This document shows positions 1 through 49,694 of a DNA stretch of 49,694 nt, piece by piece. The position numbers and the translations under genes were made by a program. The stretch covers positions 9,110 through 58,803 of the forward strand of contig DFZE01000203.1 of NCBI GenBank assembly GCA_002382065.1, written 5' to 3'. The stretch's first letter is position 1, and every line of letters begins with the position of its first letter. The DNA comes from Desulfobacteraceae bacterium UBA4064. Lineage in GTDB: Bacteria > Desulfobacterota > Desulfobacteria > Desulfobacterales > Desulfatirhabdiaceae. A model generated the notes under the pieces. It searched no databases. It saw only the letters and a list, made by a program, of their open reading frames with translations, and was not told the DNA's origin.

Positions 1-152
1 TTCATCTCGTTCTTGAATTCTTTCATCTCGTCCTTGAACGCAATCATCTCGCGGCTCAATCTCATCAGAGATGTCTGAGTCTGAACAATAAAATTACCCA
101 GCAAGGTCTCAAGCGAATCCACCCGGGTTTCTACGTCTGCAAAATCTTCCAT
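1..152 (-). CDS. hypothetical coiled-coil protein, N-terminal part only (gene runs off the window start)
   Basis: Absent from the ORF track because no stop lies in the window. ATG at 152 lies downstream of AAGGAG. Translation MEDFADVETRVDSLETLLGNFIVQTQTSLMRLSREMIAFKDEMKEFKNEM has a heptad-like EM..FK periodicity. Confidence 0.35.
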   Translation of the reverse strand, partial: MEDFADVETRVDSLETLLGNFIVQTQTSLMRLSREMIAFKDEMKEFKNEM

Positions 153-178
153 GATATCATGTCTCCTTCGGCTGTTCG

Positions 179-1297
179 TTATTCCCCCAGCAGCGAATCG
201 ATCGAAACCAGTGGCAGGTCAAACGCTTCGGCAACACCGGGATAGGTCACTTGACCTTCGATGACATTGGCGCCGGATTTGATTTCCGGATTTTCCCGCA
301 TGGCTTTTTTCCAGCCTTTGCCGGCGATTTCAAGGGCATACGGCAATGTGGCGTTGGTCAGGGCCATGGTGGATGTTTTGGCCACTGCACCGGGCATATT
401 GGCCACACAATAATGGATGACCCCATCGATGGTATAGGTCGGATGATCATGCGTGGTGGGTTTGGATGTTTCAAAGCATCCTCCCTGATCGATGGCCACA
501 TCCACCAGAACCGAGCCTTTTTTCATGGTTGGCAACATGTCCCGTGTGATCAGCCGCGGCGCCTTGGCGCCGGGTATCAGAACCGCGCCAATGACCACAT
601 CGGCTTCCTGAACCAGTTTGCGAATGGCTGCGGGCGATGACATCAGCAGAAAACAGTTTGACGGCATGACATCGCTCAGATATCTCAGCCGGTCCAGATT
701 GTTGTCCAGCAAATATACTTTTGCGCCCAGTCCGCAGGCCATTTTGGCAGCGTTGGTTCCCACAATACCGCCGCCAATGACCATGACCGTGGCCGGTTCC
801 ACCCCCGGGACACCACCCAAAAGCACGCCCTGACCGCCCTGGGCCATTTCCAGATATTTTGCGCCTTCCTGGATCGCCATACGTCCGGCAACCTCGCTCA
901 TGGGGGTTAAAAGGGGCAGAGACCGGTCCGCTTTCTGAAGGGTTTCGTATGCAATGTCGATGGACTTGGTTTTGATAAGGGCACGGGTCAACTCTTCCGA
1001 AGCAGCCAGATGAAGATAGGTAAAAACAATCTGGCCGGGTTTGATCAGATCATATTCAGCCGGAAGCGGTTCTTTGACATGCATGACCATTTCGGCCCGG
1101 TCATAAATTTCTTTGGGGCCCGGGGTAATTTCGGCCCCAGCCCGGACATAGTCATCGTTTGTAAAGCCACTGGCAACGCCTGCATCCTGTTCAACCAGAA
1201 CGATGTGCTTTTTTTGCGCCAGTATTTCAACGCCTGCAGGCGTCATGGATACTCTGTTTTCCAGGGTTTTGATTTCTTTTAAAATGCCAACGATCAT
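179..1297 (-). CDS. ald: alanine dehydrogenase
   Basis: MIVGILKEIKTLENRVSMTPAGV N-terminus, Rossmann motif VMVIGGGIVGTNAA, full-length family resemblance. Start moved to M23 of the track ORF (ATG at 1297), which follows AAGGAGATCATT. Confidence 0.9.
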   Translation of the reverse strand: MIVGILKEIKTLENRVSMTPAGVEILAQKKHIVLVEQDAGVASGFTNDDYVRAGAEITPGPKEIYDRAEMVMHVKEPLPAEYDLIKPGQIVFTYLHLAASEELTRALIKTKSIDIAYETLQKADRSLPLLTPMSEVAGRMAIQEGAKYLEMAQGGQGVLLGGVPGVEPATVMVIGGGIVGTNAAKMACGLGAKVYLLDNNLDRLRYLSDVMPSNCFLLMSSPAAIRKLVQEADVVIGAVLIPGAKAPRLITRDMLPTMKKGSVLVDVAIDQGGCFETSKPTTHDHPTYTIDGVIHYCVANMPGAVAKTSTMALTNATLPYALEIAGKGWKKAMRENPEIKSGANVIEGQVTYPGVAEAFDLPLVSIDSLLGE

Positions 1298-1332
1298 AAT
1301 GATCTCCTTGTTCAACGTATTCTTCTTGAGTG

Positions 1333-2043
1333 TCAGGGAGAAACACGCAGTTTCTGCCCCCATTTGATTAAATCCTGCTGCGAAAGCTTGTTGAGTCGCC
1401 GGAGTTCGTCCACACTCAATCCATACATTTTGGCGATACTGAAAAGGGTTTCCTTGGGTTGAATCACATGATACCGTATGCCGGACTTGGTTTCAGTCGA
1501 TGGTGTCCTGGACGGCTCCGGAGTGTCTGTTTTTTTGACAGAAGGCGGTTCGGTTTTGGGCGTTTCGGTAACGGCAATTTTGGCCTGCCCGCCGGTTTTG
1601 CGAACGCCTTCCATTTCCCGGTTCATGGAATCCAGCTTCTGGGTCAGTGCGGATTCGAGACTATCCAGTCTTACCCCCATCTGATTCAGTTTTTCATCCT
1701 GCAATGCAACAAACGGCTGGTGGGACGGATTGGATTCAAGCTGGGATATCCGGGCGTCAAGTTTCTTGATGCGCTCATCCAATTGCGAGAGCATGGAAAG
1801 ATCAACCGGCTCCGGTTTCAGCATGGGCATGAATAAAAACAGCGCAATCAAAATAAATATGACGGCACCGATAAGCCCCAATAAAATACCACTGTTTTTT
1901 GTAACCGAGGACATCATGGAATCCATACGGTTTTTCTTCCAGGGGGAATAGGTATCCTCTGAATAATAATCATCGTCAGGATCATGATCCCGGGTTGACT
2001 CTCCCCTGTCACGGAACTGATCGCGTCTATCAATTTCTGTCAT
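1333..2043 (-). CDS. LysM domain membrane protein with coiled-coil region
   Basis: One TM helix (GILLGLIGAVIFILIALFLFMPM), then a coiled-coil stretch. C-terminal LysM-like YHVIQPKETLFSIAKMYGLSVDELRRLNKL. GGAGG precedes the ATG at 2043. Confidence 0.7.
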   Translation of the reverse strand: MTEIDRRDQFRDRGESTRDHDPDDDYYSEDTYSPWKKNRMDSMMSSVTKNSGILLGLIGAVIFILIALFLFMPMLKPEPVDLSMLSQLDERIKKLDARISQLESNPSHQPFVALQDEKLNQMGVRLDSLESALTQKLDSMNREMEGVRKTGGQAKIAVTETPKTEPPSVKKTDTPEPSRTPSTETKSGIRYHVIQPKETLFSIAKMYGLSVDELRRLNKLSQQDLIKWGQKLRVSP

Positions 2044-2160
2044 AATAAACCTCCCCCTAAAAAACTGTTCGAATCACGTTCCAAATCCGGTTGGTCCGTT
2101 TTCGTCATTGATCAAGATATTTCCGCGATTATCATCGGATATTCCCTGAATCCAGCGGTG

Positions 2161-3402
2161 TTACAAAATCAGGCAATCCGCCACCAGTTCCCAGAGATAT
2201 TTGACCGTGAGACCGGCCATTTGATATTCCGTCTTGATGGCATTCAATTGACCGTGGCAACTGTGGCACGGAACCACCACCATCTGTGCCCCGGTTTCCC
2301 GGATCTGTTCCATTTTTTTCCGGCCATAGAAAATGCGTTCGGCATTATACCCGGTTGTCAGTGTTCCACCACCGCCACCACAGCAGAACTGGCCCTGCCG
2401 GAGCGGATACATATCCACCCAGTTGTTCAGACACTGGTCCATGATCCATCTGGGTTCATCATAATACGCGTGACCAAACAGGCGTTCTGCCTTGCGGCCG
2501 TAATTGCAGGGATCGTGATAGGTTGCCAGAACATCGAACCGGGATTTGTCGAGTTTGATGCGTCCGGTTTTGATATAGTCAATCATCAGGTCAAAAACCG
2601 TAAAGGTTCCAAACCCCTTCAGTGCTTCGGGATACCATTTTTCGAGACCAGACCTGGTCGCCAGATACGCGTGCCCTCACTCCGGCCACATCAGGTTTTT
2701 GATCTTCAGCCGCGCCATCTGTTCCACGATCCGGCCGGTCATGGTTTTCATGGCGTCATCATCGCCGGTAAAAAACCCCCAGTTGGTACCCTCCCAGTTT
2801 TCGGATGATATGGTCCAGTCTTCGCCGGCGGCATGAAAAATTTTCCACCAGTGTTTCAGGTCTTCGGTATGGGTGTTGACCAGCTTGTTATGAATGGTTG
2901 TCAGCAGATTGGCGCCCTCCTTGTCAATTGGAACCGTAAAGCCTTCAAAACCCGGCTCTTCCGCCACTTCGGCTGCAACATCTTCCAAAATATAAACAAA
3001 ATCGTCTTTCGGCAATCCCAGATTGTTGCCGGTTTTCAGCGCAGCCTCGATACCTTTGTGAAGAATTCCGGGAACCCGGTCCCGGTCCCGAAGCCCCCGA
3101 ATGCGCCGGACCAAATCCGGAATGTGAATGTCCATGGGACACACCTGTTCACATTTTCCGCACAGGGTGCATATCCAGGGCCACCGGGATTCGACAGCCT
3201 GGTCGATCTGCCCCAGGGATGCCAGACGGACCAGCTTTCGCGGGTCAAATCCATCGACACCCGCGACCGGGCACGAACCCGAGCAGATGGCACAGGTTAT
3301 GCAACAGTCCTGGGCAAAGGGCCAGGCACGAAACGCATCGTGATCGATGCGGTCAAGCTGTATTTTTTCGGCGGTAACATTTTCCGACAGGATTTCATTC
3401 AT
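2161..3402 (-). CDS. HdrD/GlpC-like Fe-S oxidoreductase (2x[4Fe-4S] module plus CCG domains), predicted selenoprotein with in-frame UGA at 2677-2679
   Basis: Track ORFs 2677..3402 and 2161..2586 are in the same frame. They are joined by ...NLMWPE-UGA-GHAYLATRSGLEKWYPEALKGFGTFTVFDLMIDYIK... with no other stop. N-terminal part has CITCAICSGSCP and CTLCGKCEQVCP. C-terminal part has DPCNYGR...FCCGGGGG...PCHSCHGQ (CCG domain). Confidence 0.75.
2630..2676 (-). promoter_or_regulatory. candidate bacterial SECIS hairpin downstream of the in-frame UGA
   Basis: mRNA reads UGA GGGCACGCGUAUCUGGC-GACCA-GGUC-UGGUC-UCG. The 5-bp stem has a GGUC apical loop closed by A-U and begins 18 nt after UGA. This resembles the E. 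coli fdhF minihelix core GCA-GGUC-UGC as I recall it. Confidence 0.55.
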
Positions 3403-4988
3403 GGTTTCACCTGATTCAGTTGAATAATCTGTTGTTCAAACCGGGTAACGGTTTCTGCAAATTCTGCAGGCATGTTGGCTGCAATGGTGGTCAATTGCAG
3501 CCGATTCGGCTCGACGCCAATGACTGCAAGTCTTTCAAGAAGATTTTCCACCCGCTGCCTGACGTACCGGTTTCCATGTTCCGAGTGGCAGTTGCCCGTG
3601 TGGCAGGACAGGACCAGAACACCGTCTGCCTGATGACGGAATGCGGACAGAAGATAATCGATGGAAATACTTCCGGCGCAGGGAACCTCTATGATCAACA
3701 GATTGGATGGCAGACTGTGTCCGTCAGCCAGCGCCAGATTTTTGGACGGAATTGCGGATCTGCCGCAACAGAACGCCACCAGAAACGGGGATTGCATGGC
3801 ACCGGATGCGGATACATGCCGGGCAATCTGCTGGGCAATAACCGGATTGGCGTAATCTGAGATGGTAATGGCTTCACGGGGGCATTCCGCGGCGCAGATA
3901 CCACAGCGTTCACACAAATCGGAAATCACCTCGGGTCTGACCCCCAGCATGATGGCAGCATATGGGCAGACCCGGTAACAGGTCAGACATCTGATACACT
4001 GGCCGGAATGAATAAGGGCCTTTGCCCCGGGTGTGACGGTCCTGCCCGTCATCACCCCGTCGATACCGGTGCAGACATTGGCAATGTCGGTATCTGCTGA
4101 CTCTGACAACGGAACGCCGCGTGATCCCCCAACAGCAAAAACCCCTTTCCGGTTGGTATAAACCGGCAGCCGGTGAACATTATCGGCCTGAATGTATCCG
4201 CCATCATCCAGCTCCAGGCGCATGACCCGGGCCAGATGTTTCAGACCGGGAGCGGCCAGAATCCGTTCATCCACCACGACCAGATCCGGCCGCAGGAAAA
4301 ACCGGTCACCAGTAATTTCATCCACGAAATCAATCTCCACAGATTGACCGTTACCATGATCAATCCGGGGACGTGTTTCCGTAAACTTGACAAACACCAC
4401 GCCGGCATTTCGACAATCCTGGTACATGGCCTCGAGTCCGTCATCGGCCACTTTCAGGTTTCCGGTCAAAACATAGGTTTTAATACCCATTTCAGACCGG
4501 AGTGTTTTGGCGGCCATCATGGTTTCACGGGCCATGATGGGGTGATTTTCGGCAGACAGATTCAACAGGAAAACAACCGTGGTGATACCTGCCCAGTTTT
4601 CCGGAACAACCGGAGAATCTCCAATCCGGTGCAGAATGACTGACAGGCCCGGGGTAAGAGGGGTCATTGCCAGACCATATGCCGCATGGTTGGCCTCTCT
4701 GACAACATCTTCTGCAATGACAATGCCGCCGGCTTCAAGGATTTTGGACCCGTCATCCGTTTTCAGATCAATATTAAACTGGTTGGCATATCCGGCAAGC
4801 CCGTTCAGATGGGCATGGGTCAGGCAGTTTATGGAAAAATGGTCAGACGCCATTTTACCGGCATAACCTGCGGAGACAGACGCATCATCCGGGGTGATCA
4901 TATAAACCGGAAACCCTTTTTCCTGAAAGGCGACTGCCGTCTGATGCGCAGTCATGCTATTTCCAAATATCACAATATTGCGATTCAC
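3399..4988 (-). CDS. HdrA-C-terminal-like / 2x[4Fe-4S] ferredoxin / MvhD-domain fusion protein
   Basis: CIRCLTCYRVCPYAAI and CERCGICAAECPREAI ferredoxin motifs. C-terminal MvhD-like FLVAFCCGRSA...IIEVPCAGSI...LVLSCHTGNCHSEHGN. GTG start at 4988 follows GAGGAG. The 3' end overlaps the next gene by 4 nt. Confidence 0.75.
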   Translation of the reverse strand: MNRNIVIFGNSMTAHQTAVAFQEKGFPVYMITPDDASVSAGYAGKMASDHFSINCLTHAHLNGLAGYANQFNIDLKTDDGSKILEAGGIVIAEDVVREANHAAYGLAMTPLTPGLSVILHRIGDSPVVPENWAGITTVVFLLNLSAENHPIMARETMMAAKTLRSEMGIKTYVLTGNLKVADDGLEAMYQDCRNAGVVFVKFTETRPRIDHGNGQSVEIDFVDEITGDRFFLRPDLVVVDERILAAPGLKHLARVMRLELDDGGYIQADNVHRLPVYTNRKGVFAVGGSRGVPLSESADTDIANVCTGIDGVMTGRTVTPGAKALIHSGQCIRCLTCYRVCPYAAIMLGVRPEVISDLCERCGICAAECPREAITISDYANPVIAQQIARHVSASGAMQSPFLVAFCCGRSAIPSKNLALADGHSLPSNLLIIEVPCAGSISIDYLLSAFRHQADGVLVLSCHTGNCHSEHGNRYVRQRVENLLERLAVIGVEPNRLQLTTIAANMPAEFAETVTRFEQQIIQLNQVKP

Positions 4989-5027
4989 ATGTATCTCCTC
5001 TTAAAATCAGGTATCCGTTGTCAGAAT

Positions 5028-6053
5028 TCACGCCTTCAGCCAGTCCAGAACCTGCAATGCCGCACGACTTCCGCTGGCAATGCTTTCGGCAATTCCCATG
5101 GGCTTGAGGGCCGATCCCGCAGCAAACACGCCCGGGGGTTTTCCCTGGTGCGGGTGATCGGGGAAAAAACCGGAATGGTTCAGCGAAATCCGGAACAGGT
5201 CTGATAATGATCGATGATCCTCAGACGGTGTCATGCCAATGGACAGAACGGCCATGTCAAACAGGTCTTCCTGATATTTGCGGGCGGCCGGATCAAAAAA
5301 ACTGACTCGCAGCCGGTCATCCGCAGTTTTGACAATATCGCCCGGAATGGCCCGTACCTGTCTGATCCGGCTTTTGATGTCGGAATAGACCTGTTCAAAA
5401 TTTTTTCCAAATGTCTGAACATCAATATAAAAAAATGTCACGTCCGTTTTGGGCTGGATATGCTGAATCCGGTGGGCCATTCTCAGCGCCGATGCACAGC
5501 AGACCCGGCTGCACCACAAATGGTTCAGTGTAATATCCCGGCTTCCCACGCACTGAATAAACGCGATATTTTCAGGAATCTTCCCATCCGGCTGCCGAAG
5601 CACCTGTCCGGTCTGCCGAAGCCTGTTCTCCAGATCCAGATTGGTCAATACATTGGGAAATCGGCCATATCCATAAGGTTTTTGTGACGGATCAAACGGC
5701 TTGAAGCCGGACGCCAGAACAACCGCATCAACCTCACGAACAACCTTCTGCCCATTCTGTCTGACATGGATTTGAAACCGGTCTGATCGGTCCGCACGCT
5801 CAATGATGCTTTGAATTCCGCTCTCAATCAATGGACTGGATTGAACCTCTTGAATCCGGTTTTCCACCATGCAGGCCCCACATCGGACACATTCGGGCGA
5901 CGCCTTGCAGGTAAATCCGGCTGCATGACCACCCAATTTTCCGGATCTTTCCAGGAGCCAGACCCGGACCCCAAATTGCGCCAGTTCCAGTGCCGCAGAC
6001 AGGCCGGCGGCGCCGCCTCCGACAACCAGAACCGTTTTATCTGATTTTTCCAA
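5028..6053 (-). CDS. HdrA-like FAD-dependent oxidoreductase (N-terminal HdrA module)
   Basis: VLVVGGGAAGLSAALELA dinucleotide fold, CKASPECVRCGAC cysteine cluster, HdrA-type FIQCVGSRD...WCSRVCC. In-frame TTG start at 6053 follows GGGAGGA. Confidence 0.75.
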   Translation of the reverse strand: MEKSDKTVLVVGGGAAGLSAALELAQFGVRVWLLERSGKLGGHAAGFTCKASPECVRCGACMVENRIQEVQSSPLIESGIQSIIERADRSDRFQIHVRQNGQKVVREVDAVVLASGFKPFDPSQKPYGYGRFPNVLTNLDLENRLRQTGQVLRQPDGKIPENIAFIQCVGSRDITLNHLWCSRVCCASALRMAHRIQHIQPKTDVTFFYIDVQTFGKNFEQVYSDIKSRIRQVRAIPGDIVKTADDRLRVSFFDPAARKYQEDLFDMAVLSIGMTPSEDHRSLSDLFRISLNHSGFFPDHPHQGKPPGVFAAGSALKPMGIAESIASGSRAALQVLDWLKA

Positions 6054-6551
6054 AGCATATCCTCCCTGGGTTACACCCGTTAATCGTTTATTATGCCTGA
6101 AAGCGTTTTGCAGTATATCCGGATTTATGATGTCAGGCTACAGTTAAGTTCATTGACAGATGACGGCAACATCATTTCCGGAAAATGTTCAAGTGGTGTT
6201 GAGAAAATATTTCCAGGATATGATATCGTCAGCCGATGTTACGGTTTGAATCGCGGATTCCTGCAATTCTGATTTTCTTCTCGATAACTACGCTTGATCA
6301 AAAATTTTTATTATAATCCCGCCATTGAATACGCACAAGTCCATTTAATCGGCCGCAGCATGTCCTAAAGTGACCGATCCCATTTATCTGCGGTTGGAAC
6401 ATGCCGGGATGTGTGAAAAATACGGATCAGAAGCAAATTGGATACCTGTTTTTAATTGATCATTGATATTTCCTTGGATAGTATTCAGAAAAACAGTCAT
6501 TTGTTCTCATCAATACCATCATGGACGCGATTCATTTTACTGGAGACCGCT

Positions 6552-7376
6552 ATGAAAACAGATCAGGATTACGACGACATACAGACCCTGTTTCCGGAAG
6601 AGGTCAAAACCTTCCTGAAGGAGCATCAGGAAGGGACTTACACCCTTCTGGATGTTCGTCAGCCCGGAGAATATGAACAATCTCACATGGCCGGCGCCAA
6701 ACTGATACCGCTGCCCCAACTTCCGGATTTGCATACGGCGCTGGATGTCTCCAAACCCATTATTGTATATTGCATGGTTGGCGGACGCAGTCGCATGGCC
6801 GCGCAGCTTCTCATGGGGTTGGGTCACCGGAATGTGTTTCACATGCAGGGTGGTATTCAGGCTTGGGAAGAGCCGACTGCATCCGGACCCCGCGAGTTTC
6901 ATCTGAAATTTGTCCGGGGTGATGAGTCTGCGGAAGAAATTATCCGGAAAGCCTGTCTTATGGAGGACGGCCTTAAAAAATTTCATGAAGCCGTCAAAGC
7001 CAAAACAGATGATCCGGATATGGCAACACTTCTGACCAGTCTGATAAAAGCCGAGGAAAATCACAAAAGAACACTCATGGCACTGGCGGATGCCATTGAT
7101 ACCGTACCGGATGAGGCCAATCTGATGGAAGGCGGTATTGATATGGATGAATTCCTGAAGCAGAATGAGCCATTTTTGAAAGATGTTCCGGGTTACCTCG
7201 ATCTGGCCATGATGATTGAAACCCAGGCGCTCGATCTCTATCTTCGAATGGCCGAAGCATGCACCAATGAGCAGGCAAAACAGATTCTGTTTCGCATCGG
7301 CAATGAAGAAAAGATCCACATGGAGATGTTGGGCCGATATCTGGACGGAATTTATCCTTCAAAGGGGGAAGGCTGA
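6552..7376 (+). CDS. rhodanese-domain / ferritin-like (rubrerythrin-type) fusion protein
   Basis: Rhodanese core LLDVRQPGEYEQSHMAGAKLIPL...IIVYCMVGGRSRMAAQLL. C-terminal four-helix-bundle-like part has EENHKRTL and NEEKIHMEML pairs. Start set at ATG 6552 (M33 of the track ORF), which follows GGAG. Confidence 0.75.
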   Translation: MKTDQDYDDIQTLFPEEVKTFLKEHQEGTYTLLDVRQPGEYEQSHMAGAKLIPLPQLPDLHTALDVSKPIIVYCMVGGRSRMAAQLLMGLGHRNVFHMQGGIQAWEEPTASGPREFHLKFVRGDESAEEIIRKACLMEDGLKKFHEAVKAKTDDPDMATLLTSLIKAEENHKRTLMALADAIDTVPDEANLMEGGIDMDEFLKQNEPFLKDVPGYLDLAMMIETQALDLYLRMAEACTNEQAKQILFRIGNEEKIHMEMLGRYLDGIYPSKGEG

Positions 7377-7565
7377 AGACTGAAGGTGCCGCATATGGCT
7401 TTTGGGCAGAGCAGCCGATAGACGGTCGGACTGTTGGACGGTCGGACAGTCGGACGGTCTTACAGTCCGACGGTTGGACGGTTGGACGGTTGGACAGTCC
7501 GACGGTTGGGTAGTCGGACTGTCAGACGGCTTCTCAACACACACGACTCATATCGCAATACTGAC
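7371..7565 (+). repeat. GGCTGAAG modular intergenic repeat, copy 1 (expanded)
   Basis: GGCTGAAGACTGAAGG..CCGCAT..CAGCCG head and CTTCTCAACAC..CTCAT..CGCAATACTG tail are shared with copies at 29467 and 35222. The middle carries a long GGACGGT(T/C)GGAC tandem and palindromic expansion. Confidence 0.7.
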
Positions 7566-7576
7566 GGAGTACCTAA

Positions 7577-8371
7577 TTGATTTTTTTAACCTATCTTGGA
7601 ATTGGTTCTGTTGCTGGCGTTCTGGCCGGCCTTCTGGGCATTGGCGGCGGGCTGGTCATTGTGCCCATACTGATATTCTGTCTGACCCGGGAAAACATAC
7701 CGGCTGAATATATCATGCACGTTGCGCTGGGTACATCGATGGCCAGCATCATATTTACATCGGCTTCCAGCTTCTGGGCCCATCACAAACGTGGCGCCGT
7801 CCACTGGGATGTGGTCAGGCGGCTTGTCGTCGGCATTTTTGCGGGTACGTTTCTGGGGACATGTGTCGCCGCCCGTCTGTCAACCGATTTTCTGAAAGGT
7901 TTTTTTATTCTGTTTCTGTATTATGTTGCCATTCAGATGCTGACCGACAAACAAACCAAACCATCCCGAAGTCTTCCGGGAACATGGGGCATGTTTGGCG
8001 TCGGCAATGTCATCGGTGCGGTTTCCAGTCTGGTGGGGATCGGCGGCGGCACCCTGTCGGTACCATTCATGATCTGGTGCAACATTCCGGTTCGTCACGC
8101 CATCGGAACATCCGCTGCCATTGGTTTTCCCATCGCCATTGCCGGTACAATCGGATATATCTACAATGGGTTGAACGTTTCCGGTTTGCCAGCCGGTTTT
8201 TTGGGATATATCAGCCTGCCGGCTCTGGCAGGGTTTGTTTCCGCCAGTATTTTTACTGCGCCCATTGGTGTGCGCCTGGCGCACTGGCTGCCGGTTCCCC
8301 GTCTGAAACGCATTTTTGCCGGCTTGCTGGTGATTGTGGCCACACGGATGCTGTATGGCCTATTGATTTAG
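7577..8371 (+). CDS. TauE/SafE (TSUP) family sulfite/anion exporter
   Basis: Polytopic membrane protein with family-typical GIGSVAGVLAGLLGIGGGLVIVPIL and GAVSSLVGIGGGTLSVPF repeats. TTG start is 7 nt after GGAG. Confidence 0.8.
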   Translation: MIFLTYLGIGSVAGVLAGLLGIGGGLVIVPILIFCLTRENIPAEYIMHVALGTSMASIIFTSASSFWAHHKRGAVHWDVVRRLVVGIFAGTFLGTCVAARLSTDFLKGFFILFLYYVAIQMLTDKQTKPSRSLPGTWGMFGVGNVIGAVSSLVGIGGGTLSVPFMIWCNIPVRHAIGTSAAIGFPIAIAGTIGYIYNGLNVSGLPAGFLGYISLPALAGFVSASIFTAPIGVRLAHWLPVPRLKRIFAGLLVIVATRMLYGLLI

Positions 8372-8441
8372 GATGATTCTGCATTTCGGCATGGTTTACA
8401 GAAGCGTTTTTACCAACAACATTCATAGATGACAGGATTTT

Positions 8442-9734
8442 ATGCTATCCAAAACCCGAATCAGTGATCAGGACATGAGCCAGGTATTTCAACAGGCGCT
8501 GAAGCAGAAGGGGCTGATTGAAAATGCCGACACCGCGGCTATCTTTATCGATCTGGACTTTCTTTCAGAACGGATTCAGCACCTGAAATCGGTCTTTCCG
8601 CCGGGCACTCTGCATACGGTTGCGGTCAAGGCCAATCCGCTGGCTGCCGTATTGAAAAAAATCAACCACTGGGGCGCAGGGCTGGAAGCCGCATCCTTGC
8701 CCGAGCTGTATCTGGCGGAAAAAGCCGGTGTCCCCGCCGACCGGATCGTTTTTGATTCCCCGGTAAAAACGATAGATGACATCGGCTATGCACTCAAACT
8801 GGGAGTCCATATCAATGCGGATTCCCTGGCGGAACTGACCCGGATTTCAGAACTCAAAAACAGCATGCCATCCCGGTCCACAATCGGCATCCGTATCAAT
8901 CCCCAGGTCGGACTGGGAAACATCGCCATGACGAGTGTGGCCGGACGCCACGCCAAATTCGGGGTGCCGATTACCGGTTCCCGGGAAGACCTGATCCAGG
9001 CATTTCTGAAACATGAGTGGCTCGATGGCGTTCATCTGCATATCGGATCACAGGGATGTTCTGCGGATCTGATGTTGAAAGGCGTGGAAACCGTTCTGGA
9101 TTTTATCCGGGAAGTCAATTCCCGGCTGGCAAACGCTCCCGGCGGCAGGACCATCAACATTCTGGATATCGGCGGCGGATTGCCGGTCTCCTATCATCGC
9201 TGTCAGCATGCGCTGGCAATGGACGCCTATTCCAGCCTGCTCTTTACCCGGTTTCCCGAGTTGCGATCATTTGATCTGATCACGGAATTCGGCCGGTATG
9301 TTCATGCCAATTCCGCATGGGCTGCCAGCCGGGTGGAATATGTCAAAACGGATTCTCATGTCAAAACCGCCATGATTCATTTGGGCGCAGACATGTTTTT
9401 GCGAAAATGCTACCGTCCGGATGAGTGGCATCATGAATTGACGGTTGTTGACCCGGCCGGTTCCATCAAAACCGGACAGGATGATCTCCCCTATGTCATT
9501 GCCGGCCCCCTGTGTTTTGCCGGAGATGTTCTGGCAACCGGTGCAATCCTGCCTCCGATCATGCAGAATGACTATCTGCTGATTCACGATGTGGGCGCCT
9601 ACACCTTCAGCATGTGGTCCCGCTATAACAGCCGGCAACTGCCCAAAATGATCGGTTATGCCGGTGGGGGCAAGCACATTGAAATTTTGAAAACACGCGA
9701 GACCGTTGACCAGGTGCGGGATTTCTGGAGTTGA
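8442..9734 (+). CDS. type III PLP-dependent decarboxylase (Orn/DAP/Arg decarboxylase family 2)
   Basis: HTVAVKANP (PLP lysine), HLHIGSQG, ILDIGGGLPVSY, GPLCFAGD motifs. Substrate not assignable by eye. Confidence 0.8.
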   Translation: MLSKTRISDQDMSQVFQQALKQKGLIENADTAAIFIDLDFLSERIQHLKSVFPPGTLHTVAVKANPLAAVLKKINHWGAGLEAASLPELYLAEKAGVPADRIVFDSPVKTIDDIGYALKLGVHINADSLAELTRISELKNSMPSRSTIGIRINPQVGLGNIAMTSVAGRHAKFGVPITGSREDLIQAFLKHEWLDGVHLHIGSQGCSADLMLKGVETVLDFIREVNSRLANAPGGRTINILDIGGGLPVSYHRCQHALAMDAYSSLLFTRFPELRSFDLITEFGRYVHANSAWAASRVEYVKTDSHVKTAMIHLGADMFLRKCYRPDEWHHELTVVDPAGSIKTGQDDLPYVIAGPLCFAGDVLATGAILPPIMQNDYLLIHDVGAYTFSMWSRYNSRQLPKMIGYAGGGKHIEILKTRETVDQVRDFWS

Positions 9735-9752
9735 TCCCATGCTGTCAGCCAA

Positions 9753-9894
9753 GAGCCTGTTTGAAGATTCTGGATCAGGCCCGATAACAAGGCGTAAAGT
9801 GCATCAAAAGCGAAGCATACACGAAGTATGTGAGCATTTTGAGGTGCTTCCCAACGCAGTTAGCGGGCCTCAGACGGGATATTCAAACAGGCTC
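9753..9894 (+). repeat. 142-nt rod-like repeat, copy A (MITE-like element or structured RNA)
   Basis: Differs from 28753..28894 by 12 substitutions and no indels (manual alignment). The ends pair (GAGCCTGTTTGAA / TTCAAACAGGCTC), and AGGCCCGATAAC pairs with GTTAGCGGGCCT. Confidence 0.7.
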
Positions 9895-9912
9895 TAAAAG
9901 GAGAATCGGAAA

Positions 9913-10320
9913 ATGATCATATTTGATGGAACCTATCGGTGGAAAATTCCGCACAGCCATGTGCGTCGGTCATTCCGAAAAAACTGGGGGATGTCCGGTG
10001 ATCTGAAAATCATCGATCTGACCCTGGCACAACCGGATGTCCGACACCTGAAACAATATGTGGTCGTGGCCTGTGAGATGACCCCGACGCCCATGAAAAC
10101 CAGCGTTGCCGAAACTCTGGGCAGACGGATTTTCCGGGATTTTGGCCTGACCCGACAGAATGTCCTGTGGATGGAGTACCGGGGGCCCGATCCTGATCTG
10201 GATGTGGCCGTATTTACACCGGTGCAGGAAGGCATGGAGACGCACTACCGGATTGTCTGGCGGCCCGCTCATGAAAATGAACGAAAGCTGGCTGAATCAT
10301 TTTTAATCCGGCAGAATTGA
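9913..10320 (+). CDS. hypothetical protein
   Basis: 135-aa ORF with AAGGAG 9 nt upstream of the ATG. No recognisable motif. Confidence 0.45.
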   Translation: MIIFDGTYRWKIPHSHVRRSFRKNWGMSGDLKIIDLTLAQPDVRHLKQYVVVACEMTPTPMKTSVAETLGRRIFRDFGLTRQNVLWMEYRGPDPDLDVAVFTPVQEGMETHYRIVWRPAHENERKLAESFLIRQN

Positions 10321-10349
10321 TCAAAGCATTGTTGTCATCACCAACCGTT

Positions 10350-10387
10350 GAATGGGGCATTCATATCTCGTTTTAAATGCCCCATTC
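10350..10387. terminator. perfect 12-bp hairpin between convergent genes (probable bidirectional terminator)
   Basis: GAATGGGGCATT - 14-nt loop - AATGCCCCATTC, lying between the stop at 10320 (+) and the stop at 10399 (-). Confidence 0.55.
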
Positions 10388-10398
10388 ACCCATCTGAC

Positions 10399-11973
10399 TT
10401 AGAAACTTTCCAGCTTCCAGTCCGAAACCATCCGCGTTTTGGGATCGAACCCGATACCCAACAGCAGCAGTTTCCGGTTCAGGCCCCGATATGAATCCGA
10501 ATAGCCTTTTTCATGAATCTGTTTGATTCCGGCTTCGGCAGTCTGCCTGCACTTGAATTCCATAATCCAAATCTTTTCCGGAAACTGTACGGTCAGGTCG
10601 ATGCGGCCCCGGCTGGTCAGAACCTCGCATTGGGTGTATGCCCCGGAAGCCGATACCATCAGATAAAACAGCGTGTGAAACCAGGCCTCGTTGGGTTCGC
10701 CTTTGAGCGTATAGGGGATTGATGCAAAAATGGCGTTGACGGTCTCGAAAAACGCATCCAGGTCTTCGGATTTCAGATATCCGGCCAGGTTCCGAAACCG
10801 GGATTGCTCCGGTCCAGGCAGGTCTGTCGTGAAAGAATGAAAAAGATGTTTCAGAAACGCGCATTTTACTTCCAGATTGGGATAACCCAGCCGCCATATT
10901 TCATCGGTGACATCCCGGATTGTCAGGTATCCGGTTTGAAACAAAAGCGCCTCAACACCCAGACGATCCAGGTCATACACGCTGAAAATGGATTCACCCA
11001 CCTCCAAATTCTCCATTTCCGGCAACGGATAATTGCGTTCCCGCATCAGGTTGATCAGAAATGTCGGGGTTCCGGTTTCAAACCGGTAATTGTCAAATGC
11101 CTGGTTGCTGAAGGCCCGCAGAACAGAAAACGGGTTATACACCATGACGGTGTTTCGTGAAAAGCGATAGCCGTTGTAGCGAAGCCTCAGCCGCGACAAT
11201 ACATCCGGCAAATCCGTGTCATGTGTTTGGGCCAGTTCTGTCAGGTGATGGGGAAAGCATGATTCCAGTTCCTCCTGGGTGTATCCCAACAGCCCCGCAT
11301 ATTTGGGATTCATGGTGATGTCGATCAGATTGTTGAGATCGGAAAAGATGGAGACCCGGCTGAATTTGGAAACCCCGGCGATGAAGACAAACCGGGTGTG
11401 GCTGGCCACATCGGCGCCTTTCAGGGTGCCCAGAAAGGATTTCAGGATGTCCCGGTTGGCTTTGGCGATCTCCAGGGCGGCGGCGCCCTTGCCCAAATGA
11501 TCGATGATCGGTTTGTCATATTCATCGATCAGAATGACCACAGGCTGACCCGTCTTTTTGTACAGGGACAGAATCAGTTCCTCAAACCGCTCTTTCAGAA
11601 GAGAGGCATGTAGCGTTAAATCATAGTCAAGTCCGATCCGTTTCAGTCGGCAATCCAGACTTATCTTGAAATTCTCCGACGTATCATGACTGGTGCCATT
11701 GAAATCCAGGAGCACCACCGGAAATCTTTCCCATGACCAGTCGCCGTGACTGTCAATCCATAAATCCCGGAACAATTCCCGGTTTCCGGCAAACAGGTTG
11801 CGCAGGGTGGACACCATCAGGGTCTTGCCAAAGCGCCGGGGCCGGGCCAGAAAATAATATCGGCCTTCTTCCATCATCCGGTGGATGTATTGGGTCTTGT
11901 CCACATACAGATATCCTTCTCTTTGGATGATCTCGAAGGATTGCAGATCAATGGGCAGTTTGAGCAGGGACAT
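10399..11973 (-). CDS. AAA-ATPase-like / PD-(D/E)XK nuclease family protein (AAA-ATPase_like + PDDEXK_9 architecture)
   Basis: N-terminus FEIIQREGYLYVDKTQYI...YYFLARPRRFGKTLMVSTL is typical of this family. Also ILIDEYDKPI. C-terminal nuclease-like RIDLTV...IWIMEFK. Confidence 0.8.
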   Translation of the reverse strand: MSLLKLPIDLQSFEIIQREGYLYVDKTQYIHRMMEEGRYYFLARPRRFGKTLMVSTLRNLFAGNRELFRDLWIDSHGDWSWERFPVVLLDFNGTSHDTSENFKISLDCRLKRIGLDYDLTLHASLLKERFEELILSLYKKTGQPVVILIDEYDKPIIDHLGKGAAALEIAKANRDILKSFLGTLKGADVASHTRFVFIAGVSKFSRVSIFSDLNNLIDITMNPKYAGLLGYTQEELESCFPHHLTELAQTHDTDLPDVLSRLRLRYNGYRFSRNTVMVYNPFSVLRAFSNQAFDNYRFETGTPTFLINLMRERNYPLPEMENLEVGESIFSVYDLDRLGVEALLFQTGYLTIRDVTDEIWRLGYPNLEVKCAFLKHLFHSFTTDLPGPEQSRFRNLAGYLKSEDLDAFFETVNAIFASIPYTLKGEPNEAWFHTLFYLMVSASGAYTQCEVLTSRGRIDLTVQFPEKIWIMEFKCRQTAEAGIKQIHEKGYSDSYRGLNRKLLLLGIGFDPKTRMVSDWKLESF

Positions 11974-12265
11974 GGGCCAACCTCCGGGTCTGGATTCATT
12001 TTTCGCAGAGCGTTTTGGGCAGTGGGATGGTGATCAGGTACAGAAAGTTTTCTATCATACCCGGCAGATTTTTGGCAATCCGAAAAGAAAACAGGGTGGA
12101 GGCAGAAACAAAGGCCCCTGTGTTCTTTTTGAATTTTATTTGATCATTCCAGCTTCCAGGGATAATATTCAGTTGAGGATTCAATCGCTTTCCGGATAAA
12201 CGATCCGGATGTCGGCAATGCAGGCCATAATCACCGTTCCGGGCAGATGATCAACTTTGAATTTA

Positions 12266-12339
12266 CCGCAAAGGCGCAAAGGACGCCAAGCAACAGCCTG
12301 TTTTAATTGATTTCCTTTGCGATCTTTGCGTCTTTGCGG
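12266..12339. repeat. palindromic element built from CGCAAAG tandem units
   Basis: CCGCAAAGGCGCAAAGGACGCCAAG ... CCTTTGCGATCTTTGCGTCTTTGCGG are inverted arms around a 23-nt spacer. Confidence 0.6.
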
Positions 12340-12365
12340 TGACAAAATTTTTCTTGGGACAACAT

Positions 12366-12761
12366 ATGATTTTTTCAGAACACCGTGACATTCCAATGGA
12401 TCAGGTTCTGGCCCTGTATCGGGCCAATGGCTGGTCCGCCGCCAACAGGCCGGATCAGTTGATGAATGCGCTGAAGCACTCTCATTCCCTGATTTCAGCA
12501 TGGATTGAAGACCGTTTGGTCGGACTGGGAAATGCCATATCCGACGGCTACCTGGTGGTCTATTATCCGATCCTTCCCGAATATCAGGGACAGGGCATCG
12601 GAGCCGCTATTCTGGCCCGACTGAAGGAAAATTACACCGGCTTTCATCAGCATATTCTGGTGGCCGATGGCCGCGCCATTGAATTTTACAACAAAAATGG
12701 ATTCCAGAGAGCCGGCAATACCCAATCCATGTGGATTTATTCCGGAAAAGACCATTCGTGA
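12366..12761 (+). CDS. GNAT family N-acetyltransferase
   Basis: YPILPEYQGQGIGAAILARL (acetyl-CoA loop Q/RxxGxG/A) and FYNKNGFQ. Start moved to ATG 12366 because the track GTG start lies inside the palindromic repeat. Confidence 0.75.
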   Translation: MIFSEHRDIPMDQVLALYRANGWSAANRPDQLMNALKHSHSLISAWIEDRLVGLGNAISDGYLVVYYPILPEYQGQGIGAAILARLKENYTGFHQHILVADGRAIEFYNKNGFQRAGNTQSMWIYSGKDHS

Positions 12762-12774
12762 CAAAGGGTAATTC

Positions 12775-14976
12775 ATGATCACTTCCAAACTGAAAAAGCA
12801 TTTTGAAAAAATCGGTGCCCAAAAAGGGCATACACTTCCCGACGATCATTTCTACCAGGACATTTTCAGTCATATCGACCGGGCCGATCATGTGATATCG
12901 GTTCATTTTGGACCTGCAAAAACCGCGATCCTGAAAGAGGTATTTCATCGCGCAATCCAGAACACCCATGTCTGGTATGTTTCCGATTCTCTCACATCGT
13001 ATCAGGTTTTTTCCCTGAAATCCCTGTTGAACGGCATTCCGGTTTCCGTGATGGGTGATCGAAAAATGATTTTTACCACGCCACCGGTTACCCTATGGGA
13101 CAGTCGGACACTGGCGAATCTGACTGCGGATTTGCATCGATTTTCACGCCCGGGACTGGTCATTTTTGACGATGTGGATGATTTGGATAATCCGGACACC
13201 GGGCTGTTGATTCAACAAAACATTGCGGGCATGCCGGAAGGTGTTTCGATTCTGATGATGGCATCACCATCAATGAATTCCGAACAACTGGTCAATTGGC
13301 TTCAATTCTGCCGCAATCGACCGTGTCGACATATCCAGCCGGATGATCGATCGTGGCGCCGGATTCCGGTGTTTCTTTCCAGTGATTGGGAATTGCTGCC
13401 GCTTCTGGATAAACGGCGTCTTTCCAGCAAGGTGAAACGCCTGATCAAGGAATCCATGCCATTCAAAGATATTTCATCTGCAACGTTTATCCGGGATATG
13501 GTGTCTTTTCTAAAAAATGCCGGAATGACACCCGCCATCGTTGTCATGGATTCGGCAAAAAGCTGCGATCATGCTGTCAATGCCTGCCATCCGGTCAACA
13601 CGGCATTGGGGGAGGTGTTGACACAACCGGTCATTGCGTCGATTCTGGACCAGAATCCGTTTGTAAAGGAAATGCCATTGCTTGCCGGTTCCCTATCCCG
13701 CCGGGTCGCACCCTGTCACGGGGATCTGCATCCGCTGTGGCGCCAACTGGTGGAACATTTTTTGGTTCTGGATGGTATCGATGTGATATTTGCTACGGTT
13801 GACAGCGTACAGAACCTGTCAACGCCGGTACAGTCCATTGTTTTCTGCAACACGAGTCCGACAGGAAAAGAGCCCATCCGCCTGACCCGCCTTCAGATGG
13901 CGCGAATGACCCGGCTGGCCATTCCGTATAAGAACGAACAGCCGGCATGCATTGTCACCCTGCATTCACCCCATGTGGATCTGGTTCATATCAAGGATCT
14001 GCTCATCGAGGGCACCCGGTCCCTGATGCACCGGTTTCATCCCGACTGTCGGGCCGCTTTGAATATCATTGCCCGGGGCGGTGATCCGGAAAAACGGCTC
14101 GATCAATCCCTGGCTGGTGTTCTGGCGCCTTCTTTTGGAGAATTCTGTTTTGAAGAACTGGAAACCATGCTGGCCGATGAATTGCCGGAAGCCCGCTGTT
14201 TTTTATCCTTGCAAACCGTTGCCTCCCTGAGTCTGATTCGCCTGGAGCTGGGGCTTCAAATCAATAAACTCGACAGTGACAGACTGCATGACAGCGGCAT
14301 GACAAAACAGGAAGTCCAGAACGAAAAACAGATACTGGAAAATATTCTGGCGCAAACGCCCTGTGAACAATGCCCGCATATGGCATTCTGCCAGAAAAGA
14401 GGGTCCCGGAAATTTCGGAACATCATGAATCTCCATGAGGAAATGAAGGAAAAGCTTTCCGGAAGTCTGAATGGCCTGAAATCGGTTTTTCGATATCCGC
14501 TCAGGTGTCTTCAGGAATTTGAACTGGTGACACCATCGCTTCAGCTTACGGAACATGGACATCTGGCGCTCAGAACCGGATTCCGTCATCCCCAACCCTT
14601 TGTTGAATGCTGCCGAAGCGGCGTGTTACCCATGAATGATCCCATGCTTTTTTTTGCGCTGGCAGGTGGTTTTGTGGAATCGCCATCATTCAGGCGCTAC
14701 CGGCAGACCGATCAAATGAATGAAAATACCAGAATCCTGAAACCATTTTTCCAGGAAATGACCCCTGTCCTGAATCGGGTCATGGCCCAAATGCTTCGGT
14801 TTGCCCTGCTGCCCCATCGTTTTGACCCAAAGAAATCTCTTTTGCTGCTTCAATGGAAACAGGGAACAGACATGGATGCGCTGGCCCAGCAAACCGGTAT
14901 TTCAACAGGAATTCTGTCTTCACTGATTGACAGAACCACCTGTCTTCTGGAACGGATTGCCCTTCCCCGGGCCTGA
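12775..14976 (+). CDS. Ski2/HelY-like protein with degenerate helicase motifs
   Basis: Helicase-like layout but with HFGPAKTAIL in place of a Walker A, LVIFDDVDDL in place of DExH, and MMASPSMN in place of SAT. The C-terminus resembles the Ski2 C-terminal helical domain (LTEHGHLALRTGFRHPQPFVECCRSGVL..DPMLFFALAGGFV). Confidence 0.45.
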   Translation: MITSKLKKHFEKIGAQKGHTLPDDHFYQDIFSHIDRADHVISVHFGPAKTAILKEVFHRAIQNTHVWYVSDSLTSYQVFSLKSLLNGIPVSVMGDRKMIFTTPPVTLWDSRTLANLTADLHRFSRPGLVIFDDVDDLDNPDTGLLIQQNIAGMPEGVSILMMASPSMNSEQLVNWLQFCRNRPCRHIQPDDRSWRRIPVFLSSDWELLPLLDKRRLSSKVKRLIKESMPFKDISSATFIRDMVSFLKNAGMTPAIVVMDSAKSCDHAVNACHPVNTALGEVLTQPVIASILDQNPFVKEMPLLAGSLSRRVAPCHGDLHPLWRQLVEHFLVLDGIDVIFATVDSVQNLSTPVQSIVFCNTSPTGKEPIRLTRLQMARMTRLAIPYKNEQPACIVTLHSPHVDLVHIKDLLIEGTRSLMHRFHPDCRAALNIIARGGDPEKRLDQSLAGVLAPSFGEFCFEELETMLADELPEARCFLSLQTVASLSLIRLELGLQINKLDSDRLHDSGMTKQEVQNEKQILENILAQTPCEQCPHMAFCQKRGSRKFRNIMNLHEEMKEKLSGSLNGLKSVFRYPLRCLQEFELVTPSLQLTEHGHLALRTGFRHPQPFVECCRSGVLPMNDPMLFFALAGGFVESPSFRRYRQTDQMNENTRILKPFFQEMTPVLNRVMAQMLRFALLPHRFDPKKSLLLLQWKQGTDMDALAQQTGISTGILSSLIDRTTCLLERIALPRA

Positions 14977-15000
14977 TTCCAATTTGAGGCCGTGATCATC

Positions 15001-15095
15001 GTTTCGGCCACTTCCTTTTGTTTTCTTCTCCCAGCGGGGCAGAGACGCAATGCATTGCGTCTCTACAGGGGGGACGATACAAACATGGCCGAAAC
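15001..15095. repeat. nested palindromic element
   Basis: Outer arms are GTTTCGGCCA (15001-15010) and TGGCCGAAAC (15086-15095). They enclose the perfect 24-nt palindrome AGAGACGCAATGCATTGCGTCTCT (15041-15064). Confidence 0.65.
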
Positions 15096-15168
15096 GTTGA
15101 TCAACGCCCAATTTGAGACACGGGGGTTCAAAATGAAATTTCCGCTGGGAAGCAGGAGCTTCTCATGA

Positions 15169-15198
15169 CGGGTTCCCAAGCGGGAGCTTGGGAACCCG
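15169..15198. repeat. perfect 13-bp hairpin with GGGA tetraloop
   Basis: CGGGTTCCCAAGC-GGGA-GCTTGGGAACCCG with no U-tract after it, so it looks REP-like rather than a classical terminator. Confidence 0.6.
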
Positions 15199-15275
15199 CG
15201 GAATGCTGGCTTCTGGATTCTGGCTCCCGAATACCTGAGTAGTTACAATTTCTGATTCAAAGGAGGTAAACCAAC

Positions 15276-16088
15276 ATGCAAAGTCATCTGTCAGACGCAT
15301 TACAGCTCAAATATCAGCCGGTTGCCATCATCTGGTCGGACCAGAAGCCGGACCATGCGATGCAGTTTTCAGAGGGGAAATGGGGATGCGTCATGTGGCT
15401 GGCCGCCAGCGCAGCCAGAGGAAAACCAGCGGTCTGTGACCGGAAAACCTTTGGCTGTTTTGGCGGTGGTGTGGGTATGGGATTTGGAATGCAGTATAAA
15501 AAATTTCCGGGAGGCGAGGAATGTTTCTGCCATTTCCTGTCATCCGGAAACGATCGGTGGGAAACCGGGCGACAGGCTGCCGAACAGGTCAAGCCATATA
15601 TGACCAAAGAATCGCATGACAATTTTGTTCATGGCGAGCGGTATTTCAAAAATCCGGAACTGGTCCAAAAATTCATCGACTCCCTGCCCATGACCGATAT
15701 TCCATCCGAATACGTGGTATTCAAACCCTTGGCGGATGTCGATCCGTCCAATGACCATATTCAGACAATTGTCTTTTTTGCCAATCCGGACCAGTTGTCC
15801 GCCCTGGTCATTCTGGCCAATTATGGCCGGGGAGACAACCTGAATGTCATCATCCCCTATGCCGCCGGCTGCCAGACAATCGGCATTTATCCCTATCAGG
15901 AGGCCAAATCGGCAAAACCCCGGGGTGTCGTGGGATTGACCGACATTTCTGCCCGGGTTTATGTTCAAAAACAGCTTGGCGCCGACCTGTTCACCTTTGC
16001 CATGCCGTTTGCCCTGTTTACCGAAATGGAGGCCAATGTGGAAGGCTCGTTTCTGCAGCGGCATACGTGGCATGCCCTGGTGAAATAG
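15276..16088 (+). CDS. DUF169 family protein
   Basis: LKYQPVAIIWSD...GKWGCVMWL...FGCFGGGVGMGF pattern is typical of DUF169 (COG2043). AGGAGG RBS. Confidence 0.7.
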   Translation: MQSHLSDALQLKYQPVAIIWSDQKPDHAMQFSEGKWGCVMWLAASAARGKPAVCDRKTFGCFGGGVGMGFGMQYKKFPGGEECFCHFLSSGNDRWETGRQAAEQVKPYMTKESHDNFVHGERYFKNPELVQKFIDSLPMTDIPSEYVVFKPLADVDPSNDHIQTIVFFANPDQLSALVILANYGRGDNLNVIIPYAAGCQTIGIYPYQEAKSAKPRGVVGLTDISARVYVQKQLGADLFTFAMPFALFTEMEANVEGSFLQRHTWHALVK

Positions 16089-16095
16089 GGCCGGA

Positions 16096-17433
16096 TCACA
16101 ATTTTTTCACCAACTGATTGGCAGCGGTCAACAGGGGATCCCAGACAGGCCCGAACGGCGGGGCATAGGCCAGATCCATTTGCGTGAAGTCTGCGACAGT
16201 CATATGCGTGTGAAGCGCCACTGCCGGGGCATTGATCCGATGGCTGACCCCTTCCCGCCCCACCATCTGCACCCCCAGAAGCCGGCCACTTGACCGGTCC
16301 CCCAGCATATGAACCAGGATGTCGGATGATCCGGGATGCGCATGGGCCCTGGACCGGCTTTTAATGACAACCTCAACCGGCGAAAAACCGGCATCACCGG
16401 CCTCCTGAATACTGAGGCCGGTTCGGGCAACTTCCAGATCAAATACCTTGAATACCGCGGTGCCCACAATACCCGGCAATTCAACCGGCTTGCCACAGAT
16501 ATTGTCGGCTGCTGCCCATCCGGCCCGATTGGCCCGCAGGGCAAGGGGTATCCAGGTTTTTTTGCCTGTCACCACATGAAACGCATCGGCGCAGTCTCCG
16601 GCGGCATAAATAGCCGGATCGGATGTCCGCAAATTTCTGTCGGTTGAAATGGACTGACTGATTCCTGTTTCCAGACCTGCCTCATCGGCCATCCGGCTGT
16701 TGGGCAGAACCCCTGTGGCAACCAGAACCATGTCGGCTTCCAGATCGATCTGGCCGCAATGAACCATCAGCCCGTCTGCCGCCTGTTCAATGCGATGAAC
16801 CGCCACACCCGGATAAAGTGACACGCCTTTGGATTCCAGCTCCTTCAAAACCACAGAAGACAGTTGATCGTTCATCCATGGCAGCAACGCAGGCCGTGGT
16901 TTGATCATGCTGACCTGAATATTCCGGCTGTGCAGGGCTTCCGCCATTTCCATTGCAATATAGCCCATGCCGATAATCACGACTTTCGAGACTGTTTTTT
17001 TCTGAATGAAGGACTTGATCCGCCTGCCGTCCTCCAGATGTTTCAACACCATCACCCCGGGCAGGCCCACCCCGGGAATATCGGGTGCAAACGGACTGGC
17101 GCCGGTTGCGATCAAAAGCGAATCATAAGAAACGGCAAATGGCTTGCCGGATTCGGTCACACCGGTGACGGTCCTGTTGTTGCGATCGATCTGTTGTGCG
17201 GTGTGGCCCATCATCATGTCAATGCCCTGCTTTTGAAAGGCATCGGCCTGACGCACAATCAGGTCGTCCATTGGCCGGGTCGGGTCGGCGATATTATAGG
17301 GCATGCCGCAGGCGCTGAAGGACACATCCCGCGTCTTTTCAATGACTGTAATCCGCATTTCCGGCACGGTTCGCCTGGCCCGGCTGGCAGCGCTCATTCC
17401 CGCGGCATCTCCGCCAATCACCACAAAATTCAT
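16096..17433 (-). CDS. CoA-disulfide reductase / NADH oxidase-like FAD-dependent pyridine nucleotide-disulfide oxidoreductase
   Basis: FVVIGGDAAGMSAASRARR, redox Cys in SFSACGMPY, VVIIGMGYIAMEMAE, AAGDCA. Start set at M11 (ATG 17433, after AAAGGAGAG), giving an ATGA overlap with the upstream stop. Confidence 0.8.
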   Translation of the reverse strand: MNFVVIGGDAAGMSAASRARRTVPEMRITVIEKTRDVSFSACGMPYNIADPTRPMDDLIVRQADAFQKQGIDMMMGHTAQQIDRNNRTVTGVTESGKPFAVSYDSLLIATGASPFAPDIPGVGLPGVMVLKHLEDGRRIKSFIQKKTVSKVVIIGMGYIAMEMAEALHSRNIQVSMIKPRPALLPWMNDQLSSVVLKELESKGVSLYPGVAVHRIEQAADGLMVHCGQIDLEADMVLVATGVLPNSRMADEAGLETGISQSISTDRNLRTSDPAIYAAGDCADAFHVVTGKKTWIPLALRANRAGWAAADNICGKPVELPGIVGTAVFKVFDLEVARTGLSIQEAGDAGFSPVEVVIKSRSRAHAHPGSSDILVHMLGDRSSGRLLGVQMVGREGVSHRINAPAVALHTHMTVADFTQMDLAYAPPFGPVWDPLLTAANQLVKKL

Positions 17434-19514
17434 GAGTCTCTCCTTTTCAGTTTGATCCGGCACGGTATTCCCTTTAAATCGGGTGTTCCAAACGCCTTTC
17501 CCAGTTGCCGGGTTTCGGTCAGCATGTTGTAGTTGGATCGGCGCCAGGATGCATCATTTTCCGGTTTTTCTTCCGGAAACCACCATCCATAGGCAGCCAG
17601 AAGCGTATCCACCCGGATGGCGCCGATGATGCGGGCTGTCTGGACCATATTTCCGGCAGCGGTTTCGATCTGTACCATATCGCCATCATGAATATCCGCT
17701 GCACCGGCTGTATCCGGATGAATCAGGCACACCGGAACCGGTTCTTCTTCCCGAAGGCCATCGATCCAGCGGTAGGATGAATGCAGATAACGGGGACTTT
17801 TGGCGCTGGTCAACAGCAGGGGATACTCCGGATCAATGGCTTTGGGAACAAATTCCGGAAGCACGGAAACTCCCCACTTTTCCGCCACATTCAGACTGAG
17901 TGCCACTTTTCCGGATTTGGTCTTGAAACCCGATGCCTCATATTTTTTAAATGATTCAGGGCCTTTCAGAAAACCTTTCTGACAGAATTCCTCAAACGTG
18001 ATTCCGGCCGGTGACAAAACCGCCTCCAGCATGGCCCGTTCATCATCAAACCAGTATTCCGGTTTGCTGAGCCGTTTTCCCAGGCTGTTGATGATTCGAA
18101 TGTCCGGCCAGCAGTCTTTCGGGGGTTCCACGATTTTTTTCCGGGCCAGAATGATGCCATGTCCCAGCCCGTAATGCCCGATATCGTCAAATTCAAACTG
18201 GGTTGCCGCCGGAAGCACAATATCCGCAAAATGGGCGGTTGGCGTCATGACCACCTCCGATACGGCAAAAAAATCCAGTCTGTTCAGCGCCTCCCGGGTC
18301 CGCAGACTGTCCGCATATCCCATCAGCGGATTGCAGCACTGCATATACGCGGCACGGACCGGATAGGGCTCGTTTTCCAGCACGGCCTTTCGAAAATAGG
18401 CTGCCGGTACGGTCATCAGCCTCGGAACCGTTCCAAAATGGGCATGAATCATTTCCGAAATTTTATCGGGAACCAGATCCGCCCGCACAAATGGCGCAAG
18501 CCCCAGAATCGGCGGGTCAAGGGCGTGGATATTGCCCCCCGGCACATCCAGGTTGCCGCAGATGGCCATCAGACAGATCAGGGCCCGGGTCGTGTCCCAG
18601 GTGCTGGCATGCTGTTCTATGGCGTTGCCCCAGGCAATGGCCGCGGGTCGGGTTTGGGCATAACATCGGGCGCTTTCCTGAATCAGCCGGGCATCGATGC
18701 CACAGATTTCCGATACCATTTCCGGCGAAAAGGATTTGCATCGGGCGGCCAGCGCATCAAATCCACTGGTCCATTTTTCCACAAATTCATGATCATAAAG
18801 ATTTTCGTGGATAATGACATGCAAAAATCCCAGGGCCAGGGCCGCATCGGTTCCCGGCCGGATTGGCAGCCAGTATCCGGCTTTTTGCGCCAGACGTGTC
18901 TGCCGGGGATCCACCACAATCAGTTGGCAGCCGTTTTTGATCTGATTCATCAGCAGACTGGAAATTTCACCTTCCTCGTTGGTATTTTGCGGATTGCCGC
19001 CCCAGACCAGGATAAGCCGTGAGTCATGATGAAAATCCGTCACGGGATAAAATCCGCAGGTGTGAAGACCACTGACCTCCCGGGGCGCATGGCACACATC
19101 CTGAACCGCAACCACATTGGGAGAACCAAAGGTATGGGCCAGACGGATCAGGGCAAAATGCTCAAGCCCCTTGGGCATGCCCTGGCAGAATGCAACAGCT
19201 TTGGCGCCATGATCATCCCGGATCCGGGACAGGTTGAGGCAGATCGTATTCAGGGCCTCCTCCCATGAGATGGTCTCCCATTTTCCGTCACCCCGTTTCC
19301 CGGCCCGTCTCATGGGAGTCTTCAGACGGTCGGGAGCATCAAGTTTCTGGTGGGAATGGCGGCCCTTGGTACAGATATAACCCTGGTTCAAAAAGCCATC
19401 CGGATCACCTTTTATCTGCACAATGCGTCCGTTCCGAACACCGACAGATATTGCACATCCGCCATGATCCATCCGGGAACAGTGAGTTTTGAACCATTTT
19501 ATGGTTTCAGTCAT
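17430..19514 (-). CDS. molybdopterin (bis-MGD) oxidoreductase catalytic subunit, DMSO reductase superfamily
   Basis: 694 aa with N-terminal IKGDPDGFLNQGYICTKGR and MopB-like core. The N-terminal Cys pattern C-x3-D-x3-C...C is not the canonical CxxCxxxC. AGGAG RBS. Confidence 0.8.
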   Translation of the reverse strand: MTETIKWFKTHCSRMDHGGCAISVGVRNGRIVQIKGDPDGFLNQGYICTKGRHSHQKLDAPDRLKTPMRRAGKRGDGKWETISWEEALNTICLNLSRIRDDHGAKAVAFCQGMPKGLEHFALIRLAHTFGSPNVVAVQDVCHAPREVSGLHTCGFYPVTDFHHDSRLILVWGGNPQNTNEEGEISSLLMNQIKNGCQLIVVDPRQTRLAQKAGYWLPIRPGTDAALALGFLHVIIHENLYDHEFVEKWTSGFDALAARCKSFSPEMVSEICGIDARLIQESARCYAQTRPAAIAWGNAIEQHASTWDTTRALICLMAICGNLDVPGGNIHALDPPILGLAPFVRADLVPDKISEMIHAHFGTVPRLMTVPAAYFRKAVLENEPYPVRAAYMQCCNPLMGYADSLRTREALNRLDFFAVSEVVMTPTAHFADIVLPAATQFEFDDIGHYGLGHGIILARKKIVEPPKDCWPDIRIINSLGKRLSKPEYWFDDERAMLEAVLSPAGITFEEFCQKGFLKGPESFKKYEASGFKTKSGKVALSLNVAEKWGVSVLPEFVPKAIDPEYPLLLTSAKSPRYLHSSYRWIDGLREEEPVPVCLIHPDTAGAADIHDGDMVQIETAAGNMVQTARIIGAIRVDTLLAAYGWWFPEEKPENDASWRRSNYNMLTETRQLGKAFGTPDLKGIPCRIKLKRRDS

Positions 19515-19804
19515 TTTTTCTCCTGAAGGTCAAACCGCCAACGTCACAGGGGCAAAACATACGAATCAATATACCGCCGGTTTCTGTATCATGCCTGACC
19601 GAATCATTCAAGCCGGTGTTGGTCCGGACCGGGCAATATTTTTCTTGCCGATTCTGGTCGTTGGTGTCTATTATCCGAACCAGATATCAGGGTGCAGGGG
19701 TCAGGGTGCAGGGAGATGGGCGATATGAATCATTCCGGTTCATCACACCTTACCGCTATCAACGTAAAACGTAAAACTTTTTACAGCATATTCGGAGTAT
19801 TCTT

Positions 19805-20592
19805 TTGGGAATTGCAGCAGATATCATCATTATTCTGGTTGCCGGACTCATCGGCGGACTGATCGCCCAAAAACTGAAACAACCCCTGATTATCGGATAT
19901 ATTCTGGTCGGAATCGCAGTTGGACCCTATACAGGCGGTGTATCGGTCACCAATATCCATGACATTGAACTGCTGTCTGAAATTGGTGTGGCGCTTCTCC
20001 TGTTTGCACTTGGCCTGGAGTTCTCGTTCCCGGTTTGCTTTTGATCACGGTTCCGTCAGAAATGACGGCCCGATCCATTGTCGAAACCGTCAGGCCCCTG
20101 AACCCGGACATACACAGTGTTGTTCGGGCTGAAAGCGCGGAACACATCCAGTCTTTTTATGACATCGGTGTATATATGGTGGTGCAGCCCGAACTGGAAG
20201 CGGGCCTGGAGATTGCCAGGCAGGCCCTGATTCACCTTCATATTCCGATCAATGTCATTCAGACCTATACCGATACGGTCAGACAAAAACTGTATGCATC
20301 ACCTTCCCGGGACAATTCCGATTATCAGGTCATCCAGCAGTTAAAAAATGCCAGGGACATGCTGGAAATGACCTGGGTTCATCTGCCGGAAAAAAATGCC
20401 ATCAATGGCAAATCAATCCGGGAACTGGATATCCGTCAAAAAACCGGCGCTTCCATTGTCGGTGTGATGCATGGAGGAGCGTTTATTCCAAACCCCGGGC
20501 CCGATTACCGCTTTGAGGGCCTGGATATGGTGGCCGTCATCGGCACTGCGGATAACCGGGAAGCATTCAACGATCTGGTGATGTCGGTTTAA
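19805..20592 (+). pseudogene. Kef-type (CPA2) cation:proton antiporter with a large internal deletion
   Basis: The first 75 aa match a CPA2 N-terminus ([15 protein letters not shown]...[20 protein letters not shown]) and then stop. In another frame the sequence continues directly with the end of a TrkA-N domain and a full TrkA-C/RCK_C domain (GKSIRELDIRQKTGASIVGV...). About 10 TM helices are missing. Confidence 0.7.
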
Positions 20593-20604
20593 CCAAGGAA
20601 CAAC

Positions 20605-21348
20605 ATGCGCATTTCCTATTCCGTTATCATTCCGGCATACAATGAACAGGCGTACCTGCATGCCACACTGCATGCCCTGCAACACGCCATGAGCCGATCC
20701 GACATGGCCGGAGAGGTTATTGTTGTCAACAACAATTCTCATGACAAAACAGCCGATGTTGCAGCGGAAATGGGCGCAACCGTCGTGTTTGAACCAATCA
20801 ATCAGATTTCCAGGGCCAGAAACACCGGCGCACGCGCCGCAAAAGGGCGTTATCTGATTTTTCTGGATGCGGATACCCTGATTTGTCCGGAGCTGCTCAA
20901 CACCGCACTCGGGAACCTTTCCAGCGGATCATGCTGTGGCGGCGGCGGCCGGGTGATGTTTCAGGGCGATCTGACGGGTTTTGCCAGATATGGGGCAAAA
21001 TTCTGGAACTGGATTGCCAGTCGCTTCCGGCTGGCTGCGGGGTGTTTTATTTATTGTCTGAAAGACGGGTTTGACGCGGTCGGCGGATTCAGCCAGAGCG
21101 TATATGCCAGTGAAGAGATCTGGTTTTCGAGACAATTGCAGGCATGGGGCAAAGAACAGGGCATGGATTTCAGAATTATCACCGATCCGCCGCTGCTGAC
21201 ATCGGACAGAAAGCTGCAATGGTTTTCTCCGCTTCAACTGATCGCTTTCGCCATCGTGTTTTTCGCCTTTCCGTTTGCCGTCCGGTTTCGCCCGCTATGC
21301 GTGTTCTGGTATGCCCGCTCTGCGCCCCGGCGCGGAACCGATAATTGA
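20605..21348 (+). CDS. family 2 glycosyltransferase
   Basis: YSVIIPAYNEQAYL, VVNNNSHDKTADVA, ARNTGARAAKGRYLIFLDADT. Confidence 0.8.
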   Translation: MRISYSVIIPAYNEQAYLHATLHALQHAMSRSDMAGEVIVVNNNSHDKTADVAAEMGATVVFEPINQISRARNTGARAAKGRYLIFLDADTLICPELLNTALGNLSSGSCCGGGGRVMFQGDLTGFARYGAKFWNWIASRFRLAAGCFIYCLKDGFDAVGGFSQSVYASEEIWFSRQLQAWGKEQGMDFRIITDPPLLTSDRKLQWFSPLQLIAFAIVFFAFPFAVRFRPLCVFWYARSAPRRGTDN

Positions 21349-21419
21349 TACTATTTTAGTAAACAATCATGAATCATTCCGAATGGAATCAATTTAAAAG
21401 CTATGGAATCAGATAAATC

Positions 21420-23774
21420 ATGCCCATAGACCGCAATCTGAAGCAAAAACGAAAACGGGAAGAAGCCCGAAAAAAAACGGCTCAGGAGCGGGAGCGGATC
21501 ATTCAACGTGACAAACTCGATGAGTACCACTACCTCATTTCCCAGGAGATGGGCCGGTCGAACTGGCAGGCCATTTTACCACTTGCCCTGAAAGGATTGA
21601 AAATATCGCCTTCGGACGACTATTTTTTTGAATATGCCTGCCAGGCCGCATCCCAAATGCGGGATGATAAAACCCTGTTGAAAATCCTGATCCAGGGATG
21701 GCGCTTCAATCAAATTCATATAACGCAACATGCCCTGGTTTTTGCGCAACTGCTGTTTGAGTATCAAAAGCAGGATGCAGAATTGCTTCGGGATGTTCTG
21801 ACAGCCATTCTGAAGGACCGGGACCGTTTTAAAACCCGTTTGAAAGCCCCGGAAAAAAAACAGGCTGAATATTTGCTGTTGGCTGTTCAACGCATCATAT
21901 CCGAGCGGGCGGCGGCTGCAATCAGTGCTGCCGCCAAACCCAAACCGGCCCGGTCGATTTCCACCGGAACCGAAGCGGAACGGAATCCCGCGGCAGCATC
22001 CGACACAAAACCGGTTGAAACACCACCGGAGGCTGAACCGCTACCCGATCCCGAGGTCCGATTTGACATCGATATAGCGGATTTTTTAAGCGTCATCGAT
22101 TCCGGGACCCAAAATGACATCCAGGCACTGAATCTGACGCTGGCCGCCTATCGTCTGGGATTTCGAAGTTCCTATGACCAGTTGATCTGTCTGGGCGCCC
22201 TGACCGGTGTGGAATCCTTCTGGCATCAGCAGGAAACCGCCCGCAAAGTACTCCGATCGTTTCGCGGCCGCGCCATTCTGGCCGATGAAGTGGGGCTGGG
22301 CAAAACCATTGAAGCCAGTCTGATTCTGAAGGAATATATGATGCGCGGTCTGGTCAAGTCCGCATTGATTCTGGCGCCCAGTTCCCTCATCAATCAGTGG
22401 AAAGAGGAACTGAAATCCAAATTCGATCTTGATTTTGCCGCATCAACCGACCCGGTTTTCCGGGAAAATCCGGATCGGTTCTGGCAGGCGCCCTATCTTC
22501 TGGTTTCGCTTCAGACCGCCCGGTCCAAAAGACGCATGGATGAGGTCTGCGCACGCCCGTATGACATGCTGATTGTTGACGAGGCCCATCATCTGAAAAA
22601 CCAGACAACCCAGAACTGGAAGCTGGTCAATGCCATTCAAAAAACCTTTTTGCTGCTCCTGACCGCAACACCGGTTCAAAACAACCTCGAAGAGCTGTAC
22701 AATCTCGTTACCCTGCTCAAACCGGGCCATCTGAAGACCCGAAAGGTATTCAAGGAGCAGTTTGTCGCCAGGGGAAATCCGACCGATCCCCAAAATCGGG
22801 AACGGCTCCGTGACCTGTTGAAGGAAGTCATGGTCCGAAATACCCGATCGGCTTCCCGGATCCGGCTCCCGCCCCGTTTTGCCACCACGACAAAAATTGC
22901 TTCTTCTCCAGAAGAAACCATGTTTTATCAGGAACTCAGCCAGTTTGCATCAACGGTTGCCGCCATGAGTGCGCCGCCACTGAACCGGATGGTGCTTCGA
23001 AAACTTCTGGAAGCCGCCGGATCTTCCCATGCCGCGGCTCTTGCCATGCTGGAGCGCATTGACCTGTCCCGCCTGGATACCGATATCGGGTCCCGAATAA
23101 AAAACCTGGTGAAACTGGGTAAATCGATCCGGGAAAGCGCAAAGGCCGCACAGGTTCTTCAATTTCTGCAGGCAACCTCCGATCAGAAAATTGTCTTTGT
23201 CAATCACCTGGCCACATTATCCCATATTCACGATCTGATTCAGCGCCGGGGCATTTCCTGTACCGTGTATCAGGGATCCATGACCGCCGATCAGAAAAGC
23301 GCATCCATTCAGTCGTTTCGGGAGGGCCGCCGGGTCTTGCTGGCTACCGGAAGCGGCGGTGAGGGTCACAACCTTCAGTTTTGCCATGTTTTGATCAATT
23401 ATGACCTGCCCTGGAATCCGATGGAAATTGAGCAGCGCATTGGCAGGCTGCACCGGATCGGCCAGGAAAACCCGGTATCGGTGTACAATTTCTGCCAGAG
23501 CGGAACCGTCGAGGATGAAATCCTGGAAATTCTGGATAAAAAAATCAACATGTTCGAGCTGGTTGTCGGCGAAATTGACATGATCCTGGGCCGGCTTCAG
23601 GGCGACCAGGAATTCAGCGACATGGTCTATGACCTGTGGGTAACCCATCCCGAAGAAGCCGAGCGGAAAAAGGCATTCAATGCACTGGCGGCACGGATCA
23701 AACGGGCCAGAACCGCGTATGAAAGCAGCAAGGAACTGGATGAAAAACTCTTTCAGGAAGATTTTGGAGTATAA
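21420..23774 (+). CDS. SNF2-family helicase/translocase with ~270-aa N-terminal extension
   Basis: ILADEVGLGKTIEA (motif I), LIVDEAHHLKN (II), LLLTATPVQNNLEELYNL (III), and C-terminal helicase motifs GGEGHNLQ and QRIGRLHRIGQ. Confidence 0.85.
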   Translation: MPIDRNLKQKRKREEARKKTAQERERIIQRDKLDEYHYLISQEMGRSNWQAILPLALKGLKISPSDDYFFEYACQAASQMRDDKTLLKILIQGWRFNQIHITQHALVFAQLLFEYQKQDAELLRDVLTAILKDRDRFKTRLKAPEKKQAEYLLLAVQRIISERAAAAISAAAKPKPARSISTGTEAERNPAAASDTKPVETPPEAEPLPDPEVRFDIDIADFLSVIDSGTQNDIQALNLTLAAYRLGFRSSYDQLICLGALTGVESFWHQQETARKVLRSFRGRAILADEVGLGKTIEASLILKEYMMRGLVKSALILAPSSLINQWKEELKSKFDLDFAASTDPVFRENPDRFWQAPYLLVSLQTARSKRRMDEVCARPYDMLIVDEAHHLKNQTTQNWKLVNAIQKTFLLLLTATPVQNNLEELYNLVTLLKPGHLKTRKVFKEQFVARGNPTDPQNRERLRDLLKEVMVRNTRSASRIRLPPRFATTTKIASSPEETMFYQELSQFASTVAAMSAPPLNRMVLRKLLEAAGSSHAAALAMLERIDLSRLDTDIGSRIKNLVKLGKSIRESAKAAQVLQFLQATSDQKIVFVNHLATLSHIHDLIQRRGISCTVYQGSMTADQKSASIQSFREGRRVLLATGSGGEGHNLQFCHVLINYDLPWNPMEIEQRIGRLHRIGQENPVSVYNFCQSGTVEDEILEILDKKINMFELVVGEIDMILGRLQGDQEFSDMVYDLWVTHPEEAERKKAFNALAARIKRARTAYESSKELDEKLFQEDFGV

Positions 23775-23776
23775 CC

Positions 23777-24811
23777 ATGATACTGGATCCAGACCTGATT
23801 CAATTCACCACCCAATTTCTGGAAAAAAACGGCGCACTGGTCGATGCCCATCCCGATCATATCCATGCACTGCTTCCCGGTCATCTTGCCGACAGCCTGA
23901 ATCTTCCGGAAGAAACACGCCTGGGCAGCAATGAACACCCCCTGCTTTACGGCAGTCCTGTCCTGGACCGCCTGGTTCATGCCGCCACCAGCCGGATTCC
24001 GGTTACCTATGGCACGCTCAGCATTCCGTATATCAAAAAGGCCGGATTTGACGCGGCAATTGCCCAGGATTTGAGTTTTATCAACGCAAAATGCGAAGTC
24101 GGGGTCCGTGCAGAAACCCGAACATCCTACATGATCATCACCTGCAGCTATGTGGCACTGAGCGATGAACGAAAGGAAGGTCTGACACGCCTGACATTTC
24201 ACGAACCATCCGGCGCCGTTGTTGAAGATTTTGAGGATACCGTCACCGACTTCGAGTGCTCGTATTACCGGAAAGGCAATTTGCCGCCCCAATTTTCCAC
24301 CCGAATCGGATTGACACTTCAAAAGGCACTGAAATCGATTCATCATTCCATCGAACAGGACCTGGCCCCGTTTATCGCCAGCATGCGCAGAAGACTTCAT
24401 CGGGATGTCCTCAACACACGCGAGTATTATCAGTCGCTGGCCGATGAAATGCGCGCATCCCTGGCCCATCCCAACCTGAGCGATACCCAGCGCATGGAGC
24501 GGCAGGAAAAAATCGATGGACTGCAGGCCGAGGCCGATCGGAAAATATCGGATCTTCAGCATAAATATGACACCCGGATTCATGTTCGGGTCTGTGCCGG
24601 AGAGCGGTATCTGGTGGATGTCGCCCAACTGATTGTCACCATTTTATATCGGAAAGCCAGAAGAACCCTGCCTGTTTTTTACAACCCGGTCACCCGCCGA
24701 ATCGATCCGTTGGTCTGTGAAATCTGTGGCAAAACCATGCGGCGCATTTTTCTTCAGGATGGCAAAACCGGTGTGGTTCTGACGTGTCCGGAATGCAGCC
24801 GGAATCGATAA
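23777..24811 (+). CDS. hypothetical protein with C-terminal zinc ribbon, translationally linked to the SNF2 gene
   Basis: Starts 3 nt after the SNF2 stop, with GGAG upstream. C-terminus is CEICGKTMRRIF...LTCPECS. Central coiled-coil region. Confidence 0.55.
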   Translation: MILDPDLIQFTTQFLEKNGALVDAHPDHIHALLPGHLADSLNLPEETRLGSNEHPLLYGSPVLDRLVHAATSRIPVTYGTLSIPYIKKAGFDAAIAQDLSFINAKCEVGVRAETRTSYMIITCSYVALSDERKEGLTRLTFHEPSGAVVEDFEDTVTDFECSYYRKGNLPPQFSTRIGLTLQKALKSIHHSIEQDLAPFIASMRRRLHRDVLNTREYYQSLADEMRASLAHPNLSDTQRMERQEKIDGLQAEADRKISDLQHKYDTRIHVRVCAGERYLVDVAQLIVTILYRKARRTLPVFYNPVTRRIDPLVCEICGKTMRRIFLQDGKTGVVLTCPECSRNR

Positions 24812-24887
24812 AGATAAAGGATGAAGGCGGAAGGATGAAGGAGGAAACGGCGATGCCGCTGGTGCGGGATGGGAAGACCATAATGAC

Positions 24888-26129
24888 ATGACACCACAAT
24901 CCATTCGGGTCATTGCAGGCATCCTTCTGGCCGAAATCTGCAGCATGGCCGGATTTTCAACTTTTGCGGCCACGCTGGTGGAATTTTCCCGGTTGTGGGG
25001 GCTCAGTTCAACCGGGGCTGGCTGGATCAGCAGCGCGTATTTTATGGGATATGTTCTGGCTGTACCGGTTCTGGTGGGGTTGACCGACCGGATCGATTCG
25101 CGAAAAATTTATGTGGCCGGATCCGGTTTGGGGGTCATTGGCGGAATCGGCTTTGCCTATTTTGCCACAGACATGACAAGCGCGATGTTTTTTCGGGCAT
25201 TGTCCGGCATGTCGCTTGCCGGGACCTATATGCCGGGGCTGCGCATCCTGACCGAACGTCTCAGTACAAAAACACGGCTTCGCGTGGTGCCATATTATAC
25301 CGCCGCGTTCGGGGTCGGTGTCAGCCTGTCGTTTCTGATGAGCGGGTGGATTGAACAGGCATTCGACTGGCATATTGTCTTTATAACAGGCGGGCTGTTC
25401 TCTGTTGCGGCAGTTGTTCTGTTGTGGATCGGAACAGCCGGGATTCCCATATCCGACCCGATCCAGGCCCGACGTTCCAACCGGCATCCGCTGGATTTGC
25501 GTCCCGTGTTTGCCAATCGGGATGCACTGGCGTATATACTGGCCTATAGCGGCCACTGCTGGGAACTGTTCGCCCTTCGCGCCTGGCTTCCGGCATTTCT
25601 CCTGTTTGCATGGAACCAGTCACAAACCGGAGACCCCGGAACCGTTCTGACCCGGTGGTCCACCCTGATCGTGCTCATCGGGGTCCCGGCCAGCATCATT
25701 GGTGCAGCGGTTGCGTCCCAGCATGGACGACGGCGATTGATCAAAAAAATTGCAATTGCCAGCGTTGTGCTGGGTATTCTTGCCGGGCTGTCCGGAACCA
25801 TGCCGTTCTGGATTTGTGTAACGGTGCTGTTTGCCTACAACTTTGCCGTTACCGCAGATTCCGGTGCATTGACGACCGGAGCACTGGCAGCCTCGCTCCC
25901 GGGCGAGCAGGGCGCCACCCTTGCCGTTCATTCCATACTGGGGTTTATCGGCGGGGTCATCGGCCCTCTGGCGGTCGGGCTGGGCCTGGATATGGAAGGC
26001 GGTATCACCACGATCAATGCCTGGTACCTGGGTTTTCTGTTCATGGCGGCCGGATCGGGTGTTGCCGCGCTGGCTATTTTGATACTGGAGGGTCATGCGG
26101 GTGAAGCTTCCTTATTGAGACGTGAGTAG
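24888..26129 (+). CDS. MFS transporter
   Basis: About 12 predicted TM segments. GLTDRIDSRK loop between TM2 and TM3 (MFS signature-like). Confidence 0.8.
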   Translation: MTPQSIRVIAGILLAEICSMAGFSTFAATLVEFSRLWGLSSTGAGWISSAYFMGYVLAVPVLVGLTDRIDSRKIYVAGSGLGVIGGIGFAYFATDMTSAMFFRALSGMSLAGTYMPGLRILTERLSTKTRLRVVPYYTAAFGVGVSLSFLMSGWIEQAFDWHIVFITGGLFSVAAVVLLWIGTAGIPISDPIQARRSNRHPLDLRPVFANRDALAYILAYSGHCWELFALRAWLPAFLLFAWNQSQTGDPGTVLTRWSTLIVLIGVPASIIGAAVASQHGRRRLIKKIAIASVVLGILAGLSGTMPFWICVTVLFAYNFAVTADSGALTTGALAASLPGEQGATLAVHSILGFIGGVIGPLAVGLGLDMEGGITTINAWYLGFLFMAAGSGVAALAILILEGHAGEASLLRRE

Positions 26130-26991
26130 CCATTCGCATCTCCCGACCGTGAAAGATCTCCTTTTTCAATCGGATTGTATAGTTGATCGGTGCATGGTCG
26201 GAAAGGAATTCCGGAGGGTCGGTCAATCCCCGTATACTGCTGGATTCAGGGGCTGTACGCATATCATCCTGCAGACAGATCGGGATGCCTGCATGACAGA
26301 AATCAAATGGAATGGCGGAGGGTGGTACGGTTGTGATGATGTCACGGTTGTTTTCAAACCGGTAAATTCGTACATGTTTCAATGAATCTGCAAAAATGGA
26401 ATCCCCTGCTTTGGGCGCGCCAAACGTGTAAATTGCCTTGGCCGGAAACAGTGAGGCTGCCAGAATGGCCAATGCCCCTCCCAGGCTGTGGCCCGTAAAA
26501 TACAGGGGAAGATCGATGGTAAAAAGAATGGGTTCAATTTTCTGCCATAGCCCCAAAAAATCCGCCTTGAACCCGGTATGAACCGAACCACCCCTCGGCC
26601 AGCAGCTCTGGATTGCTTTCATATTGGACCACCATCCCTCAAACCCCGTGGTTCCCCGAAACACCAACGCCGCAAATGACCGGGCTGATCTGTTTTGTGA
26701 CCGGACCAGAGAACAATAATTGGTTCCGTTGGCAAACGTTTCGACTTCCTGAAGCCCCACGCCATGCAGAATTTCGCATCGGGTCGGAATTGGGGCGTCA
26801 GATCCACATTCCTGCGGACATTGTCTGTAAATCAACCGTGAAAGCTCACAAAGCCACCAGGCATTGATCAAGCTGCAATCCGACGCGTCTGTCTCGAACA
26901 ATGGCCGATGAAGAACATCGAAATACCGGCTGGATAACCAGGGGCGAAGCAGGGCATTCCATGAGGGGTCAATGGATTCTGTTTCTATCAT
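26074..26991 (-). CDS. class 3 lipase family alpha/beta-hydrolase
   Basis: Nucleophile elbow YFTGHSLGGALAILAASL. Start overlaps the upstream stop (ATGA). The 3' 56 nt overlap the convergent MFS gene. Confidence 0.7.
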   Translation of the reverse strand: MIETESIDPSWNALLRPWLSSRYFDVLHRPLFETDASDCSLINAWWLCELSRLIYRQCPQECGSDAPIPTRCEILHGVGLQEVETFANGTNYCSLVRSQNRSARSFAALVFRGTTGFEGWWSNMKAIQSCWPRGGSVHTGFKADFLGLWQKIEPILFTIDLPLYFTGHSLGGALAILAASLFPAKAIYTFGAPKAGDSIFADSLKHVRIYRFENNRDIITTVPPSAIPFDFCHAGIPICLQDDMRTAPESSSIRGLTDPPEFLSDHAPINYTIRLKKEIFHGREMRMATHVSIRKLHPHDPPVSK

Positions 26992-27716
26992 TTGATGGTA
27001 ATCCGGATCGATGGTTTTTCCTGATAGCGAACCCGCATCAGTTTCATATCAATTTCAATTTCCCGGTTTTTCAGATTTCGAAAGGTGATTTCCCGGATTT
27101 TTTCCTTTTCTCCGCTGAAAAACGCCCTGTCGATTTTCCTTTTCAGTTTCAGTGCATCCCGGTATTCAAAAAAATCAAACAGCCGGCGACCGATAACAAC
27201 ATTCGGTTCCGGTAACTGAAGATGGATTGCGGCTGACGGGTTGATATAGCAGACAGCGTATGTGTTATCGATCAGGATGACCTTTCGGGCGTCAGAATCA
27301 ACAAAGCTTTTGAAAAGTTCGTATGTCATGGTGGATCGGCCTGCGTTTTCATTGGTGTTCTGTTTGAATGATTCCAGCTCCTGTTTCAGGGTGTCATGCT
27401 GTATCGTCAATTTGTCGAGAGCTTCCTGGATGTGCAGCGTGTGATCCCGGGCCTGATGATTGTCAATACGCGCCGTCTCCAGTTCGTCCTGCAGCCGTTT
27501 CTGTTCCAGAACGGCCTGATGGTTCTCCGAGACCAGTATCTCATTTTGGCGGTTGATTTCCTGATTGACGATGTCCTGTTGTTTGGATTGTTCAAGAATA
27601 CTGTCATAATTTGTCTGAAGACGCAGCATCTCCTGTTGCTGTGACAGCAGTGATATTTCCATTTCCTGGATCATTGTCACAAGCTCTTTTTTGGTTTTTT
27701 GCATCAGATCTGTCAT
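26988..27716 (-). CDS. coiled-coil protein with C-terminal PAS-like domain
   Basis: N-terminal ~120 aa are Q/E/L-rich coiled coil. The C-terminal VILIDNTYAVCYINPSAAIHLQL...GRRLFDFF...IEIDMKLMRV resembles a PAS fold. Confidence 0.5.
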   Translation of the reverse strand: MTDLMQKTKKELVTMIQEMEISLLSQQQEMLRLQTNYDSILEQSKQQDIVNQEINRQNEILVSENHQAVLEQKRLQDELETARIDNHQARDHTLHIQEALDKLTIQHDTLKQELESFKQNTNENAGRSTMTYELFKSFVDSDARKVILIDNTYAVCYINPSAAIHLQLPEPNVVIGRRLFDFFEYRDALKLKRKIDRAFFSGEKEKIREITFRNLKNREIEIDMKLMRVRYQEKPSIRITIK

Positions 27717-28000
27717 GTTTCACCCCGCATCCTGTTAATAAAAATGATCATGAAGCTATCATGATAAATATTGATATTCAACACAAAAAATCATATATTT
27801 ATTATATATTTTTGGACACCAAATTAAGATTTTAATCTGAAAAATAATTGATATATTAATATCAAAATAAATATATTTAAATAAATTCAGACTCTTTTGG
27901 ATATTTTTATGAATTCGAAAATATCACTTTACAGCGCCATCAATATTATCTATATTTGTACAAATAACGTACAGAATCAAATTATGGCAAAGAGGATCAA

Positions 28001-28306
28001 ATGGCTATTTTCAAGGAAGAAGACGATACCAAAAGGATGATTTTCAATATTCGATATGATCTGGCCAATCGTCTGCTAAGTGCCAGGGAAGACGCGCGAA
28101 GCATGGGAAAACGCCTGGATATAGAAACCGCAATCAATAAGGCGCTGGAAAAATTTTTGCAAAAGGCGGAGAAGCGAATACGGGAAGAAAAAAAAAAGCA
28201 GGGCCAGTTTCTTCAGCCAATTGACAAAAAAGCGGATGACCCTGTTTTGACAGCCTCTGAAAACGATGTAAATGCAATCAATATGGATGACAGGATGCAG
28301 CAATAA
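28001..28306 (+). CDS. small hypothetical protein, possible ribbon-helix-helix fold
   Basis: KRMIFNIRYDLANRLLSAREDARSMGKRLDIETAINKALEKFL has a strand-helix-helix pattern. GAGGA RBS. Sits behind a 280-nt AT-rich spacer. Confidence 0.45.
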   Translation: MAIFKEEDDTKRMIFNIRYDLANRLLSAREDARSMGKRLDIETAINKALEKFLQKAEKRIREEKKKQGQFLQPIDKKADDPVLTASENDVNAINMDDRMQQ

Positions 28307-28338
28307 AAAAATATACCTTCTACAGAAAGGAACGACCA

Positions 28339-28680
28339 ATGAAAAAAAATGAAGTCAGTGTCAAATGTAAACTGGAAGCCGATGCCGTCGCCAACCTGCT
28401 TTCAGACATGGCCAACAGTTTTCGTGAAGGAAAAGTGGTCATTCAGAAAAAAAGTTCCTTTGTTACCCTGAATCCGGCCGGAGAAATCAATGTTGAAATC
28501 GAGGCGGTCGAAAAGAAGGGTAAACAGAAAATTGAAATTGAGTTAAGCTGGAAGGAAGAGAAATTTTCGGATAAAGATGCGGATGATATTCGGGTGACCA
28601 GTGATGAACCCTGCCTGGATGAGTCCATGCCGGATGAAGATCAGCCAGAAAGAAATCCGATCCTGTATCGTCAGTGGTAA
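28339..28680 (+). CDS. amphi-Trp domain protein
   Basis: EADAVANLLSDMANSFREGKVVIQKK..VTLNPAGEINVEIEAVEKKGKQKIEIELSWKEE has the amphipathic helix, beta hairpin and conserved ELxW layout. Acidic tail. Confidence 0.65.
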   Translation: MKKNEVSVKCKLEADAVANLLSDMANSFREGKVVIQKKSSFVTLNPAGEINVEIEAVEKKGKQKIEIELSWKEEKFSDKDADDIRVTSDEPCLDESMPDEDQPERNPILYRQW

Positions 28681-28752
28681 TGCCTGAAACCGGATGACAG
28701 CTTTTTGTTTGTGGCTTCGGATGGCACAAAGGCGGCTGACTGAATTGTCTGA

Positions 28753-28894
28753 GAGTCTGTTTGAAGATTCTGGATCAGGCCCGATAACAAGGCGGAAAGC
28801 GCCTCTAAAGCGGAGCATATACGGAGTATGTGAGCATTTTGAGGTGCTTTCCAACGCAGTTAGCGGGCCTCAGACGTGATCTTCAAACAGGCTT
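28753..28894 (+). repeat. 142-nt rod-like repeat, copy B
   Basis: See copy A at 9753..9894. Terminal pairing AGTCTGTTTGAAGAT / ATCTTCAAACAGGCT includes a C-to-T change that keeps pairing as G-U. Confidence 0.7.
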
Positions 28895-29007
28895 TGACCG
28901 GATCATCCCGGTATTGGAATCCGAATCGATTTATTTCGACGTTCACCCCGATACCGGTTGCAACCCAAACGGCTTCATTGCAGATTCACGTGAAGGCGGC
29001 GCAATAA

Positions 29008-29433
29008 TTACCGGTTTTCGGCAATCCATTCCCTGATTCTGTGTTCAATCTGATCACGGACCTGCCGTGTTTTGGCGATTTTTTCATCCCATGTTCCGGA
29101 AAACCGGGCCGGATCATCAAATGGCCAGTGATGCCGTTTGGTAATGCCCGGGAAAATGGGGCATTTGTTTGCCAGATCATCACACACCGTGATGACATGC
29201 CCATAGAGATTTCCCTGCCGGAACAGATCAAAGACACTTTGTGCGTGTTTACCACTCATCTCTATTCCCGCCTCTTTCATGACTTCAATGACCAGGGGAT
29301 TGATTTCCCGCGGTTCCAGTCCGGCGCTTTCAACCTCAAACTGATCATCGCCATGTTTGCGTAAAAATGCTTCCGCCATCTGGCTTCTGGCGCTGTTATG
29401 TTCACAGATGAATAACACACGTGTTTTGGTCAT
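29008..29433 (-). CDS. arsC: arsenate reductase, LMW-PTP / thioredoxin-coupled type
   Basis: VLFICEHNSARSQMAEAF (CX5R(S) P-loop) and VITVCDDLANKCP (second Cys pair). Start set at ATG 29433 (M36 of the track ORF), because the extension lies in a repeat element. Confidence 0.85.
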   Translation of the reverse strand: MTKTRVLFICEHNSARSQMAEAFLRKHGDDQFEVESAGLEPREINPLVIEVMKEAGIEMSGKHAQSVFDLFRQGNLYGHVITVCDDLANKCPIFPGITKRHHWPFDDPARFSGTWDEKIAKTRQVRDQIEHRIREWIAENR

Positions 29434-29466
29434 ACGGGTTTTCCTTTTCAAAAAAAGTGTGAAAAA

Positions 29467-29564
29467 GGCTGAAGGCTGAAGGCTCTGCATACCGCATTCA
29501 GGCCGATCAGCCGTCTGACGGTCAGACTGCATTCTCAATACTCTCTACTCATGTCTCAATGCTG
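29467..29564 (+). repeat. GGCTGAAG modular intergenic repeat, copy 2
   Basis: GGCTGAAGGCTGAAGGCT..CCGCATTCAGGCCGATCAGCCG, then hairpin GTCTGA-CGG-TCAGAC, then CATTCTCAATACTCTCTACTCATGTCTCAATGCTG. Confidence 0.7.
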
Positions 29565-29565
29565 T

Positions 29566-30897
29566 TCACAATAAATTGCTCGCCAGCTCGGACAGCTCCG
29601 ACCGCTCCCCTTTTTCCAGATTGATATGCGCATACAGTTTTTGTCCATGCATTTTCTCTATCAGATAACTGAGTCCGTTTGACTGGGTATTCAGATAGGG
29701 ATGGTCAATCTGAAAAATATCACCGGTAAACACAATTTTGGTGTTCTCGCCGGCCCGGGTGATGATGGTTTTGACTTCATGCGGTGTCAGGTTCTGGGCT
29801 TCATCCACAATAAAATAGATGTTGACCAGGCTTCGCCCGCGAATATAGGCCAGCGCAGATATGACCAGCTTGTTTTCATCCAGAAGCCGGTTGACGGATT
29901 CCCGTGTCGATTCGGATTTGCCGAAATGACTCTTGATGACGCTCAGATTGTCAAACAATGGCTGCATATACGGATCCAGTTTGGACTGAATGTCACCCGG
30001 AAGAAAACCGATATCCTTGTTGCTGAGGGGAACGACCGGTCTGGCCAGAAAAATCTGTCGGTAATTCTTTTTGCGGTGAAGGGCGGCGGCCAGTGCCAGA
30101 AGTGTTTTTCCGGTCCCGGCTTTTCCGCTGAGGGTAACCAGTTGGATATTGCTGTTGGTCAGGGCATCCAGCGCAAAGGTTTGCTCGGCATTGCGCGGCA
30201 GGATGCCATATGCCGGGTTCTTGTCAATCCGCCTGATTTTCCGGATGAACGGGTCAAAGGTTGCCAGTACGGATTTGCTGTTGTTTCTGAGGACAAAATA
30301 TTCGTTGGATACCGAATCAGTTTCAATGGGTATTTCTGATGGATCGATTTCAAACGGATCCTCAACCATTTTTTTGAGTACACTTTCCGGGATGTTCTCC
30401 AGAAAGCGCTTGCCCGTATAAAGCGTTGCAATATCCTTGACCTGATCGCTTTTATAGTCCTGGGCCAAAAGCCCGATAGATTTTGCCTTGATCCGGAGAT
30501 TGACATCCTTGGTGACCAGAATGACCTGAAGGGATGGTTTTTCCGTTGCGACATGGTAGGCGATATTGAGGACATGATGATCCGGTCTGGATTCTGAAAA
30601 ACTCAATACAAGGTCTTCATGAAATTTCTGGTCCAGCCTGACCGTTATCTTTCCAAGCCCTGGCCCGATGGGTACACCACCGTTGAACAGGTGGTCGCCA
30701 CACAAAATATCCAGTGTGCGGACAAATTCCCGGGCATGAAAGTTCAGAATTTCACTGCCCTTTTTGAACTGATCCAGTTCCTCCAGTACGGTTACCGGAA
30801 TAACGACATTATTCTCTCCAAAGTGATAAATACAGGCGCTGTCATGAAGAATGACATTGGTATCCAGAATGTAGGTAATTTTCTTTTTTCGTGGCAT
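29566..30897 (-). CDS. PIN-domain / PhoH-like ATPase fusion (PhoH2 / YlaK type)
   Basis: N-terminal PIN (YILDTNVILHD...VLEELD) and C-terminal PhoH ATPase (LSGKAGTGKTLLALAAAL, FIVDEAQNL). Confidence 0.85.
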   Translation of the reverse strand: MPRKKKITYILDTNVILHDSACIYHFGENNVVIPVTVLEELDQFKKGSEILNFHAREFVRTLDILCGDHLFNGGVPIGPGLGKITVRLDQKFHEDLVLSFSESRPDHHVLNIAYHVATEKPSLQVILVTKDVNLRIKAKSIGLLAQDYKSDQVKDIATLYTGKRFLENIPESVLKKMVEDPFEIDPSEIPIETDSVSNEYFVLRNNSKSVLATFDPFIRKIRRIDKNPAYGILPRNAEQTFALDALTNSNIQLVTLSGKAGTGKTLLALAAALHRKKNYRQIFLARPVVPLSNKDIGFLPGDIQSKLDPYMQPLFDNLSVIKSHFGKSESTRESVNRLLDENKLVISALAYIRGRSLVNIYFIVDEAQNLTPHEVKTIITRAGENTKIVFTGDIFQIDHPYLNTQSNGLSYLIEKMHGQKLYAHINLEKGERSELSELASNLL

Positions 30898-31012
30898 CGC
30901 ATAACCTGTGTTTTTGAGATTGATGAATTGTGGACCGGTATGGCATGGTTGCCTAACCCCTCCTCTGAAAATTCTCCTTTCATCATATAAAAATTTCTTC
31001 GATCATCTCCAA

Positions 31013-31046
31013 CCGAAAACGCTCCCCCAATCTTTATCCTGAAAGC
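31013..31046 (+). promoter_or_regulatory. conserved 34-nt motif, copy a
   Basis: CCGAAAACGCTCCCCCAATCTTTATCCTGAAAGC aligns without gaps to 38761..38794 and 49107..49140. Confidence 0.55.
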
Positions 31047-31074
31047 CATACCGGATATTCACCCTAACGCACAA

Positions 31075-31103
31075 CAATTAGGAACGTATTAGATTTTTGT
31101 TAG
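31075..31103 (-). promoter_or_regulatory. Pho-box-like heptamer array oriented toward the PIN-PhoH gene
   Basis: The minus strand reads CTAACAA-aaat-CTAATAC-gttc-CTAATTG: three 7-mers at exact 11-bp spacing. Confidence 0.5.
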
Positions 31104-31173
31104 GAAATTGTGACCGCCGCCGCTTTTCCCATTATTCATGATCTGTGGACGGACGGAGCATTTTCATCAAGTC

Positions 31174-31213
31174 CTAACCGGATATTAATCCATCCCTAAC
31201 AATTCGGACATAA
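31174..31213 (+). promoter_or_regulatory. Pho-box-like heptamer array oriented toward the PstS-like gene
   Basis: CTAACCG-gata-TTAATCC-atcc-CTAACAA-ttcg-GACATAA with 11-bp periodicity. Confidence 0.5.
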
Positions 31214-31310
31214 AATGCTCATGGTTCATTCAATCCCACAGGATTTCCGGCCGGACCTGATGAGTACCGGAATAACCTTTTCTGGTCAACACATGAAATT
31301 GGGGCGTGGT

Positions 31311-32363
31311 ATGGCAAGAAGACTGATCATCTGTCTTATGATCGTTTCGGGGATGCTGGTTTCAGAATTTTCAATGGCGCAACCCATTCTGAATGGTGCG
31401 GGCGCCACGTTCCCCAGTCCATTGTATCGGAAATGGATCGATGCGTACCGCCAGGTTTCGGATACCAGAATCGATTACCGGGAAACCGGTTCCGGGAGGG
31501 GGATTCAGCTTTTTCTGGATCAACAGGTGGATTTTGGGGGAACCGATGTATTTCTGGCAGATGAAGAAATTCAAAGATGTCCCCGGGAAATCATTCATAT
31601 CCCCACCTGTATGAGTGCGGTAGCGGTCATATTCAATCTGCGCCACAACACGGATATCAGGCTGTCACCGGATATGCTTGCCGATATTTTTATGGGACAC
31701 ATTACCCGATGGTCTGACAAAAGGCTTGTCAGCATCAATCCCGAACTTTCCGGTGTTGATCTGAATATCACGGTGATTCACCGGTCAGACAGCAGTGGAA
31801 CGACCCATATTTTTTCAGATTATCTCTCAAAAGCCGACAAAACCTGGTCCATAAATATGGGATGCGGGACATTGCTGAAATGGCCGGTTGGGCTGGGACT
31901 GGAAGGTAATCCCGGCGTGACGGAATACGTCAAAAAAGTGCCTGGAAGCATCAGCTATGTGTCGCTGAATTATGCGGTTGAAAACAATCTGCCGGCAGCG
32001 TTGGTTCAAAACAGGACAGGCAACTTCATTCGGCCATCCCGCCAATCTGTCTCACTGGCCGGGGATGTGGCTGTTCCAGAGGATCTGCGCATCATCATAA
32101 CCGACACGTTGGCCTGCGGGGGTTATCCCATCAGCGCATTCACCTACCTGCTCGTTTACAAAGAGCAGGGATATCTGAATCGATCCCGGGAAACAGCCAA
32201 GTCTCTGGTCGATTTCCTTCTGTGGATTACAACAAAAGGCCAGTCGTTTACCGAATCGATGAATTATGCCCATCTTCCCCCGTCCGCTGCGCCAATTGTC
32301 GCGAAAGCCATTCATTCCATCATGTACAAAGGAGATATGATTTGCATATCGGAAAAACCGTAA
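31311..32363 (+). CDS. pstS: phosphate ABC transporter substrate-binding protein (PstS family)
   Basis: Signal peptide MARRLIICLMIVSGMLVSEFSMA followed by NGAGATFPSPLYRKWIDAY and HRSDSSGTT. Start is uncertain: ATG 31311 is preferred, and 31293 and 31215 are also in frame. Confidence 0.8.
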   Translation: MARRLIICLMIVSGMLVSEFSMAQPILNGAGATFPSPLYRKWIDAYRQVSDTRIDYRETGSGRGIQLFLDQQVDFGGTDVFLADEEIQRCPREIIHIPTCMSAVAVIFNLRHNTDIRLSPDMLADIFMGHITRWSDKRLVSINPELSGVDLNITVIHRSDSSGTTHIFSDYLSKADKTWSINMGCGTLLKWPVGLGLEGNPGVTEYVKKVPGSISYVSLNYAVENNLPAALVQNRTGNFIRPSRQSVSLAGDVAVPEDLRIIITDTLACGGYPISAFTYLLVYKEQGYLNRSRETAKSLVDFLLWITTKGQSFTESMNYAHLPPSAAPIVAKAIHSIMYKGDMICISEKP

Positions 32364-34489
32364 ATGGCAGGTGGATGTGGGGTAAAACCGGACAGTATCT
32401 GTTTCGAATCATGTGGATTATGGCCGTTTTGTTTACCGTAGTTGTCAAACATGAATCCCATGCGTCAGAATTACAAGTAACGATTGGCATCAGTGAATTC
32501 GAGCCGTTATATTGTATTTCCGATCAGGTCATCGATTCCGGAATGATCGTGACCGTGCTGCGGAAGATTGCCACGGAAGAAAACTGGCATATCCGGTTGG
32601 TCCCCGGCACACGCGAAAAAACACTTGAAAGACTGGAATCCGGTGAAGTCGATATTGCGGCGATGATACCCTACAAACGACAGCCGGACCGAAGATTCGA
32701 TTTCAATCAGGAAACCCTTTTGTCAACCTGGGCCCAAATCTATTGCGGCGAAACACTGGAAATACAATCCTTTCTGGATCTGGCCGGTCGATCCATCGGC
32801 GTCATTCGGGAAGATGAATATGCCAGAGCCATACGAAATACGGTTGCCGGGTTGAATATTTCCTGCAGAATTGTGGAGTTCAATCATCCTGTTGAAATAT
32901 TCCAGGCGATTCAGAAAGGCTGGATCGATGCGGGTGTTGTGGACCGTTTTCAGGGTCATCTGAATGCCAAAATGGATGGCGTCAAACAGACATCCATTAT
33001 CTTTTCACCCATTGAACTCCGCCTGGCGTCGTTGAAAAACCAGAACAGGAACCTCCTGGATGCCATCGATTACGGTCTGAAAAAACAGAAAAATGCGCCA
33101 GATTCCGTATATCATCGGGAACTCGGCAAAATCATTGGCGGACTGGATGATTCTGCTGCTTACCGGCGCCTGATGGTGTGGCTGATTGCCTGTTCGGGCT
33201 TTCTGATATTCACCGGTATGGCGGCAGTCCTGTTGCGCTATCAGGTCAGAAAAAAAACCGCGGAGTTGTTACAGAATCAACAGGTTCTGAAGGATGAAAT
33301 TATTGCCAGACGCAGCGCCGAAGAACGGTATAAAAGCATTTTTGAAAATACGGGTACGGCGACCGTTCTGATTGAAGAGGACATGACCCTGTCCATGATC
33401 AACGAAAATGCCGCCAAACTGCTGGGTTACCCCAGGGAACAGATAGAAGGCAAAATGAAAACCGGTGATTTTATCACCGGTGAAGTATTTCAAATGGTCA
33501 GCCGGTTTCACCGGGACAGACGGCGGGGAGATCCAAATGTACCCACCGAATACGAAGCCCAACTGATCAATAGAAACGGCGATAAAAAAGAAATCTTTTT
33601 CCGGGTGGGCATGCTTCCGGAAACCCGGACCAGTATCGCCTCCCTGATTGACATCACGGACAAAAAACAAATGGAACACCAATTGCGACAGGCTCATAAA
33701 CTGCAGGCCATTGGCGCCCTGGCAGGTGGCATCGCACATGATTTCAACAATGTTCTCACCGGAATAATGGGATATGCGGAAATGGCGCTTAAAGACCCGG
33801 AAAATCCATCCCTGCTGACAAAACGGATCGGCCATATTCTGACCGCCGGCGCCAGGGCCCGGGAACTGATCCGGCAGATTTTGACATTCAGCCGTCAAAA
33901 CGAGCACAGGGTCGAACCGGTTATCATGAACCATATCCTGGAAGAAACACTCCGGCTGATTCAGGCCACTGTTCCGGGCACAATTACCATAAAAACCAGA
34001 AACGATGCGCCCGCCGGAATGATTATGGCAGATCCCACCCAGATTCATCAGGTTATTCTGAACCTCTGCACCAATGCCATTCAGTCCATGGGGAACAATC
34101 GGGGGGAATTGATGGCATCTCTGAATACCGTTGTATTGAATGGCGCGGCGGTTCGATTCCAGCCCCCGCTGAAGCCCGGAAAATATGTGCAACTGACCAT
34201 CCGGGATACCGGCCAGGGAATGAGCCCTGACATCGTCGATCGGATATTCGATCCGTTTTTTACCACCAAAAAGCCGGGCGATGGTACGGGAATGGGGCTT
34301 TCGGTTGTTCATGGTATTGTAAAGAGCCTTCAGGGCAGCATCGCAGTTCACAGTGAATACGGAAAAGGCTCGATATTTGATGTTTATATTCCGGCTGCAG
34401 ACAGCCATATCGGTCAACCCGGTGTATCACACAGGATCGATGCGGTTGCTGTCGAACCAAAGATGCTTTCCGGCCAATGCGAACACTGA
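32342..34489 (+). CDS. sensor histidine kinase (periplasmic SBP_3-like domain, TM, PAS, HisKA, HATPase) lacking a receiver domain
   Basis: GGIAHDFNNVLTGIMGYAEMAL H-box, LNLCTNAIQSM, DTGQGM, GTGMGLSVVHGIV. TTG 32342 is 7 nt after AAGGAG, and ATG 32375 is an alternative start. Confidence 0.8.
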   Translation: MHIGKTVNGRWMWGKTGQYLFRIMWIMAVLFTVVVKHESHASELQVTIGISEFEPLYCISDQVIDSGMIVTVLRKIATEENWHIRLVPGTREKTLERLESGEVDIAAMIPYKRQPDRRFDFNQETLLSTWAQIYCGETLEIQSFLDLAGRSIGVIREDEYARAIRNTVAGLNISCRIVEFNHPVEIFQAIQKGWIDAGVVDRFQGHLNAKMDGVKQTSIIFSPIELRLASLKNQNRNLLDAIDYGLKKQKNAPDSVYHRELGKIIGGLDDSAAYRRLMVWLIACSGFLIFTGMAAVLLRYQVRKKTAELLQNQQVLKDEIIARRSAEERYKSIFENTGTATVLIEEDMTLSMINENAAKLLGYPREQIEGKMKTGDFITGEVFQMVSRFHRDRRRGDPNVPTEYEAQLINRNGDKKEIFFRVGMLPETRTSIASLIDITDKKQMEHQLRQAHKLQAIGALAGGIAHDFNNVLTGIMGYAEMALKDPENPSLLTKRIGHILTAGARARELIRQILTFSRQNEHRVEPVIMNHILEETLRLIQATVPGTITIKTRNDAPAGMIMADPTQIHQVILNLCTNAIQSMGNNRGELMASLNTVVLNGAAVRFQPPLKPGKYVQLTIRDTGQGMSPDIVDRIFDPFFTTKKPGDGTGMGLSVVHGIVKSLQGSIAVHSEYGKGSIFDVYIPAADSHIGQPGVSHRIDAVAVEPKMLSGQCEH

Positions 34490-34515
34490 CCGGAGGCAGC
34501 TTGAGCGGTTTGCTG

Positions 34516-34555
34516 ATAACTGATTATTAACAATAAACTAATCAAATCCTAATAA
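34516..34555 (+). promoter_or_regulatory. Pho-box-like heptamer array upstream of the GAK-type operon
   Basis: ATAACTG-atta-TTAACAA-taaa-CTAATCA-aatc-CTAATAA with 11-bp periodicity. TTAACAAtaaaCTAATCAaa is almost identical to 45916..45935. Confidence 0.55.
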
Positions 34556-34678
34556 TGTTTTGTTATACCCTTCCAAATTGACAATTATAGTCGTGACATC
34601 AATCGGAGATCCCTTCGATTGCGAGCCAAAAGCATTATTTTGACAGTCCCATCATCAATTGCATCCAGGAGATTTGCC

Positions 34679-35227
34679 ATGAAAAAGAAAGGGAACAAAG
34701 AGGAGATTCTTGTCTATGGAGAAAATGCCGTCGTGTTTCTCCAGAGTATCGTTGATGGTTTATCCAGAAAGCGGGTTGAACCCTCATCGGGATTGATTGA
34801 CTTTTCACGGCTCAAAAAACTGAAAATCTCTGTAAAAAAGAAATTTGAACAGCCCTATGTCAAATGCAAAGTCAAGTACAAAGACAACGAGGACATCCTG
34901 CAGGATCTGGTTGAAGGCTCTGAACCGGATACGGAAAAGCCGGATTACGGTCTTCTGAAAAAGCGGATGAAAAACACATTTCAAAGTATCGGCGACCGTC
35001 TGACAAACGGCAGTTTTCCATCCAGTCTGGAAATGGATCTGTTTTGTAAAAACGCCAGACTGATGACCACTTATGACGGTTATGGGGACAGCATGTATAC
35101 GGAATTTCTACAACTGATCGAAGCTTTTCAGGATGCGTTTCACAAGGATGATATCAAAACATGTCAGGAAAAATATCTTGAAATCAAGGATATGAAAACA
35201 GCCTGTCATCATGACGAAAAAGGCTGA
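34679..35227 (+). CDS. XXXCH-domain small protein (GAK-system type)
   Basis: Ends ...LEIKDMKTACHHDEKG. The N-terminal half resembles an amphi-Trp-like fold (AVVFLQSIVDGLSRKRVE...KLKISVKKK). ATG 34679 is 8 nt after AGGAG. Confidence 0.6.
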   Translation: MKKKGNKEEILVYGENAVVFLQSIVDGLSRKRVEPSSGLIDFSRLKKLKISVKKKFEQPYVKCKVKYKDNEDILQDLVEGSEPDTEKPDYGLLKKRMKNTFQSIGDRLTNGSFPSSLEMDLFCKNARLMTTYDGYGDSMYTEFLQLIEAFQDAFHKDDIKTCQEKYLEIKDMKTACHHDEKG

Positions 35228-35326
35228 AGACTGAAGACTGAAGGGACCGCATTACCGCATTCACGCGTGGCAGCCGTTGGACAGGCAGGCTGTTTCTCAA
35301 TACGCACGGCTCATGCCTCAATACTG
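35222..35326 (+). repeat. GGCTGAAG modular intergenic repeat, copy 3
   Basis: GGCTGAAGACTGAAGACTGAAGG..CCGCATT..CAGCCG, a hairpin, then TTTCTCAATACGCACGGCTCATGCCTCAATACTG. Its first GGCTGA provides the stop codon of the upstream gene. Confidence 0.7.
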
Positions 35327-35341
35327 AATCAAAAGAAAGCA

Positions 35342-36496
35342 ATGGAATTGTTGAAATCCAAAACCGAATGTATTCCACTGTATCCGCAAAAGTTTTCTGA
35401 AATCATCACGGAAAATGATGAAAAAAATTTTGCAAAGATAACATCCACCACTCTGTCACCGGAACAAATTGAACAGATTTTGACCCCCGCTGTCATTTAT
35501 CCCCGACAAAAAACCGTTCTGGCAGTCCACTGGCATCCCGAATTCATTCCACTGGATCTGATCGAAACGCGCATCCACAATATGTTCCCCAACTTGACCA
35601 CACAGTTGATCATTCCCACACAGCACAATGTCATGATGACGTTTCATGAATACGCCGGGGTGGAAGTGGATGCCTATTCCCGGGGATTCAACCAGAAAGT
35701 CCAGTTGTTGCTGCATTTCAATGCCAAAAAGGTGGAAACGGCACATGTGTTGAAATCCATGCTGGCATACACCCTGAAATATCGCCAGAACCAACTGAAC
35801 GAGTTCATTCACACCCTGATCAAACCCAATGAAGAACGAATTGGGCTGGCTGCAGAAGAAACCGGCGCAACAGAGGACTGTATCCGCTTTGTCCGGATTC
35901 AAATCCGCAAATTGCATGAACTGATCGAACGACATTTCGACCGATTGCCGACCGAGATGTTCAAAAACAAGCTGGTGCGGGATTTTCTGGATGAATACCG
36001 GCCGGAATATGGGGATGCCTGGATCAATCGGGCACAAACCTTTCTTCATGCCGTCAAGCAGATTGTCAAATCCAATTTTTCCATGCGGTATTTTTACAGG
36101 ACTTCCGAAATTATCGAGGAAGCGAGATCTCTGGGGGGCAGAATTGTGATCCCGCACCCGGAACAGTTCTGGCCCATTCTTCTGGCCGATTATGATGTGG
36201 ATGGATATGAGGTCTGGAATCCGCAGTCCCAACGATACACCGAATTTCTGATATCCGTCGTCAACCGGAAAAATGCTCAGGTGACTGAAAATCGTGAAAA
36301 ACTGCTGCTGTTCATGGGTGACGACACCCATATGAGTGAAAAGGTGAGAGACCCGAATAAACAGGATCGGGAAAAAGTCAGCCGTGAAATCGGTATTCAA
36401 CCGGCATGGGAGGATATGGACATCCGGAAAGCACTCATTACCGCCCACATGAATCGCAGGCTGGTGATTGAAGAATACAAAAACCGGTTGGGGTGA
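35342..36496 (+). CDS. hypothetical protein, possibly a PHP-like metal-dependent phosphoesterase
   Basis: Ordered His/Asp motifs AVHWHPEF, IVIPHPEQ, GYEVWNPQ and FMGDDTHM are reminiscent of PHP-domain motifs. Start set at ATG 35342, because the track extension lies in repeat copy 3. Confidence 0.4.
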   Translation: MELLKSKTECIPLYPQKFSEIITENDEKNFAKITSTTLSPEQIEQILTPAVIYPRQKTVLAVHWHPEFIPLDLIETRIHNMFPNLTTQLIIPTQHNVMMTFHEYAGVEVDAYSRGFNQKVQLLLHFNAKKVETAHVLKSMLAYTLKYRQNQLNEFIHTLIKPNEERIGLAAEETGATEDCIRFVRIQIRKLHELIERHFDRLPTEMFKNKLVRDFLDEYRPEYGDAWINRAQTFLHAVKQIVKSNFSMRYFYRTSEIIEEARSLGGRIVIPHPEQFWPILLADYDVDGYEVWNPQSQRYTEFLISVVNRKNAQVTENREKLLLFMGDDTHMSEKVRDPNKQDREKVSREIGIQPAWEDMDIRKALITAHMNRRLVIEEYKNRLG

Positions 36497-36663
36497 GTTT
36501 GGCGATGTGCCGGGAAGGCGGGCTGACTGACGGCCGAATGTATGAAATATGAATATGAAAATGGTAAAGGGGAAATGAGCAGCAGGAAGGCAACCCGACC
36601 GCCTGACACTGCCCACTGACCACTGACCACTGACCACTGATTTTCACGCTGAGGAGACATGAC

Positions 36664-36939
36664 ATGACAGACAACGAGAAATTCGATCATGAGTCCATCC
36701 AGGACCGACAAACCATCAGAAAGTACTTCAATTCATTGATTGAAGGGCTTGAAAACGGGCGAATCGTTTTTTCATCGGAAAAAGACAATGTGCTGTTAAC
36801 ACCGTCAGAGCTGATTCGGTTTTCGATTAAAACCAAAAAAAAGCCGGGGAAATCCAAACTCACCATCAAACTGGCATGGGATGATGCAGCCGTTATCACT
36901 TCAAGAGAAAAAAGCAATGCCATCCAGATCGCATCATGA
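36664..36939 (+). CDS. amphi-Trp domain protein
   Basis: QTIRKYFNSLIEGLENGRIVFSSEKDNVLLTPSELIRFSIKTKKKPGKSKLTIKLAWDD has the same helix/hairpin/Trp layout as 28339..28680. Confidence 0.6.
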   Translation: MTDNEKFDHESIQDRQTIRKYFNSLIEGLENGRIVFSSEKDNVLLTPSELIRFSIKTKKKPGKSKLTIKLAWDDAAVITSREKSNAIQIAS

Positions 36940-38587
36940 GGCTGCCTTAAAAATTGATGAGATACGGGAAAATTTCAAATTTCTCTGGATAGAGATATGC
37001 GGACAGATCAAATCAACCAGAGAGTTGTTTGATCATCCCGGTGCCCGGCTTTTCAATAAAATCTGTTCCCGGGATGATTATATCGACAATCTGAAGACTA
37101 CTGTTGAAAATGCCTGCTTTTCCCGTATTCACAGCCTTGAACCCCTTGACAGGGAAGAAATCAATACAATTCGCTCCATCCATATCATCTGTGTCAATCT
37201 GGAACGCATTGCCGATTTTTGTGTCAATATTGCCCGGCAACTGGAATATCTGTCCGATCCGGCATTCATGCACCGGTTTGATTACAATTCCATGATTCAG
37301 GAAATTGAGGAGAATATACGCACCATTTTTTCCGCGTTTGACGACAGAAGCCTCGTGGTCGCCTTAAAAATCTGCAAATCGGAATACCGGTTGGACCTGC
37401 TCTACAAAACGGAATTCGACCGTATCATGGTCGAACTGAATGAAGGTCAATCGGCCCAGAATCTGGTTACGGTCCTCTTTATTTTCCGGTATCTCGAACG
37501 GATCGGTGATTCGCTTCTCAATATCGGAGAGGCCCTTCTGTTTCTGGTTGTCGGTGAAAAAATCAAGATTCACCAGTTTGAAGCCCTTCAAAAAACACTG
37601 ACCGCGTCCGGTTACTCGGGCAAATTCTCGGAAATTGATTTCAAATCCATTTGGGGGTCTCGTTCCGGTTGCAGAATCAGCCTGATTGCACAAAAGGATG
37701 CATCCCGGAATAGATCCCAGGGAATCTTCAAGGAGGGGAATCTGAATAAAATCCAGCGGGAGAAGGATAATCTAACCCGATGGAACATCATTTACCCGGG
37801 GTTGACGCCCAGAATTTTCGGGTATCATGAGAATGACGAAACCGCATCGCTGTTGGTAGAATTTTTGCCCGGATGCACCATGGAAGAGGTTTTCCTGTCT
37901 GCCGGCACCGATATTGTTCAAAATGCCCTGTTTCTGATGGAACAGGTCATTTGGGATATCTGGGAACAGACCCGGATTCTGGAGCCCATCCCGGTCAATG
38001 CCATGCAGCAGTTGTCAAGCCGGCTGGAAGACACACGCCGGCTGCATCCAGACCTGTTGTGGTGCGAAAAGCAGTTGGGATCACTTTCAATTCCCTCCAC
38101 CATCAGGCTGATTCAGCAATGCGCCGGGATTGAAAGCGAAATCAGGGCGCCTTTTTCGGTTTTTTGCCACGGTGATTTCAACGCCAACAATCTGGTGTAT
38201 GATCATTCCACCCAGCGCATTCATTTTATCGATGTCTATCGGTCCCACCAGGGAGATTACATCGGTGATGCCGCTGTTTTTCTGGTCTCCAATTTCAGGT
38301 TGCCGGTGTTTGAAGTGTCGGTCCGCGAACGTCTGAATGAGGTGATCGCCCAGTTCCTGGATCTGGTTTTCCGGTTTGCCAAAACCCATGATGACACCAC
38401 CTTCCAGATTCGACTGGCTCTGGCGCTCAGTCGAAATTTTTATACCTCCATACGTTTTGAACACAATTCCGATTTTGCAAAGGAAATGGTTCTTCGGTCC
38501 CATTACCTGATGGAAAAAATCGTGAATCATTCATCCGCCGATTGGGCAGCCTTTTCGTTTCCGGAAGACATTCTGTTTTACGGATGA
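36917..38587 (+). CDS. PhoU-domain (two repeats) / aminoglycoside-phosphotransferase-like kinase fusion protein
   Basis: PhoU repeats VNLERIADFCVNIARQ and RYLERIGDSLLNIGEAL. Kinase catalytic loop FCHGDFNANNLVYD and IHFIDVYRS. The start could also be ATG 36881. Confidence 0.65.
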   Translation: MPSRSHHEAALKIDEIRENFKFLWIEICGQIKSTRELFDHPGARLFNKICSRDDYIDNLKTTVENACFSRIHSLEPLDREEINTIRSIHIICVNLERIADFCVNIARQLEYLSDPAFMHRFDYNSMIQEIEENIRTIFSAFDDRSLVVALKICKSEYRLDLLYKTEFDRIMVELNEGQSAQNLVTVLFIFRYLERIGDSLLNIGEALLFLVVGEKIKIHQFEALQKTLTASGYSGKFSEIDFKSIWGSRSGCRISLIAQKDASRNRSQGIFKEGNLNKIQREKDNLTRWNIIYPGLTPRIFGYHENDETASLLVEFLPGCTMEEVFLSAGTDIVQNALFLMEQVIWDIWEQTRILEPIPVNAMQQLSSRLEDTRRLHPDLLWCEKQLGSLSIPSTIRLIQQCAGIESEIRAPFSVFCHGDFNANNLVYDHSTQRIHFIDVYRSHQGDYIGDAAVFLVSNFRLPVFEVSVRERLNEVIAQFLDLVFRFAKTHDDTTFQIRLALALSRNFYTSIRFEHNSDFAKEMVLRSHYLMEKIVNHSSADWAAFSFPEDILFYG

Positions 38588-38740
38588 TGGCGGCGCATCA
38601 GGTGTTGAAACCGAGCCGGAACAGAAAATGTTTTGGGTTTTGAGTGTTGAGTTTTGGGTTGAAAGCAGTACATGTCATTTTCATATGTTTGGGTTAACAA
38701 TATGGAATGATTCATGATCGTTCACAGTAACACGCATTGC

Positions 38741-38799
38741 ATATAGCTTTTAAGATAAGACCGATAACACACCCAAAATCTTTATCTTGAAAGCTATAT
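38741..38799 (+). promoter_or_regulatory. long hairpin carrying 34-nt motif copy b, immediately upstream of the ATP-grasp gene
   Basis: ATATAGCTTTTAAGATAAGA pairs with TCTTTATCTTGAAAGCTATAT (about 19 bp, one bulge, one G-U) around the loop CCGATAACACACCCAAAA. The hairpin ends 18 nt before the ATG at 38818. Confidence 0.6.
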
Positions 38800-38817
38800 C
38801 ATGCAGCAAGGATCATT

Positions 38818-39693
38818 ATGCCTCACATAGCCGTTATTGGAAACTATGGCGGATGGTCATCCGAACACCTGGCAGATTGTGTCGCCAACGTTACCGGAAG
38901 ACGTCTGCTGGTGGATATGAACAGTGTCTGCCTGGATTTATCCCATGAAAAGGTCTGGTTTGAAGGCGTCGATCTGACCCGGCTGGATGCCGTCATCATC
39001 AAAAAGATCGGACCCTATTACTCCCCCCATCTTCTGGACCGTCTTGAAATTCTGCGTTTTCTGGAACACAAAGGCGTTCGTGTTTTTTCCCGTCCACTGA
39101 ATATCCTTCGGGTGCTTGACCGGCTCAGTTGCACCATCACGCTGCGCATGGCCGGCATTCCCATGCCGGAAACGGCCATCACGGAAGATACCAGTCATGC
39201 ACTCAGATTGATCCGGGATTTTCAGGAGGCAGTACTCAAACCACTTTACTCGACCAAAGCCAGGGGAATGCAGGTGGTTCGATATGATAAAGATGCACAT
39301 CTCGATGTGGAAATATTCAAACAGGACAATCCGATCATGTATATCCAGAAAAAACTGGATATCCGGGGAAAAGATTTGGGCATCGTGTTTCTGGGCGGGG
39401 AGTATGTCACCACATATGCCCGCTGTAACGACAGCGCATCCTGGAATACATCCACGGAAAATGGGGGCCGGTACATGGCCTATGACCCCGGCCCCGAAAC
39501 CATTGAAGTGGCCAGAAAGGCCCAGTCCCTTTTTGATCTCGATTTCACCAGTGTGGATGTGGTGGAAACGGAAGACGGGCCGCTGGTGTTCGAGGTCTCC
39601 GCATTCGGGGGATTCAAGGGCATGGAAATCGCCCGTAACATGGATGGCGCCAAACTGTATCTTGACTATGTGTTAAAAAGGATTGAATCATGA
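38818..39693 (+). CDS. RimK-like ATP-grasp ligase (GAK-system type)
   Basis: AVLKPLYSTKARGMQVV, YIQKKLDIRGKDLGIVFLGGEYV, FTSVDVVETEDGPLVFEVSAFGGFKG. Confidence 0.8.
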   Translation: MPHIAVIGNYGGWSSEHLADCVANVTGRRLLVDMNSVCLDLSHEKVWFEGVDLTRLDAVIIKKIGPYYSPHLLDRLEILRFLEHKGVRVFSRPLNILRVLDRLSCTITLRMAGIPMPETAITEDTSHALRLIRDFQEAVLKPLYSTKARGMQVVRYDKDAHLDVEIFKQDNPIMYIQKKLDIRGKDLGIVFLGGEYVTTYARCNDSASWNTSTENGGRYMAYDPGPETIEVARKAQSLFDLDFTSVDVVETEDGPLVFEVSAFGGFKGMEIARNMDGAKLYLDYVLKRIES

Positions 39694-40766
39694 TCGCAAA
39701 TGACTATATCCGGGAAAATCTGGCCAAACGAATCCGGTCCAACTACCCGGTTGAGGATGAGCTTAGGCTTCAGTTTGGCAATTGTCATATTCAGGTTCAG
39801 TCCAATTCCGAATCGGTCATAGCGGAGCTGAAAACCTATTTCAGTCCGTTTTTGGAGAGGCAGCCCGCGCCAGACTGTCTTGTCATTTCTGTGTTTCAGG
39901 CGGATGATTTTTCCGCGGATATTCCGTTTACGGAAAAAATGCCCGACCCCGGAAAATCCAAAATCAAGGAAGAATATGCCGATATCCCTGGCGGCCGAAT
40001 TGTCCGGAAACAATTGACCGGTATGGTGTTCATTTTTGGTGACACGGATCACATCGCCATCGGTCCGTGTATGGAGAATCTGAATCAGGTGGTCAATTTT
40101 ATCAATAACCGCTACATTGAATGGCTGATTTGTCGCGGTGGGATTCTGGGCCATGCCGCAGGCATTAGACTCCATGACAACGGAATCGCACTGGCCGGTT
40201 TTTCCGGCATGGGCAAATCCACACTGGCCCTGCATCTGGTCAGCAGAGGCGCAGACTTTGTCAGCAATGACCGCCTGATTCTGGAAAAGAGCGAAACCGG
40301 TATCCGGATGCATGGCGTTGCCAAACTGCCCCGCGTCAATCCGGGGACAATATTGCACAATCCGGATTTGAAGGGACTGTTGTCCGATGGTGAATATGAG
40401 CGTTTTTCGGCTTTGTCACAAGAGGATATCTGGAATCTGGAACACAAGTATGATGTGCCCATTGACCGCTTTTTTGGAGCCAACCGCTTTGTTTTGAGCT
40501 CGGAGATGGATGCCCTGGTCATCCTCAACTGGCAGAGAAATTCTCAACCTGCAGCCATGCGGCCTGTGGATATTGAACGTCGCAGGGACCTTTTGCCGGC
40601 TTTCATGAAATCCACCGGCCTCTTTTTTCTGCCAAAACGACCCGAACAAATCACCAACCCAACGGAATATGCCTACATCAATATGCTGAAGAAGCGTCCG
40701 GTGTTTGAAATCTCGGGCGGTGTGGATTTTGAGGCTGCGGCCAAATACCTGATTGGCAGAATTTGA
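39690..40766 (+). CDS. HprK-related P-loop kinase (GAK-system type)
   Basis: GIALAGFSGMGKSTLALHLVSRGADFVSNDRLIL matches the HPr kinase C-terminal P-loop region. ATGA overlap with the ATP-grasp gene. Confidence 0.7.
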   Translation: MIANDYIRENLAKRIRSNYPVEDELRLQFGNCHIQVQSNSESVIAELKTYFSPFLERQPAPDCLVISVFQADDFSADIPFTEKMPDPGKSKIKEEYADIPGGRIVRKQLTGMVFIFGDTDHIAIGPCMENLNQVVNFINNRYIEWLICRGGILGHAAGIRLHDNGIALAGFSGMGKSTLALHLVSRGADFVSNDRLILEKSETGIRMHGVAKLPRVNPGTILHNPDLKGLLSDGEYERFSALSQEDIWNLEHKYDVPIDRFFGANRFVLSSEMDALVILNWQRNSQPAAMRPVDIERRRDLLPAFMKSTGLFFLPKRPEQITNPTEYAYINMLKKRPVFEISGGVDFEAAAKYLIGRI

Positions 40767-40790
40767 AAGATCACATTTGAAATACCCTGT

Positions 40791-41981
40791 ATGCACCTGA
40801 ACATTCAAAAATCAGTAAAAATCCCGGACCGGGCCAGAATGGCCCTGTTTAAAAAATGTCCGGAACTGGGCCCCAAAATCCTGTTTTTCAGCGGCGGAAG
40901 CGCACTGAGAAAACTCTCTCAGGACCTGATTCATTACACCCACAATTCCATCCATATCATTACCCCGTTTGATTCGGGTGGCAGTTCCGCCACATTGAGA
41001 ACCGCCTTTGACATGCCGGCAGTGGGGGACATCCGAAACCGCCTCATGGCCCTGGCAGACCAGACGTTTCAGGGCAATCCCGAAGTTTACACCCTGTTTG
41101 CCCATCGGCTGCCCCAGCAGGCAAACCCCGTCGAACTGCGCGACACACTGGAAGCCATTATCAGCGGCAATCATGCGTTGATCCACGGCATTTCCCATCC
41201 CATGAGAAAAATCATCCGGCATCATCTGAATTTTTTTTACCAGAACATGCCGGAATCCTTTGATCTCCGGGGAGCCAGTATCGGAAATCTGGTTCTTGCC
41301 GGCGGATATTTCAGTTATGACAGACATCTCGATCCGGTCATTTACATTTACTCCAGCCTGGTTCAGGTACGGGGGACGGTGCGACCGGTTGTCAACACGC
41401 CGGTTCATATGGCGGCCAAACTGAAGACCGGAGAAATGGTTCTGGGGCAGCACCGGATCACCGGAAAGGATTGCCCGAATCCCGCAGACCGAATTGAAGA
41501 AATATATCTGACATCGAGCCTGAATCAATTCGATCCGGTGGATGTCGCCATCCGTGAAAAAATAACGGCGCTGATTCTGGATGCGGATGTGATCTGTTTT
41601 CCGATGGGCAGTTTTTTTTCCAGCATTCTGGTGAACGTTTTGCCCCGGGGCGTCGGCCGGGCGGTCAGGCAGAACCCCTGCCCCAAAATCTTTATCCCCA
41701 ACATGGGAAATGATCCCGAGCTGTTGGGATATTCCATCATGGAACAGATTCATATCCTCATCAGATATCTCCTGAAAGACTGTACCGACCAGTCACCCGC
41801 CCACCATGTCTTGACCCATATCCTGATTGACCGGTCTCACAGGGATTATCCAACAGCTCCGGAAACTGAAACCCTGGCCCGGAAAAGTATTCAAATTCTG
41901 GGCATGGACCTGGTTCATCCGGATGATGCATCGATCATCGATGAAAAAAAGCTGATCCCGATTCTTTTGTCTCTGGCATAG
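40791..41981 (+). CDS. CofD/YvcK-like (2-phospho-L-lactate transferase superfamily) protein (GAK-system type)
   Basis: KILFFSGGSALRKLSQDL and IITPFDSGGSSATLR correspond to the two N-terminal CofD/YvcK signature stretches. Confidence 0.75.
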   Translation: MHLNIQKSVKIPDRARMALFKKCPELGPKILFFSGGSALRKLSQDLIHYTHNSIHIITPFDSGGSSATLRTAFDMPAVGDIRNRLMALADQTFQGNPEVYTLFAHRLPQQANPVELRDTLEAIISGNHALIHGISHPMRKIIRHHLNFFYQNMPESFDLRGASIGNLVLAGGYFSYDRHLDPVIYIYSSLVQVRGTVRPVVNTPVHMAAKLKTGEMVLGQHRITGKDCPNPADRIEEIYLTSSLNQFDPVDVAIREKITALILDADVICFPMGSFFSSILVNVLPRGVGRAVRQNPCPKIFIPNMGNDPELLGYSIMEQIHILIRYLLKDCTDQSPAHHVLTHILIDRSHRDYPTAPETETLARKSIQILGMDLVHPDDASIIDEKKLIPILLSLA

Positions 41982-42025
41982 CGGCATGGGTTGCACAGCC
42001 ACCCACCTGATTCATCCTTTATCCC

Positions 42026-42172
42026 CATCTCAAGTGCCTGTTCATGTCCGGCAACACCGCGAACGTCATTGCCCACCACGGCATCCTGGATGAAGGCGTC
42101 AACTTCATCCAGAAACTGTTCTCAAAGGACGAGTTGACTGTCAAAGTGCGGGATGTACTGGAGCGAGATTAA
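42026..42172 (+). pseudogene. orphan C-terminal tail of a response-regulator receiver domain
   Basis: Translates HLKCLFMSGNTANVIAHHGILDEGVNFIQKLFSKDELTVKVRDVLERD*. This matches the common receiver ending (kvlfmSGyt...g..fiqKPfs..eL...vr.vL). There is no start codon, and an in-frame TGA lies at 42008. Confidence 0.55.
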
Positions 42173-42293
42173 GGGAACTGATGTTCGAAACACGATACAG
42201 GATAAAGACAAAGAAAAGCATAGGATTGGATAGGGTATTGTTTTTCAGAAATTAAATTTCCGCTTTTGACGGGATTCAGGATGTGCTTTTTGA

Positions 42294-42368
42294 CCCCCAC
42301 CCCGACCCTCCCCCGCTGGGAGAGGGAAACACCGGCTCCTCCCCCAGCGGGGGGAGGTTGGGAGGGGG
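42294..42368. repeat. GC-rich imperfect palindromic (REP-like) element
   Basis: CCCCCACCCCGACCCTCCCCCGCTGGGAGAGGG ... CTCCTCCCCCAGCGGGGGGAGGTTGGGAGGGGG are inverted arms. Confidence 0.6.
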
Positions 42369-42779
42369 ATATGGTCAGCAAAACAGATGAAAAGCTAAAG
42401 CTGAAATTATGAATACCCTGATAGAAGAGATGAACCAGATGGGTCTATCACGGAACGGGAAACCGGTACGTATTCGAATCGGATCACGATCAAGGCCTTG
42501 AAATTTGGGGTGACAATTTTTTTGTAACATTTGTGGTTTTGTAACGCTGGCAGGGAACACTGATGTGATCTTTTGACAGTACTCAGGGTTCATTTTGCCT
42601 GCACACATGGCCTGATTTTCACGCAGTTAAAGCGATAACCAGGTCTATAGGGCGCGCCATTTTTAAAAGGCTGTAAGGAGCCTGTCTAACGAAAAAATTA
42701 ATATGATTTAAATTTTTCCGGGATAGGCTGAATAAAATACGGGTGAGACCTAAAAATAATTCTTTCGAAAGGGGAATTC

Positions 42780-44555
42780 ATGTCAAAGCTGATTGACTTA
42801 TCCCGGGTAATCCACCGTCCCATCAACAGAAATCTTTTCGGAATGCTTCAAGGTCCTGTGGAACGATTTCTCTCCATCGATCGTATCAATTATCATCATG
42901 AATGCCTGCATCAAAAGCTGTTTTCGGGAGTTTTTAATCAAAATCTGTTCGAAACGATGCTGGATGTCCTGAATATCCGGTATACCTGTGACCGGGCCGA
43001 CCTGGATCGGATTCCGGATGAAGGACCGCTTATGGTTGTGGCCAATCACCCCTTCGGCGGGATTGAAGGGATCATCATGGGGGCAATGATGTTGCGGGTT
43101 CGCCCCGATGTTCGAATCATGGGGAACTACCTGCTGAAAGAGATCGCAGGTCTGGGAGACTGGATTTTCTCGGTGAATCCGTTCGATAACCGACAGACAC
43201 GGGACAGTTTGCAGGGGTTGAAACAATCCCTGTCCTGGGTAAAACACGGAGGTGCTCTGGTTGTCTTTCCGGCGGGTGAGGTCGCCACATGGGATTCGAG
43301 TAAGGGCCTGGTGTCGGATTCCGACTGGAGTCCCCATGTCGCATCTCTGATTCGGTTCACCCGGGCCACAGCCGTGCCGGTCTATTTTCCCGGACAAAAC
43401 AGTGTCCTCTTTTCAATGGCCGGAATGGTTTCACCCGGCTTGCGAACCATGCTCCTTCCCCGCGAGCTTGCGAACAAGACCAGCCGAACATTCACCATAC
43501 ATATCGGCAGGCCCATTCCCTGGTCTCACCTGCAACGGCATACCGGGGATTCCTCCATCATCGACTATTTGAGAATCAATACGGAAGTCCTGCAACTGCG
43601 TTCTCGCGGCAAACCGTCATCATTCAGGGGTTTCACAATATCCCCGATCCGGAAAAGCAGAATGGAACCAATCATGCCTCCCGTACCGGGTGAAATGCTG
43701 GAGCGGGAGCTGAATGCGCTTCCTGCGGGCCAACTGTTGATCCGACAGGGGAATTTTTCTGTGCATATCGCACAAAGCGGCCAAATCCCGAATCTGCTGA
43801 AAGAGATCGGACGACTTCGGGAAAAGACATTTCGGCAGGCGTGTGAAGGAACCGGGCGTTCCGTGGATCTGGATCACTTCGACCGGTACTATCTGCATCT
43901 CTTCCTGTGGAACAATGAATCGTCCGAAGTGGTGGGGGCCTATCGGCTGGGCCTGGTTGACCGGATTGTTCGCCAATACGGCGGCAAGGGGCTTTACACC
44001 AGCACACTGTTCCGGTTTCATCCAGAGTTTTACCACGATCTTACCGATGCTATCGAATTCGGTCGATCGTTCATCCGCTGTGAATATCAAAAAAAATTCA
44101 ACACGCTGATCCTGATCTGGCGCGGCATCGGTGAATTCATCAACAGAAACCCACATTATCAAATCCTTTATGGGCCGGTCAGCATCAGTCATGACTACCA
44201 GAGCGTATCGAAGAATCTGCTGGTGCGTTTCCTGACGCAAACCCGGATGAACACCCGTCTTTCCCCGTATGTGACTCCGCGTCGCCCCTTCCGTACGTCC
44301 CGCATCCGCTTTCTGGAGTCCGAATCGATCCGGAATGCGTTTCAGGATATCGAAGACATTTCCTTCGTGATTTCCGAAATTGAAAAGGATGGAAAGGGTG
44401 TACCGGTATTGTTGAAACACTACTTGAAGCTGAACGGAAAATTGCTGGGCTTTTCGGTGGACAGGGATTTTTCCGGTGTGGTGGATGGCTTGTTGATGGT
44501 CGATCTGCGGGACGCGAACACGAAATTGGTGAAACGTTTCATGGGCAAGAAATGA
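42780..44555 (+). CDS. bifunctional PlsC-like O-acyltransferase / GNAT-like N-acyltransferase (OlsF-like ornithine-lipid synthase architecture)
   Basis: N-terminal MVVANHPFGGIEGII...VVFPAGEV (acyltransferase). C-terminal REKTFRQACEGTGRSVDLDHFDRYYLHLFLWN..EVVGAYRL (OlsB-like N-acyltransferase). Confidence 0.65.
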   Translation: MSKLIDLSRVIHRPINRNLFGMLQGPVERFLSIDRINYHHECLHQKLFSGVFNQNLFETMLDVLNIRYTCDRADLDRIPDEGPLMVVANHPFGGIEGIIMGAMMLRVRPDVRIMGNYLLKEIAGLGDWIFSVNPFDNRQTRDSLQGLKQSLSWVKHGGALVVFPAGEVATWDSSKGLVSDSDWSPHVASLIRFTRATAVPVYFPGQNSVLFSMAGMVSPGLRTMLLPRELANKTSRTFTIHIGRPIPWSHLQRHTGDSSIIDYLRINTEVLQLRSRGKPSSFRGFTISPIRKSRMEPIMPPVPGEMLERELNALPAGQLLIRQGNFSVHIAQSGQIPNLLKEIGRLREKTFRQACEGTGRSVDLDHFDRYYLHLFLWNNESSEVVGAYRLGLVDRIVRQYGGKGLYTSTLFRFHPEFYHDLTDAIEFGRSFIRCEYQKKFNTLILIWRGIGEFINRNPHYQILYGPVSISHDYQSVSKNLLVRFLTQTRMNTRLSPYVTPRRPFRTSRIRFLESESIRNAFQDIEDISFVISEIEKDGKGVPVLLKHYLKLNGKLLGFSVDRDFSGVVDGLLMVDLRDANTKLVKRFMGKK

Positions 44556-44786
44556 TGTGGTGACGACGTGAAAAACGGTTGAACCATGAATCGCCGCAGA
44601 CCTCGGGGTGCTTCCACAATTTTCGCCCGGGATTGAATGAATAGCGAAATATATCCTTCCGGCCTATGGACGTGAAATTGTGTATTCGGCCATGACCGGG
44701 TGACAATCAGCAACATGAATGAATGGAACCTGGTTGAATGGATCGACCCGGTTTTGTGAACCTGCTCCATCGACCCCGGTATCAAA

Positions 44787-45136
44787 TCAGTCGAAAGAGA
44801 ATCGGATCTCTTTTGGTTTTTTTTCTTTCGGAAAGGATTCTTCTTCCGGCAACGCATCCAGGCAGGGCTTCTCGCAGGAAACATTGATCTCCGCCTCGAG
44901 TTTTTCCCCAAAAATTTCTTCCTTCCAGCTCAGCCCGATTTCAATTTTCTGCTTTTCTTTTTTTGACGGCCTCAATTTCAACCACGATCTGTCCGGCAGG
45001 ATTGAGGGTAACGAACGAAGTTTTTTTTTTGAACCACGAGTTTTCCATCCTGGAAACTGGTCACCATGTCGGAATAAAGGTTGGCTATGGCATCCTTGTC
45101 CATTTTGCCTTTGATGCTGACTTCATTTATTTTCAT
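44787..45136 (-). pseudogene. frameshifted paralogue of the amphi-Trp gene at 28339..28680
   Basis: MKINEVSIKGKMDKDAIANLYSDMVTSFQDGKLVVQKK then changes frame in a 10-nt homopolymer (45021-45030). It changes frame again in a 7-nt run (44958-44964) before ...KQKIEIGLSWKEE. The RBS context AAAGGAACGAGAA-ATG is shared with the intact copy. Confidence 0.7.
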
Positions 45137-45259
45137 TTCTCGTTCCTTTCTTTTTGGGGAATGATTCGTTCGCCTATTGAACTTTATTTTCCGCGATGGC
45201 CCAGCCGCCCGGTTTTCCGAAACATTCAAGATGGCGACATCCGCCTTCTTTTCGATCAA

Positions 45260-45664
45260 CTAAAGAAAACGACCCTGTTTTTGCTTTTCTTCCCGTATCC
45301 ACTTCTCCGCAGAAAAAACAAACCGTCTTTTACCAGAAACTCTCCCAGTAAAATGAGCATCTGATCTTCGAAAACAGTCGTCTGACTGAAGAGCGGCAAC
45401 GGTTGTAAAATTCACTGACCGATGCAATCGCCAGCGAATACGGGCGAACCAGTTCGACTGATAGCCCATTTCAGCAGCAGCAGACTTTCCGGCTTTTTGA
45501 ACGGCCATTACCCCATCTCTCCATGACAGGTCAAGAGCGCTCTCTGCGGCTTTTTCCCGAACACAGAATATGATCCGGGCATCCGGATACTGATGCCGAA
45601 GCACTTGGAGTGCGGGAAATGTCAGAATCACAACCCCGATATCCCCCAGTTGAATCAGGAGGAT
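45260..45664 (-). pseudogene. N-terminal fragment of a GT9 heptosyltransferase-like gene fused to the tail of a 28001-type gene
   Basis: ILLIQLGDIGVVILTFPALQVLRHQYPDARIIFCVRE is a typical GT9 N-terminus, but it lacks a start and is preceded by TGA. The reading frame runs into ...AEKWIREEKQKQGRFL*, which is homologous to AEKRIREEKKKQGQFL of 28001..28306. Confidence 0.55.
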
Positions 45665-45915
45665 TCACCGGATCGGGACGAATGGAAAATCCATGATCAC
45701 CAGCGGTACCTGTCTGTATTTTTCCTGTATTTCGGAAAACTCGCTCCGGAAGGTTCGTGTTTACATGATTCGCGAACAGTATCGCACAGCGGACATTTCT
45801 TTGTCGTTTCAGGCATTGGAACAGAAAATCCGCTGTTCTTGATCCATCCCGCGGAAAACAGGCCATGTTCAACATCCGGATAACCACCATTCGGCCTGTT
45901 CGGTCTCACCCGAAA

Positions 45916-45955
45916 TTAACAATAATCTAATCAAAGCATCACAATTCGTGAACAA
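45916..45955 (+). promoter_or_regulatory. Pho-box-like heptamer array upstream of the alkaline phosphatase gene
   Basis: TTAACAA-taat-CTAATCA-aagc-ATCACAA-ttcg-TGAACAA: four 7-mers at 11-bp spacing. Confidence 0.55.
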
Positions 45956-46151
45956 TTGACAGGCAAAATAAAGCTGGAGTGAAATTTCATGTAACTGCTC
46001 AATAACCTGTGCTGTCCGTAACATCGACAAAAAAGGAGGTGAATTACTGGAGACATGTAAAAAGGTAATTCCATTTGAATGGGAATGTTGCCCGTGATGA
46101 AAGGACCATAGATAACAATCATCGAGATCACATGAAAGGAAAAAAGAAAAG

Positions 46152-47672
46152 ATGAAACGAAAAACACCGATCATTATTTTGTCCATAACTCTTGCACTGG
46201 TATGTATGGCAACGATTGCCTGTGCCAAACAGCCGAAATATATTTTTTTCTTTCTCGGGGATGGGATGGCGAATTCGCAGATTCAATCCACCGAAGCGTA
46301 TCTGACCACAATCAATGGTGGCTCCGCAATGAATGCCGAGGATTTGTTGAAAACTGAAAACCGTCTCAACATGAGCAAAATGCCGGTTCAAGGGATGCAG
46401 ACCACTTTCGATTCCTATGCGCTGATGACCGACTCGGCCTCATCGGCAACTGCATTTGCCTGCGGCATCAAGACAATGAGCGGCACTATCGACATGGATT
46501 CCACAAAAACCTACGGTTATAAAAGCGTGGCTCAATTGGCCCATGAAAAAGGCATGAAAGTCGGTATTATCAGCAGCGTATCCCTTGATCATGCAACACC
46601 CGCCGCATACTATGCCAGTGTTCCCAGCAGGGATTATATGAACAATATCGCCACGCAGATGGCGGAGAGCGGCTATGAATTCTTTGGTGGCGGCGGTCTG
46701 GTTTCCCCTACGGGTCCCAAAAAAGATGGTGACAGTTCAAATGATGTCTGGAGTTTGCTCCTTGCGAACGGATACACCGGTCTGAACAACAGGGAATCGA
46801 TTCTGGCCCTTAAAAATTCACCCGTGAGCAAGGTGTTGTGCGTCAACCCCTGGCTGCAGGATGCTTCAGCCATGCCGTATGCCATCGATCGACCAGCCAC
46901 CAATCTTTCGCTGGCGGAGATGACCGAAGTAGCGATTGCCAATCTCAGCGGGATTGAAGATGGGAATGGCTTTTTCCTGATGGTGGAAGGTGGAAAAATT
47001 GACTGGGCCTGTCATGCCAATGACGCAATGGCAACGATTGGCGATATGCTTGACTTTGATGCCGCCGTAGGTGCTGCTCTGAATTTTTATGAAAAAAATT
47101 ACCGGGAAACCCTGATCATTGTCACCGGTGACCATGAGACGGGCGGAATGAGTGTCGGCCATGCTACCACCGGATACAAAGCCTACTATGAAGAATTGCT
47201 GAATCAGAAAAACAGCTTCACATATTTTGCACAAAACCAGTGGGCGGAACATAAAGAAGCCAACAAGGATGGATATGAATGGACAAAGACGGACAACCTG
47301 GCCTCCAACGCAGATATGATCGCCCTGATGAACGATGTGTTCGGTCTTGACTGGAGCAAACTGAATGCCTTCCAGAAAGAAAAGCTCGAAGATGCCTATG
47401 ACAGCTCCATGTCCGGCGCCAACGACAACAATGAGGATGAGAACAAATTTCTGTATGGAAGCTACGAGCCGATCATTGTAACGATCACCCATATCCTCAA
47501 TGAACGGACCAGTATCGGCTGGACATCCTATTCCCATACCGGAGTACCGGTTCCGGTTTATGCACAGGGATGTGAAGCGGTGCGTTTTGCCGGATTTTAC
47601 GATAATACTGACATTGCCAAACGGATCGCCAAGATTATGGGGATATCCCAGTCTCTTCCCATCGTAAAATAG
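46152..47672 (+). CDS. phoA: alkaline phosphatase (PhoA family), probable lipoprotein
   Basis: FFFLGDGMANSQI (metal-binding Asp), the active-site Ser region LMTDSASSATAFACGIKT, and DHATPAA, DWACHAND, TGDHETGG. Signal peptide with a lipobox-like ATIAC. Confidence 0.85.
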   Translation: MKRKTPIIILSITLALVCMATIACAKQPKYIFFFLGDGMANSQIQSTEAYLTTINGGSAMNAEDLLKTENRLNMSKMPVQGMQTTFDSYALMTDSASSATAFACGIKTMSGTIDMDSTKTYGYKSVAQLAHEKGMKVGIISSVSLDHATPAAYYASVPSRDYMNNIATQMAESGYEFFGGGGLVSPTGPKKDGDSSNDVWSLLLANGYTGLNNRESILALKNSPVSKVLCVNPWLQDASAMPYAIDRPATNLSLAEMTEVAIANLSGIEDGNGFFLMVEGGKIDWACHANDAMATIGDMLDFDAAVGAALNFYEKNYRETLIIVTGDHETGGMSVGHATTGYKAYYEELLNQKNSFTYFAQNQWAEHKEANKDGYEWTKTDNLASNADMIALMNDVFGLDWSKLNAFQKEKLEDAYDSSMSGANDNNEDENKFLYGSYEPIIVTITHILNERTSIGWTSYSHTGVPVPVYAQGCEAVRFAGFYDNTDIAKRIAKIMGISQSLPIVK

Positions 47673-47793
47673 ACCGGCCGGCATCGTCGTTTCAAACCCG
47701 ATACAGGTCAGATTCAATTTTGCATCCACGTGAATAATCAATTTTTCTTTGAAGTATTTGAAAATTTTTCTTCAAAGAATCCACAACAATCGC

Positions 47794-47830
47794 AAAGCAG
47801 CGCCGATGATTGCCCGGCGCTGCTTTTTTA
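47794..47830 (+). terminator. Rho-independent terminator after the alkaline phosphatase gene
   Basis: AAAGCAGCGCCG - 9-nt loop - CGGCGCTGCTTT followed by a T-run. It lies inside the track's N-terminal extension of the next ORF. Confidence 0.75.
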
Positions 47831-47852
47831 TCTTTTGTTTCAGGAGATGAAC

Positions 47853-48995
47853 ATGACATCGATATGGCGTGAATGGCTTTTCTCGTTGGTTATAGCTCTG
47901 ATCTGTGTGGGACTTTGGTTTGTCGACATATCTAAAATTCCCCGGCCTGCAGGAGGTCTGCACTGCCGCGGGCTGATCATTGCCGTCGACAACAGTCAGG
48001 TGCGCGTGAATTTGATCGTCAAAACTGAAAACCAGTTTCTGACCGTTCGTTTGCTGAACGGTCCTCACAAGGGCCATGTAATGTCCATCACCAACATGCT
48101 GACCGGAAAAATGGAACTGGACGAGTTTTATGAGACCGGCAAAGTGATTCTGGTGGAATATGATATCGTTGATGGCAAACCCCGCCATGGAATGGCCCGG
48201 GGATACTATCGGCTGCAATTTCAGCTCATTTTGATATGTTTGTTCGGTTTGCTGCTGTTGATTACTGCAGGTACGACAGGTGTGAAAGCCATGCTGTCTT
48301 TTGTATTCACCGCCATGGTGTTATGGAAACTCTTCTTCCCATTGTTGCTGAAAAACTATCCGCCGGTGTCAACCGGCCTGGTAATTGTTGCCCTGCTCAC
48401 CGCAGTCATCACGTTCTCGGTTGGAGGCATGAATCGTCGCGGAATATCAGCGTTCATTGGCTCCATGCTGGGCGTTTTGGTGACCTGCACTCTTGCAGTC
48501 TGGTTTTCCCGTGTGTTTTATCTCCATGGCGCGGTACGGCCTTTTGCCGAGACGCTTTTGTATTCGGGATATTACAATCTGAAATTGACGGAAATATTCA
48601 TTGCCAGCGTGTTCATCGCATCTTCCGGCGCTGTCATGGATGTGGCAATGGACATCGCAGCCAGCATGGATGAAATCAAACTGAAACATCCGCGCATAGG
48701 CCTTCTGGAGCACATTCATTCTGGCCTGCGCGTTGGTCGGGCAGTCATCGGAACCATGACGACGACACTGCTTTTGGCCTATTCATGCAGCCATGTGACC
48801 ATGTTTGTACTTTTCATCGCCAAAGGCCTGCCTGTCGCAAATATCCTGAATGCTCCCTTTGTGGCAGCCGAGGTGCTGAACATCATGGTTGGCAGTTTTG
48901 GACTCATCACTGTTGCGCCTTTCACTGCGGCGGTATCCGGCTTGATTTACAAATTCTGTGGTCAGACACACGACGCAATTCCTTCGCCCTCATAA
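47853..48995 (+). CDS. YibE/F family membrane protein
   Basis: N-terminal TM, an extracytoplasmic beta-rich segment, then 6-7 TM helices with family-like FIGSMLGVLVT and ASSGAVMDVAMDIAASM. Start set at ATG 47853, which follows AGGAG and lies downstream of the terminator. Confidence 0.7.
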   Translation: MTSIWREWLFSLVIALICVGLWFVDISKIPRPAGGLHCRGLIIAVDNSQVRVNLIVKTENQFLTVRLLNGPHKGHVMSITNMLTGKMELDEFYETGKVILVEYDIVDGKPRHGMARGYYRLQFQLILICLFGLLLLITAGTTGVKAMLSFVFTAMVLWKLFFPLLLKNYPPVSTGLVIVALLTAVITFSVGGMNRRGISAFIGSMLGVLVTCTLAVWFSRVFYLHGAVRPFAETLLYSGYYNLKLTEIFIASVFIASSGAVMDVAMDIAASMDEIKLKHPRIGLLEHIHSGLRVGRAVIGTMTTTLLLAYSCSHVTMFVLFIAKGLPVANILNAPFVAAEVLNIMVGSFGLITVAPFTAAVSGLIYKFCGQTHDAIPSPS

Positions 48996-49106
48996 TATGA
49001 GTTTCAGAAAGCTAAGGATGCGTTATGTGGGCGCCGGGAGTTCATTCCGAGCGTACGTTAATTTATTACAGCAGGGAGGGGATAGTTTTTTTTTGGCCAT
49101 CCCCGA

Positions 49107-49140
49107 CCGATAACGCACCCCCAATTTTTATCCTGAAAGC
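49107..49140 (+). promoter_or_regulatory. conserved 34-nt motif, copy c
   Basis: CCGATAACGCACCCCCAATTTTTATCCTGAAAGC aligns without gaps to copies a and b. Confidence 0.55.
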
Positions 49141-49146
49141 GATATT

Positions 49147-49186
49147 TTAACAGAAACAACATTAATCGTTAACACCCACCTAACAA
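49147..49186 (+). promoter_or_regulatory. Pho-box-like heptamer array upstream of phnC
   Basis: TTAACAG-aaac-AACATTA-atcg-TTAACAC-ccac-CTAACAA with 11-bp periodicity. Confidence 0.5.
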
Positions 49187-49331
49187 TTTCGGAATAAAAT
49201 CCCACCCATCAGAAAAATCCGTTCCAGCCCATTTCCGGTTGTCATGCCATTGTCATTTTTGGAAATGACCAGCCGACATGTTTCATGATCATTTTTTCAA
49301 TCCGGCCTTCAAATCAGAGAGAAAGAAGCCT

Positions 49332-49694
49332 ATGAGCAGCCTGACCATCGATATCAAGGGGTTGAACAAATCTTTCGGTAATGTCTCCGTGTTAAAAAAC
49401 ATCGATCTCAAAGTATCTGCCGGAGAAATGGTCGGATTGATCGGTGCGTCCGGGTCGGGCAAATCGACACTCATCCGCCTGATCGCCGGTCTTGATGTCA
49501 TGAATCAATCCAGTCAATACATCAAGCTGTTTGGCGAAGCGACCCAACTGGGTCACCGGCGCACCCCCAGTTACCGCATCCTGAGACGGGATATCGGAAT
49601 CATCTTCCAGCAGTTCAATCTGGTGGGCCGACTGTCTTTGCTCAGCAATGTCCTGATCGGCCGCCTGGCGCACAATCCGGCATGGAAAGGGATG
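49332..49694 (+). CDS. phnC: phosphonate ABC transporter ATP-binding protein, N-terminal part (runs off window end)
   Basis: Not in the ORF track because there is no stop. MSSLTIDIKGLNKSFGNVSVLKNIDLKVSAGEMVGLIGASGSGKSTLIRLIAGL...IGIIFQQFNLVGRLSLLSNVLIGRLAH. Has a Walker A motif and the PhnC-typical NVLxGRL. Confidence 0.75.
   Translation, partial: MSSLTIDIKGLNKSFGNVSVLKNIDLKVSAGEMVGLIGASGSGKSTLIRLIAGLDVMNQSSQYIKLFGEATQLGHRRTPSYRILRRDIGIIFQQFNLVGRLSLLSNVLIGRLAHNPAWKGM

Follow-up and report, generated by a model that had tools for sequence, protein, structure and literature searches.

Which regulator acts on the GAK operon, and under which conditions would the operon be switched on? The question is raised by a stretch of 49,694 nucleotides from Desulfobacteraceae bacterium UBA4064 (contig DFZE01000203.1), called the window below, in which an array of short direct repeats stands in front of seven GAK genes. 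A preliminary description of this DNA had pointed out 7-bp direct repeats with 4-bp spacers upstream of the operon and of several phosphate-related genes. It had read them as binding sites of the PhoB/PhoP type, and had placed the operon in a Pho regulon. The PHO box is built from 11-nt units, each with seven conserved and four variable nucleotides (PMC4415409). The closest named homologues are found in Desulfatirhabdiaceae genomes (order Desulfobacterales), and positions 1–26 kb hold unrelated metabolism genes.

The GAK operon and its products

The operon corresponds to the GAK system as defined in NCBIfam. Indeed, its genes are co-located and all marker families exceed the curated cut-offs (Table 1). 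The product of the second gene, a 384-aa protein, had no match in Pfam or NCBIfam and no relative by direct sequence search of the PDB. Its invariant motifs are HWH, three single H positions and DDTH. An AlphaFold2 model of this protein (mean pLDDT 88.8) was used for a fold search, and the best matches were PHP-family phosphoesterases (3e0f/3o0f) and RNase AM (9etk), with a probability of 1.0, E-values of about 1e-5 and TM-scores of 0.40–0.55. A protein with this predicted PHP fold, encoded together with a PhoU-domain kinase, would fit a phosphate-related role.

The system is widespread; two of the GAK proteins have more than 1,600 matches each in a protein database clustered at 90% identity. 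The literature search found no paper on the GAK system and no phosphate-limitation transcriptome of a GAK-carrying organism. GAK genes are unmentioned in the phosphate-limitation study of D. alaskensis G20 and in lipidome studies of sulfate reducers.

Tandem arrays in the window

The array of the GAK operon (ATAACTGattaTTAACAAtaaaCTAATCAaatcCTAATAA) consists of four heptamers, all of them where the preliminary description had located them. It begins 26 bp past the stop codon of a histidine kinase gene and ends 124 bp ahead of the ATG at 34679. It is the sole array within the window with the TAAY core in four out of four units. Moreover, it reaches the top trimer score (33.0) when scored with a matrix derived solely from other genomes.

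The array in front of the alkaline phosphatase gene was likewise found as described, heptamer by heptamer. The two promoters had been said to share a near-identical 20-mer, and positions 34527–34546 and 45916–45935 are indeed identical at 19 of 20 nucleotides. A repeat finder extended the shared stretch to 31 nt with 84% identity (family D19). The alkaline phosphatase promoter is conserved in a related genome (L007), whose phosphatase is 78% identical to that of the window. The conservation runs from box 1 through CAAAAT, and the similarity ends right after the -10.

Other arrays had to be partly redrawn. Upstream of the PstS-like gene (product matching TIGR00975 with 303 bits), three of the four heptamers reported at 31174–31213 are boxes, but the fourth, GACATAA, overlaps the -10 hexamer TAAAAT. 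Near-identical copies of this array occur in two relatives (L086 and L087) and in two metagenome matches (L104 and L109). The array reported for phnC (49147–49186) contains genuine boxes, but the AACATTA counted as its second unit is not one of them; the gene itself starts at 49332. The array of the PIN-PhoH2 gene was recovered on the minus strand at 31103–31075, as proposed. As for the OlsF-like gene, a weaker array had been suggested at 42686–42714. Its box 1 holds, but box 2 is degenerate and the supposed third heptamer, TTAAATT, lies in the -10 region. The 8-bp distance between boxes and hexamer (see the section on promoter geometry) is the reason for assigning the fourth PstS and the third OlsF heptamer to -10 regions. 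The OlsF copy of the window, taken alone, scores below the matrix threshold. Its orthologues in L086 and L087 have two good boxes each (CTAATGG/CTAACAC and CTAACGG/CTAACAT) and align with it column for column; compared with them, box 2 of the window has decayed.

Two further candidates were discarded. A lone TTAACAA ahead of the ATP-grasp gene had been listed at 38693–38699. Its true position is 38694–38700, and it is regarded as a chance match, as a single box carries no weight. It was also considered as an internal Pho promoter and rejected: the 230-bp gap in which it lies is filled by the D3 repeat, and the median gap at this junction is 23 bp in 71 loci. D3 itself, a repeat of 40–57 nt found beside three promoters, was considered as a possible regulatory or RNA element common to them. 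None of the 80 related loci contains it and only one copy folds, and it was set aside as a genome-specific repeat. No RNA family of Rfam was matched at the gathering threshold across the whole window; the arrays and leaders are not known riboswitches.

Table 1 Features of the window: putative Pho-box promoters and genes of the GAK operon
Feature	Position	Strand	Elements or family evidence (family scores in bits)
Putative Pho-box array, GAK operon	34516..34555	+	11-nt units at exact 11-bp spacing: ATAACTGatta (34516), TTAACAAtaaa (34527), CTAATCAaatc (34538), CTAATAA (34549)
Predicted extended -10, GAK promoter	34561..34569	+	TGt TATACC, 8 bp past box 4
PstS-like promoter	31174..31216	+	CTAACCG, TTAATCC, CTAACAA; 8 bp; -10 TAAAAT (31211-31216)
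PIN-PhoH2 promoter	31061..31114	-	weak GTCACAA, CTAACAA, CTAATAC, CTAATTG; 8 bp; -10 TAGGGT (31066-31061)
Alkaline phosphatase promoter	45905..45969	+	weak CTCACCC, TTAACAA (45916), CTAATCA (45927), ATCACAA (45938), TGAACAA (45949); 8 bp; -10 CAAAAT (45964-45969)
phnC promoter	49147..49200	+	TTAACAG, TTAACAC, CTAACAA (AACATTA between them is no box); 8 bp; -10 TAAAAT (49195-49200)
OlsF-like promoter (weak here)	42686..42718	+	box 1 CTAACGA, degenerate box 2 ATTAATA, then -10 region
GAK operon	34679..41981	+	seven genes
XXXCH-domain protein	34679-35227	+	TIGR04358, 80 (cut-off 40)
384-aa PHP-fold protein (fold predicted)	35342-36496	+	
Amphi-Trp protein	36664-36939	+	PF20068
PhoU/APH-like kinase fusion	36917-38587	+	Pfam PhoU and APH
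grasp_GAK	38818-39693	+	TIGR04356, 433 (cut-off 300)
HprK-related kinase B	39690-40766	+	TIGR04355, 501 (cut-off 200)
CofD-like protein	40791-41981	+	TIGR04357, 521 (cut-off 340)

Excess over chance

The boxes are A/T-rich and low in information. For a minimal test of the arrays, recurrences of the core TAAY at one fixed spacing were counted on both strands of the window. At a spacing of 11 bp, 11 pairs and 4 triplets were counted, and each other spacing between 6 and 21 bp gave 0–3 pairs and 0–1 triplets. The null model consisted of 500 dinucleotide-preserving shuffles within 200-bp blocks, so that local A/T richness was retained. In these shuffles, a spacing of 11 bp yielded 2.55 ± 1.6 pairs (maximum 9) and 0.026 triplets (maximum 2). 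When the core was sought at three of four phased positions with both ends anchored, hits appeared at spacing 11 only, at 34516 (GAK) and at 49147 (phnC).

Nine of the 11 pairs fall in five named promoters. The pairs at 45991 (plus strand) and 6094 (minus strand, upstream of an FAD oxidoreductase gene) were dismissed, as their number equals the chance expectation. The proposal that the 7-bp direct repeats with 4-bp spacers are sites of the PhoB/PhoP type draws support from this excess, which is specific to 11 bp, and from the match to the published PHO-box unit.

Promoter geometry

Tandem repetition of at least two 11-nt units characterizes a PHO box; four are found at the GAK promoter and three to four at the PstS, PhoH2, alkaline phosphatase and phnC promoters. 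In all five of these strong arrays, a -10-like hexamer lies exactly 8 bp past the last box, and in the GAK promoter TATACC is preceded by TG. Among 30 related arrays upstream of GAK genes, TAnnnT occurs 8–9 bp past the last strict box in 10 and at 19–20 bp in 9, where one further weak box intervenes; other offsets account for about one case each. No good -35 is present besides the boxes. This layout would correspond to an activator site in place of the -35, which is the geometry of PhoB-type promoters.

The GAK promoter was aligned with those of five relatives (L085–L087, L006 and L009). The mean identity is 52%, and boxes 3 and 4 together with the -10 hold most of the invariant columns. The -10 of the window aligns with TGtTATTTG (L085), TGcCATAGT (L086), TGcCATCAT (L087) and TGcCATGAT (L006), and the element TGn(T/C)AT is kept in five of the six sequences. 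Transcription is predicted to start near 34575–34578. For the other strong arrays, the predicted starts are at about 31222 (PstS), 31054 on the minus strand (PhoH2), 45976 (alkaline phosphatase) and 49207 (phnC). A σ70 consensus scan proposes another reading, with TTAACA of box 2 as the -35 and AATAAT inside box 4 as the -10. Given this competing reading, the exact -10 given here is a prediction.

Arrays at GAK operons of other genomes

Homologues of HprK-related kinase B were aligned, and the alignment was used to scan one genome per species. This yielded 80 GAK loci, mostly from Desulfobacterota, plus single genomes of Ignavibacteria, Zixibacteria and SAR324. Candidate carriers available in culture are Desulfonema magnum 4be13, Maridesulfovibrio sp. 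FT414, Pseudodesulfovibrio karagichevae 9FUS, Desulfovibrio caledoniensis lm2024, Desulfonema ishimotonii and Desulfatiferula olefinivorans. The order XXXCH, 384-aa protein, Amphi-Trp, PhoU-kinase, grasp, HprK-B and CofD recurs in most of them. Arrays were counted as TAAY triplets on the coding strand ahead of the first GAK gene; 58 loci had an upstream region long enough for this count.

Triplets at 11-bp spacing were present in 18 of the 58 loci within 450 bp and in 22 within 1100 bp; any other spacing tested gave 0–1 loci. About 14 further loci have two-box or lineage-variant arrays, and 22 of the 58 show no array by the rules used. The occurrence of similar arrays at orthologous GAK operons had been named as a check in the preliminary description, and the strict count, 22 of 58 versus 0–1 at other spacings, answers it in the affirmative. 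The boxes of the related loci read YTAAY(A/C)N with A-rich spacers. In one locus with a split operon (L005), the XXXCH gene and the block of Amphi-Trp and PhoU-kinase genes each have their own array.

Lineage variants were also recorded. Among 11 Desulfovibrionales loci examined, five carry GTAAC-N6-G(C/T)AAC in phase; in two the motif is GTGAC-N6-GCGAC, in one the spacing is 10 bp, and the remaining three are without a usable upstream region. GTCACA units precede the GAK operon in three loci (L042, L071 and L078).

Association with pst and other Pho genes

Within the window, the arrays precede genes for PstS, PhoH2, alkaline phosphatase and PhnC. Outside of it, one case is a Desulfococcus locus (L026). 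There, the array TTAACACgttcCTAACACgaatCTAACAA is followed after 8 bp by TACCAT and stands ahead of pstS-pstC-pstA-pstB-phoU; the XXXCH gene of the GAK operon starts 99 bp past phoU. Eleven loci have pstCAB-phoU immediately ahead of the GAK operon, and 7 of them belong to the 22 loci without an array. For these seven array-less loci, the position next to pst-phoU suggests co-transcription with it. In another genome (L010), the gene behind the array encodes a substrate-binding protein; UgpB is its best match, with a score under the family cut-off.

A metagenome collection was scanned with the pattern YTAAY-N6-YTAAY-N6-CTAACAA-N8-TANNNT. Only matches with at least 400 bp downstream were considered, and a gene of the query set (pst, Pho or GAK) was counted when it started within 700 bp on the same strand. 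Such a gene was found downstream of 46 of 102 matches, compared with 3 of 106 in a divergent-side control. The 46 genes comprise 39 of the PstS type, 5 pstC/A genes, 1 XXXCH gene and 1 gene for a low-molecular-weight phosphatase. Among the further products encoded downstream are a phosphate-selective porin O/P, glycolipid-type glycosyltransferases (one MGDG-synthase-like; four of the GT4 type, of which one was confirmed by Pfam and three through near-identical N-termini) and two PHP-domain proteins; the gene for one of these two stands at the head of a GAK-like cluster. The matrix and the regular expressions were derived from the data, and the counts at other loci and in metagenomes are independent of the window yet inherit the assumption of the TAAY core.

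Core Pho genes downstream of the arrays in the same lineage are thereby documented in the window, in the Desulfococcus locus and in metagenomes. The assignment of the GAK operon to a Pho regulon is supported, as far as promoter and gene order can indicate, by the conserved arrays, by the pst-phoU synteny and by the metagenome scan.

Proposed regulation and alternative explanations

With a probability of roughly 85%, the arrays are Pho boxes, i.e., 11-bp tandem binding units for the PhoB/PhoP-family regulator of the host. The identity of the binding protein, the activation and the response to phosphate limitation are what we infer beyond the arrays themselves. Under phosphate limitation, the phosphorylated regulator would bind three to four units head-to-tail, each made of YTAAYAa and an A/T-rich 4-bp spacer. 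The bound units would take the place of the -35 element, and the regulator would recruit σ70 RNA polymerase to the -10 hexamer 8–9 bp past the last unit. At the GAK promoter, recruitment would be to the extended -10 TGtTATACC. The GAK operon would be activated jointly with the operon of the PstS-like protein and the histidine kinase, and with the genes for PIN-PhoH2, alkaline phosphatase, PhnC and probably OlsF.

Among the alternatives, the one that survives best, albeit as an unlikely one, is that the arrays are operators of another OmpR-family regulator. This could be the partner of the orphan histidine kinase encoded at 32222–34489, and the arrays would then mark a local island and not the PhoB regulon. 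All OmpR-family regulators use tandem repeats about 11 bp apart, and a search for PhoB and PhoR genes within the window found none. The kinase gene lies between the PstS gene and the GAK operon and is co-transcribed with the PstS paralogue. A kinase gene with its own array directly precedes the GAK genes in L005 and L007, and the pair of PstS and histidine kinase behind such an array recurs in two metagenome matches (L089 and L135). Nevertheless, complete pstSCAB(-phoU) operons lie behind this same array in many contigs that are unrelated, which is the hallmark of the master phosphate regulator and makes this regulator far likelier than a dedicated member of the OmpR family. The PhoB box of Desulfovibrio vulgaris also has the same 11-bp period and TnAC core. 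Under this alternative, too, the arrays would define a phosphate regulon.

It is less probable still that the sites bind the Pho regulator but repress the GAK operon under phosphate limitation, or are transcriptionally inert. Many PhoB sites of E. coli are reported to be transcriptionally inert (PMC10294691), and boxes that overlap the -35 region might in principle block RNA polymerase. Against this, the promoters of pstS, alkaline phosphatase and phnC, which are activated targets in all Pho regulons studied, have the same geometry. The boxes replace the -35 with no good -35 elsewhere, and in several genomes the GAK operon is in line with pstSCAB-phoU.

The least probable explanation is ordinary A/T-rich promoter DNA, in which a -35-like TTAACA, a -10-like TAATAAT and UP-element-like A tracts resemble each other by coincidence: the intergenic regions are 39–46% GC, and the σ70 scan matches 10 of 12 positions at 34527–34556 (TTAACA, 18-nt spacer, AATAAT), a quality of match that a shuffled 500-bp region reaches 1.2 times on average, but the excess is limited to 11-bp spacing and fails to appear in local shuffles, three to four phased units have remained conserved between orders, unlike the diverging flanks, the pattern retrieves pstS operons in metagenomes (45% versus 3%), and a third and fourth repeat would be superfluous for a simple promoter. 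Because the excess is tied to one spacing, because a third and a fourth unit are present and because the units are conserved, the σ70 reading is rejected as the whole explanation.

Significance for the GAK system

As a cis-element, the array is an ordinary Pho box whose consensus is specific to the lineage, and as such textbook biology. What is new is that the GAK system is very probably a conserved member of the Pho regulon, often joined physically to pstSCAB-phoU. What the analysis adds is a regulon assignment together with a lead to the function, and no new mechanism. The GAK system receives its first physiological context, with a predicted switch-on when phosphate runs out. This placement rests on the conserved Pho boxes, the pstSCAB-phoU synteny, and the PhoU-domain kinase and PHP-fold phosphoesterase in the operon. 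Moreover, no Pho regulon is known to have been defined by experiment in Desulfobacterales. The consensus YTAAYA in 11-bp phase, with a -10 following 8–9 bp on, could be used to annotate phosphate regulons of this order in genomes and MAGs.

A tentative reading goes further, and we hold it to be somewhat less probable than its negation. The GAK system may be a dedicated pathway of phosphate starvation that has gone unrecognised so far, present in anaerobic Desulfobacterota and in some other phyla. In such a pathway, the PhoU-domain kinase would couple the state of Pst/PhoU to an enzymatic module formed by the ATP-grasp ligase, the HprK-like kinase, the CofD-like phosphotransferase and the PHP-fold phosphoesterase. 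This module might modify the small abundant Amphi-Trp and XXXCH proteins, or it might make or recycle a phosphorylated metabolite. The evidence that bears on this pathway covers the putative co-regulation and the synteny with pst-phoU.

Comparison with known systems

With the GAK system of NCBIfam (TIGR04355–04358 plus Amphi-Trp), the operon shares marker scores above cut-off and the common gene order. The phosphate link comes from the present analysis.

The PhoP box of Bacillus subtilis consists of TT(A/T/C)ACA hexamers about every 11 bp, and four or more per promoter are usual there as here. TTAACA, whose match to this repeat the preliminary description had pointed out, is literally among the box variants of the present arrays. 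Unlike B. subtilis, the present host is a Gram-negative member of Desulfobacterota, and the comparison concerns the likeness of the motifs only, not kinship of the regulators.

As in the PHO box of E. coli, head-to-tail 11-nt units with seven conserved and four A/T-rich positions are present in 2–4 copies per promoter at the place of the -35. Genes of the same kinds (pstS, alkaline phosphatase, phn and phoH) follow the arrays here as there. With the units counted from the G of GTCA, the spacing between the last one and the -10 is what we take to be that of E. coli pstS. In contrast to the E. coli consensus CTGTCAT, with its core (CT)GTCAT, the core here is YTAAY(A), and two core positions differ.

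A counterpart from the same phylum is the PhoB box of D. vulgaris Hildenborough. For PhoB of this species (DVU1083), a direct repeat (c/t)GTnAC with a period of 11 bp, e.g., AGGTTACAGCATAGTTAC and GTTACagcataGTTAC, was identified by DAP-chip and EMSA (PMC3333781, PMC6456213). The DAP-chip peaks of one replicate in these sources include pstS, a PhoU-family gene and a phoH-related gene, and DVU1475, of the PhoU family, is given there as a PhoB target (PMC3333781, PMC6456213). The two boxes have the 11-bp period and the TnAC core in common. They differ in the first core base, which is G in D. vulgaris and C or T here, and in the number of units, two in the former and three to four in the latter. 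The G-type variant of the Desulfovibrionales GAK loci (5/11) is the D. vulgaris PhoB box type.

Gene neighborhood of the GAK operon

Among 80 related GAK loci (one genome per species), the operon is repeatedly found next to phosphate uptake genes. A pstCAB-phoU block lies directly upstream of it on the same strand in loci L020, L026, L028, L030, L035, L039, L041, L050, L070, L075 and L079. In L026 and L070, the block also contains pstS, and in L026 only 99 bp separate phoU from the XXXCH gene. In L085 to L087, the position directly 5' of the XXXCH gene is occupied by the 101-aa ORF and the second Amphi-Trp gene, a block also present in the window (see table), where about 6 kb carrying low-molecular-weight phosphatase, PhoH2, PstS and kinase genes appear to have been inserted into the ancestral GAK locus. 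The spacer next to this block in the window is very A/T-rich, and its TAAY words are spaced 12 bp apart, not 11 bp as in a Pho-box array (predicted PhoB/PhoP-type sites).

In the window, it is not pstCAB but an orphan histidine kinase that comes after the PstS paralogue (TIGR00975, 303 bits). This kinase combines a periplasmic SBP_bac_3 domain with PAS and HisKA/HATPase domains. The same gene pair follows a Pho-box array in the metagenome contigs L089 and L135, and the kinase gene precedes GAK genes in L005 and L007. The PstS-associated kinase may be a Pho-induced sensor of phosphate or organophosphate.

The 384-aa GAK protein had no match in Pfam and NCBIfam searches. From its structure model (mean pLDDT 88.8), a PHP-fold metal-dependent phosphoesterase with an inserted helical domain is predicted. 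Foldseek matched the model to 3e0f, 3o0f and RNase AM (9etk) with a probability of 1.0. The motifs HWH, H95, H125, H272 and DDTH are invariant.

Repeats in the window

Several repeat families were detected (see table). One REP- or MITE-like copy lies within the GAK operon, separating the XXXCH gene from the 384-aa gene, and introduces a false upstream start codon (GTG, 35267). Another contains about 17 tandem copies of the 8-bp unit GACGGTYG. As for the 40-57-nt repeat, its three plus-strand copies adjoin Pho-box promoters or Pho genes, and no copy was found in any of the 80 related loci searched. Of the copies, only that in front of the ATP-grasp gene folds into a long hairpin (-22.4 kcal/mol, z = -5.8).

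Coordinates of repeats and genes in the window
Feature	Position	Strand
REP- or MITE-like intergenic repeats, ~100-170 nt	7365-7563, 29461-29564, 35216-35326	
GACGGTYG array, within the first of these copies	7405-7540	
156-nt direct repeat (family D2), 89% identity, copies 19 kb apart	9752-9907, 28752-28907	
40-57-nt repeat GACCGATAACGCACCCCCAATCTTTATCCTGAAAGCNATA	30994-31050, 38742-38798, 49088-49144	+
Weak fourth copy of GACCGATAACGCACCCCCAATCTTTATCCTGAAAGCNATA	27755-27772	-
101-aa ORF and second Amphi-Trp protein (113 aa)	28001-28680	
Adjoining divergent PAS protein and class-3 lipase	26074-27716	
A/T-rich spacer	27717-28000	
PstS paralogue and orphan histidine kinase	31215-34489	
384-aa GAK protein	35342-36496	

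Predicted Pho-box arrays before other genes

Arrays also precede methyl-accepting chemotaxis protein genes in L005 (4971, minus strand) and L066 (2875, minus strand); chemotaxis may thus be under Pho control. Furthermore, arrays lie 5' of GT4-type and MGDG-synthase-like glycosyltransferase genes in L087 (2968, minus strand) and in the metagenome loci L092, L111, L151, L172 and L154. The metagenome contigs L092, L111, L151 and L172 share a near-identical array, CTAACyTTTTCCTAACTTTACGCTAACAAAA, before the GT4 gene. The arrays at the glycosyltransferases are consistent with the induction of phosphorus-free glycolipid synthesis under phosphate starvation, in parallel with the OlsF-like ornithine-lipid gene.

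Follow-up and report, generated by a model that had tools for sequence, protein, structure and literature searches.

Gene content and conservation of the locus

The window analysed here, a stretch of 49,694 nt from Desulfobacteraceae bacterium UBA4064, contains seven plus-strand open reading frames that run in one direction and fill positions 34679-41981, an arrangement proposed in a first-pass annotation and confirmed by the reading frames and by independent gene calls, which place the same genes at the locus in three public assemblies. The first gene, X (34679-35227), encodes a 182-aa XXXCH protein (TIGR04358) and has an ATG start codon with AGGAG 5' of it. It is followed by P (35342-36496), a 384-aa PHP-fold phosphoesterase-like protein (by AlphaFold/Foldseek) from a family without a sequence model; A (36664-36939), a 91-aa amphi-Trp protein (TIGR04354, PF20068); U (36917-38587), a 556-aa fusion of a PhoU domain pair with an APH-type kinase (PF01895 twice, PF01636, PF02958); G (38818-39693), a GAK ATP-grasp ligase of the RimK family (TIGR04356); K (39690-40766), the P-loop protein HprK-related kinase B (TIGR04355); and C (40791-41981), a GAK CofD-like protein of the YvcK/GlmR branch (TIGR04357). 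The earlier description of the spacing as short gaps or 4-nt overlaps holds for G-K, the sole pair in the cluster with a 4-nt overlap; A and U overlap by 23 nt, K and C are separated by 24 nt, and long gaps lie between X and P (114 nt), P and A (167 nt) and U and G (230 nt). Together with a weak, terminator-like hairpin 3' of U, these gaps of 114-230 nt leave room for separate transcription units at this locus. A promoter-like element, TTAACA-18-AATAAT (34527-34556, plus strand; 10/12 matches in a consensus scan), lies in the 189-nt gap before X, and such a consensus match is not evidence of function. Just 5' of the ribosome-binding site of A, Tandem Repeats Finder located a heptamer repeat on the plus strand (CTGACCA x5.6, 36603-36640), present in 3, 4 and 6 copies in assemblies alike in all else.

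Searches against NCBIfam and Pfam returned all the ATP-grasp, CofD-like, HprK-related, XXXCH and amphi-Trp models that the first-pass annotation had led us to expect, and all five curated cut-offs were exceeded: X scored 79.9 bits against XXXCH (TIGR04358, cut-off 40), A 67.9 against amphi-Trp (TIGR04354, cut-off 31), G 432.9 against grasp_GAK (TIGR04356, cut-off 300), K 501.2 against HprK_rel_B (TIGR04355, cut-off 200) and C 521 against CofD_rel_GAK (TIGR04357, cut-off 340). The locus is thus a canonical GAK system, and its genes stand in a fixed order. A literature search found no publications on the system, in agreement with the earlier statement that no function had been published for the combination.

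The order X-P-A-U-G-K-C is shared with 80 loci of other genomes, mostly Desulfobacterota; it is complete in 32 of them, the stretch from P to C is present in 17, and the remainder are mostly cut contigs. Co-localization of the genes was therefore upheld by the neighborhood comparison, while the view that the PhoU-kinase and PHP-like genes had been added in this copy was not: U occurs in 75 and P in 60 of the 80 loci, cut contigs explain most absences, and database homologues number 1631 for P and 1860 for K. Because the order recurs in related loci, U and P are core rather than accessory genes of a system that comprises five enzymes plus two small proteins and occurs mainly in sulfate-reducing bacteria. 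The spacing is also kept across loci (G-K median -4 nt; A-U overlapping), there is strict co-conservation of the enzymes with two or three small proteins that are not enzymes, and a second amphi-Trp gene (A2) often lies 3' of the cluster. All five enzymes at the locus have intact catalytic motifs, which are kept in at least 95% of orthologues (45-63 per enzyme).

This gene order, kept across families and phyla, strongly disfavors the view that the genes are neighbors without a shared function, or belong to a mobile or defense island. Such a view would draw on the three long intergenic gaps, on a GC content that is lower over 26-46 kb than over 15-26 kb, and on a diverged inverted duplication that flanks the region on both sides. 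On the left lie an extra 113-aa amphi-Trp paralogue with an acidic tail (28339-28680, plus strand; 83.6 bits against a locus-derived amphi-Trp HMM, PF20068 according to public gene calls) and, 5' of it, a 101-aa open reading frame (28001-28306); on the right is a frameshifted inverted copy of the paralogue (44787-45259, minus strand), its HMM match split over two reading frames. As inverted repeats, I1 and I2 show 74-77% complementarity. There was no PADLOC match, the flanking genes scanned show no mobile-element genes, and we regard this view as highly improbable.

Phosphate-starvation context

In the window, the cluster is accompanied by genes for PstS, a sensor kinase, and PhoH2-like, ArsC-like, OlsF-like and alkaline phosphatase proteins. 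Upstream, pstS (31215-32363, plus strand; TIGR00975 303 bits, cut-off 205) encodes a phosphate-binding protein, and its end is overlapped by a sensor histidine kinase gene (32342-34489, plus strand; start from public gene calls) with periplasmic solute-binding-like, PAS, HisKA and HATPase domains by Pfam. A PhoH2-like PIN-PhoH protein is encoded at 29566-30897 on the minus strand (PF02562, PF13638; NF053827 259.5 bits, below the 680 cut-off). Downstream, on the plus strand, are the genes for an OlsF-like bifunctional amino-lipid synthase (42780-44555; Acyltransf_2 and Acetyltransf_5, NF052615 at 384 bits, short of its cut-off of 620) and an alkaline phosphatase (46152-47672; PF00245 244.5 bits). 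The product of OlsF-like enzymes is a phosphorus-free lipid. Among the other loci, neighbors include PstC in 8, a PhoB-like regulator in 8 and an ArsC-like protein in 10.

A Pho-box-like dyad, TGTTAGGAAATTGTGAC (31098-31114, plus strand), precedes pstS by ~100 nt. With at most one mismatch allowed, the window has no other match to TGTNAC-N5-TGTNAC; a count of one is not significant given 1.28 expected by chance, and the dyad stands upstream of pstS only and not directly upstream of X, which speaks against the proposal developed below. In related genomes the dyad lies upstream of the GAK operon in 11 loci, at a density of 1.17 per kb upstream of X against 0.013 per kb elsewhere, figures that come from 11 loci only and from a motif discovered partly in the same upstream regions in which it is counted. 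It is also found upstream of P in loci without X, and upstream of phnC, pstS and a phoB-like gene, including a site between a phoB-like gene and pstS. Taken together, the PhoU domains of U, the phosphate-starvation neighbors and the dyad in related genomes make the link of the GAK system to phosphate, as the first-pass annotation had suggested, well supported, and since U and P are conserved components, this link is a property of the whole family and not of this copy.

The same surroundings could point to a pure signaling switch with no new product, in which A would be a phosphoprotein reporting phosphate status in the manner of HPr/Crh, K and U would set its state, C would act as a GlmR-like ligand-binding regulator, and the output would pass to two-component and c-di-GMP signaling. 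Consistent with such a switch, the sensor kinase is directly upstream of the cluster in the window, a kinase 55-57% identical to it precedes the cluster in loci L001 and L003, where EAL-CBS-GGDEF proteins also adjoin the cluster, and a family of similar-sized proteins, EAL-like by sequence alone, occurs upstream in ~10 further loci. To our knowledge, PhoU domains serve in sensing or regulation wherever they are known. However, the ATP-grasp ligase and the PHP esterase, whose catalytic motifs are intact and highly conserved, fit poorly in a plain phospho-switch, and no Ser or Thr of A is conserved without exception (Ser11 occurs in 61 of 66 orthologues), which also counts against the protein-modification module that we favor. 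We consider a pure switch unlikely.

Enzymes and small proteins

The PHP-like character of P stood at the level of the fold, while sequence models gave it no support: none detects a PHP family, and none of the 1631 homologues has a Pfam domain. The AlphaFold model is confident (pLDDT 88.6), and its best PDB matches are PHP phosphoesterases and RNase AM (Foldseek top structures 3o0f, 3e0f and 9etk; probability 1.0, E ~1e-5). The fold, with an inserted helical domain, matches the TrpH/YciV (RNase AM) type at a TM of just 0.39-0.54, and the conserved motifs HWHPE, PTQHN, GVExD, PHPE and GDDxH place His, Asp and Glu in the layout of PHP enzymes. U contains two PhoU stretches with conserved acidic motifs (PF01895, 87.6 bits) and matches solved PhoU structures (E 1e-13 to 1e-7), and the pair is present in every U orthologue found; it differs from PhoU in scoring 82.5, under the equivalog cut-off of 130, and in its fusion to a 320-aa kinase domain. 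The APH/EcKL match of that domain is weak, while its motifs HGDxNxxN and IDxxRS are conserved in at least 95% of sequences. In K, the motifs AGFSGxGKSTLAL and SNDR are conserved, and among its homologues are some with matches both to the ScmC family and to the HPr kinase C-terminal domain. K itself reaches only 27 bits against true HprK (cut-off 240). We know of no member of the CofD/YvcK family that modifies proteins, which counts against a protein-modification role. By Pfam, C is a CofD-family protein (125 bits), yet its PDB matches are all YvcK-type UPF0052 proteins and its sequence is closer to YvcK/GlmR than to CofD proper. Its nearest characterized relative, GlmR/YvcK, is a regulatory UDP-sugar-binding protein, the operon of which also encodes the P-loop protein YvcJ and the HPr-like Crh (PMC6171935).

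As for the small proteins, F7, K60 and W72 are invariant in A (66 orthologues). The N-terminus of X is probably a divergent amphi-Trp-like domain, judging from an X-only HMM that matches A orthologues (E 2e-4 to 7e-3) and from an hhalign comparison (E 1.3e-3, probability 18%). Neither A nor X has the conserved acidic C-terminus or C-terminal Glu seen in proteins such as LysW and S6 that RimK-family ligases modify, which weakens the classical carrier version of the first-pass suggestion that the small proteins may serve as carriers or substrates. Residues 88-176 of X form a C-terminal four-helix bundle in the AlphaFold model (pLDDT 85-93), with Cys176-His177, invariant in 44/44 sequences, near the end of the last helix; Met129 is also invariant and Met97 is present in 42/44. 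Class II cytochromes c have their CXXCH motif near the C-terminal end of helix 4, and X might accordingly be a heme or metal sensor modeled on these cytochromes and on cytochrome b562, its bundle binding heme or another metal cofactor through Cys-His and the conserved Met, so that the system would respond to redox state or gases. Among Foldseek matches of the bundle, the compact ones are cytochrome c', Kusta0087/88 and b562 (target-normalized TM ~0.6, probability as high as 1.0), but with E of just 0.03-0.3 and a topology that resembles many folds. Moreover, X has no cytochrome Pfam match even at E = 10, its overall pLDDT is 67, and its N-terminus is a soluble amphi-Trp-like domain in place of a signal peptide, so that it would be out of reach of the known heme c attachment machinery. 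Sensing of this kind seems very doubtful.

A possible, though rather unlikely, alternative is a small-molecule pathway, in which C and G would build a phosphodiester-linked, glutamylated compound resembling the cofactor tails made by CofD with CofF or MptN, K and U would supply phosphorylated precursors, P would trim phosphate, and the amphi-Trp proteins would be mere regulators, chaperones or product-binding proteins. The pairing of a CofD-family protein with a RimK-family glutamate ligase is that of coenzyme F420 and tetrahydromethanopterin synthesis, and the best non-GAK NCBIfam match of G is the cofactor ligase MptN (132 bits), with CofF also matched. APH-type kinases mostly act on small molecules, which counts against protein modification by U, the structural relatives of P include PHP esterases of RNase AM/TrpH type (nucleotides, RNA ends), and the absence of a carrier-type acidic C-terminus in A and X fits as well. 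On the other hand, the MptN, CofF and LysX equivalog cut-offs are all missed widely by G, the cluster has no CofC-like nucleotidyltransferase for donor activation, and variant loci keep A-U-G-K without C or P within 10 kb. The host reduces sulfate, and the genes around the cluster relate to phosphate starvation and not to cofactors. Relatives of K have protein or peptide substrates, and C is nearer to the regulator GlmR (PMC6171935) than to CofD.

Proposed module and comparison with known systems

We tentatively propose, as a reading that falls somewhat short of probable, that the GAK system is a phosphate-controlled protein-modification or signaling module acting on amphi-Trp proteins. A protein or peptide substrate is suggested by the co-conserved small proteins, the A-U and G-K overlaps and the ScmC-matching K homologues, by the nearest solved relatives of G (LysX, RimK and ArgX), which act on protein C-termini, and by the operon that the GlmR/YvcK relative of C shares with YvcJ and Crh. 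As substrates or scaffolds we envisage A and the N-terminal domain of X, in many loci joined by the paralogue A2. The PhoU domains would gate the kinase of U, presumably coupled translationally to A, by phosphate status, and K would phosphorylate a small protein, as HPr kinase does HPr/Crh and HprK-like kinases do peptides. The reverse reaction of HPr kinase uses phosphate and pyrophosphate; if phosphorolysis of this type is kept, reversal by K would itself depend on them. G, presumably coupled translationally to K, would ligate an amino acid, probably glutamate, C may bind or transfer a nucleotide-diphospho-linked group, and P would take off a phosphate ester, the output adjusting how the cell responds to low phosphate, for instance by remodeling envelope and lipids.

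Compared with the NCBIfam GAK set (TIGR04354-TIGR04358), to which no function is attached, the locus combines the five named families in one co-directional cluster, with P and U equally conserved here and in related loci. RimK, LysX and ArgX resemble G in structure and in having a small partner encoded alongside, although their targets S6 and LysW differ from A and X at the C-terminus. In contrast to the HPr/Crh system, A is not HPr-like in sequence and no PTS genes are present, and nothing in the Bacillus operon yvcI-yvcJ-glmR(yvcK)-yvcL-crh-yvcN corresponds to the genes for the ATP-grasp ligase, the PhoU-kinase and the PHP protein; what that operon and the GAK locus have in common is that each encodes a P-loop protein of HprK type together with a CofD/YvcK-type one and a small protein ~90 aa long.

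Gene content and conservation of the cluster

The interval 34679-41981 of the window is filled by seven plus-strand genes forming one co-directional cluster, which encode an XXXCH protein (X, 34679-35227), a PHP-fold protein (P, 35342-36496), an amphi-Trp protein (A, 36664-36939), a PhoU-domain/APH-type kinase (U, 36917-38587), a RimK-family ATP-grasp ligase (G, 38818-39693), an HprK-related kinase B (K, 39690-40766) and a CofD/YvcK-like protein (C, 40791-41981). The gene calls agree with those on three public assemblies that cover this locus (ENA ERZ27315067, JGI 3300002219 and NCBI GCA_002424785.1). Five of the proteins score above the curated cut-offs of the NCBIfam models that name the GAK system (TIGR04354-TIGR04358): X (TIGR04358, XXXCH, 79.9 bits, cut-off 40), A (TIGR04354, amphi-Trp, 67.9 bits, cut-off 31), G (TIGR04356, ATP-grasp, 432.9 bits, cut-off 300), K (TIGR04355, HprK-related kinase B, 501.2 bits, cut-off 200) and C (TIGR04357, CofD-like, 521 bits, cut-off 340). 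With the genes in one cluster and their order conserved across genomes, the GAK-type operon proposed in the first-pass annotation is thereby confirmed. PADLOC returned no match, so that the GAK cluster is not a known defense system, and comparison of the whole window with Rfam revealed no RNA family.

The genes had also been described as linked by short gaps or 4-nt overlaps, which holds in part: an overlap of 4 nt is confined to G and K, A and U overlap by 23 nt, and gaps of 114, 167 and 230 nt separate X from P, P from A and U from G. Heptamer tandem repeats occupy all three of these long gaps: AAGACTG x3.4 (35220-35243), CTGACCA x5.6 (36603-36640), which ends ~10 nt 5' of the ribosome-binding site of A, and GTTTTGA x4.4 (38630-38660). 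Across three samples the assemblies are otherwise identical but have 3, 4 or 6 copies of CTGACCA, and this repeat could therefore tune or switch expression. A GC-rich palindrome (42295-42368; arms of 31 nt, 81% complementary, loop of 12 nt) lies 314 nt past the stop codon of C, possibly as a terminator or repeat element.

With the K profile, one genome from each of ~185,000 species was scanned, which revealed relatives in 277 genomes; the 80 best loci were retained for comparison. These are mostly from Desulfobacterota, mostly sulfate-reducing, with one genome each from SAR324, Ignavibacteria and Nitrospinaceae; a separate look-up provided an example of the system in Zixibacteria. Searching the 80 loci with the window proteins (tblastn) showed the homologues to be co-localized in an order that recurs across them, with the complete order X-P-A-U-G-K-C in 32 loci and P-A-U-G-K-C in 17 more; the remainder are mostly cut contigs, and X is frequently missed because it is short and divergent. 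The G-K spacing has a median of -4 nt across loci, and the A/U overlap is conserved. Given this conservation of order and spacing, P and U are core genes, and not additions of this copy as first thought. The flanking genes form no conserved set. The catalytic signature of each enzyme is kept in at least 95% of 45-63 orthologues, and the combination of intact active sites in all five enzymes with about 50-60% identity across families implies an important function.

The nearest relatives harbor a variant in which a sensor kinase is followed by A-U-G-K and then by an EAL-CBS-GGDEF protein (L001 and L003, the latter with a truncated G), with P and C absent within 10 kb. A further locus, L006, has A-U-G-K with no C after K, its upstream side being cut off. 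Retention of A-U-G-K in these variants suggests that A, U, G and K constitute the innermost core. The variant clusters, which lack P and C, span 5162-13087 in L001, 5950-13093 in L003 and 5341-8017 in L005; a single metagenome-assembled genome contains both L003 and L005, each with an internal deletion (most of G, or P, A and most of U), and they may be decaying copies or strain mixtures. The genes Dde_3773-3780 of Desulfovibrio alaskensis G20, beside a PhoR homologue, were considered as a GAK cluster and rejected: the annotation of Dde_3777 is CobT and that of Dde_3780 a distant PhoU homologue. The fitness data for D. alaskensis G20 cover no GAK cluster.

Enzyme families and their possible substrates

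G matches the Pfam RimK family (PF08443, 44.1 bits, cut-off 21) and remains below the equivalog cut-offs for MptN (132 vs 350), rimK_fam (101 vs 143), LysX (84 vs 276) and CofF (31 vs 300). K is below the HprK cut-offs (TIGR00679, 27.2 bits vs 240; PF07475, 30.3 bits vs 33.3), while its P-loop AGFSGxGKSTLAL and acidic motif SNDR are kept in at least 95% of sequences. C passes PF01933 (CofD) with 125 bits (cut-off 30) and misses TIGR01826 (YvcK) with 122 bits (cut-off 196), which places it inside the CofD/YvcK superfamily but, by these scores, on a branch of its own.

U carries a pair of PhoU domains (PF01895, 87.6 bits, cut-off 23.5, in two stretches) that matches solved PhoU structures in the PDB and is present in every U orthologue found; the protein falls below the full-length PhoU equivalog (TIGR02135, 82.5 bits vs 130.25) and is a domain fusion rather than a PhoU orthologue. 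Its C-terminal half has a weak APH/EcKL kinase match, which for PF01636 (APH) is marginal (24.7 bits vs 23.2), and the catalytic loop HGDxNxxN and the motif IDxxRS are conserved. A profile search with this half detected no close solved relative, APH(3') structures being matched with an E value of only 0.006.

The description of P as PHP-like stands at the level of fold but has no counterpart in sequence families: the protein, singly or as a profile, matches nothing in Pfam, NCBIfam or PDB sequences, and neither it nor any of 37 homologues matches PF02811 (Pfam PHP) at E values up to 1, so that it belongs to a family without a model. The databases hold 1631 homologues, many ~60% identical across Desulfobacterota families, including one of 95% identity labeled Desulfatirhabdiaceae. 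The AlphaFold model of P (37 sequences; pLDDT 88.6, pTM 0.87) has 3o0f, 3e0f and 9etk as its top three Foldseek matches (probability 1.0, E 1e-5 to 3e-5, TM 0.39-0.54), and these three significant PDB matches are PHP phosphoesterases (Bifidobacterium BAD_1165 protein, Vibrio RNase AM). The invariant residues H63xH65, H95, E108, H125, H272 and D328xH330 appear laid out like PHP metal ligands, and on the strength of both observations we regard PHP-like as correct for the predicted fold.

Taken with the small proteins, this enzyme set leads us to favor, tentatively, a reading of the GAK system as a phosphate-gated module acting on amphi-Trp proteins, the chemistry being inferred. The small proteins are strictly co-conserved with the enzymes and translationally coupled to them, and the closest solved relatives of G modify protein C-termini. 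Among the relatives of K, HPr kinase and the HprK-like kinases of lasso-peptide clusters have protein or peptide substrates, and a match to the ScmC family is seen for some K homologues. The main rival, which we consider somewhat less likely, is that the enzymes constitute a small-molecule pathway resembling the synthesis of a cofactor tail. That enzymes of the CofD and APH types usually handle small molecules counts against the favored reading, and the protein-directed relatives of K count against the rival. Action on amphi-Trp proteins is further favored by the closest characterized relative of C, GlmR/YvcK, a regulatory UDP-sugar-binding protein whose Bacillus operon also codes for a P-loop protein and the HPr-like Crh (PMC6171935). 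The next rival, a plain signaling switch, would likewise accommodate a regulatory relative of C and appears improbable beside an enzyme set in which every catalytic signature is kept.

Phosphate-related surroundings and a Pho-box-like repeat

The link to phosphate draws on the PhoU domain pair of U and on the surroundings of the cluster, which in the window read as a Pho island, comprising genes for an ArsC-like protein (29008-29538), a PhoH2-like protein (29566-30897), PstS (31215-32363), a sensor histidine kinase with a periplasmic solute-binding-like domain, whose gene overlaps pstS (the pair spans 31215-34489), an OlsF-like amino-lipid synthase (42780-44555) and alkaline phosphatase (46152-47672). 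No response regulator adjoins the pstS and sensor kinase pair. In L001 and L003 a kinase 55-57% identical to this one stands before the variant A-U-G-K cluster, and the sensor kinase of the window may serve the GAK system as a dedicated phosphate sensor. In the other loci, PstC is found within 10 kb of the cluster in 8, a PhoB-like regulator in 8 and an ArsC-like protein in 10; PstB-like matches occur in 17, some of which may be other ABC ATPases. On the 3' side, the segment 42780-48995 of the window holds a YibE/F-like membrane protein in addition to the amino-lipid synthase and alkaline phosphatase, and the pair of alkaline phosphatase and YibE/F adjoins the cluster in L003 too. The GC fraction is 0.42-0.49 over 26000-46000, which contains the phosphate and GAK genes, versus 0.53-0.55 over 15000-26000.

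Upstream of X, the 7-mer TGTWACA is enriched across loci and forms part of a direct repeat, TGTNAC-N5-TGTNAC, whose period of 11 bp is that of the E. coli Pho box. Allowing at most one mismatch, there are 13 copies of this repeat in 11.1 kb of sequence upstream of X, against 9 in 681 kb of other sequence from those loci, and it precedes the first GAK gene in 11 related loci. Upstream of that gene it lies at 5320-5337 in L041 and at 5804-5832 in L059. Occurrences independent of the discovery set are found upstream of P where X is not detectable (L059, L060, L067, L074), between a divergent phoB-like gene and a pstS-family gene (L059), upstream of phnC (L003) and upstream of a PHP-GT4 glycosyltransferase gene (L060, L054). 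The window has a single match (31098-31114), about 100 nt 5' of pstS; the region immediately before X contains a promoter-like element only, and no canonical Pho box. For part of the GAK family, the predicted place in the Pho regulon has good support; for the window copy it is plausible, but indirect. The tie to phosphate starvation provides a concrete growth condition in which to study the GAK system.

A long GT4-domain protein adjoins several GAK clusters (L060 768-3254, L054 5898-8381, L084 6857-9247), and in L084 it has an N-terminal PHP domain, recognized by a weak, sub-threshold PHP match and a marginal PHP_C match. It may turn phospholipid into glycolipid under low phosphate.

Small proteins and a possible modification

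In 66 orthologues of A, residues F7, K60 and W72 are invariant and S11, Q13, D14, I18, L25 and K69 nearly so. Two features of the small proteins also count against a protein-modification module, namely that these 66 sequences have no invariant Ser or Thr and that a conserved acidic C-terminus is absent from A and X. A carrier of the LysW or S6 type with a C-terminal Glu was rejected, neither A nor X having such a terminus, and so was modification of A at its C-terminal Ser: the 'h-x-I-x-S' motif looks like a domain boundary, beyond which the chains of the second amphi-Trp paralogue (A2) run on.

An HMM built solely from X sequences matches A orthologues (E 2e-4 to 7e-3), always aligning X ~4-67 with A ~17-85, and hhalign of X against A gives an E value of 1.3e-3 with a probability of just 18%; from these matches we read the N-terminal part of X as probably a divergent amphi-Trp-like domain. 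AlphaFold models the C-terminal XXXCH domain as a four-helix bundle (pLDDT 85-93), and among 44 X proteins only P114, F122, M129, C176 and H177 are invariant, with Cys176-His177 close to where helix 4 ends. Compact Foldseek matches of the bundle are class II cytochromes c and b562, with weak E values (probability up to 1.0, E 0.03-0.3, target-normalized TM about 0.6). X has no Pfam cytochrome match, and the heme-binding motif CXXCH is absent, the first Cys being missing and just Cys176-His177 conserved; binding of heme or a metal by the modeled bundle is a low-probability lead.

At least 25 of 66 loci encode A2 immediately 3' of C, with a tail that is either acidic or Lys-, Ala- and Pro-rich. 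The acidic form occurs in Desulfobacterales-type loci, and the long Lys/Ala/Pro-rich, histone-H1-like form in Desulfovibrionaceae-type and Desulfomicrobiaceae loci (gene after C in L041, L045, L055, L057, L061, L066, L069, L075 and L078). The window has an A2 equivalent of 113 aa with an acidic tail (28339-28680, plus strand) and a frameshifted one (44787-45259, minus strand). Each belongs to a two-gene unit (a 101-aa ORF and the 113-aa amphi-Trp gene) duplicated in inverted orientation (28001-28680, plus; 44787-45310, minus; 74-77% complementarity), the copies of which flank the ~16.5-kb phosphate/GAK island. An amphi-Trp search of 1.84 billion representative proteins revealed 386 clusters, in nearly all of which the protein stands alone and has 85-115 aa; two long matches, candidates for domain fusions, were dismissed as repeat proteins that look spurious. 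One proteomics paper (PMC13490349) lists an amphi-Trp protein in the top 20 of Dissulfuribacter thermophilus by abundance.

The fullest form of the favored reading, in which the GAK system would carry out a previously undescribed phosphate-controlled protein modification, is a long shot. The PhoU-gated kinase and the HprK-type kinase would phosphorylate abundant small amphi-Trp proteins, on which the RimK-type ligase and the CofD-type transferase would build a phospho-linked, glutamylated adduct, and the PHP esterase would remove it. Since some amphi-Trp paralogues have histone-H1-like or acidic tails, such a mark could govern whether they bind a polyanion, for instance the nucleoid or polyphosphate, when sulfate reducers are starved of phosphate. 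If the GAK system modifies proteins, the modification chemistry would be new; if it makes a metabolite, the product may be a new phosphodiester-linked, glutamylated compound.

In agreement with the statement that no function has been published, the literature on the GAK family names and accessions yielded nothing on function. The window locus is a further member of this named, uncharacterized system, to which the present analysis adds a core of seven or eight genes in place of five, a model-based fold assignment for P, the probable two-domain nature of X and a Pho-box-like site as a candidate regulator site.
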